Shown here: piece by piece, positions 1 through 29,122 of the stretch
How positions within the stretch are numbered: the stretch's first letter is position 1
How the letters are laid out: every line of letters begins with the position of its first letter
IMG/VR virus record: IMGVR_UViG_3300020156_000024
DNA from: a virus
Reading direction: 5' to 3' (one strand)
DNA: 29,122 nucleotides
Made by a program: the position numbers and the translations under genes
The notes under the pieces: generated by a model
The model's database searches: none
What the model was told of the DNA's origin: nothing
The model's input: only the letters and a program-made list of their open reading frames with translations

Positions 1-177
1 CTCCTTGAGGGTGCCCTTCAAGATCAACTCTCAGGCGCTGGCTTGTTTACATAGGGTGACGGCCTGGCCGCGGTCCTGGGGAGGCGCGACCAGGCCGGGC
101 CCCGGCCCCCCACCAGCCGGCCGGGGAACGGAGCCGCCGATCGTGCCCCACGATCGGCGGCCCCTCGGGAGGCACGT

Positions 178-381
178 CTAGGCGCGGCCAGGCGGGCGGA
201 ACACGACCCGCAGCCGCCGCAAGGCTTGCTCGCGTCGGCGCCTGGTGATGAACGCTGCGGTCTGCAAGAAGGGCGCGCACCTCCCCGCGGTGATCCGCAG
301 GTGATGATGCAGGCGGCAGAACCCGCACAGTCCGTCCTCGTCGGCCGCGTGGGTGAGCAGTGTCTGCTCCATCGTGGTCAT
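178..381 (-). CDS. Small hypothetical protein with possible Zn-binding motif
   Basis: 67 aa, H...GLCGFC...RC motif; ATGA overlap with stop of upstream ORF (378-381). Confidence 0.6.
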   Translation of the reverse strand: MTTMEQTLLTHAADEDGLCGFCRLHHHLRITAGRCAPFLQTAAFITRRRREQALRRLRVVFRPPGRA

Positions 382-620
382 GCGGGCCCCGGTGTGGTGT
401 CCCGGAACGCGTCGTAGGCAGCGCGGAGCTGGATGACGGCCGTGTCGTCGGTGGGCGTGAACTTCGTCGGGAACAGCCGGTCGCTGCGGATGATCGCGAG
501 CGGCGTCGCCGAACCGGTGTCGATGCGGTTCAGCCAGATCGCCTCACCGATCATCTCGTTGGCGATCCTGTCGGCCTGGATCTCCATGCCGCGCCAGGGG
601 AAGGAGCCGAGGATCATCAC
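378..620 (-). CDS. Hypothetical protein (MMILGSFPWRG...)
   Basis: C-terminal part of ORF 378..866; AGGGAGG SD before GTG620/ATG617; coupled to neighbours. Confidence 0.65.
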   Translation of the reverse strand: MMILGSFPWRGMEIQADRIANEMIGEAIWLNRIDTGSATPLAIIRSDRLFPTKFTPTDDTAVIQLRAAYDAFRDTTPGPA

Positions 621-736
621 GATCCTCCCTTGCGGAGTCGCTTGCGGAATTCCTCGTCCTGCCACCTGCGCCAGTCCTCGAACGTCTCGGGCGTCCGGGA
701 TGGGCGGCGCAGGCGGGTGATGAGGCGGCGGATCAT
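617..736 (-). CDS. 39-aa basic peptide MIRRLITRLRRPSRTPETFEDWRRWQDEEFRKRLRKGGS
   Basis: Read by hand (below ORF-track cutoff); ATGA overlap at 733-736 and GTGA overlap at 617-620 fill the gap exactly. Confidence 0.55.
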   Translation of the reverse strand: MIRRLITRLRRPSRTPETFEDWRRWQDEEFRKRLRKGGS

Positions 737-1083
737 GACGCGCTCCAGCGCTCGGCGAGCCGCCGCTTGATGATGCCGGCCTGCTCGGTGAGCCAGTCCT
801 GGTTGTAGTCCTCAGCGGCCTCGGGGGTCCACGTGACGAGCGCTCTCTTTGTGCCGCCGTAGGCAACGGTCCCGGCGTCCATCGACCCGGCGTCGTCGAT
901 GAGGCGGATGTAGGCGTCGCCGTAGCTGCGTCGCCCGTAGACCTCGAAGCCGACGTCCTCGCGGCGGTACTTGCTGCGGAACTCGGTCGTCAGGGGGTAC
1001 ATGTCGGGGACCTCGGGCGGTGAAGCGCGGCGGCGCCGCGCTTGCCCTGGGGGCCCTTCGGTTCGTACTCTGGGTGCTGTCAT
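733..1083 (-). CDS. Hypothetical protein, first gene of operon divergent from XRE
   Basis: ATG1083 preceded by AGAGGTGGAG; MTAPRVRTEG...WSAS. Confidence 0.65.
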   Translation of the reverse strand: MTAPRVRTEGPPGQARRRRASPPEVPDMYPLTTEFRSKYRREDVGFEVYGRRSYGDAYIRLIDDAGSMDAGTVAYGGTKRALVTWTPEAAEDYNQDWLTEQAGIIKRRLAERWSAS

Positions 1084-1280
1084 CAGAGCTCCACCTCTGG
1101 TCGACGTGGGGCGTGACGCCGGCCAGATACCAAGCCGAACCGGCGTCACGCCGTATCTCAGCCGCTCGCCCATTTCTGTGGCGGCGGCCATATCTCGACG
1201 GTAGGACATCGAACGCTCTGCGTGAAGGATGCCTGCAACTTTCAATTTGATGCCATCAGGATGATGTGTCGTCCAAATAC

Positions 1281-1314
1281 TTGATTTCGCCGTGAAAGAT
1301 GTCAGACTGATGTG
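1281..1314 (+). promoter_or_regulatory. Possible leaderless promoter for XRE gene
   Basis: TTGATT-16-CAGACT, 6 nt before ATG1315, in AT-rich divergent intergenic region; no SD. Confidence 0.35.
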
Positions 1315-2148
1315 ATGTCCAGTTATCCTCGCCATCTCACGCGAGACCTTCTCGGCAAGCGGCTCAGGGAGTTCCGGCAAGCGGCCGGCATGAGCCTCGC
1401 CGAAGCGGCAGAGCAGACCGACATCTCCGAGGCCAAGCTCTCGAAGCTCGAGCGGGCCGTGAACAACGCCGTCAAACTCCCCGACATCTTCGCGTGCGCG
1501 AACGTCTACGGCATGTCGCCGGAGGAGACGACGCACATGATCGAGTTGGCGAAGGGCGCCGACTCACCGTCCTGGTTCCACCCGTACGACGTCCCGCGCG
1601 AGTTCGCCAACTTCCTCGAGCTGGAAGGCGCGGCCAGCACCCTCCACATCTACCAGCAGGAGTACATCGACGGCCTCTTCCAGACCGAGCGGTACGTCGC
1701 CGCGCTCCGCGAGGCCCGGCCCGACACCAAGGGCGGGCCGGACGACGGGCTCAGAATCGAGCGGCAAGAGGCCGTCCTGAACCGTCCGGAGCCGCCCTCG
1801 ATCGTGTACGTCACCGACGAAGCGGCGCTGCGGCGGGACGTAGGCGGCCCCGCGGCGATGCGCGATCAGGTAGACCACCTGGTTGCGATGGACGACCGCG
1901 ACCACATCAGCATCTACGTGATCCCGTTCGCGGCTGGCGCGCATCCTTCGATGGACGGCGCCTACCGACTCATGTACTTCGACGGAACGTTCCCCACGAC
2001 GGTCTATCTAGAATCACTCCACGGGAGCCACTACGAGAACGCCGAGAAAGACGTTCGGCAGTACGCGGCGGCCTTCCACAGAACGCGACAGCCAGCACTG
2101 GCTGTCCCGATCAAGGAGTTCATGGATGAAAACTACAAGCTGGCGTAA
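1315..2148 (+). CDS. XRE HTH / DUF5753 transcriptional regulator (Scr1-like)
   Basis: N-terminal LGKRLREFRQAAGMSLAEAA..KLSKLE HTH; C-terminal LELEGAAS..GLFQTERY..DEAALRR..IPFAAGAH..VYLESLHG typical of DUF5753. Confidence 0.92.
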   Translation: MSSYPRHLTRDLLGKRLREFRQAAGMSLAEAAEQTDISEAKLSKLERAVNNAVKLPDIFACANVYGMSPEETTHMIELAKGADSPSWFHPYDVPREFANFLELEGAASTLHIYQQEYIDGLFQTERYVAALREARPDTKGGPDDGLRIERQEAVLNRPEPPSIVYVTDEAALRRDVGGPAAMRDQVDHLVAMDDRDHISIYVIPFAAGAHPSMDGAYRLMYFDGTFPTTVYLESLHGSHYENAEKDVRQYAAAFHRTRQPALAVPIKEFMDENYKLA

Positions 2149-2305
2149 GTCCAGCAAAAGTGCCAATTCAGGCGACCAGAACTGTGTCGAGGCCCGCCGG
2201 GCCGAGACCACGTTCCAGGTCCGCGACTCGAAGCTCGGCGACGGTTCGCCGATCTTCAGCATCGACGCCGAGGAGTTCGAGAGGCTGTTGGGCGCCGTCC
2301 GGTAG
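2126..2305 (+). CDS. DUF397 domain protein (59 aa)
   Basis: Hand translation MKTTSWRKSSKSANSGDQNCVEARRAETTFQVRDSK...; WRKSS..CVE..VRDSK signature; overlaps XRE stop; absent from ORF track. Confidence 0.93.
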   Translation: MKTTSWRKSSKSANSGDQNCVEARRAETTFQVRDSKLGDGSPIFSIDAEEFERLLGAVR

Positions 2306-2370
2306 TGACCTCTGACCCCATCAGCGGCAAACCGGACGACGCCACATCGGCTTGGTATCCCAAATAGAGT

Positions 2371-2409
2371 AGCGGCCTTCCCGACATTCCGGGGAGGCCG
2401 CTTCATTCT
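2371..2409 (+). terminator. Intrinsic terminator after DUF397
   Basis: AGCGGCCTTCCCG / CGGGGAGGCCGCT stem followed by TCATTCT. Confidence 0.6.
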
Positions 2410-2470
2410 GTGCCGGGGCGTCCGCAGGACCGGACCGTGCAGCCCGGCGGCGAGCCGCACAGTCCGGCCC

Positions 2471-2512
2471 GGTGTTGACAACTCCACAGGGCGACTGTAG
2501 ACTAGTCCACAT
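2471..2512 (+). promoter_or_regulatory. Strong leaderless sigma70-type promoter with two operator-like sites (copy 1)
   Basis: TTGACA(2475)-17-TAGACT(2498), 7 nt to ATG2511; near-identical to 3252-3292. Confidence 0.8.
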
Positions 2513-2858
2513 GACGATCTACAGGAGCACCGACGACACGGAGTACACCGTCTCGTACGACCAGGCCGGGTACTCCGAAGGCGACAACCCGGCTCACCAC
2601 TGGTCTGCGGCCACCCTCGATGGCGAGGTCGTCTCCGAGCTGTGGGTCCAGATCGAGGACGAGCACCACGAGGCCTCCGGCATCGACTTCCACGCCGGCC
2701 AGGTCATCCAGGTCGAGACCGAGCCGGCCTACCGCCGTGAAGGCATCGCCCGCCAGCTCTACGCCATCGCCTACGACCTCCTCGGCGGCCAGCTCCACCA
2801 CTCGCCCGAGGAGCACCGCACCCACGAGGGCAACGCCTGGGCTGAAGCCGTCGACTAG
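2511..2858 (+). CDS. GNAT-family acetyltransferase-like protein
   Basis: VIQVETEPAYRREGIARQLY acetyl-CoA binding motif A, followed by HSPEEHRTHEGNAW. Confidence 0.7.
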   Translation: MTIYRSTDDTEYTVSYDQAGYSEGDNPAHHWSAATLDGEVVSELWVQIEDEHHEASGIDFHAGQVIQVETEPAYRREGIARQLYAIAYDLLGGQLHHSPEEHRTHEGNAWAEAVD

Positions 2859-2885
2859 CACCTGCACATCACCTGAGAGGACACC

Positions 2886-3242
2886 ATGGACACCACTGAG
2901 ATGACCGCTTGGCTCGGCCCCGCCGCCAAGGAGATGAACCCCGATCAACAAGAGCGATTCGCACGCGCCTGGGACGAGGTCGGGAAGCGCTACTCCGATC
3001 GCAACGACGCGGGCCGGCGGGATGCCGCGCTCATCGCTGCCGTCCAGTATCTGCTCGGCGAGATGACTATCGATCGGGCAGGGGCCGAGCGCGAGGCGAC
3101 CCGGGATGCTGCGGCACTGGCGTCGGCCGCGGCGCAGCAGATGGCCGTGATGGCGGTGGAGGACGGGATGTCGGAGGTGGAGGCGGCGCGGCGCGCGCGG
3201 ATCGACCGGCGGTGGCTGCGGCGTTTGCAGGGCAAGGATTAG
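2886..3242 (+). CDS. Small protein with C-terminal HTH (putative repressor)
   Basis: GAGAGGA SD; C-terminal AVEDGMSEVEAARRARIDRRWLRRLQGK HTH pattern. Confidence 0.75.
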   Translation: MDTTEMTAWLGPAAKEMNPDQQERFARAWDEVGKRYSDRNDAGRRDAALIAAVQYLLGEMTIDRAGAEREATRDAAALASAAAQQMAVMAVEDGMSEVEAARRARIDRRWLRRLQGKD

Positions 3243-3251
3243 TGCCCCGGG

Positions 3252-3292
3252 GGTGTTGACAACTCCACAGGCGTCTGTAGACTAGTCCACAT
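3252..3292 (+). promoter_or_regulatory. Promoter/operator repeat (copy 2)
   Basis: TTGACA(3256)-16-TAGACT(3278); differs from copy 1 by one indel and one substitution. Confidence 0.75.
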
Positions 3293-3313
3293 CCCACCGT
3301 GAGGAGCCCCCAA

Positions 3314-3580
3314 ATGGCCAGCACCCCCGAACTCCGCACCGCGATCCAGAAGATCCTCGCCAACCACGGCGCCTGGATGACTCTCCGAACCCTCCGCGCC
3401 CGGTTCGGCCTGGCCATCACCCGCGACGCCCTCGACGCCGCGATCCTCGACCTGGTGCGCACTCACTCCCTCCGCCTCATCCCCGAGTCCAACCAGAAGA
3501 CCCTCACCGAGGCCGACCGGGCCGCCGCCATCACGATCGGCGGCAAGGCCCACCACGTCCTCCACTGCAACGACCGATAG
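3314..3580 (+). CDS. Hypothetical protein, possible winged-helix fold
   Basis: GAGGAG SD; 88 aa; strongly C-ending codons. Confidence 0.75.
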   Translation: MASTPELRTAIQKILANHGAWMTLRTLRARFGLAITRDALDAAILDLVRTHSLRLIPESNQKTLTEADRAAAITIGGKAHHVLHCNDR

Positions 3581-3587
3581 CCGACGG

Positions 3588-3607
3588 GGCCCCGGGAGAC
3601 CGGGGCC
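3588..3607. repeat. Intergenic hairpin repeat GGCCCCGG-N4-CCGGGGCC copy 1
   Basis: Loop GAGA; just after TAG at 3580. Confidence 0.75.
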
Positions 3608-3634
3608 TTAACCGTGCCCGGGGCACGGCGAAAC

Positions 3635-3670
3635 GCCCCCGCTCCGATTGGAGCGGGGCTTCTTCTTTTC
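3635..3670 (+). terminator. Intrinsic terminator between convergent genes
   Basis: CCCCGCTCC-gatt-GGAGCGGGG followed by CTTCTTCTTTTC. Confidence 0.75.
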
Positions 3671-3740
3671 TCAGGGGTGCCGGTGGCCGCGCAGACCCTT
3701 GACCACGCTCTCGTCGGGTACATGCTGCCCGGGGAGGGGG

Positions 3741-3950
3741 CTACACGGTCCGGTCGTCTTTTCCGCGCTGGTCCTTGATGGCTTTGATCGCCGCTTGGCG
3801 GAACACCCAGGTCTTGCCGACGAGTTGCCCGGGGATGCGGCCGGCGGCGGCACTCTTGACGATGGCTTGGCGGCTCACGCCGAGCTCTTCGGCGGCCTCG
3901 GTGGCGGAGAAAAGTGGCGGGATCTTGGGATCGGGGGTTGGCGTCGTCAT
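3741..3950 (-). CDS. Excisionase-like HTH DNA-binding protein
   Basis: LFSATEAAEELGVSRQAIVKSAAAGRIPGQLVGKTWVF: HTH_17/Xis-type pattern. Confidence 0.8.
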   Translation of the reverse strand: MTTPTPDPKIPPLFSATEAAEELGVSRQAIVKSAAAGRIPGQLVGKTWVFRQAAIKAIKDQRGKDDRTV

Positions 3951-4039
3951 GCGTTCACGGTACCTGAGTGGTTTCCAAATGACAACTACCTGGGGTGCAT
4001 CATCCGAACGGCTGAATCTGCATTGAACTGCTCTCTAGG

Positions 4040-4070
4040 GTTGTCAATTGACAACTTGATGGGTAGGCTT
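4040..4070 (+). promoter_or_regulatory. Promoter with perfect 16-bp palindrome over -35
   Basis: GTTGTCAATTGACAAC (4040-4055); TTGTCA-17-TAGGCT. Confidence 0.65.
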
Positions 4071-4099
4071 ATGGCATACCCACCGAGAGGAGCCCCCAG

Positions 4100-4441
4100 A
4101 TGGCCGCCACCGCCCCCACCAACCAGCGCACCGCCCTCGCCTGGGCCCGCCGCCAGCTCACCCGCCAGCTCCGCCCCTACGCCGCCGCGGCCCCCAGGAA
4201 CATCAACGGCCGGTACCGGGTCTCCTTCTGCCGCCACGAACGCGACGCCCGCAACATCGCCCGCGGCTACCTCAGCGACGACATCTTCGACAACTTCGGC
4301 GAGATCGAGTTGGACGGCAACTGGCCCCGCATTGCCGCGCAGCTGGTGTCCCTCGCCAACAACTACTTCCTTCAGGCCAGGGAAGGCAGCACGGAGCTGT
4401 TCACCTTCTACACCTGCGATACGTGCGACCACACCCGCTAG
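4100..4441 (+). CDS. Hypothetical protein
   Basis: GAGAGGAG SD; 113 aa; good codon bias; C-terminal CDTC. Confidence 0.75.
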   Translation: MAATAPTNQRTALAWARRQLTRQLRPYAAAAPRNINGRYRVSFCRHERDARNIARGYLSDDIFDNFGEIELDGNWPRIAAQLVSLANNYFLQAREGSTELFTFYTCDTCDHTR

Positions 4442-4448
4442 CCGCCAC

Positions 4449-4470
4449 GGGCCCCGGCAGACCGGGGCCC
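4449..4470. repeat. Intergenic hairpin repeat copy 2
   Basis: GGGCCCCGG-CAGA-CCGGGGCCC. Confidence 0.75.
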
Positions 4471-4489
4471 ACCCCCCGAGAGGAGCCCG

Positions 4490-4816
4490 ATGTCCACCAT
4501 CGAAACCCGCCATGAACTCGACGCCGCACTCGACTACCTCCCCGTCGCTGTCCGCGCCGCCGACCGCAACCCGGACAGCGAAATCCTGTGGGCGGAGGCC
4601 TATCACGCCCAGCGGGCCGTCATCGAGGCCGCCGACGCGCGGCTGCCCGAGTACCAGGCCGCCAGGGTGCAAGCCGCAGTCGGGAGCATCGCCGGCCTTG
4701 CCGTTCTCCGCGATGACCTCGCCGTCGTTGCTGGCGCCTACGGCGGCGAGTCCATGGCCACCCGCTCCGAGCGCGCCAAGTCCCGCATCCGTGCCCTCAT
4801 CGCCGCCCCCCGATAG
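4490..4816 (+). CDS. Hypothetical alpha-helical protein
   Basis: GAGAGGAG SD; 108 aa. Confidence 0.75.
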   Translation: MSTIETRHELDAALDYLPVAVRAADRNPDSEILWAEAYHAQRAVIEAADARLPEYQAARVQAAVGSIAGLAVLRDDLAVVAGAYGGESMATRSERAKSRIRALIAAPR

Positions 4817-4822
4817 CCAGCC

Positions 4823-4844
4823 GGGCCCCGGTCTCCCGGGGCCC
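4823..4844. repeat. Intergenic hairpin repeat copy 3
   Basis: GGGCCCCGG-TCTC-CCGGGGCCC. Confidence 0.75.
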
Positions 4845-4859
4845 ACCGAAAGGAACCCC

Positions 4860-5318
4860 ATGAGCATCGTCATCGTCGACATCGACGGCACCGTCGCCCT
4901 CAAAGGCGACCGCGTCGCCTACCACTACCACCTCGCCGACGCCGACCTTCCGAACCGGCCCGTGATCGCCACCGTCGAAGCCCTGGCCGCCGCAGGACAC
5001 CGCATCGTGTTCTTCAGCGGCCGAGAGAACGTGAACTTCGAGACGAACGAAGAGTTCGCCCCGCACGGCCGCACCGGCACCTGCTTCGACCTCACCACCG
5101 CGTGGATTGAAAAGCACATCAGCATCGGTGAGTTCGAGCTGTACATGCGCGCCGAGCACGACCACCGCAAGGACGCCATCGTGAAGCGGGAGATGTTCGA
5201 GACTCACGTGGCCGGCGAGGACATCCTCTGCGCCATCGACGACCGTGACCAGGTCGTGAAAATGTGGCGCGAGGAGCTCGGTCTCACCTGCCTCCAGGTG
5301 GCCTACGGCGACTTCTAG
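4860..5318 (+). CDS. HAD-superfamily phosphatase, polynucleotide kinase (PseT) 3'-phosphatase-type domain
   Basis: IVDIDGTVA, FFSGR, LYMR..DHRKDAIVK, IDDRDQVVKMWR..LQVAYGDF; AAAGGA SD. Confidence 0.88.
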   Translation: MSIVIVDIDGTVALKGDRVAYHYHLADADLPNRPVIATVEALAAAGHRIVFFSGRENVNFETNEEFAPHGRTGTCFDLTTAWIEKHISIGEFELYMRAEHDHRKDAIVKREMFETHVAGEDILCAIDDRDQVVKMWREELGLTCLQVAYGDF

Positions 5319-5336
5319 CCGCCCGCCTAGGCAGTC

Positions 5337-5368
5337 AGGGCCCCGTCCGTGGACGGGGCCCTTCGTCG
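5337..5368 (+). terminator. Probable terminator hairpin
   Basis: AGGGCCCCGTCC-gt-GGACGGGGCCCT then TCGT. Confidence 0.55.
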
Positions 5369-5404
5369 TGCCCGCGCTGAGCCGAATCGTCCGACAGATG
5401 CGTC

Positions 5405-5443
5405 TTGAAATCTGCATCCGCAGGATGTCATACTGTGTGACAT
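5405..5443 (+). promoter_or_regulatory. Putative promoter/operator of the transfer operon
   Basis: TTGAAA-18-CATACT; inverted repeat ATGTCA-N7-TGACAT over -10. Confidence 0.45.
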
Positions 5444-5533
5444 GCGTCCGATGTGAACCACGGACACGAACAAGGCCTCGTCCGGCGCTGCTACGCCATC
5501 CGAGGCCTCTCACCACCGATTGGAACGGACCCA

Positions 5534-6064
5534 ATGATGGATGAATCCACTGTACAGACGATCCCCGTTTCCTACTTCCTGACCACGACGAACCCGTCAG
5601 CGGGCGTGGAGGTCATGGTCCTGCATGCCGACACGGAAGTCCCCAAGCACTGGGTGGACGGCCGCAGTTACTTCACGGAAACGAACCACTGGCTGTACGA
5701 CGAGCAGAGCATCACCGCAGGCGGGTGGATCTGGAGCGGCTTCCGCTCCTACGCGATTGGCTGGCACTGCACCGGCCCGAGCACTGCCGAGCTGCTCCTG
5801 GAAGCGCGCGTCGACGAGCTCGAGGAGGAGATCGCGAACGAGAGGATCTTGCACGGCCTCACCCGGGAAGACGTGGCCGCCTGCGAGGCCGACATCGAAG
5901 CGCTCAAGGCCCGGCGCATCAAGATCCGAGGCTTCCTGCGCCGCTCCCGCAAGGCCACCGCCGCCGCCGAGGGCCGGTTCAGGGTCGCCCTCCAGGTGGC
6001 CTACGCCGGGTGGTCTGCCGCGATCCTCCTGGCGGCCTTCCTGGTTGAGTCGGTGATCCGATGA
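5534..6064 (+). CDS. Hypothetical coiled-coil protein with C-terminal TM helix
   Basis: ORF 5453..6064, probable start ATG5534; ATGA overlap with next gene. Confidence 0.65.
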   Translation: MMDESTVQTIPVSYFLTTTNPSAGVEVMVLHADTEVPKHWVDGRSYFTETNHWLYDEQSITAGGWIWSGFRSYAIGWHCTGPSTAELLLEARVDELEEEIANERILHGLTREDVAACEADIEALKARRIKIRGFLRRSRKATAAAEGRFRVALQVAYAGWSAAILLAAFLVESVIR

Positions 6065-7473
6065 TCGACGTGCGCGAGTCCGAGACCGCGCCGTCCGAGA
6101 CTGCCGCCAAGGCCGCGGCGAAGGTCACCCGGGTCGCTGGGACGACTGAGGCGCGCATCGCCGAGAAGGACGCCGATTCCGCGCGCCGCCTCCGTGAGCG
6201 CGAGGCTGAAGTCGAACTTAAGCGCCAAGAGGCCAAGCTCAAGCGCGAGCAGGCCACGGCGAAGGCCGACGCCAAGAGCACGCGGAAAGCTGCCGCCGCC
6301 AAGCGCCGGCAGGACCGACGCCGTGCCCGCGCCGAGCGCATCACCAAGGCCGTTACCCGCGTGCAGACCTTCATCGCGGGGAACGCGCCCGCGGTTTACT
6401 CCTCGGGCATCTACGCGATGGCGCTGTACGTCGCCGTGGCCGGGCAGATCAGCATGGCGACCGAGCGCGGCTGGCCGCTCGTCGTCGGTATCGGCATGGC
6501 CGTGTTCCTGGAGGGCCTGGCGCTGAGCATGGCGCTCACGGCGCATCAGCTACGACTCAAGGGCGAGCGGGCCCTCATCCCCGCAGCGATGACGTGGGTT
6601 GCGGCCGGATTCGCGTCGGCGATCAACGTGGTTGCGCACCGCGAGGATCCGGTCATGGCCGCGGTGCTCGGAGCCTCCAGCCTCGCGGCGATCATCGTCT
6701 GGGAGGTCCGCTCCGGCGCGAAGCACCGCGACGCCCTCCGGAAGCTCGGTCTCGTCCCGGACCCGCCGGAGCGGTTCGGGCTGCGCCGCTGGCTCCGGTT
6801 CCCCCGGTCAACGTTCCGGGCTTGGTCCCTGGACGTGCGCGACCGCGTGAGCGACGGTGCAGCCGTGCTCCTGGCCCGAGTCGAGACCGCTGTCCAGGAC
6901 GCCGCCGCCGCCTCCTCGGCGGAGTCCGCGGCCGCCGCGCTGGCAGCCGCGGTCGAGGCCGCCGAGACCGCCGCCCGGGAATCCGGCCGCGCCCGGGCCG
7001 CGGCTGCCGAAGCCCACCGGGCCGCGAGCCGGGCCGACGCGCCGAAGCGCGCGCGCTGGTCCCTGTTCAAGCGCAGCGCCGCGGCCGACGCGCCCGCGCC
7101 CGCCCCGGCCGAAGCGCCCGCGGTCCCGCCCGCGCCCGCGTCGAAGCCGGCCGCCGCGGCCAAGGCGCCCGTCCGCCCCGCGCCCACTGCGGCCCCGACG
7201 GAAGCCGACGGGGCGCCTGCACCGCGCCCGGCCGTGTCCGCCGTGAACTTCACCGTGGTCGAGGACGCCTTCGTGGAGCTGTTCGTGCAGAACGGCAAGC
7301 GCCCGGGGTCGCGTCTGATCGAGCGCGCCGTCAAGGGCGAGCCGGACGCGCCCCGCAAGACGGCGATCGGGGACTGGCTCTCGCGCAACCCCGACAGCAT
7401 CATCGACACGCTCACCGCCCGCGCCGAGGCCCGCCTCGCCGCCCGCGCCACGACGGAGGGACCGTCCGCATGA
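6061..7473 (+). CDS. DUF2637-like membrane protein (plasmid/AICE spread or transfer protein)
   Basis: Coiled coil, 4 TM segments, conserved PERFGLRRWLRFPRSTFRAW, Pro/Ala linker, C-terminal HTH-like region. Confidence 0.75.
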   Translation: MIDVRESETAPSETAAKAAAKVTRVAGTTEARIAEKDADSARRLREREAEVELKRQEAKLKREQATAKADAKSTRKAAAAKRRQDRRRARAERITKAVTRVQTFIAGNAPAVYSSGIYAMALYVAVAGQISMATERGWPLVVGIGMAVFLEGLALSMALTAHQLRLKGERALIPAAMTWVAAGFASAINVVAHREDPVMAAVLGASSLAAIIVWEVRSGAKHRDALRKLGLVPDPPERFGLRRWLRFPRSTFRAWSLDVRDRVSDGAAVLLARVETAVQDAAAASSAESAAAALAAAVEAAETAARESGRARAAAAEAHRAASRADAPKRARWSLFKRSAAADAPAPAPAEAPAVPPAPASKPAAAAKAPVRPAPTAAPTEADGAPAPRPAVSAVNFTVVEDAFVELFVQNGKRPGSRLIERAVKGEPDAPRKTAIGDWLSRNPDSIIDTLTARAEARLAARATTEGPSA

Positions 7474-8024
7474 CCGACCAGCCGCCCGCCGACGGCCGGG
7501 CGCCCGCACCGGGCGCCCGCTCGGCTCTGACCATCGACATCCCGCTTCCGCCCGCCCGCCCAGCCGTCGGCCGCGGCCGGGCGGGCGCGGACGCCCCGGT
7601 GTCCCGCCCGCCCGGCCCGGAGGCGCCGGGGGCCCGGCCGCCCGCCGTGTCGCCCGCGCCCGCACCCGTGGTGCGCCCGTCTCCCGCCGCCCGCCCGGCC
7701 CGCGACCGCCCGCCCGCATCGCGAGCGCCCGCGCCCGGCCTTAGCTATGAGGAGCCCACGATCGAGTGGCGGGCGATCAAGCCGCGGCCGGTCGCCGGGC
7801 ACCGCCCGGTGCGTCTGGCCCGCCCGGCTCCCGTCGGGCGGCACCTCGCCGTCGTCGGATTCGGCGCCGCCGGGCTCGGCCTCGCCGGATGGCTCGCCGG
7901 GCTCCTCTCCTCGACGCTCCCGTTCGTGCTCCTTGGCTGGGGCGCGAGCGGCACGATCGTGCTCCTCGTCGTCGTGCGCATCGGCCGCCGTATCGGCGAC
8001 GCGATCGGCGGTGGCTCCAAGTGA
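7470..8024 (+). CDS. Pro-rich protein with two C-terminal TM helices (Spd-like)
   Basis: GGAGGG SD, ATGA overlap at 7470; 3' part of ORF 6594..8024. Confidence 0.65.
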   Translation: MTDQPPADGRAPAPGARSALTIDIPLPPARPAVGRGRAGADAPVSRPPGPEAPGARPPAVSPAPAPVVRPSPAARPARDRPPASRAPAPGLSYEEPTIEWRAIKPRPVAGHRPVRLARPAPVGRHLAVVGFGAAGLGLAGWLAGLLSSTLPFVLLGWGASGTIVLLVVVRIGRRIGDAIGGGSK

Positions 8025-8033
8025 ACGCGATCA

Positions 8034-8093
8034 GGACATTCGCACGGACATCCGTAGGGACATCGGCAGGGACATGTCCCCGTGTCCGTGTCT
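8034..8093. repeat. GGACAT direct repeats at 12-bp period plus inverted copies; candidate clt/TraB recognition locus
   Basis: GGACAT at 8034, 8046, 8058, 8070; palindrome GGGACATGTCCC 8069-8080; GTGTCC 8082, GTGTCT 8088. Confidence 0.6.
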
Positions 8094-8165
8094 CGCATTG
8101 CCCTTCGACCTCGGTGAACACCGCCGACAGACACCCGCTCCCCTGGATAGGACAGGAGGCCATCC

Positions 8166-9425
8166 GTGGCCGTTGAACCGACCAGCCCGCAACCGCGGGC
8201 ACCCGAACGCGACGGGGTGCCGGGCTCCGAAGTCCTCGGCATGGTCGCGAACGCCGCCGCCCTCGTCCTCACCGCGCTGGGCGGCCTGTGGCTGTGGGTG
8301 GCCGGAGGCCTCCTCGCCGCCGGGGCCGGCGGTCTCGCGTACAACCAGTACCGCAAGCGCCGAGGCGCCCATGGCCGCCGCAGCCCGGCCGGGCACCCGG
8401 GCGGGCGGACCGGTACCGCCCGCTCGGAAGGCTGGCGCCCGTTCAGCCGCGGGCGTTCCGGCCGCGGCCGCTCGGGCGGCGGGCCGGGCGGGCGGTCCAA
8501 CACCGGCCGCAAGGCGGGCGGTCCGCTTGGCGCCCGCACGCCCGGGCGCGGGCGGGCGTCTGGAGCGGGCGGCACCGGTGCGGCCGGGAAGAAGCCGCGC
8601 GGGCGGCGAACGGCCGCTGCCGGAGCGGCCGCGACCGGGGCGAAGCGCCGTCTCCCGTTCGGTCTCGGCCGGAAGGGCCGCGGGACCGGTGCGCCCGGCG
8701 CCGCCCGCTCAGGCGGGCGCTCCGGATCAGGCGGGCGTTCAGGCGGGCGATCGGGCCGTCGAGGTCCCGGTTCCTGGTTCGGCCGCGGGCGCACGGGCGC
8801 GAAGCCCGGAGGCGCCCACGCGGGCGGACGGGCCAGCGGCCGCAAGCCGGGCCGCGGGTCGACGCGTCGTCGCCGGTTCCGCGCCCCCGACCCTCGCCGC
8901 GCTGACACGAAGCTCCTACCCGACAAGACCGACACGAAGCCGCCGACGGCGAAACCGGAGACCGCGAACGAGCCCGCGCAGCCGACCGGTCGGCCCCAAG
9001 CCTCGCAGCCCGCGCAGCGTCCGCCGACGCCCCACCCGAACCGCAACCCGAACACCGTCAACCCGAAAGGACCCAGCATCATGTCCCGACTCGGCCGCAT
9101 GTGGCGCCAGCACTCCGAAGAGGAACTCTCCGCCGCCACCCGCTACGACCCCGAGACCATGCCCGACTACCTCGGCGACCTCCGCGACCTCGTGACCGCG
9201 TTCCAGAACCAGGCCGCCGCACTCGGGAAGATGTCCGCGATCTCCCAGGCCGACCTCCCCGTCGACCAGAACGTCGCCGAGTACATCGCGCAGCTCCAGT
9301 CGCTCATGCACACGATCGCCGAAGGCGCCGACAGCACCGTCTCGAGATTCCTCGCCAAGCACGAGGCCGACATGGCGCGACACAACGCCCCCCGCCCGAA
9401 CGAGAAGAAGTGGAACGTCGGGTGA
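8166..9425 (+). CDS. Transfer-associated protein: N-terminal TM, Gly/Arg-rich linker, helical C-terminal domain
   Basis: AGGAGG SD before GTG8166; GTGA overlap with traB. Confidence 0.7.
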   Translation: MAVEPTSPQPRAPERDGVPGSEVLGMVANAAALVLTALGGLWLWVAGGLLAAGAGGLAYNQYRKRRGAHGRRSPAGHPGGRTGTARSEGWRPFSRGRSGRGRSGGGPGGRSNTGRKAGGPLGARTPGRGRASGAGGTGAAGKKPRGRRTAAAGAAATGAKRRLPFGLGRKGRGTGAPGAARSGGRSGSGGRSGGRSGRRGPGSWFGRGRTGAKPGGAHAGGRASGRKPGRGSTRRRRFRAPDPRRADTKLLPDKTDTKPPTAKPETANEPAQPTGRPQASQPAQRPPTPHPNRNPNTVNPKGPSIMSRLGRMWRQHSEEELSAATRYDPETMPDYLGDLRDLVTAFQNQAAALGKMSAISQADLPVDQNVAEYIAQLQSLMHTIAEGADSTVSRFLAKHEADMARHNAPRPNEKKWNVG

Positions 9426-11605
9426 TCGACCAGCAGACCGCGCCGCCCCCGGCCCCCGCGCCGGGGGCGGCCCCCCGCTCCGCCCGGCCGCGGCCCCTCC
9501 GGGACTGGATCGCCTCCTGGAACTGGAACGCCCACCCGCCCGCATGGGCCGTCGCCAACCTCGCAGTCCTGCTGTTCTGGACCTCCCTGGCCGGGCACCG
9601 CCTCGGCGTGCCGCCGGTGGCCGCGCTCCTCATCGGCGGCATCGGCGCGGCCGCAGCGGTCGGCGCCGCCATGATCGCCGAGCAGGGCGGTGCCGTCATC
9701 GGGTGGCGCCTCGCCTGCTGGATCCTCCCCGCCCTGTGGGCCACGGCCGCCCTTCAATGGTCCCCGCTGCAGCCGTACCTCCTCGGTGCCGGGGTCGGCC
9801 TCGCCCTGGCCGCCTACCTCATCGCCGACGCGATCCGCAAGGCCCGTCGCGCCGCCCAGTCTGCGGGAATTCTCACCGGCGGCGGCAGCACCCAAGTCGC
9901 GACCGCACCGGCCGACCAGATCTGGAACGCCGACGCTCCCGCCGACACCGACGAAGCCAAGCTCGCCGAGAACTGGGACGCCCGGATCCGCCGCGTCACC
10001 TCGATCAAAGGCGCCGAAGTCGTCGGCGTCGGCCTCTGGTCCCAAGGCACCGGGTACACGCTCACCGTCCGCCTGCCCTTGGGCGGCACCTCCTGGAAGG
10101 ACCTCGCCGACTACGCCGAGCCCCTCGCCGAGGACGCCCGCCTCCCCGCTGACTGCGGCATCACCGTCAAGGGCACCAGGCACCGCGGCATCGCCGAAAT
10201 GAAGGTCACCCACCGCAACGTCATGCGCGAGACCCACACCGCCCCCCGCGACTACAGCCCGGCCTCGATCTACGACAAGGCTCCGATCGGGTTCCTCCCC
10301 GACGCCGCCCTCATCAAGATCGCGCTCAAATGGGTGTGGATAGTCCTGATCGGCCAGACCGACTCGGGCAAGTCCTCGATGCTGCACCTGATCAATGCCT
10401 ACCTCGTCCGCTGTGTCGACGCCCTGGTGTGGCAGATCGACATCGGCGGCGGCGGCGGCATCGCCCGACCCTGGATCGCCCCATGGCACCAAGGGCGCGC
10501 CGATCGGCCTGCCATCGACTGGGTCGCGACCACCGTCGAAGAGGCCGAGCTCATGTGCCGCTCCGCGATCGCCATCGTCGAGGGCCGCAAACGGGTCTAC
10601 GCCGACGACCTCGATAACGGCAAGGTCCGCTGCTCGCCGGAGGTCCCGCACATCGTGATCGAGTCCGACGAGACCGCGAACCTGCCCGAGCTCATCAAGG
10701 GCCTCATCACCCAGATCAACCAGACCGGCCGCGGCGCCGGCGTCCGCGGCATCACCTGCTCCCTGCGCGGCACCGCCGACGACCTCCCTACCGCCATCAA
10801 GAAGCACTCGCGGGTGCGCGTCGGCATGCGCGTGAGCGACGCCGACGAGATCCGGTACCTGTTCGACCGGCCCGGCAAAGTCGACCCCGCGCTCGCCGAC
10901 GAGCAGGGGTCGGGCTGGATCGAGCACCAGGACGAGGACGCCGACGGCAAGGCGATCGGCGCCCGCTACATCACCCCGTTCAAAGCGTTCTTCATGCCCG
11001 ACTCGCAGATCGACGAGGCCGCCGTCGCCGTCGCGCTCCTGCGACCCGATCTCGACGCGCCCTCTGTGGCCCTGGCCGACTCGGTCTCCCGGACCGTCCG
11101 CGCCTACACCGACCGGTGGGTGCGCACGATCCCGACCCTGTTCGTCGTCGACGAGGAGCCTGCGCCCGCACCGGTCCCCGCCGACCCCGAGCGGGCCGCG
11201 CGCATCGCCGCGATCGAGGCCGACCAGCAGCGCCGCCACGAGACCGGCGGCAGCATCGAGGAGCGCCTCGCCCGCATGAACGAGCTCGGCGCGAAGATCG
11301 CCGACGGCGCACCCACCGACACGCCGGGGGTTGACCCGGCGACCGTCGCCGAGTTGACTGAGGGCGTACCTGAGGACAACCTCCTCGCGGTCGTGACCGT
11401 CGTCGACCGGGCCGGCGTCGACGGCATCGGTCCCGCCGACATCCTCCGAGCCATCAATGCCGTGCGCGCCGTCGACGACCGGATCAGCGACAAGACGGTC
11501 CAGCGCAAGCTCGCTGAGCTCGTCAATACCGGGATCTTCATCAAGACCGGCCGAGGCCGCTACGTCGCCGCCATCCACACACACCAGGGAGACCAGCATG
11601 AATGA
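9422..11605 (+). CDS. traB: TraB-type FtsK/SpoIIIE conjugative DNA translocase
   Basis: N-terminal TM helices, Walker A GQTDSGKS, Walker B IVIESDE, RGAGVR motif, C-terminal winged helix (ISDKTVQRKLAELV..GRGRY); GTG9422 overlaps upstream stop. Confidence 0.85.
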   Translation: MIDQQTAPPPAPAPGAAPRSARPRPLRDWIASWNWNAHPPAWAVANLAVLLFWTSLAGHRLGVPPVAALLIGGIGAAAAVGAAMIAEQGGAVIGWRLACWILPALWATAALQWSPLQPYLLGAGVGLALAAYLIADAIRKARRAAQSAGILTGGGSTQVATAPADQIWNADAPADTDEAKLAENWDARIRRVTSIKGAEVVGVGLWSQGTGYTLTVRLPLGGTSWKDLADYAEPLAEDARLPADCGITVKGTRHRGIAEMKVTHRNVMRETHTAPRDYSPASIYDKAPIGFLPDAALIKIALKWVWIVLIGQTDSGKSSMLHLINAYLVRCVDALVWQIDIGGGGGIARPWIAPWHQGRADRPAIDWVATTVEEAELMCRSAIAIVEGRKRVYADDLDNGKVRCSPEVPHIVIESDETANLPELIKGLITQINQTGRGAGVRGITCSLRGTADDLPTAIKKHSRVRVGMRVSDADEIRYLFDRPGKVDPALADEQGSGWIEHQDEDADGKAIGARYITPFKAFFMPDSQIDEAAVAVALLRPDLDAPSVALADSVSRTVRAYTDRWVRTIPTLFVVDEEPAPAPVPADPERAARIAAIEADQQRRHETGGSIEERLARMNELGAKIADGAPTDTPGVDPATVAELTEGVPEDNLLAVVTVVDRAGVDGIGPADILRAINAVRAVDDRISDKTVQRKLAELVNTGIFIKTGRGRYVAAIHTHQGDQHE

Positions 11606-11750
11606 CGCCGAACTCACCCGCGAGCAGAAGATCGCGGACGCCGAAGCCCGCCAGCAGGAACTGCACGAGACCGGCGGCACCGTCGAGGAGCGCGTTGCCC
11701 GCCTCAAGGAGCTCGGCGAGCAGATCACCGACGAGCCCGCATCCGAGTAG
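11598..11750 (+). CDS. 50-aa acidic protein homologous to an internal TraB segment
   Basis: AGGGAG SD; overlaps traB stop; 21/34 identity with TraB segment encoded at 11204-11305. Confidence 0.75.
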   Translation: MNDAELTREQKIADAEARQQELHETGGTVEERVARLKELGEQITDEPASE

Positions 11751-11760
11751 GCCAATGCCG

Positions 11761-11796
11761 CAGCGCGCCGCCACGGACCCCGTCGGCGGCGCGCTG
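11761..11796 (+). terminator. GC-rich hairpin ending the transfer operon
   Basis: CAGCGCGCCGCC..GGCGGCGCGCTG; no U-tract. Confidence 0.45.
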
Positions 11797-11835
11797 GCGT
11801 TATGATCCCCGCACACCTACATGGAGAGGCCCGCC

Positions 11836-12210
11836 GTGCGCGATCCGTCGGACATGACCCCGGCCGAACTGCGCTGCCTCCGTGAGGAACTACGGCTCAC
11901 CGTGCGGGCATTGAGCGCCGCGATCGGCCAGACCTACCAGACGATCAGCAGGTGGGAATCCGGCAAGCGCGCCCCATCGCGGTACAGCGCGAACGCGCTG
12001 GTCGACCTTGCGACATTCACCGAAGCGGCTGTGGCTGACATGGTCAAAACTCACGAACCCGGGTCGACCATCGTCACCTACCTGGACGACGAGACGTTCC
12101 AAGAGCACGTCGACATCGGTACCTTCGTGCTCCCGGCGGCGTGGCATAGAGGCGTGGCCTGGCGCGCCGCCCGGCAGATTCCCGGAGCCACCATCACCTA
12201 CCAGTCCTGA
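11836..12210 (+). CDS. XRE-family HTH protein (possibly DUF1870/Aca2-YdiL-like)
   Basis: MTPAELRCLREELRLTVRALSAAIGQTYQTISRWESGKRAP; GGAGAGG SD before GTG11836; TATGAT at 11801. Confidence 0.8.
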   Translation: MRDPSDMTPAELRCLREELRLTVRALSAAIGQTYQTISRWESGKRAPSRYSANALVDLATFTEAAVADMVKTHEPGSTIVTYLDDETFQEHVDIGTFVLPAAWHRGVAWRAARQIPGATITYQS

Positions 12211-12262
12211 CCTCCTCGGCGAACCGGGCACGAGCACTTCACGCCCGCTCTACGCTCCTCTC

Positions 12263-13495
12263 GTGGAGTTGCCTGCACCGATGCTGCCCACCGCGGGGCC
12301 GCTGCCGACCGGGCCGGGGTGGGCGTTCGAGATGAAGTGGGACGGCGTCAGGCTGATCAGTGGATTGGAGCGCGGGATCCTGCAGATGCGCACCCGCCAA
12401 GGCAAGAACGTGCCCGCCTCCCAGTTCCCGGAGCTCACCGAGATCGCCGAAGTCGGGGACGTCATCCTCGACGGTGAGCTGACCGTGTTCGACGGCGACC
12501 GCACGGATTTCGGGGCTGTCCTCCGCAGGCTTCTCGCCCGCGGTCACCGTGCCGCCGTCCTGGCCGAGGAGTATCCGGCGACGGTGCTCGTGTTCGATGT
12601 CCTCCGGTTCGACGGTGAGGATCTACGCCGCCGCCCGTACGAGGAGCGGCGCGCGATCCTCGAGTCGCTCGAGCTCCCGCCCAACTGGGTGGTGCCGCCG
12701 AGTTTCACGAACGGGCCCGCGACGGTCGCGGTGAGTCTCGAGCACGGGCTGGAGGGCGTGGTCGCGAAGCGTTTGGCGTCGCGCTATTCGAGCGGCCGGT
12801 CCAGGAACTGGGTGAAGCAGAGACACCAGGGGATCATCGACGCGGCCGTGGTTGGGTGGGTTCGCAGACCCTCCGGCGGCCTCTCGCTGCTCCTCGCCGA
12901 GCCCGGCACGCTCCTGTACGTCGGCAGGTGCACCGCGCCACGGGGACTCGTCGAAGCCCTCGCGCCGCTCGCCACCGGCACTCCGGCCACGACCGTGCCC
13001 GCCCAGTCCGGTGCCGTGCAGTGGGTCCAGCCGGTGCTGCAGGTCGAGGTGACCGCGTCTTCGCGGGAGCCGGACGGGCGGTTGCGGCAGGCGCGGTTCG
13101 TGCGCGCCCGTCTCGACCAGATCGGGTTACCAGGCACGACGAAACGGCCCCGCCGAAGCGGGGCCGCATCATGCGAACTCACATACCAACAACTCCAGTT
13201 GGCATGTGAGCCAACATCTCAACTCTCAGGCGCGAGCGTTGAGTTCTACTCGGTGGGCGTGTGCTTGACCGTCCCGAGCGGGATCATGCTCGCAGACCCC
13301 TCCGTACCGACCGGCGCGGAACCGATCGACCACGCGAGACTCGCGCCGACCGCCAGCCCGACGACACCCCAGGAGTGCGCCCAGTCGATGTCGTTCCACC
13401 CCCCGACCGCCTCGGCCGTCAGGACCGCGAACCAGGTCCCGCCGAACGTCTTGATGGCACGGTCGCTGGTCTCACGCCAGAAGCGCTTCGTGTAG
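12263..13495 (+). CDS. ATP-dependent DNA ligase (LigD/LigC-type ligase + OB domain); recognisable domain ends ~13126, frame stays open to 13495
   Basis: EMKWDGVR, ILDGEL, VFDVL, LEGVVAK, WVKQR, GRLRQARF motifs; TACGCT 6 nt before GTG12263 suggests leaderless start. Confidence 0.85.
   Translation: MELPAPMLPTAGPLPTGPGWAFEMKWDGVRLISGLERGILQMRTRQGKNVPASQFPELTEIAEVGDVILDGELTVFDGDRTDFGAVLRRLLARGHRAAVLAEEYPATVLVFDVLRFDGEDLRRRPYEERRAILESLELPPNWVVPPSFTNGPATVAVSLEHGLEGVVAKRLASRYSSGRSRNWVKQRHQGIIDAAVVGWVRRPSGGLSLLLAEPGTLLYVGRCTAPRGLVEALAPLATGTPATTVPAQSGAVQWVQPVLQVEVTASSREPDGRLRQARFVRARLDQIGLPGTTKRPRRSGAASCELTYQQLQLACEPTSQLSGASVEFYSVGVCLTVPSGIMLADPSVPTGAEPIDHARLAPTASPTTPQECAQSMSFHPPTASAVRTANQVPPNVLMARSLVSRQKRFV
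13138..13166 (-). terminator. Terminator of the late/lysis operon
   Basis: Minus strand CGGCCCCGC-TTCG-GCGGGGCCG-TTTCGTC (C(UUCG)G tetraloop). Confidence 0.7.
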
Positions 13496-13500
13496 TACAT
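13246..13500 (-). CDS. Holin (r1t-like family)
   Basis: FWRETSDRAIKTF..two TM..SIGSAPVG pattern; AAGGAG SD; lysis context. Confidence 0.85.
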   Translation of the reverse strand: MYYTKRFWRETSDRAIKTFGGTWFAVLTAEAVGGWNDIDWAHSWGVVGLAVGASLAWSIGSAPVGTEGSASMIPLGTVKHTPTE

Positions 13501-13527
13501 GGTCAGTTCTCCTTGGTCGGTTGTGGG

Positions 13528-14235
13528 CTATTCGGTGGCGGCGGCGACGCAGATGACCGCGTCGACAGTGCCGTTGGTGGTGAGGACGGTCTGCGCCTCA
13601 GGTGCAGAGCCCTCAGGGCATAGCGGCAAGCCGTGTTCGGCTACGTATCCCTCGACCTGGGCACGGATCTCGTCCTCGGTCGGTGGCCGGCCGGGCTCGC
13701 CCTGCGCCCCGTCCTGGCCGTCCGCACCGTCGGCCCCGTCCTGGCCGTCAGCTCCTGCAGGTCCGGGCGGCGGCGGGTTCTCCGCGAGGTAGGCCGCCAT
13801 CGCGGCGTACAGCTGCTCGTTGAGCAGGTCCGGGTGATCGGCGAGGACCGAAGCAAACGCGGCGGTAAGCTCAGCGGCGGACGGCTCGAACTCGTACGGG
13901 TGGTCCGCGAAGTACCGCGCGAACGCGGCCTGGATCTGCGGGTCGGTCAGGGTTGGCCCCGGAGGGCCGGGCGGCCCGGTCGGCCCCGATGGGCCGGGAG
14001 CTGGCGTGTACTCCGGGTCCTCGAGAAGTTCCTCGGGCTGCGGAGCGATCGGCTCGACGCCCTGAGCCTCCGCGTTGGACTGCTCGTCACCGAGGGCCGC
14101 CGAGAGCGCGTCGACCCGGGCCTCCTGGACCTCCGACCGCCACAGGACTGCGGCGACGGCGACCAGAACCAGGAGGATCTGCCCCCAGTGTGCGATTGCC
14201 CGCCGGGTCGGGGCCCGTAGCTTCGGCATCCTCAT
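13528..14235 (-). CDS. Membrane-anchored collagen-like protein of lysis cassette
   Basis: N-terminal TM, G-X-Y repeats, C-terminal Cys pair. Confidence 0.75.
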   Translation of the reverse strand: MRMPKLRAPTRRAIAHWGQILLVLVAVAAVLWRSEVQEARVDALSAALGDEQSNAEAQGVEPIAPQPEELLEDPEYTPAPGPSGPTGPPGPPGPTLTDPQIQAAFARYFADHPYEFEPSAAELTAAFASVLADHPDLLNEQLYAAMAAYLAENPPPPGPAGADGQDGADGADGQDGAQGEPGRPPTEDEIRAQVEGYVAEHGLPLCPEGSAPEAQTVLTTNGTVDAVICVAAATE

Positions 14236-14543
14236 ACCGGGCCTCCGGTCGCGGAGACGACGTCGACGACGATGGACAGGGCGGCGGCGAGCATGGCGCC
14301 GACGACCATGCGGCGGTCAGCTGCGCGCCGTTCGATATTCGCGGTCTTGTCGGCCTCCAGTGCGCCCACGAGACGTTCGACGGACTTCTCCACGTTGGTG
14401 ACGCGGTCGTTGACCCGGCCGAGGTGGGCATCGTGGACCTCGCGGGATACGAGTCCGGCGAGGTCGCTGCGGAGCTCTGTGAAGTCGTCCTTCACGTCCT
14501 TGCGGAACTGCGCGATCTCGCGGCCGATCGGGTCGTCGGGCAT
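14232..14543 (-). CDS. Coiled-coil protein with C-terminal TM (lysis cassette)
   Basis: 103 aa, follows endolysin, ATGA overlap with next gene. Confidence 0.75.
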   Translation of the reverse strand: MPDDPIGREIAQFRKDVKDDFTELRSDLAGLVSREVHDAHLGRVNDRVTNVEKSVERLVGALEADKTANIERRAADRRMVVGAMLAAALSIVVDVVSATGGPV

Positions 14544-14552
14544 GGGCGGGCC

Positions 14553-15701
14553 TTACTCGCGAGCCTCGTTGTCGACGCTACCGAGGACCTCGCGGAGCGC
14601 AGCGGCGACGGCGGCCGTGTCGAGATCGTGGTCGACCGCGGCGGCGACCGCGGTGGCCAGCTCTTCCGGGGACGGGATCGCCTGTCGGACGCCTTCGGCG
14701 ACCGCGGCCGTGATGGCGTCTTCGGTGAGGCCCGACTGGCCCGCAGCGATCGACTTCATCAGGGCTGTCTGCTTGGCCTGCTCGGCGGCGATCTTCTGCC
14801 CGTACAGCAGCGTGTAGTAGTGGTTGGAGGCCGCGAGGAACTTCGCCGGCCACTTGGTGCCCGAGTAGGCAACGCCCTGCCCGGTGATCAGGGGAATTTC
14901 TTCGTCCCAGGTGCTCATGTCGTCCTCCAGGAGGTGTCGTAGGGCGGCCGCGGTGTCGCGGTCGTAGATGCCGTTGGTGGTGATGCGGGCGCGGCGCTGG
15001 AGCTCGCGCACCGCCGCGGTCGTGGCGGGGCCGAAATCGCCGTCCTCGACCAGGCCCGCGTTGATCACGCCGTTGAGGTAGACCTGCAGCGCAAGGACCG
15101 CGGGCCCTTCGGCGCCTTCTCGCAGCGTGGGGGCGGGGAGGCCGGCCACCGGGAGCTTGCCCGCATCGGTGCCCCACGCCCGCTTAAACCAGTCCTCCAA
15201 GGACTCGCCCGAGAGCAGCGACGCGAGGCCTTCCAACGCCTTGCGGTCACCGGCATAGGGCGTGAGAATGCCGATGTGCACATGCCAGGTGTGGGAGGTG
15301 TCGGAGCTGGCCGAGCGGTAAGCGCCGTCCTCGGAGTCCTTGATGCGACCGACGACCGTCCGGCCGTCGAGGGTCCCGTAGAACTCTTTGACGCACCGCA
15401 TTCGCGGGTCCCGTCGGGCGGCGCCGTCCAGGAGACGCCGCGTGATCGTCCTCATCCACGTGTCGTTCATCGTGAGGTCGATCGCGCGCGCTTTGTCCTT
15501 GGGGTCGCGTCGGTCGATCGCGTGCCGGACCGAGTAGTTGCCGGGCCATTTCGACAGGTTGGCGAAGACCGTGTTGTGGTAGCCCTTCTTGTCGGCGTAG
15601 ATCCCGCCGAGGCGCACGCCCGGGATGAAGCCGTGGCAGGCGAGCCACAGCCACCACATTGCGTCCGTGATGTAGGTGCGGTTCGGGTTCGCCGTGGCCA
15701 T
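14553..15701 (-). CDS. Endolysin: putative Zn-peptidase domain + peptidoglycan-binding domain
   Basis: YHN..RAIDL..HTWHVHI metal motif; PG_binding_1 pattern LREGAEGPAVLALQ..DGDFGPATTAAVRELQ. Confidence 0.85.
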   Translation of the reverse strand: MATANPNRTYITDAMWWLWLACHGFIPGVRLGGIYADKKGYHNTVFANLSKWPGNYSVRHAIDRRDPKDKARAIDLTMNDTWMRTITRRLLDGAARRDPRMRCVKEFYGTLDGRTVVGRIKDSEDGAYRSASSDTSHTWHVHIGILTPYAGDRKALEGLASLLSGESLEDWFKRAWGTDAGKLPVAGLPAPTLREGAEGPAVLALQVYLNGVINAGLVEDGDFGPATTAAVRELQRRARITTNGIYDRDTAAALRHLLEDDMSTWDEEIPLITGQGVAYSGTKWPAKFLAASNHYYTLLYGQKIAAEQAKQTALMKSIAAGQSGLTEDAITAAVAEGVRQAIPSPEELATAVAAAVDHDLDTAAVAAALREVLGSVDNEARE

Positions 15702-15886
15702 TAGTCCAGGCCCTTCGGGGATGGGCCTGCGGAGCGCAGCCGCTCGAACTCGTCGTCGTCCAGGACCACGATGTGTCCCGCGCGGTCGCGGACCTCCCAG
15801 CGGTTGCCCTCGCTGTCGGGTGTGGTCTGGCGGACCTCGTAGCCGCGCTCGGCGTCGAACAGGTGCCAGCCGTGGGGATCGGCCAT
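15701..15886 (-). CDS. Hypothetical 61-aa protein
   Basis: AAGGAGG SD before ATG15886; stop overlaps endolysin start. Confidence 0.65.
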   Translation of the reverse strand: MADPHGWHLFDAERGYEVRQTTPDSEGNRWEVRDRAGHIVVLDDDEFERLRSAGPSPKGLD

Positions 15887-15938
15887 GGGTCCTCCTTGGA
15901 TCTGGGCACGCCGAGGGAGACGGGCCGGTGATGGATTG

Positions 15939-16736
15939 CTAGGACTGGAGGCTGTAGCAGCGGTCGACGATGACGCGGGACTGGACGCCCGCGGTGTTTC
16001 GCGCCCACAGCTGCACCGAGTGCGAGGTGCCATTCGGTTCGATGGTCGAGCCCCAGCCGGGAACGTCGAACGTGGCCACGGTCGTGCCTGACGCCGAGCC
16101 CGCGACGACGCCGTCGACCTGCAGCTGCCAGTCGACCGTCCCCGAGGGGGCGTTCGTGCCGACACCGATGGAGATCCGCGGATGCCACAGCGTCGTGATG
16201 CCGTGCATGACCTCCTGGTAGGCCACGTTTGTGAACGCCGGCCAGAACGGTCCGCCGGTGGCAACGGACGTGCCCGTCGACGGGACCATCGGGATGTTCA
16301 GGTAGGGGCGCGCCAGGCCGACACCCGTCTCGGAGTCGTTGGAGACGAGCTCGTTGCCGAGGCGGTCCAGACCGGCCCAATAGGACCGGTCGGTGCTGCC
16401 GAAGAGCCCGAACGCGGGGTCGCCGTTGCCGTGGGAGAACCGCCAGACCGCGACGCCGGATGCGTTGGTGCCGATGAACACCAGGCCGATCGTGTCGTCC
16501 TCGTTGGTCATGCGCAGGGCGCCGCCGCGGATGATGATGTCGCCGGCGTCGTTGACTTCGATATTCCCGGCATCTTCGACGACGATCCGTGCGCCGGAGT
16601 GGACTCGGAACACCCCTTCGCTGACCGAGGTGGCCTGGGCGGTGCGGGCGGTTCGTGATTGCTGGTTGCGGCGGCGATCGTCCTGGATGGCTCGTAGTGG
16701 CCCGTCGCCTGCTGTCGCGTCAGTCCAGACCGTCAC
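15939..16736 (-). CDS. Minor tail protein
   Basis: GGAGGGG SD before GTG16736; beta-rich; position after hub protein. Confidence 0.75.
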   Translation of the reverse strand: MTVWTDATAGDGPLRAIQDDRRRNQQSRTARTAQATSVSEGVFRVHSGARIVVEDAGNIEVNDAGDIIIRGGALRMTNEDDTIGLVFIGTNASGVAVWRFSHGNGDPAFGLFGSTDRSYWAGLDRLGNELVSNDSETGVGLARPYLNIPMVPSTGTSVATGGPFWPAFTNVAYQEVMHGITTLWHPRISIGVGTNAPSGTVDWQLQVDGVVAGSASGTTVATFDVPGWGSTIEPNGTSHSVQLWARNTAGVQSRVIVDRCYSLQS

Positions 16737-16738
16737 GG

Positions 16739-18865
16739 CTACCCCTCCGATACTGCTGTGCTGAGCGCGGTTGCGTCGAGGGCCGGGTCGACGGCGAGTC
16801 GGGGGACCCACTGGGATTCATTGGGGTTGAGGGTGAACCCGGTCATCCGGCGGGCGCCGATGAGCGGCCGCCGTTCGGGGTTGCGGGGCCCGGTGAGCCG
16901 GTACGGGGCGAGGTCGCCGAGGTTGATATCGATGCCCGGCCGCGGGTAGTCGTACAGCTGGCTGGTGATCTCGATGACCTGGGTGCCGTCCTTGGTGCGG
17001 GCGAGTTCCGCATCGGAGTGGTCTTGGAGCAGATCAGAGGCGGTGATGTTGTTGCCCGGTTCGACGATCAGCTCGACGATGGGGATACCGGACTGGAGCG
17101 CGACGAGGTCGATCGAGGGCGCCGAGGACGGCTGGTCGTCGCCTTGGCCGGGACCGATCGCCGTCACATAGTTCGCGTAGTTCCCGTCCCGCCAGGACTC
17201 CTTGAGCGTGTAGGAGATGACCGCGCCGTCGCCGGTTTCGAACATGGCTGTCGCGGTCGGTGTGGTGCGGCCGATCCGGCGGCGGATACGGAGGATCTTC
17301 TGGACGATGGTCTGCGACGCGTCGGCCCAGTCGAAGTAGATCTCGAACTCCAGTCCCTGCACGCACAGGGCCCGGATCGCGTCGTACACGGAGGTCCGGT
17401 CGGTGGCCTTGTACTCGATGTCGATCAGTTCACCGGTGTTCTCGACGTCGAATTCGAGACCGAGGCCCTGGAACTGGCCGTCGATCTGCTCGGCGTCGAG
17501 CGCGAGCTGGTAAGCGACCTGCGCCCGGTCGGCCTGCACGAACACGTGGTCCTTGACCTTGCGTTTCGCGAAGTACCCCTCTGGGGTGACCGTGGGCACC
17601 GACAAGTCGTTGCCGGATCCGCCAGCCCGGTCGATCGGCAGGCCCATCCACATCGGGACGTCGTTGACGATGGCCACCAAAGCACCCGATGCGCCGTCGG
17701 TGCACGCTTCGGCGTCCTCGATCGACACGTACCCCTGGCCGTCGCCGGCGAGCGGGATCGACATCTCGGCGTTCGCGTACGCCGAGAGGTTCCGTGCGGG
17801 TGACCCGGTGAAGTCGGGGAGTTCGGCGATGATCCGGCCGGTGCGCTGGTTGATCCCGACGGCGGTGACCGATTCCCTGACGATGGGGACGCCGTAGCCG
17901 ACGGGGGGCGTGATCGGGCCGGGTGTGACGGCTTCGGGGCCGATCCACGTCCGGAAGATGTGCCAGATGTGCGGGGGGCCGATGATCCACGCCGAGTACC
18001 AGACACGCCAGCCTTCGACCCCGTCGAGGGTGTCGGGCAGGAGCGTGGCGCGGTAGAGCGCGGTGTGCTCGCCGGGCTGCTCCTGTGGGATGACGGTCCT
18101 ACCGCTGTTGGTGAATGTCCACCCGTCCTCGCTGACGCAGAACAGGAGCAGGCCGTTGATGCCGGAGATGTCCTGGTTGCAGTCGTTGAGGAGCGCTATG
18201 TAGCCGTCGGTGGTGCGGAGGAGGTCGAGGTGCCAGGCTTCTTTCCCGGGCAGCATGGGGCCCATGTCGACGCCGACCGGGTCGCCCCAGGCCGCTGAGA
18301 GGGTCGCGCCGCCCTGCAGCCGGACGACCTGGTTGGGGCTGGGGACGATGTCGACCGCCCACATCGTCCACGCGCCGCCCTCGAAGAGGATGCAGGGGGA
18401 GAGGAGGCGCCGAACGGTCTGATCGGACGAGTAGAACAGGGTCTTGGGTTCCCATGCGACACCGTCCGCCGAGGTGGAGAAGTAGAGCTTCTCTTCCGCA
18501 CCCACAGCGGCGACGTCGTAGGTGCGCCACACCAGGTAGAACACGCCGTTCACGTAGCGCAGGTCGGTGTCGGAGTTGTATGCGCCCGGGGAGCCGGGTT
18601 GGTCGTCGATCGGGTTGACCAGGCCCTCCGGCACCACCCAGGTGATGCCGTCGTTCGACGCTGCGATGCACGGGTCTTCGAACTCGTCGTCGCCGCCGGC
18701 GTAGGGCGTGTACGCCATCCAGTACGTGAACCCGGAGACGGGGGCGTCGAGGCGCACGATCGACGGGTGCGTGACCTCCCCGTCGGTAGCGTGCTGCGGG
18801 GTGGGGATCGCCAGGCGTGTCCCGTAGTTCCCCGAGATCTGTGTCGGGTCAGGCAGGGCCACCAC
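16739..18865 (-). CDS. Minor tail/baseplate hub protein (ReqiPepy6 Gp37-like) with N-terminal glycoside hydrolase-like beta-propeller
   Basis: N-term THPSIV..YWMAYTPY..EDPCIAASNDGITW with SxDGxxW repeats; C-term TGRIIAELP..YANYVTAIGPGQG..INLGD hub pattern. Confidence 0.75.
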   Translation of the reverse strand: MVALPDPTQISGNYGTRLAIPTPQHATDGEVTHPSIVRLDAPVSGFTYWMAYTPYAGGDDEFEDPCIAASNDGITWVVPEGLVNPIDDQPGSPGAYNSDTDLRYVNGVFYLVWRTYDVAAVGAEEKLYFSTSADGVAWEPKTLFYSSDQTVRRLLSPCILFEGGAWTMWAVDIVPSPNQVVRLQGGATLSAAWGDPVGVDMGPMLPGKEAWHLDLLRTTDGYIALLNDCNQDISGINGLLLFCVSEDGWTFTNSGRTVIPQEQPGEHTALYRATLLPDTLDGVEGWRVWYSAWIIGPPHIWHIFRTWIGPEAVTPGPITPPVGYGVPIVRESVTAVGINQRTGRIIAELPDFTGSPARNLSAYANAEMSIPLAGDGQGYVSIEDAEACTDGASGALVAIVNDVPMWMGLPIDRAGGSGNDLSVPTVTPEGYFAKRKVKDHVFVQADRAQVAYQLALDAEQIDGQFQGLGLEFDVENTGELIDIEYKATDRTSVYDAIRALCVQGLEFEIYFDWADASQTIVQKILRIRRRIGRTTPTATAMFETGDGAVISYTLKESWRDGNYANYVTAIGPGQGDDQPSSAPSIDLVALQSGIPIVELIVEPGNNITASDLLQDHSDAELARTKDGTQVIEITSQLYDYPRPGIDINLGDLAPYRLTGPRNPERRPLIGARRMTGFTLNPNESQWVPRLAVDPALDATALSTAVSEG

Positions 18866-20157
18866 TACCCCCGGATGTAGTCGACGTAGAGGTAGGACGG
18901 TTCGTTCGCGTTGGCGTTGCACGCGAGGGTGCCGGTGCCGGTCTGCCGCAGGCACGTCACCACGAATGTCTTCGACCCGGTCGCGACTGCCGTGTACTCG
19001 ACTTCGAACCCGATGGGGTAGTCGGTGCCGGGCCCATGGATCACCGAGTTCTTCAGCGACAGCTGCGTCCCCGCGACGTTGTCCTCACGAATCCTGAACC
19101 GGGCCAGGTCACCGGTGACGGTCCCTGCGACGTCCGCGTCCCACCGGATCTTGTAGGTCGCCCCCGACACCAGCGACGCGGTCACCGAGTTGATGAGCGT
19201 CTCGGACGTGAAACTGGAGGAGTTGGTGGTGCGGATCGTGGTGGCGATGCGCCTGATGGACGCGAAGTTCGTGGGGGACGCGAGCGACACCCACGCCGCG
19301 CCAGTCCACACCTCCAGTGTGGAGGTGTCCTGGCGCCAGATCATCATGCCGTGGTAGCGGCCCGTCGTGGGACGGTCGGACGTGCCGCGCACGGGAAGGA
19401 TCCCGGCGCCGAGCGCGTACTGCGCCAGCGAATCGACCGTGTGCGGCAGGCCCGACCCGGTCGAGTTCACGCGCAGAACCGCGAGCCGGATCGAGTTCGC
19501 GGTCACCGTGGGAGCTGTGGGGGTGCCGGCGGGGGCGCCGGGCACGTACAGGATGCGGGCCCGCCGCTGGCCGAGGCCGTCTTCGTCGTCGTCCTGGACC
19601 TGCAGGTCGATGCCGTCCAGGCGCGGGTTGGACGAGTCGGGCGGGTTGACCGAGCCGTTCACGGCGTCGTACTCGACGACGTAGGGGCCGGAGGTCGAGG
19701 TCAGGCGCGGGTAGACCACGGCGAGGCCTTCAGCGACCGAGTAGGTGGTGCCCGCGATCGTCACCGCGTCGCTGGAGTGCGGGCGGACACCGGTGCGCGC
19801 GCCGAGCCGGTCGGTCGACCCGGGGTGGAGGGTGATGGCGGCGAGGCGGCGCATCTGCACCGCCGCGTAGGAGGGGACGCCGAGGAGCACGTCGGCGGTG
19901 CCGTCGGCGTCGAAGTCCCACATTTCCGCGCCCGTGGGGGTGGAGATCCGGAAGTCGTTCACGGTGGGGTCGCGGACCACGTATTCGGTGTGCTCGCGCA
20001 GTTCCAGGGCGCCGCCGGTCCGGTTCTCGACGGTGATCAGGTCGCCGTCGACCAGGCCGTGTCCGGTGATCGTGACGCGGTTCGTGGCCGCGCTGATGGG
20101 CGCTGCCGCGGCGACGACCGTGACGCCGTCGAAGTTCATCCAGCCCGCTGAGGACAC
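18865..20157 (-). CDS. Minor tail protein
   Basis: PPDSSNPRLDGIDLQVQD..PTAPTV..LAVLRV and YHGMMIWRQDT..LEVWTGAAW patterns of actinophage tail proteins. Confidence 0.75.
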   Translation of the reverse strand: MSSAGWMNFDGVTVVAAAAPISAATNRVTITGHGLVDGDLITVENRTGGALELREHTEYVVRDPTVNDFRISTPTGAEMWDFDADGTADVLLGVPSYAAVQMRRLAAITLHPGSTDRLGARTGVRPHSSDAVTIAGTTYSVAEGLAVVYPRLTSTSGPYVVEYDAVNGSVNPPDSSNPRLDGIDLQVQDDDEDGLGQRRARILYVPGAPAGTPTAPTVTANSIRLAVLRVNSTGSGLPHTVDSLAQYALGAGILPVRGTSDRPTTGRYHGMMIWRQDTSTLEVWTGAAWVSLASPTNFASIRRIATTIRTTNSSSFTSETLINSVTASLVSGATYKIRWDADVAGTVTGDLARFRIREDNVAGTQLSLKNSVIHGPGTDYPIGFEVEYTAVATGSKTFVVTCLRQTGTGTLACNANANEPSYLYVDYIRG

Positions 20158-20186
20158 AAGGCCACCCCTATCCAGGTGTTGGGAAT

Positions 20187-20217
20187 GCGAAAAGCCAGAC
20201 CGGGAGGCGATCTGGCT
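20187..20217 (-). terminator. Intrinsic terminator inside the tail operon
   Basis: Minus strand AGCCAGATCG-cctcc-CGGTCTGGCT-TTTCGC. Confidence 0.55.
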
Positions 20218-20241
20218 GGGGACGAGAGGGGTCGAGGGCGG

Positions 20242-21165
20242 CTACCACCAGGCGGAGCGGTACTCCACCCTTGCCTGAGCGGTCGGGGTGTAGTTCGCGG
20301 CGAGGAACCGCAGCCGGTTCACGCCCGGCAGGAACGGGAAGGCGTCCATCAGCCAGGTCGCGGCTCCCCGCTGGTTCGCTTCGATGAGGCCGTTCAGCAG
20401 GGCCCGCTTGCGGACGGTGTCCACATCGATCCACTGGCCCTCACCCAAGGTGATGTTCAGGCTGATGGACTGCACGGTCCGGTCGGAGCGTTCGAGGATC
20501 AGCCGCGGCTCCACTACGGGGCCGTCGATGCGGATGAGAGCGCCGGTGGCAGTGGTGCCGAGGTTGTTGATCTCGACCTGACCGCCCTGCGTGGTCCCCG
20601 GGATCCGGAACGGGAGCCGCAGGCCCCGCCGCCACACTGAGGAGACCAGCTCCGCACCGATGCGCAGGCCACCGCGCTGGACCGGCAGGCCCGTGGTGAC
20701 GGTGGTGAGGTTGCCGGAGTAGATGCGGGGGTCACCGGCGACGAACGCGGTGGCGATCTTCGCGCGCCCCAAAGCGATCTCGTCGATGTCCGGTTCGACA
20801 CCGCGGGGCCTGCCGAACAGGACGTACTCGTCGGGGTCGTCCTTGAGGCGGAAGCGGAGCTCAGCGATTTCGCCGGTCGCGCCTACCGCGGAGAACGCGG
20901 CGGCCATCTGCTGGATCGCGGCCCGTGTCGAGGGAATGTCCGCGTTGGCGCCGTTGGCGATCACCCTGATGGGAACCACACGGGGGTCTTGCCATTCGGC
21001 GCCAACCCAGGCGCCGTGCGCGTAGGGGCGATCGCCGCCCTGCGTGGCCCTCACCGAGGTGAAGAACGGGTTGAAATCCTTCTGGACGTCGAAGAGGGTG
21101 CCCGCACCCATGAGGAAATCGCGGGCGGTCCCGATCAGATGGACCTGCTCGACGGCGAGGGCCAT
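20242..21165 (-). CDS. Distal tail protein (Dit)
   Basis: Follows tape measure; LFGRPRG..FVAGDPRIYS..INNLGT..IDGPVVEP..FLPGVNRLRF..YRSAWW. Confidence 0.85.
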   Translation of the reverse strand: MALAVEQVHLIGTARDFLMGAGTLFDVQKDFNPFFTSVRATQGGDRPYAHGAWVGAEWQDPRVVPIRVIANGANADIPSTRAAIQQMAAAFSAVGATGEIAELRFRLKDDPDEYVLFGRPRGVEPDIDEIALGRAKIATAFVAGDPRIYSGNLTTVTTGLPVQRGGLRIGAELVSSVWRRGLRLPFRIPGTTQGGQVEINNLGTTATGALIRIDGPVVEPRLILERSDRTVQSISLNITLGEGQWIDVDTVRKRALLNGLIEANQRGAATWLMDAFPFLPGVNRLRFLAANYTPTAQARVEYRSAWW

Positions 21166-23933
21166 CAGAACGCCCCGTGCCAGGACATCTCATCCATGAC
21201 CTGGGCGTATTTGAAGTCGTCGGTGTGCGCGTGCACGTTGACCTCCTGGTGCTCGACAACGGTGGACCCATACCGGCGGCCGGAACCGGAGGCGCCGGTC
21301 ATGCTGGTGATGGTCGCGACCTCGACTGGCCGCTGGCCCCGCCACTGGCCCCGGCGGGTGATATCAGCGCCGTACCAAGACGCGGCCACGTCGAGGATCG
21401 CGAGGGACCTCGCCCTGTTGCCGCGGCGCGGAATGAACGCCTCACCGCCCGTCGCGGGTTCAGCGAACGCGTACCGGGCCGGGTTCTGCGCGGAGTAGAT
21501 CCCGGCGTTCAGCAGCCCCCTCTGGGCGTGGACGGTGACGCCGCCCCACCGCTGCGCCTGCAGGGCGTTCGGTCCGAATTCGTGCTGCGCTGCCTGGTTG
21601 ATGGTTTGTAGCACGATGTCGACGGTGGTGCCGTGCAAGCCGTCGATGGCGTTCTGGAGTCCATCGATGCCGTCTTCGGAGTCGTCGATCCCCGCGATGA
21701 TGCCTGCGGCGATCTCCTGCCCGGTCTGATCGCCTCGCAGCCCCCACAGGCGGACGACTTCCTGCAGCTCCTCGTCGGTCATCTGGGCCATGAGCGCGAC
21801 CATCTCGGCACCCTCGGGGCCCATAGCGGCGAGCTCGTTGATCATCCCGCCGACCCCGCGCTCGGCGAGGATGGTCATGTTCTCCGCCCACTGTGCCTGC
21901 GCCTCAGCCTGTTTCCTCAGCTCCTCGATGAAGCCCTCGGAGGTCAGCTTCGCGTTCTCCTCGAGCCCGTCGAGGCCGGCGTTGTATGCCCCGAGCAAGT
22001 CGACGAACGCGGTCGCGCCGTCGGACCAGACCTGGAGCATGTCGGTGACGGCCTGCTCGGCGGTCTCCCCCGTGACACCCATCTGCTCGGCCAGGAACTC
22101 GAGCTGCAGCGTGTACGGGTTGACCGCCTCGGCAGCCTCTTCCGTTTTCGCAGTCGAGTTCTCCAGTGCGGCTTGGTATTCCGGGAAGATCTCGTTGAGG
22201 CGTTCCATCGAGATGCCCTGCTTGTCGGCCTCGTCCGAGATTTTCGACCACGCTTCAGCCGCAGCCTCAGGGTCGGAGGCGTACAGCTGAGCGAGCGCCG
22301 CATCCATTGCGGAGATCCGCTCAGTGGACTTGGCAAGGGAGTCGTCGATCTCCTTGGCCCCGGAAACCATGCCCTCGGTGAAGGCTGCGAGCCCACGTGT
22401 GAAGCCTTCGTCGGCGGCTGATTCGAGGGACTGCGAGAACTTGTCGAAGTCGTCGCCCATGATGCGGGCGGCCTCACCGGCGATCTCCCCGTCTCTAGCC
22501 CACCGCTCCAGGCCGGTACCGAACGCCTCGATCTGGGGGTTGAGCTGCTTCCCGAACGCCGCAGCAAGGGCCATCGACGCGACTTGGACCACGCCGAGGG
22601 CCATCGCGGCCGGGCCGGCGTAGCGACCCACGGCGGACAACGCTCCGGCGGCCTTCGCGCCTGCGGGCCCCGTTGCTGCGAGCTGCGCATTCATCTGCGC
22701 GGCACGGTCGCGCACCTGGAGGAACGCACCCCCGAGCAGGGAGGAGATGGCCATGATCGCGCCGATGACCACGACCGTGTTGGTGATCGGCGCTGGGATC
22801 GCCTGCAGTGTCTTGAGGAAGTCGGTGGCGAACCGGGTCATGGTCCGCAGCGCCTCAGAAAGGCCACCCGAGGATTCGATCGCGAGGCCTTCGATCGCTG
22901 AGGTCAGCTGGCCCACATCACCCTGGAGGGAGTCGATGCGCTTTGCGGCGGTCTCGGCCGCGACACCCTGCTCGGAGACCTTGTCGATGTAGTTCGAGAT
23001 CCCGGCGGCGCCCTCGGCGAGGAGGATGTTGGCGCCCGCGATCGCCTCTTGCCCGAAAAGGACGGCCATGGCGGCGTTGCGTTCCTCGATGGACAGCTTC
23101 GCGAGTCCGTCTTCGAGTTCACGGACGATGTCGACTGCGCCGAGGACGTTCCCGTTCGTGTCGTAGATGGAGATGCCGAGCTGGTCCATCACCGTCTTGG
23201 CCTCTTTGGTGGGAGCCAGGAGCCGCAGCAGCGTGGTCTTGAGGTTCGTGCCGGCTTCGGCGCCGGTGAGGGCCTGGTCGCCCATCGCCGAGAGGATGCC
23301 CACGGTCTCCTCGACCGACAGGCCCGCTTGGGCGGCGACCGTGCCAACGTTCTTGAGTGACTGCCCCAGCCCAGTGACATCGGTGTTCGATGCGTTCGCC
23401 GACCCGGCGAGCGTGTCCGCGACCGACGACATCTCGGAGGCTTCGAGGTTGAACTGCTTCAACGTTGTGGCGGCGATGGAGGCGGCCTCAGCCAGTCCGA
23501 TACCGCCCGCCGCGGCGAGGTTCAGCGCACCGGCGAGCGCGCCGCCGGTGATCTGCGCCGCGGTCAGGCCCGCCTTGGAGAGCTCCTCGATCGCGTTCGC
23601 CGCTTCGGTCGCGGAGAACTGGGTGCTGGCGCCCATGTCGATCGCGGCCTGCCGGAGCGCCCCGAACTCGTCAGCGGTCGCATTCGACACGGCGTTGACC
23701 TGCGCCATCGCGTGGTCGAACTGTGCGGCCTGGGCGACGCCGGCAGCGAGGGCACCGCCGAGGGCGAGCCCGAACGCGATCGCGCCGTTCGCGACCGCGT
23801 CCAGATCCCCCTTGCCCTTCGCCGCGGTCTCCGACAGCTCCTTGCGGAAATCGCGGGTCGTCTTGACCATCTCGCCGACGCCGGCCGTGTACTCCTTGAT
23901 GTTCGCGACGTACTTGACGGAGATGGTGCGCAC
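21165..23933 (-). CDS. Phage tail tape measure protein (TP901 family core)
   Basis: 922 aa Ala-rich; FDHAMAQV..LRQAAIDMGASTQFSATEAA..GALNLAAAG; C-terminal FAEPATGGEAFIP. Confidence 0.95.
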   Translation of the reverse strand: MRTISVKYVANIKEYTAGVGEMVKTTRDFRKELSETAAKGKGDLDAVANGAIAFGLALGGALAAGVAQAAQFDHAMAQVNAVSNATADEFGALRQAAIDMGASTQFSATEAANAIEELSKAGLTAAQITGGALAGALNLAAAGGIGLAEAASIAATTLKQFNLEASEMSSVADTLAGSANASNTDVTGLGQSLKNVGTVAAQAGLSVEETVGILSAMGDQALTGAEAGTNLKTTLLRLLAPTKEAKTVMDQLGISIYDTNGNVLGAVDIVRELEDGLAKLSIEERNAAMAVLFGQEAIAGANILLAEGAAGISNYIDKVSEQGVAAETAAKRIDSLQGDVGQLTSAIEGLAIESSGGLSEALRTMTRFATDFLKTLQAIPAPITNTVVVIGAIMAISSLLGGAFLQVRDRAAQMNAQLAATGPAGAKAAGALSAVGRYAGPAAMALGVVQVASMALAAAFGKQLNPQIEAFGTGLERWARDGEIAGEAARIMGDDFDKFSQSLESAADEGFTRGLAAFTEGMVSGAKEIDDSLAKSTERISAMDAALAQLYASDPEAAAEAWSKISDEADKQGISMERLNEIFPEYQAALENSTAKTEEAAEAVNPYTLQLEFLAEQMGVTGETAEQAVTDMLQVWSDGATAFVDLLGAYNAGLDGLEENAKLTSEGFIEELRKQAEAQAQWAENMTILAERGVGGMINELAAMGPEGAEMVALMAQMTDEELQEVVRLWGLRGDQTGQEIAAGIIAGIDDSEDGIDGLQNAIDGLHGTTVDIVLQTINQAAQHEFGPNALQAQRWGGVTVHAQRGLLNAGIYSAQNPARYAFAEPATGGEAFIPRRGNRARSLAILDVAASWYGADITRRGQWRGQRPVEVATITSMTGASGSGRRYGSTVVEHQEVNVHAHTDDFKYAQVMDEMSWHGAF

Positions 23934-23951
23934 CTGGCCTCCTCTCGGGGC

Positions 23952-24395
23952 TCAGGAGGTGACGGGCGGCGGGTGCGCTTCGACGCGGTGGATGAGCGCG
24001 TGCGGGTGCTCCGCTTTCTGCTCCCGGTAGGAGGCCTCGGATTTGGAGAGGGCCGTGCACCGGTGGCAGCGGATCGGCAGCAGCGGCAGGTACTTGCCGT
24101 TGCCGGGGGAGCCGTCCATATCAGGGCGGGTGGTTTCGGTGAGGTCGCCGCCGCAGCCGGAGCAGAGGGTGTCCCGTCTGGCGGCGAGGGCGAGCATCCA
24201 GCCCTGTTCTTCCTCAGTCCATTCGGGTTCGCGGCGGGTCTCCCAGCCCGTGACCTGCCCGTTCTCGTCGCGGACGACGGTGGTTACTTCGAGGGGCTCC
24301 CAGCCTTCGAAGCGGCGGCGCGAGATGCCGAGCCGTTCGGCCGCCTCGACGAGGATCCGCTCTTCAGGGTCTTCGAGGCGGCGAAGGAGAAAGGG
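23952..24395 (-). CDS. Tail assembly chaperone, -1 frameshift extension (gpGT-like C-terminal part)
   Basis: Entered via C CCT TTC at 24395-24389; CSGCG..CHRC Zn-ribbon. Confidence 0.8.
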   Translation of the reverse strand, partial: PFLLRRLEDPEERILVEAAERLGISRRRFEGWEPLEVTTVVRDENGQVTGWETRREPEWTEEEQGWMLALAARRDTLCSGCGGDLTETTRPDMDGSPGNGKYLPLLPIRCHRCTALSKSEASYREQKAEHPHALIHRVEAHPPPVTS

Positions 24396-24943
24396 ACGTC
24401 GACCTTGTTCCGGTTGAGCCGCCAGCACATCTCGAACAGCCCGTCGTACTGCGCGTCGGTCATGTACTCGTACAGCAGGGCGTCCCACTCCTCGGGGGAG
24501 AGGTCGTCGGGTCCGATGATGGAGGCCCGGATCAGCTGCTCGGGGAACGTCTGCATGTTCACGCCGGTGGAGTCCTCCGGCAGGGGCTTGCCGTCCTTCC
24601 CCTTGCGGGGCGGGTGGGCCTCGCACAGTTCTTTCCACGTCAGCTCGTCCTTGGGCGTGCTGGGGGTGCGCTCGCGGCGCAGTGCCTGCACGGTGACGAC
24701 GATGGCGTTCTCGGCCATCTGCTCCTCGAGTTCCGCGAGCTGAGCGGCGAGGCGCTTGAGCTCAGGGTCGGGGACGAGCATCTCGGTGGCGGACTTTGTG
24801 GCGTTCTTGCGGTCGTAGGCTTCCTTGATGGTCTTCCACTTGGCCCTGCGCGGGCCGGGCAGATTCACCGTCATGGAGTCCTGGGTGCGCTCGGCGGCGG
24901 CGAGCTTCTCACTCGCCGTGCGCGGCTTCTTCGTGTTGGACAT
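24284..24943 (-). CDS. Tail assembly chaperone (gpG-like)
   Basis: AGGAGAG SD before ATG24943; WKELCEAHPPRKG..NMQTFPEQLIRASI..VDVPFS; between tail tube and tape measure. Confidence 0.85.
   Translation of the reverse strand: MSNTKKPRTASEKLAAAERTQDSMTVNLPGPRRAKWKTIKEAYDRKNATKSATEMLVPDPELKRLAAQLAELEEQMAENAIVVTVQALRRERTPSTPKDELTWKELCEAHPPRKGKDGKPLPEDSTGVNMQTFPEQLIRASIIGPDDLSPEEWDALLYEYMTDAQYDGLFEMCWRLNRNKVDVPFSFAASKTLKSGSSSRRPNGSASRAAASKAGSPSK
24389..24395 (-). other. Programmed -1 ribosomal frameshift slippery site
   Basis: X XXY YYZ heptamer C CCT TTC linking the two chaperone frames (VDVPF to PFLLRRLEDPEE). Confidence 0.8.
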
Positions 24944-24969
24944 GCTGCTCTCCTGGCCGTGAGGTCTGG

Positions 24970-25023
24970 CCTTGGACATGGAAAGGGACCCGCGCACCCC
25001 GGCCAGGTTGGTGCACGGGCCCC
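24970..25023 (-). terminator. Hairpin/attenuating terminator after major tail gene
   Basis: Minus strand GGGGCCCGTGCACC..GGTGCGCGGGTCCC-TTTCC. Confidence 0.45.
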
Positions 25024-25026
25024 GGT

Positions 25027-25545
25027 CTAGGAGGCGACGATCGCGACGTCGCGCTGCGTGCCGCTGCGGATGAAGAGCTTCTGCATGATCTTCTGGCGGC
25101 CATTCGCCTCCGGCGCCTGCTTCACCTGGACGCCGCACTCGACGACGTAGACGTCGACGATGTCCCCGACCTCGATCGCGGGCTCGTAGTCCATGCCCCA
25201 GCGGGCGATGACGAAGCCGAGCTCCTTGTGCCGCAGCGTGGTCTGGGCCTTGTTGTCGGCCGCGGCGGGCTCCTGGCCCTGGAACACGTAGGTGATGGAC
25301 AGCGTGTCGGTGAAGCGGCCGACGCGCTCGAAGGACTGGCGGCTGCACAGGCGGTCGTCGACGGAGACCTGCTCGTCGGTGGCCGGGGTCCACCCGTCTG
25401 CGGTGAGGTAGCAGGACAGGTCGACGACGGTGAGCGCGGTGGCTTCGGTGATGGTCGGTTCGGCCGGAGTGGCGATGGCGGGGACCCACAGGACCTTGAG
25501 GGACCCGTCGGCCGGAATGGATGTAGGAACGACGGCGTCGCTCAT
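25027..25545 (-). CDS. Major tail (tube) protein
   Basis: ADGSLKVLWVPAIA..VDLSCYLTADGW..DDRLCSRQSFE..GFVIARWG actinophage tube pattern. Confidence 0.88.
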   Translation of the reverse strand: MSDAVVPTSIPADGSLKVLWVPAIATPAEPTITEATALTVVDLSCYLTADGWTPATDEQVSVDDRLCSRQSFERVGRFTDTLSITYVFQGQEPAAADNKAQTTLRHKELGFVIARWGMDYEPAIEVGDIVDVYVVECGVQVKQAPEANGRQKIMQKLFIRSGTQRDVAIVAS

Positions 25546-25754
25546 GGTGTCTCCTCAGAGTGTTGTGGCCGGGGCGTGGTTGAGCGGCCCGCGAGAGTGC
25601 GGTGCGCTTTCATGGGGAGGGGCCGGGACCGGGGTGTGGCGGGCCGGACGATTTCGCAGCCGCCCGCGGCGAGGTACGCGGCAGCTGCGGCTTCACTTGC
25701 GTCCCACTGGTGCCTAGTGGTGAGGCAGCGGAGGCGGACGTACCGTGCTTGCAT
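25542..25754 (-). CDS. Hypothetical 70-aa protein
   Basis: GGGAGG SD; ATGA overlap with tail tube gene. Confidence 0.6.
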   Translation of the reverse strand: MQARYVRLRCLTTRHQWDASEAAAAAYLAAGGCEIVRPATPRSRPLPMKAHRTLAGRSTTPRPQHSEETP

Positions 25755-25812
25755 GCCCGACCTCCCCCGTCCGGTGGATGTGGACCTTCGGCGGGGCCGC
25801 TACGGTGGGCCG

Positions 25813-26010
25813 ATGACGAAGCGAACGTGGATGCTGCTCGTGTGGGTCGGCATCGTGGTAGCGGTCGGCGGCGTTGTCGCTGCGGCCGTGGGGTTCTCGA
25901 TGGACACGACCTATCCCGAGGAGGTCCCTGGGTGGTCGTTCGCCGTGATCTGGGTGGGGATCCTGCTGGCGGTCGGCGCGGTGGTCGGCCGCGCCGTCAC
26001 GAAGAGATGA
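25813..26010 (+). CDS. 65-aa two-TM membrane protein, antisense moron in tail operon
   Basis: MTKRTWMLLVWVGIVVAVGG..WSFAVIWVGILLAVGAVVG; TACGGT 6 nt before ATG; fills gap between minus-strand genes. Confidence 0.7.
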   Translation: MTKRTWMLLVWVGIVVAVGGVVAAAVGFSMDTTYPEEVPGWSFAVIWVGILLAVGAVVGRAVTKR

Positions 26011-26440
26011 CGGCTGCGGGTTCGGCTCCCATCCGGTAGTGCGACCAGCCCGTGTAGGTGGGGCGGCCGTTGAACAAGATCTCCTTGTTCTCCGACACGG
26101 GCTGGTCGACGGGGACCTCCCGGATGAAGTTGCAGCCCCAGCCCTCAATGACCGGACGCTTCCCGAGGAGCGCGGCCGCGACCTGGTCGAGGCCCCACAG
26201 GACCTCGTCGACGTCGCGGCCGACAGCGACGAACCGGGCGTCGTTGATCTTGGGGATGAGGTTGCCGCCGAGGTTCGCGATCTCCCCGCGGGCGGGGACT
26301 GGCCACTGCACAAGGTGCGGGAACTGCAGGCCCTCGTCGGGGATCTGCACGCCCCCATAGTGGTACTGCCACGTCGGGACCTGCGCTATGACCATCGCTT
26401 TGATGGCGAGCTGGAAGGGCCTCGAGATCTGCGCCATCAC
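25997..26440 (-). CDS. Putative tail terminator / tail completion protein
   Basis: Synteny (after HK97 gp10-like, before tube); 147 aa. Confidence 0.65.
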   Translation of the reverse strand: MMAQISRPFQLAIKAMVIAQVPTWQYHYGGVQIPDEGLQFPHLVQWPVPARGEIANLGGNLIPKINDARFVAVGRDVDEVLWGLDQVAAALLGKRPVIEGWGCNFIREVPVDQPVSENKEILFNGRPTYTGWSHYRMGAEPAAVISS

Positions 26441-26805
26441 GCCCCCGGCAGCGGGTCGATAGCGTCTAGGGCGGCATAGAAGTTCGGTTCTTCCTCATCC
26501 GCGGCCGGGCCCATGAACGGCTGCGGCGCCTGCCGCGATGTTCCGAGCTCGACGTACGGCGAGTACTCCGCTTCCGGCCCCGTGGTGCCGACCGCGATGT
26601 CCCGGTTCGATCCGATGAAGTCCGAGGTAATGGAGTTCCGCATGAACCCGGTCAGCACCGCGGCCCGCACTTTCCCGCCGGCCTCGGTCGCGAACGTGGA
26701 CTTGCGGACCGTGTTCCGGACCTGCTTCGTCGCCTCCTGGGAGCCGACCTCCACGTCGCGCTCGAACCGCCGGATCTCGATCCCGTCGATGCGGAGCTCA
26801 GCCAC
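26437..26805 (-). CDS. HK97 gp10-family phage protein
   Basis: VLTGFMRNSI..EYSPYVELGTSRQAPQPFMGPA. Confidence 0.88.
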   Translation of the reverse strand: MAELRIDGIEIRRFERDVEVGSQEATKQVRNTVRKSTFATEAGGKVRAAVLTGFMRNSITSDFIGSNRDIAVGTTGPEAEYSPYVELGTSRQAPQPFMGPAADEEEPNFYAALDAIDPLPGA

Positions 26806-26814
26806 CGTGCCTCC

Positions 26815-27255
26815 TCAGATCTGCGCTGGCGGGACGTTGGCACACACCAGGTCCCGCTCCCAGATCTGGGAACCGAACCGCACGTCATGCACCCACAGGG
26901 ACTCGTCCGGAAGGCGCGCGTCGCCGGCGGTGGCGACCACGACCTCGTCGTTGACGCGGATCTCCGGGGCGTCGGCGGGGAGCACCACGATGTAGTTGCG
27001 GATGATGACCTGCTGGCCGCCGATCTCGCGGGTGGTTTCGACGCCGTCGCGGACGACGCGCATCCGCGCGGCCCCGTCGACGCCGTACACCGTGACGGGC
27101 GGCGGGTAGTCGGTCTTCCCTGCGGGCTCGTTGAAGACGCCGGTGGCCGAGTATCGGCGGACGATGCCGGTCGCGGTCATGGCGCTCTCGGCGACGGGCC
27201 GGTTGCGGGCCTCCCAGTCGCGGTGGAAGACGCCGGTGCCAGGGAACGGCATCAC
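26815..27255 (-). CDS. Head closure/stopper-like protein (DUF6093-like)
   Basis: YIVVLPADAPEIRVNDEVVV..DARL pattern; synteny. Confidence 0.7.
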   Translation of the reverse strand: MMPFPGTGVFHRDWEARNRPVAESAMTATGIVRRYSATGVFNEPAGKTDYPPPVTVYGVDGAARMRVVRDGVETTREIGGQQVIIRNYIVVLPADAPEIRVNDEVVVATAGDARLPDESLWVHDVRFGSQIWERDLVCANVPPAQI

Positions 27256-27620
27256 AGGCCGCCGAGTTCACCGAGGGTGCGGTAGGACGCGTACGGGTCG
27301 AACGGGATGACGTCGATCGCCCACGGGCCCTCGTCGCCGTCTTGGTCGTCCTCCTCGCGCAGCTGCCGCGCCTGGGCGCGGAGCTCGGCGGCGACCGCGG
27401 GGCCATCGGTCTGGAGGTCAAGGGTCCTGATCTTCTTGGAGACCAGGACTTCGGAGGTGGCGATCGCATCCAGCGCCCGCGCCGCGGCGCGCTTGACGCG
27501 GCCCGACTCGATCGCCAGGTAGCCGGTGATCTGGTCGTCGGCAAGGAGGAAGTTGCCTTCCTCGACGTCGGCGATCAGAAGCCGGACCTGCCCGACCGGG
27601 GTCGTGTAGTCGATCGCCAC
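27252..27620 (-). CDS. Head-to-tail adaptor
   Basis: DYTTPVGQVRLLIADV..VKRAAARALDAIATSEVLVSKKIRTLDLQTDG. Confidence 0.8.
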   Translation of the reverse strand: MAIDYTTPVGQVRLLIADVEEGNFLLADDQITGYLAIESGRVKRAAARALDAIATSEVLVSKKIRTLDLQTDGPAVAAELRAQARQLREEDDQDGDEGPWAIDVIPFDPYASYRTLGELGGL

Positions 27621-27629
27621 CGCCTGCTC

Positions 27630-28805
27630 CTACTCGCCGATGATCCGGTCGAGGTCGGCCAGGAGGGTTTTGCGGCCCTTCCCTTCGACCTCCGCGGCGG
27701 CGGCGGCCTTCGCGCGGTCAACGTCGTCGCCGACCCACGCCAGGACATCGCCCGCGGTGCCGTCCGGGACGCTCTCGGCCGAGGCATCCTCGGCAGGCGC
27801 GGGTTCCTCGTTGTCGTTCGCGGGGTCGGCCGGGTCCTCCTCGACCGGCGTCGTCTCGGCGGGCACCGCAGCGGGGGCGGGCTCCTTGACCTCGACGGCG
27901 TCGACCGGCGGTTCGACCGCAGCGGGTTCGGCCACGGCGAGGATCGGCGTGCTGGCTTCCCGCCAAGCGGCCGTCTCCTCATCGGTCGCGAGGCGCACCC
28001 CGCGCCGCCGCATCGGCGACCCCTGCAGGTACGACATCGCGCCGCGCCGGGTCACCTCCGCGAACCCGTCCTCGAAGCGGACGTTGATCGTGGGGATGTG
28101 CAGGTCCGGGTACTTGGTGGACTTGAACAGCATGGGGAGACCTCCTGGCTGGTAGCTGTCGGCATTGGGCAGGCGCAGGACCGCGCCCGAGAAGTCGGTG
28201 CTGAGCGCCGAAGCGGTGGCACCGATGAAGCGGTGCGCGGTGCGCCCGGCGTGGCCGCGGCCGGGAACGAGCGAAGGCGATTCGCGGTGGTCGACGAGCG
28301 AGGGCCACGGGTACCAGACCGGTGTCTCGCGCCGCTCGAACCATTTCGAGATGCGCGTGTCGTAGTTCGGGATCGGAAGCCGGTCGCACCAGGCCACCAG
28401 CTCGTCGATGACGTTCGTGGGGATGACGATGGCGACACCCCAGTTGAGCCTGTCCATGACCAGCCACGAAGCGCCGTCGGCGCGAGCGACGTACTCGGCG
28501 ACCATCTCCCCGTACGGGCGGACCCGGCCGACGTAGAGGCAGACCGGGACGTCGTCGGGGGCGTGCGCGAGCGCGGCCTCGACGCCGGCGACGAGATCAG
28601 CGGGGATGACGGCGTCGTCTTGGACGACGAGGTGGTGGGTGGCGGCGGGGTCGTAGGCGAGGAGGGCGCGGCGGCCTGTGCCCCACCGGGAGTTCGACCC
28701 GTCGTCCCACACCACGCGGGCGAGACGGTCGAGTTTCACCTTGAGCTCAGGGACGAACGCCGCCCGCTTCTGGTGGGCCATGATCGCCACCGAGACGCTA
28801 GCCAC
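27630..28805 (-). CDS. Glycosyltransferase-like domain fused to small head-module protein
   Basis: SVAIMAH..THHLVVQDDAV..YPWPSLVDHRESPSL GT-A-like motifs; internal AGGAGG-7-ATG28133 begins an acidic protein ending in DVLAWVGDD..GKGRKTLL. Confidence 0.75.
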   Translation of the reverse strand: MASVSVAIMAHQKRAAFVPELKVKLDRLARVVWDDGSNSRWGTGRRALLAYDPAATHHLVVQDDAVIPADLVAGVEAALAHAPDDVPVCLYVGRVRPYGEMVAEYVARADGASWLVMDRLNWGVAIVIPTNVIDELVAWCDRLPIPNYDTRISKWFERRETPVWYPWPSLVDHRESPSLVPGRGHAGRTAHRFIGATASALSTDFSGAVLRLPNADSYQPGGLPMLFKSTKYPDLHIPTINVRFEDGFAEVTRRGAMSYLQGSPMRRRGVRLATDEETAAWREASTPILAVAEPAAVEPPVDAVEVKEPAPAAVPAETTPVEEDPADPANDNEEPAPAEDASAESVPDGTAGDVLAWVGDDVDRAKAAAAAEVEGKGRKTLLADLDRIIGE

Positions 28806-29122
28806 GGGCGAATCCGTACGTCGGGGTCTTCGCGAAGCAGCCGAAGCACTTGTAGCCCTTCGGCAGTGCGTCTTCGAGCGCGTGACGGTCGCCTTCGGCG
28901 TAGATCACCGGGGAGTACGCAGCGATCGTGTCGGCGGCACCGACGAGGACCGAAGCGGCAGTGCCCTCGACATCGATCTTGATGAGCCGGACCTCGTCGA
29001 GGCCGAGCGCATCGATCGTGGTGATCGGCACCTGTCCGGCGTCCTGCTGATCGGCGCCGCGGTCGCGCTTGACCGCGACGGTCCCGGAGTTCCCCGCGAG
29101 CGCGGGCGGCTGGACGCGGCCC
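28798..29122 (-). CDS. FkbM-family methyltransferase (5' part outside window)
   Basis: Frame open to window edge; GNSG..VPITTIDALGLDEVRLIKIDVEG..PVIYAE. Confidence 0.85.
   Translation of the reverse strand, partial: GRVQPPALAGNSGTVAVKRDRGADQQDAGQVPITTIDALGLDEVRLIKIDVEGTAASVLVGAADTIAAYSPVIYAEGDRHALEDALPKGYKCFGCFAKTPTYGFARG

Follow-up and report, generated by a model that had tools for sequence, protein, structure and literature searches.

What is a TraB-type conjugation module doing beside the lysis and tail genes of a phage, and does it belong to that phage or to an element that landed in it? The question is raised by a 29,122-nt stretch of IMG/VR virus record IMGVR_UViG_3300020156_000024 (the window; all coordinates are window positions), which is best explained as coming from a temperate, siphovirus-type prophage integrated in the soil actinomycete Glycomyces, of which it would be the left half. 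The first-pass annotation had proposed a conjugation module in a prophage, with an excised circle that may spread both as virions and by TraB-mediated transfer; the structural part of this proposal is borne out by synteny in relatives and by homology to modules of an AICE and of plasmids, and we lean, if cautiously, towards its functional part, in which a Streptomyces-type dsDNA transfer-and-spread cassette occupies a prophage slot and the element spreads with and without virions.

Gene content of the cassette and its surroundings

Six genes form one co-directional, translationally coupled operon at 5453-11750 on the plus strand (GC3 frame analysis), and all six reading frames are intact, in agreement with the operon of DUF2637-like, membrane and TraB proteins originally described for this locus:

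5405-5434, plus strand: candidate sigma-70-like promoter upstream of the cassette (TTGAAA, 18-nt spacer, CATACT with a TG extension)
5453-6064, plus strand: g203, first cassette gene, 203-aa protein (GC3 0.85; C-terminal transmembrane segment 178-203)
6061-7473, plus strand: DUF2637 polytopic membrane protein (Pfam DUF2637, 5e-10), with an Ala/Pro-rich C-terminal half
7470-8024, plus strand: g184, 184-aa membrane protein, Pro/Ala/Gly/Arg-rich, with two to three C-terminal transmembrane segments
8034-8087, no strand: candidate clt at which TraB may dock, or operator; GGGACAY array phased at 12 bp
8166-9425, plus strand: g419, 419-aa protein with an N-terminal transmembrane segment, an Arg/Gly-rich linker and, at the C-terminus, a conserved domain some 110 aa long
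9422-11605, plus strand: TraB/Tra-type FtsK-like dsDNA translocase, 727 aa (phrog_31069, 1.5e-69)
11598-11750, plus strand: g50, 50-aa protein, a small ORF duplicating a TraB linker segment

The promoter candidate, a consensus match only, is the sole match within 5200-13600, against an average of 0.1 in shuffles. Transmembrane segments are found in every cassette protein except g50. Homologs were sought in particular in three related prophages, from Glycomyces artemisiae (L014), a JGI contig (L015) and L016, whose TraB proteins are about 60% identical to that of the window. No Pfam, PHROG or NCBIfam match was obtained for g203, and a homolog of 35% identity occupies the equivalent position in L016. 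The DUF2637 protein, with three to four transmembrane segments within residues 137-217, has homologs adjoining TraB genes in L016 (78%), L014 (67%), the AICE L025 (53%), Natronoglycomyces plasmid p2 (42-52%) and phage Hiyaa (gp98, 30%). The ATG of g184 at 7470 overlaps the upstream TGA and is preceded by a GGAGGG ribosome-binding site; its transmembrane-like segments fall at 131-178, as numbered on a 190-aa reading, and a homolog (49%) is present in L014 and L020. The C-terminal domain of g419 lies upstream of traB in every case (L014-L016, AICE L025, L027, L026, Hiyaa gp101 and pSQ10), matching that of L025 at 35% (5e-14), and the g419 stop overlaps the GTG start of TraB. L014, L015 and L016 keep g50 as well as its match with a segment inside TraB; in the window a GC-rich hairpin follows g50 at approximately 11759-11802.

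The genes on either side of these six are as follows:

4860-5318, plus strand: PNKP-type phosphatase (Pfam HAD_PNKP, 1.8e-43)
11821-12210, plus strand: HTH_3/XRE-type DNA-binding protein (Pfam HTH_3, 2e-8)
about 12281-13130, plus strand: ATP-dependent DNA ligase (Pfam DNA_ligase_A_M, 2.5e-24, and DNA_ligase_A_C; KxDG motif)
13246-13500, minus strand: r1t-type holin (Pfam, 1.2e-10; phrog_443), with which the convergent lysis/tail arm begins

Downstream of the holin on the minus strand are genes for a PG_binding lysin, Dit, the tape measure protein and the tail tube protein, with the head genes just past the window. The distance from operon end to holin 3' end is 1.5 kb, as had been estimated, and this gap holds the HTH_3 and ligase genes with no integrase or host gene between TraB and holin and no tRNA anywhere in the window; the small genes to the left, likewise anticipated as phage-like, are of phage or mobile-element type (XRE/DUF5753 with DUF397, GNAT, HTH proteins and the PNKP phosphatase). 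The HTH_3 gene is kept after the TraB gene in L016 (77%) and L015 (41%), and a regulatory role over the cassette is possible.

A fixed slot with exchanged content

In L014, L015 and L016 the cassette lies between an integrase-XRE/DUF5753-DUF397 arm and the holin, lysin and tail genes, with gene order kept; a look for related prophages that keep traB and TMP linked was among the checks proposed at the outset. The integrase at the left end differs in type among these relatives, being a serine recombinase in L014 and a tyrosine recombinase in L015, and on the 87-kb contig L026 a tra module again adjoins holin and tail genes.

A prophage in genome G001 offers a further comparison. It is 97-98% identical to the window on both flanks (PNKP, ligase, lysis, tail), the phosphatase marking the left conserved border of the slot (98%) and the ligase, outside the transfer module, the right one (92-93%), while about 7.1 kb of unrelated sequence replaces window positions 5383-12246. 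The replacement encodes a different member of the TraB family (hhalign probability 98.8% over 473 columns, which take in the winged helix-turn-helix), behind which the HTH_3 gene is again found (52%). This prophage is integrated beside host genes including hisG on a 127-kb contig; its left end abuts the host genes and the contig stops inside the prophage. In our reading, the immunity/early arm of the phage and its lysis genes are separated by a fixed slot, the content of which is exchanged.

Separate att sites with int or rep genes bounding the tra module, the arrangement that had been named as contrary evidence, were looked for and not found: no att-like direct repeats of at least 11 bp bound the module, the window contains no recombinase (the other prophage end lies outside it) and no par or rep genes, and the window ORFs scanned include no RepSA, RepAM, Prim-Pol or plasmid-type replication initiator. 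These observations support the view that the transfer module belongs integrally to the prophage, which has retained it in evolution, and is not an inserted element.

The translocase and its repeat array

The ascription of Walker motifs and a winged helix to TraB holds, the motifs being GQTDSGKS (Walker A) and VIESDE (Walker B); G311-x4-GKS and D416-E417 are invariant across 128 relatives. Hydrophobic segments at 62-140 mark an N-terminal transmembrane anchor. In the AF2 model (pLDDT 88.5) four long helices lie at 40-152 (pLDDT >90), and a C-terminal winged helix is predicted with high confidence at residues 653-716 as helix-helix-helix-hairpin (H653-667, H671-680, H690-702, E706-708, E714-716; pLDDT 82-95, prediction only). 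The best Foldseek matches are the dsDNA-bound FtsK motor domains 6t8o and 6t8b (E 1.7e-14, TM-score on target 0.63), with the conjugation coupling protein TcpA also among the best structural matches. Profile comparison matches FtsK in the PDB (2.6e-15) and, by hhalign, pIJ101 Tra (probability 97.7%, E 1.9e-12, 294 columns) at an identity below 20%; the pSQ10 FtsK/SpoIIIE protein is 35% identical over 526 aa. TraB stays below the threshold of Pfam FtsK_SpoIIIE (PF01580), the criterion for an AICE Tra (Ghinet et al. 2011, PMC3218068), and of 16 close relatives only 2 score as well as E 0.11; the shortfall reflects how sensitive the Pfam model is and does not speak against an FtsK fold.

The repeat locus noted in the first-pass annotation stands in part: coding low complexity accounts for most of the repeats in 7480-8860, and one real non-coding array remains at 8034-8087, in the operon's only intergenic gap. 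Four direct GGACAT copies at 12-bp phase are followed by the palindrome GGGACATGTCCC and an inverted GTGTCC. Six GGACAY copies fall within 54 bp, compared with 42 in the entire window on both strands (Poisson P ~3e-10 per site). The motif cores are invariant in L014, L015 and L016 and the spacers variable. Every TraB lineage comes with a short repeat array of its own, within the module or just past it: GGGACAY in the window and the three relatives, GGCGACAA in L026, GTGGACG in G001, and, just past traB, CGTTACG in pSQ10 and CACAC/GTGTG in AICE L025. TraB recognizes 8-bp TRS repeats in clt (PMC4170104), and the window array, comparable to these or to the 9-bp clt repeats of Streptomyces plasmids (PMC4170104, PMC3583192), is a candidate clt that TraB would bind; unlike the arrays of pSQ10 and L025 it sits inside the operon, upstream of the g419 partner gene and traB, and might just as well serve the HTH protein as operator.

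Precedents, a possible mechanism and its alternatives

Virion-forming conjugative elements are already described in Streptomyces, and we regard the window element as an integrating variant of them. The plasmid-phages pZL12/phiZL12 (Zhong et al. 2010, J Bacteriol 192:3747) and pFP4 (Chen et al. 2012, Plasmid 68:170) are described as able to conjugate and also to form infective particles (PMC4170104), with transfer requiring the main tra gene together with two genes next to it (PMC3583192). Like them, the window element has tailed-phage genes for structure and lysis on the same replicon as a TraB/FtsK-type tra locus, pZL12 gene 71 being a 28% homolog of its TraB. Unlike these extrachromosomal plasmids of about 90 kb with ParA/ParB and RepA (PMC4487206), it shows no par or rep genes within the window, its near-identical G001 counterpart is integrated and its relatives carry integrases; the genus is Glycomyces, and the phage backbone has no DNA similarity to theirs. 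Integration and a single TraB-type translocase are shared with AICEs (PMC2440964; Ghinet et al. 2011, PMC3218068), which span 9-24 kb, bring a RepSA, RepAM or Prim-Pol replication module of their own and lack virion genes (PMC2440964, PMC3218068), whereas no rep gene of this kind is present in the window and the cassette is embedded in a >50-kb prophage whose tail and lysis arm is complete. In the canonical AICE L025 the order DUF2637, a protein of about 436 aa with the g419 C-terminal domain, and TraB is as in the window, adjoining Prim-Pol, DUF3631 (RepAM), NUDIX and a Xis-like HTH_17; small plasmids also carry the module (pSQ10, and Natronoglycomyces p2 with a GntR repressor). With the TraB-clt-Spd systems of pSVH1, pIJ101 and pJV1 the cassette shares a membrane-anchored FtsK-like motor, a C-terminal winged helix-turn-helix and adjacent membrane proteins, but not the GntR (KorA/TraR) repressor.

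A transfer pathway can be proposed on this homology and on the experimental plasmid-phage precedent (PMC3583192, PMC4170104). The prophage would excise, or an incoming genome circularize; the winged helix of a membrane-anchored TraB ring would dock on the phased GGGACAY array at 8034-8087 as clt, and the FtsK-like motor would pump the unprocessed dsDNA circle through the hyphal wall or septal cross-walls. The DUF2637 protein, g184, g203 and g419 may act as Spd-like membrane partners (the Spd class has no sequence definition, and the DUF2637 protein shows no detectable similarity to pIJ101 SpdB), and lysogeny in the recipient would be established by the phage integrase. If so, the element would spread via virions and without them, as pZL12 and pFP4 do, yet be chromosomally integrated like an AICE.

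The virion-isolated 83-kb Streptomyces phage Hiyaa and its relatives bear on a different, less probable reading, namely that infection or induction is the main time at which the cassette works, moving replicating phage DNA through septal cross-walls to adjacent compartments of the hypha, much as plasmids undergo Spd-type intramycelial spread. Hiyaa encodes a DUF2637 homolog (gp98), a partner-domain protein (gp101) and an FtsK-like translocase, differing from the window in a looser gene order with an opposite-strand gene interposed, and the translocases of Hiyaa, Galactica, Spocter, Keanu, Wofford/Elmer and Thermobifida phage P1312 are 31-37% identical to that of the window in the motor domain; these genomes derive from virions, and those of related phages such as Hiyaa contain the DUF2637 gene along with the FtsK-like one. 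Because no recognizable tyrosine or serine integrase and no ParA were detected in Hiyaa, the module may in some phages have a task other than transferring a lysogenic replicon. All cassette proteins bar g50 are anchored in the membrane, as are the Spd proteins responsible for spreading (PMC4170104). Were this the case, one adsorption would take over a whole mycelium, and we would be dealing with a viral movement system and not with lysogenic-replicon conjugation. Against this, the cassette, whose timing of expression we infer, is co-oriented with the left arm and outside the late operon, and outside phages its nearest homologs belong to an AICE and to small plasmids, in which its role is defined by intermycelial transfer. 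Movement during infection and conjugation do not exclude each other; TraB is required for spreading in plasmids too.

More doubtful still is that the cassette is a moron of some other benefit to lysogen or prophage, which might lie in entry exclusion of plasmids, AICEs or phages, mobilization of host chromosomal DNA or DNA pumping into spores, with no transfer of the phage genome. It does sit in the variable immunity-lysis region where actinophage morons accumulate, next to PNKP, ligase and GNAT genes resembling accessory or counter-defence functions, and the PHROGs class of its TraB family is "moron, auxiliary metabolic gene and host takeover"; furthermore, a second, more distant G001 prophage (contig C10) has no cassette, which is therefore dispensable for phage viability. 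A moron of this kind fits poorly with the retention of a TraB-lineage-specific cis array on the phage DNA itself and of a whole multi-gene transfer module beyond the ATPase alone.

That two elements are involved, an independent AICE inserted by chance or its decaying, non-functional remnant, is highly improbable and largely refuted, despite the homologous module in an AICE and a GC content of 0.73-0.80 across 6000-9500 compared with 0.65-0.69 in the flanks: no direct repeat of at least 11 bp bounds the module, neither integrase, AICE-type rep gene nor tRNA lies inside or beside it, its position and gene order are constant in at least four prophage lineages with TraB identities of about 60%, its ORFs are intact and coupled, and the GC rise is accounted for by Ala/Pro/Gly/Arg-rich coding segments.

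Gene layout of the cassette and its TraB-like protein

The window (65–80% G+C throughout) was mapped by GC3 frame analysis together with family scans. The map upholds the first-pass annotation, which had described an operon with a TraB gene ending about 1.5 kb from a phage holin; the 1.5 kb in question holds an HTH gene and a ligase gene. No tRNA was found in the window, and the genes for capsid, portal and terminase lie just past its end, as seen in a near-identical contig.

Features of the window (coordinates, strand, description)
1312–2148, plus: XRE-HTH/DUF5753 gene, left arm
2126–2305, plus: DUF397 gene, left arm, paired with the XRE-HTH/DUF5753 gene
Left arm, plus: GNAT gene and gene for a phage-type HTH protein (phrog_2311)
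3741–3950, minus: HTH_17 gene, left arm
Left arm, between the HTH_17 and phosphatase genes in map order: two small ORFs
4860–5318, plus: PNKP-type phosphatase, left flank of the cassette slot
5453–6064, plus: g203, cassette
6061–7473, plus: DUF2637 protein, cassette
7470–8024, plus: g184, cassette, followed by a 141-bp gap
8166–9425, plus: g419, cassette
9422–11605, plus: TraB-like protein, 727 aa, cassette
11598–11750, plus: g50, cassette, followed by a GC-rich hairpin
11821–12210, plus: HTH_3 gene
about 12281–13130, plus: ATP-dependent DNA ligase, right flank of the slot
13246–13500, minus: r1t-type holin, converging on the cassette side
13528–14235, minus: collagen-repeat protein (Gly-X-Y repeats), between holin and lysin
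Minus: PG_binding lysin, Dit-like protein, 922-aa tape measure protein, tail tube and head-tail connectors

The cassette genes are translationally coupled by three start/stop overlaps (6061/6064, ATGA at 7470 and GTGA at 9422), and membrane segments are predicted in all of the cassette proteins but g50. Neither Pfam nor NCBIfam gave a match for TraB, g203, g184 or g419, and megablast of 5400–13500 against phage records gave none. The 727-aa protein matches the FtsK/SpoIIIE-like phrog_31069 (1.5e-69; PHROGs), and an exhaustive profile search with it gathered, at E below 1e-3, 1213 clusters of proteins that mostly have about 700 aa. Walker A (G-x4-GK) and Walker B (DE) are invariant in an alignment of 128 TraB sequences, the profile of which matches the FtsK motor 2iuu (2.6e-15) and the pCW3 coupling protein TcpA; the TraB profile also aligns with the experimentally defined Tra of pIJ101 (97.7% probability, 294 columns). 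A confident AlphaFold model from the 128 sequences (pLDDT 88.5) replaced an AF2 run on 16 sequences whose motor domain was not reliable (pLDDT 56). It predicts four membrane helices at the N-terminus, then a small alpha/beta domain, an alpha/beta motor resembling that of FtsK, a helical linker and a winged helix of three helices and a beta-hairpin; the best-ranked Foldseek matches to this model are dsDNA-bound FtsK motor domains (E 1.7e-14). The nearest plasmid homolog is an FtsK/SpoIIIE protein of the Nocardiopsis plasmid pSQ10 (35% over 526 aa), followed by many Streptomyces plasmid genes annotated “DNA translocase FtsK” (36–39%); a related-locus search of genome contigs with TraB, as single protein or alignment, found nothing. 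The small g50 (11598–11750) repeats a segment of the TraB linker (11204–11305), and both g50 and its match to the internal TraB segment are kept in a Glycomyces artemisiae prophage (L014), a JGI contig (L015) and a third relative (L016).

An exchangeable slot in a prophage family

Close TraB homologs (58–78% identity) were traced to their contigs. In G. artemisiae a serine recombinase, an XRE/DUF5753 gene with DUF397, and HTH_17 precede a cassette of 473-aa, 187-aa, 405-aa, TraB, 56-aa and HTH genes, which is followed by holin, lysin and tail genes; the JGI contig has the same order but carries a tyrosine integrase and a DNA ligase, and the third contig again repeats the order of G. artemisiae. 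Linkage of traB to tail genes, which the earlier annotation had proposed to look for in related prophages, is thus retained in three contigs, and this shared order indicates that the association of cassette and phage has outlived divergence to about 60% protein identity as well as a swap of integrase.

The prophage of G001, a genome with a near-identical prophage, was used as a proxy for the ends of the element. Host genes (hisG and those for a bPH_2 protein and a hydrolase) immediately adjoin, on the left, the G001 position equivalent to window base 1, from which we conclude that the element is chromosomal, with its left end near the window start. The XRE-HTH/DUF5753 and DUF397 pair opens the left arm in the window (1312–2305) and in two relatives (L014:2786–3797; L015:3016–4016) and adjoins the integrase wherever one is present; it is possibly an immunity or regulatory module.

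G001 is 97–98% identical to the window over 1–2423, 3578–5383 and 13246–20000, and 93% identical over the ligase, whereas window 5383–12246 is replaced by about 7.1 kb without DNA similarity. Encoded in the replacement are four proteins plus one of 665 aa, a member of the same TraB superfamily (hhalign, 98.8% probability; the 473 aligned columns take in the winged helix); this allele has no PHROG match, its homology being visible by profile comparison only, and its weak relatives on plasmids include one annotated “transfer protein.” The HTH gene after TraB is kept at 52% identity. By this comparison, entire TraB cassettes are exchanged within a slot that the PNKP gene bounds on one side and the ligase gene on the other. 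A second, more distant G001 prophage (contig C10, 155000–174999; L024) has no cassette: its DUF397 gene and its lysis genes lie about 2.5 kb apart. This marks the cassette as accessory.

Several smaller features were observed around the slot. The C10 prophage shares the DUF397 gene, holin-adjacent sequence and lysin, and the whole PNKP-cassette-ligase block is absent from it. Directly upstream of TraB, the G001 cassette encodes a protein of 219 aa that weakly matches the GGDEF domain (1.8e-5; L010:7759–8418, equivalent to 82758–83417 of contig C14). The ligase frame in the window (12281–13495) has no stop where G001 homology ends (about 13130) and continues for about 120 codons, antisense through the holin gene; in G001 the ligase ends at 288 aa, with an additional 170-aa gene after it. 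Recombination at the slot's right edge has probably left this scar. The left arm of one relative carries a 2'-5' RNA ligase/LigT-like gene (L015:4875–5393), and this gene, the PNKP phosphatase (4860–5318) and the DNA ligase (12281–13130) are possible nucleic-acid repair or counter-defence genes.

A candidate clt array and a conserved partner domain

The sole intergenic gap of the operon contains a repeat array (8034–8087) in which four direct copies of GGACAT, at an exact spacing of 12 bp, lead into the palindrome GGGACATGTCCC and then another inverted copy; six copies thus fall within 54 bp, while both strands of the entire window together have 42 (Poisson P of about 3e-10 for a single site, about 1e-5 for the window). 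The three relatives have 3–5 direct copies of GGGACAY at equal phase, the identical palindrome and an inverted copy, with invariant cores and variable spacers. No clt-like repeats were found in 11600–11820, which holds g50 and the hairpin only. Other TraB loci carry arrays of their own: the G001 cassette has GTGGACG, first in direct and then in inverted orientation; an 87-kb contig (L026) has GGCGACAA, which lies upstream of its partner gene; the remaining two are CGTTACG at a 12-bp phase just after traB in pSQ10; and CACAC/GTGTG after traB in an AICE (L025). Since clt contains 8-bp TRS repeats recognised by TraB hexamers (PMC4170104), we regard the 8034–8087 array, on sequence grounds, as a candidate clt, the motif differing with TraB lineage as expected of a TraB-clt pair; a possible alternative is an operator for the downstream HTH protein.

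The order DUF2637, partner, TraB recurs in several kinds of element. L025 is a canonical AICE in a 6.4-Mb chromosome, its module lying beside Prim-Pol, DUF3631 (RepAM), NUDIX and Xis-like HTH_17 genes, and its proteins are 53% (DUF2637), 47% (TraB) and 35% (partner domain) identical to those of the window. The module is also found on plasmid pSQ10, on the 14.7-kb Natronoglycomyces plasmid p2 with a GntR repressor, and in L026, where it again adjoins holin and tail genes. Streptomyces phage Hiyaa, isolated as virions, encodes a DUF2637 homolog (gp98; 5e-17), gp101 with the partner domain and the FtsK-like gp102, and gene 71 of pZL12 is a 28% homolog of the window TraB.

The partner domain itself is helical and takes up about 110 aa at the C-terminal end of g419 (window 9066–9425; L025:9645–10004; L027:5288–5626, a further locus; L026:9642–10001), ending in the conserved motif H-E-x-D-L-x-R-H-E-x-P-R-x-N-E-x-x-W-N-V (alignment A5). 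It is found directly upstream of traB and coupled to it in the prophages, the AICE, pSQ10 and Hiyaa gp101. Pfam has no family for it, and it may be an undescribed TraB accessory domain.

Proposed transfer of the phage genome and competing readings

The best-supported reading, which on balance we hold to be probable, is that of an integrating phage-AICE hybrid whose circular genome is moved by TraB. The phage genome, excised or incoming, would dock at the array and be pumped as dsDNA by membrane TraB, with the DUF2637 protein, g184, g203 and g419 as Spd-like partners; the DUF2637 protein shows no similarity to SpdB of pIJ101. It is rather unlikely, on our assessment, that replicating phage DNA instead spreads through septa during infection, a reading favoured by the lack of a recognisable integrase or ParA in Hiyaa. 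In a wider version that we judge equally doubtful, TraB and its membrane partners would act in viral cell-to-cell movement: phage DNA, replicating or excised, would be pumped across septa and wherever hyphae touch, so that a tailed phage of a multicellular bacterium could colonise a mycelium and its neighbours with no extracellular stage, the exchangeable TraB-array pairs in their fixed slot being specificity alleles. Less likely still, the cassette is a moron for exclusion, mobilisation or segregation. An independent or decaying AICE insertion, for all the likeness to L025, is largely refuted and very improbable, as neither flanking att-like direct repeats of at least 11 bp around the cassette nor an integrase, rep gene or tRNA in or beside it were found, leaving it without the bounding sites and genes by which the first-pass annotation proposed to recognise a separate element.

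Reviews usually keep phages and conjugative elements apart as transfer routes, and phage-plasmids have been described as moving in particles (PMC12282955). The two characterised elements that use both routes, pZL12 and pFP4, are extrachromosomal (for pZL12, after PMC3583192, PMC4487206 and PMC4170104); the element described here, unlike them, integrates into the chromosome and lies outside Streptomyces. pSLE1 is a syntenic relative of pZL12 (PMC4487206), and annotations of Streptomyces phages routinely include FtsK-like translocases, so the kind of element is already known. New are its integration into the chromosome, its genus, the conserved array within the operon, the partner domain and the slot that holds allelic TraB cassettes: in this family of tailed prophages a transfer cassette of AICE type keeps to one slot, where entire TraB-plus-array alleles are swapped, a pattern that implies selection for the function. 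Testable parts are provided by the candidate clt and by the conserved domain, about 110 aa long, that invariably precedes traB.

If transfer is real, lysogeny could spread with no need of virions or receptors, tail fibres would be an incomplete guide to the host range of actinomycete phages, and relaxase-based mobility typing would miss such elements. MOB-suite typed 30 of the 35 actinomycete plasmids with TraB homologs in PLSDB as “non-mobilizable.” Several of these are 88–90 kb, the size of pZL12, and such TraB-bearing plasmids may be further plasmid-phages.

What the first reader, a model, noticed from the sequence alone, without database searches (positions are those of the whole stretch)
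11204..11750. 50-aa ORF after traB is a diverged copy of an internal TraB segment
Seen: TraB segment IAAIEADQQRRHETGGSIEERLARMNELGAKIAD (11204-11305, linker between ATPase and winged helix) aligns without gaps to IADAEARQQELHETGGTVEERVARLKELGEQITD (11631-11732), 21/34 identical by hand count. Many substitutions are conservative (S/T, I/V, L/V, M/L). The ORF has its own SD and overlaps the traB stop. Inference: a maintained helical-hairpin mimic that could bind TraB as an inhibitor, antidote to TraB kil toxicity, exclusion factor or assembly partner. I know of no described equivalent.
Basis: partly seen in the sequence, partly recalled or inferred. Interest (0 to 1): 0.8.

Follow-up and report, generated by a model that had tools for sequence, protein, structure and literature searches.

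The report
Self-copy mini-gene after phage TraB translocase
A 50-codon gene that starts on the stop codon of an FtsK/TraB-like DNA pump in an actinomycete prophage is a real, selected, free-standing copy of the pump's own helical hairpin, kept alike by gene conversion. It most likely binds the pump, but that is not shown.

Summary
The ORF at window 11598-11750 (S, 50 aa) matches the TraB-like segment at 11204-11305 (T) at 21/34 residues and 79/102 bases without gaps; BLASTP gives E 3e-10.

S is a conserved gene:
- All 13 related loci with readable sequence after the translocase stop (translocase 57-78% identical where it could be aligned) carry a 47-68 aa gene there. A 14th locus, L021, has T and S fused.
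- Its start always overlaps the translocase stop, by 4, 8 or 11 nt, behind a Shine-Dalgarno site.
- It has the high-GC coding signature.
- Its orthologues show pN/pS 0.46 (p 4e-8), at least as constrained as T.

AlphaFold2 predicts a helix-turn-helix hairpin (pLDDT 82), as for T.

T and S co-vary by lineage. In two loci a 72-78 nt tract is base-identical between T and S and carries lineage-specific synonymous changes, so gene conversion is ongoing. One contig (L021) has the region between the repeats deleted, which removes the winged helix.

The family is tiny: 5 hits among 1.84 billion representative proteins. Five more distant TraB/FtsK loci lack it.

Binding of S to the translocase is inference only, since the complex prediction gave no verdict. 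The closest analogues are eukaryotic microProteins. Earlier notes in this scan describe other free-standing partial paralogues in phages.

The parts
9422..11605 (+). FtsK/SpoIIIE-like ('TraB-like') dsDNA translocase gene, 727 aa. Its GTG start overlaps the stop of the upstream 415-419 aa gene.
   Evidence: phrog_31069 FtsK/SpoIIIE-like, E 1.5e-69, residues 100-595. tblastn finds 36-39% identity to FtsK/TraB-type genes of Streptomyces plasmids and phages over residues about 180-575. Foldseek top hits are FtsK motor structures, E 1e-6. The called 727-aa protein is P0004.
11180..11305 (+). T: helical hairpin of the translocase (residues 588-629 of the translation from 9419), the parent or paralogue of S.
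   Evidence: Local alignment to S, 23/42 identical. AF2 helices 590-609 and 613-628. Present in all 14 homologues.
11378..11569 (+). C-terminal winged-helix-like domain of the translocase (residues 654-717), flanked by the T and S repeats.
   Evidence: AF2 block pLDDT 76-85 with pattern H-H-H-E-E. Weak Foldseek hits to MarR- and MotA-type winged helices. This domain is deleted in contig L021.
11587..11591 (+). Shine-Dalgarno GGGAG for S, inside the last codons of the translocase gene.
   Evidence: GGAGG/GGAAGGA occupies the same position in every related locus.
11598..11750 (+). S: 50-aa gene, a free-standing copy of hairpin T.
   Evidence: Orthologues in 13 loci. GC1/2/3 of 0.81/0.40/0.87. 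pN/pS 0.46. AF2 hairpin H3-25/H29-45, pLDDT 82.
11761..11796 (+). Conserved GC-rich stem-loop 10 nt after the S stop, followed by TATGAT (11801-11806). It is a likely operon-end terminator and/or an operator-promoter region of the next gene.
   Evidence: a 12+3 bp stem is conserved in 10 loci, and two loci carry a different but still self-complementary stem.
11821..12210 (+). Next gene, an HTH_3/HTH_31 (Xre-type) DNA-binding protein. It is context and not part of the T/S pair.
   Evidence: Pfam PF01381 E 2e-8 and PF13560 E 2e-7. It holds the same position in related loci.

Best explanation
Shown: S is a real protein-coding gene, the last gene of the translocase operon. It is translated by coupling to the translocase stop codon. 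It arose by duplication of the about 40-residue helical hairpin (T) that links the FtsK-type motor to the C-terminal winged-helix-like domain. Both copies keep the same invariant core positions (R8, I12, A13, E16, Q19, G27, L39, I43). S also has its own conserved features: T7, E9 and V29, in the motif TREERIA against DPxRAARIA in T. The two copies are repeatedly homogenised by gene conversion.

Inferred: a lone two-helix hairpin with one narrow hydrophobic/alanine seam needs a partner. S most likely pairs with the T hairpin of the translocase in a pseudo-homodimeric four-helix bundle, or occupies the site where T docks. It would then act as a co-made accessory subunit or modulator of assembly, or of the coupling between motor and DNA-recognition domain. 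Whether the effect is positive or inhibitory cannot be told.
For: - Paralogy.
- Conservation at the same place in all 13 loci with sequence after the translocase stop, with translocase divergence down to 57% identity where it could be aligned.
- The start overlaps the stop by 4, 8 or 11 nt behind an SD in every locus, including one with an 18-aa N-terminal extension.
- Coding GC signature.
- Five independent orthologue pairs give S pN/pS 0.46 (Fisher p 3.6e-8). In the paralogue-specific N part the value is 0.44 (p 2e-4). T gives 0.55.
- Hairpin predictions for S (pLDDT 82) and T.
- Shared invariant heptad positions and S-specific residues.
- Lineage co-variation: true pairing is beaten or tied by only 4-8 of 720 permutations.
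- T-like hairpin and S co-occur. Both are present wherever the sequence is complete, L021 has them fused, and neither is found in 5 more distant TraB/FtsK loci.
- No promoter-like site upstream of S.
- Precedent: pSVH1 TraB binds several small, translationally coupled plasmid proteins, one of them at its C-terminal DNA-recognition domain (PMC4447253).
Against: - There is no direct evidence of binding.
- Co-variation can be explained by gene conversion alone. L013 and L004 have 72 and 78 nt tracts identical between T and S. Outside that clade, codon identity at shared residues is not higher within loci (0.66) than between clades (0.63).
- Constraint is moderate (pN/pS about 0.5) and the tail is unconstrained.
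- There is no evidence of expression.
- The family is very small, so the role may be marginal.
Confidence: 0.45

Rival explanations
1. S is a mimic aimed at something other than its own translocase. It could compete with T for a host or phage partner, or poison the translocase of related incoming elements (exclusion).
For: Any target that recognises T could recognise S, because the invariant positions are shared. S-specific residues (T7, E9, V29) show that it is not simply interchangeable with T.
Against: S has no detectable promoter of its own and is always coupled to the translocase stop. It is therefore made only when the translocase is made, which is not expected of an immunity or exclusion factor in a lysogen. 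No candidate third partner was identified.
Confidence: 0.15
2. The S peptide has no function of its own. A duplicated fragment persists because gene conversion from the selected T copy keeps repairing it, and because translating through this stretch serves operon-end or terminator geometry.
For: Gene conversion is demonstrated. A conserved stem-loop starts 6-11 nt after the S stop. Open frames are cheap in 70% GC DNA. Within-locus T-S dN/dS is about 1 in the window.
Against: Purifying selection is as strong in the N-terminal part, where S and T are distinct and conversion is not seen (pN/pS 0.44, p 2e-4). S-specific invariant residues exist. Start, SD, frame and stop are intact in 13 of 13 loci despite near-saturated synonymous divergence.
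Confidence: 0.12
3. The role is at DNA level. T and S are direct repeats that bracket the DNA-recognition domain as a cassette, allowing its exchange between related phages or its deletion by homologous recombination.
For: Contig L021 is exactly the predicted T/S recombinant. It lacks 422 nt, the winged-helix domain is lost, and the translocase ends with an S-type tail directly before the conserved stem-loop.
Against: There is only one instance, and it may be a defective element or an assembly collapse of the repeat. Synonymous sites of T and S diverge freely among loci (pS 0.34-0.44), so no DNA motif is conserved beyond coding. This reading does not explain the start codon, SD or protein-level selection. 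It is not exclusive of the best explanation.
Confidence: 0.1
4. S is not a separate protein but an alternative C-terminal extension of the translocase, reached by programmed frameshifting.
For: The ORFs overlap.
Against: The overlap is 4 nt in some loci and 8 or 11 nt in others, which puts S in different relative frames. Every locus has its own start codon and SD.
Confidence: 0.02

Closest known systems
microProteins / small interfering peptides of plants and animals (e.g. LITTLE ZIPPER, Id; review PMC9638782)
   Same: A small single-domain protein derived from the interaction module of a larger, related multi-domain protein. It is expected to act by pairing with that module.
   Different: Those are eukaryotic, mostly unlinked genes acting on transcription factors, and their binding is shown by experiment. 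Here the gene is prokaryotic or phage, sits directly behind and is translationally coupled to its parent, is homogenised with it by gene conversion, and has no shown binding.
Small Spd/Orf accessory proteins of Streptomyces conjugative plasmids that bind TraB (pSVH1; PMC4447253)
   Same: Small genes in the same operon as an FtsK-like translocase, with overlapping stop and start codons. Several bind TraB, and Spd198 binds its C-terminal DNA-recognition domain.
   Different: None is reported as a copy of a TraB segment. S has no sequence match to any Pfam, NCBIfam or PHROG family. The element here is a prophage, not a plasmid.
Phage and transposon 'same-gene' inhibitor isoforms (lambda holin/antiholin S105/S107; Tn5 transposase/inhibitor), from my own knowledge
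   Same: A near-copy of part of a protein is co-produced and modulates the full-length protein by homotypic pairing.
   Different: Those arise from alternative starts within one ORF and are identical in sequence. S is a separate, diverged (52-87% identical) paralogous gene in another reading frame.
FtsK/SpoIIIE and Streptomyces TraB translocases (parent protein)
   Same: A P-loop motor homologous to FtsK, followed by a C-terminal winged-helix-type domain and preceded by N-terminal membrane helices.
   Different: The T hairpin between motor and winged helix, and the S gene, occur only in this small phage subfamily. Pfam FtsK_SpoIIIE does not reach threshold.

Membership tests
FtsK/SpoIIIE-TraB dsDNA translocases (large gene) | P-loop motor domain homologous to FtsK, with Walker A and Walker B | tested here: met
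   phrog_31069 E 1.5e-69. tblastn E up to 2e-76 to plasmid genes, several annotated FtsK/SpoIIIE or DNA translocase FtsK. Foldseek to FtsK motor 6t8g, E 1e-6. Profile against PDB FtsK, E 1e-3. GQTDSGKS and SDET motifs are conserved.
FtsK/SpoIIIE-TraB dsDNA translocases (large gene) | Match to the curated Pfam FtsK_SpoIIIE model | tested here: not met
   No Pfam hit even at E 10, and no NCBIfam hit. It is a divergent subfamily.
FtsK/SpoIIIE-TraB dsDNA translocases (large gene) | C-terminal winged helix that reads a cis site (KOPS or clt), and a role in conjugative transfer | tested here: inconclusive
   The fold is predicted with pLDDT about 80, but only weak winged-helix fold matches were found. 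DNA recognition and transfer are not testable here. The context is a prophage.
microProteins (S) | Small single-domain protein | tested here: met
   47-68 aa, one predicted helical hairpin.
microProteins (S) | Evolutionarily related to a domain of a larger multi-domain protein | tested here: met
   E 3e-10 to residues 588-629 of the translocase. The same relation holds in all 12 loci for which both the translocase and S were aligned.
microProteins (S) | Binds the larger protein through that domain and alters its activity | not testable with these tools
   It needs binding and genetic assays. The single in-silico complex job returned no verdict (see Tried and rejected).
Spd-type TraB accessory proteins | Encoded in the translocase operon with translational coupling | tested here: met
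   Stop and start overlap in all 13 loci that carry S.
Spd-type TraB accessory proteins | Sequence relationship to a described Spd family | tested here: not met
   No hit in Pfam, NCBIfam or PHROGs. The profile search finds only its own tiny family.

The most novel reading that the evidence does not exclude
S is a prokaryotic microProtein. It would be a free hairpin that pairs one-to-one with the identical-type hairpin of each translocase subunit and so gates hexamer assembly or the engagement of the DNA-recognition domain. Recurrent gene conversion would serve as the mechanism that keeps the two partners matched as the phage lineage diverges. That would be a regulatory principle not described for FtsK/TraB motors or for phage proteins.
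Probability: 0.3. Interest if true: 0.7.

Novelty: new variant of a known kind. Interest (0 to 1): 0.55.

Why it matters
FtsK/TraB-type pumps move double-stranded DNA in cell division, Streptomyces conjugation and, for unknown reasons, many actinophages. How their DNA-reading domain is coupled to the motor, and how their activity is restrained, is poorly known. Here a phage lineage has copied the linker hairpin into a separate, co-translated mini-protein and kept it for a long time. That marks the hairpin as a functional interaction element and offers a simple handle for studying it: one 50-aa peptide and one silent point mutation. The locus is also a clean natural example of gene conversion between a gene and its own internal fragment, and of the cost of that arrangement, since the repeats allow deletion of the recognition domain. 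The family is very small, so the general importance is limited unless the principle proves common.

Tried and rejected
- Complex prediction of translocase residues 575-728 with S, both as alignments: no verdict, score 0.00, controls not run. This counts neither for nor against binding.
- The window's own assembly is not held. The nearest genome, G001, has only a distant FtsK-like match.
- S against Pfam, NCBIfam and PHROGs gave no hit. ESM Atlas by features gave no usable hit. Foldseek of the S model against PDB gave no match.
- The word-based protein search with S found only one 96% identical protein. The more diverged orthologues share too few exact words, so they had to be found through the translocase.
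- The metagenome-contig scan found nothing. Genome contigs and viral contigs gave only Glycomyces artemisiae and one MAG.
- The AF2 model of the full translocase is poor in the motor (mean pLDDT 53) and was used only for secondary structure of the C-terminal part.
- The frameshift-extension reading is rejected because the frame relation varies.
- A DNA-motif (clt-like) reading of the repeats is rejected because synonymous sites vary freely.
- P0021, a 713-aa repeat protein hit, is dismissed as a chance match to a short KDKILNTD-like repeat.

Full report
**1. The observation.** The window has an ORF at 11598-11750 (+) encoding 50 residues. Its ATG overlaps the TGA of the preceding large gene by 8 nt, and GGGAG lies 6 nt upstream. 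They share 21/34 residues and 79/102 bases without a gap. BLASTP of the small product against the large protein gives E 3e-10. tblastn of the large protein against its own downstream DNA gives E 3.4e-10 as the only significant non-self hit. The window contains no third copy. Below, the internal segment is T and the small gene is S.

**2. The large gene.**
- It has no Pfam or NCBIfam hit.
- It matches phrog_31069 'FtsK/SpoIIIE-like protein' at E 1.5e-69 over residues 100-595.
- It is 36-39% identical over residues about 180-575 to FtsK/TraB-type genes of Streptomyces plasmids and phages.
- Its AF2 model is poor but still retrieves FtsK motor structures first, at E 1e-6.
- Homology to all these relatives stops just before T.
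- The model gives helices 590-609 and 613-628 (the T hairpin), a disordered acidic/proline stretch, then a confident helical/winged-helix-like domain at 654-717.
- The surroundings are a prophage. A 96-98% identical JGI contig and the window carry a tape-measure gene, a PG-binding lysin and other virion genes converging on this operon. The Glycomyces artemisiae relative is listed as a 59-kb viral contig in IMG/VR.
- 'TraB' is therefore a family resemblance, not a shown conjugation function.

**3. Conservation of S.**
- The C-terminal part of the translocase has only 13 relatives among 5.8 billion clustered proteins, 56-76% identical over that region. Over the whole protein they are 58-78% identical to the window's.
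- I fetched the DNA for these, for two genome hits and for two further small-protein hits.
- Every locus with sequence after the translocase stop, 13 including the window, has a 47-68 aa ORF there. A further contig, L021, carries T and S fused (section 6).
- The S start codon overlaps the translocase stop by 4, 8 or 11 nt, behind GGAGG/GGAAGGA. Gene callers had called it in all the metagenomic contigs.
- The three overlap lengths place S in different frames relative to the translocase. This fits termination-reinitiation coupling and rules out a conserved frameshift.
- In the S frame, GC at codon positions 1/2/3 is about 0.8/0.4/0.87, the signature of real genes in such genomes. The translocase has 0.70/0.51/0.92.
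- S is followed 6-11 nt later by a conserved GC-rich stem-loop, then the next gene's upstream region. S is thus the last gene of the operon.

**4. Selection.** I used five phylogenetically independent orthologue pairs.

| Region | Copy | pN/pS | One-sided Fisher p |
|---|---|---|---|
| Columns 2-44 | S | 0.46 | 3.6e-8 |
| Columns 2-44 | T | 0.55 | 8e-5 |
| N-terminal third, where S and T are distinct | S | 0.44 | 2e-4 |

- In that N-terminal third S reads TREERIA and T reads DPxRAARIA.
- S has residues of its own that are conserved across the family: T7, E9 and V29.
- Both copies keep the same invariant positions, R8, I12, A13, E16, Q19, G27, L39 and I43, which fall on a heptad-like seam.
- The within-locus T-S dN/dS of about 1 in the window compares paralogues and does not measure constraint on S.
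- The acidic tail is unconstrained in both copies.
- AF2 predicts S as helix 3-25, turn, helix 29-45, with mean pLDDT 82.

**5. Co-variation and its cause.**
- In each locus S resembles its own translocase's T at 52-87% identity.
- Lineage-specific states are shared by the two copies. Examples are ADQ..RRH against ARQ..ELH against ARQ..EAY/EEY, G or M at column 26, R or G at column 32, LG or LK, and IA/IT or IL.
- With one representative per clade, the true S-T pairing is equalled or beaten by only 4-8 of 720 permutations. Without the most extreme clade the figure is 4-8 of 120.
- Under a single old duplication with independent evolution, same-locus and other-locus pairs should be equally alike. 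Something therefore keeps the copies together.
- In L013 and L004 the cause is visible. A 72 or 78 nt tract is base-for-base identical between T and S (P < 5e-5 by shuffling). Five codons that differ between L013 and L004 are mirrored in both copies of each locus. This is recent gene conversion that happened separately in two close lineages.
- A third member of that clade (L014) has diverged copies, and its T carries the AEQRQQ state otherwise typical of S. This suggests that conversion runs both ways.
- In the window's closest relative (L002), T has ACC GTC (TV) as in S. The window and the outgroup L006 have AGC ATC (SI). This is a candidate micro-conversion.
- Outside the L013 clade, codon identity at shared residues is not higher within loci (0.66) than between clades (0.63). 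Older co-variation may be old conversion or selection for matching, and the data do not separate these.

**6. A cost of the arrangement.** P0017 is a 631-aa translocase that ends right after the hairpin with an S-type tail. Its contig L021 is 93% identical to L004 and lacks exactly the 422 nt between T and S. The stop is followed by the conserved stem-loop and the next gene. This is the product expected from recombination between the direct repeats. It removes the winged-helix domain and the separate S gene. I could not check the reads, so it may be either a real deletion variant or an assembly collapse.

**7. Distribution.**
- A profile of the 12 S sequences, searched against 1.84 billion representative proteins with no length filter, found three small proteins, one translocase (through its T) and one spurious repeat protein.
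- Five more distant TraB/FtsK loci (three actinomycete plasmids, two actinophages) have neither a T-like hairpin nor a self-similar downstream ORF.
- T and S thus co-occur and are confined to one small lineage of actinomycete prophages.

**8. Mechanism.**
- *Shown:* a selected, translationally coupled, hairpin-shaped paralogue of the motor-to-winged-helix linker, exchanging sequence with it by gene conversion.
- *Inferred:* a two-helix hairpin with a narrow hydrophobic/alanine seam is unlikely to be stable alone. Both copies keep the same seam. S is made only with, and next to, the translocase. The simplest reading is that S pairs with T, or takes T's docking site, and so acts as a co-made subunit or modulator of assembly or of motor-to-recognition-domain coupling (confidence 0.45). 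Obligate coupling argues against an independently expressed exclusion or immunity factor.
- *Precedent:* pSVH1 TraB binds several small operon-encoded proteins, one at its C-terminal DNA-recognition domain (PMC4447253).
- *Rivals:* a mimic aimed at another target (0.15); a functionless copy kept by conversion and operon geometry (0.12, opposed by the selection data); a DNA-level cassette role of the repeats (0.10, not exclusive); a frameshift extension (0.02).

**9. Comparison and novelty.**
- The closest described concept is the eukaryotic microProtein (PMC9638782). S meets the size and parentage criteria, but binding is untested.
- S works in the setting of the Spd-type small partners of TraB but is unrelated to them in sequence.
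- Phage 'same-gene' inhibitor isoforms such as holin/antiholin are functionally similar but arise from alternative starts.
- Notes from this scan (unchecked AI notes) describe other free-standing partial paralogues in phages: T4 61.1 and a motor-less helicase paralogue in T1-like phages. The general theme is therefore not unique.
- What is new here is the combination: the target is an FtsK/TraB-type pump, the copy sits on the parent's stop codon, and gene conversion with the parent is demonstrated.
- I rate it a new variant of a known kind, interest 0.55.

Noticed in passing
window 11761-11806; same place in L003, L004, L006, L007, L009-L013: A 12+3 bp GC-rich stem-loop begins 6-11 nt after the S stop in all loci, followed by GCGTTATGAT / TATCGTGAT. 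L013 and L004 have a different stem sequence that is still self-complementary. There is no U-tract. It is either an operon-end terminator or an operator/-10 region for the Xre-type gene that follows.
   Followed up: partly
L021:4100-4400 (compare L004:5768-6315): This contig has the translocase ending right after the hairpin. Exactly the 422 nt between T and S are missing, so there is no winged-helix domain and no separate S. It is either a natural recombinational deletion or an assembly collapse of the repeat.
   Followed up: partly
window 12008-13495 (ligase domains); L009:5943-6803: Two genes after S, most loci encode an ATP-dependent DNA ligase (PF01068/PF04679). L009 has a Ku protein (PF02735) at the equivalent position. 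End-joining genes thus appear to be swapped at one position in related prophages.
   Followed up: no
window 5400-13500 and 13528-29000: An FtsK/TraB-like operon (DUF2637 protein at 6061-7473, a 415-aa protein, the translocase, then S) converges on phage lysis and tail genes (tape measure at 21165-23933 on the minus strand). The translocase family is phrog_31069, which is also found in Streptomyces and Thermobifida phages. A phage function of the pump is as likely as conjugation.
   Followed up: partly
L002:9580-9600 compared with window 11249-11254: The window's closest relative has TV (ACC GTC) in T where the window and outgroup L006 have SI (AGC ATC). TV is the invariant S state. This is a candidate short S-to-T conversion in a lineage only 4% diverged.
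   Followed up: partly
L014:844-1050: One S orthologue has an 18-residue N-terminal extension (68 aa), yet its GTG still overlaps the translocase stop by 4 nt. Coupling to the stop appears to be the conserved feature, rather than S length.
   Followed up: no
window 11580-11597 and equivalents: The conserved C-terminal tail of the translocases (DQEGP / HQGDQ) is encoded by the same bases that form the SD for S (GGAAGGA / GGGAG). The tail's conservation may reflect the ribosome-binding site rather than protein function.
   Followed up: no
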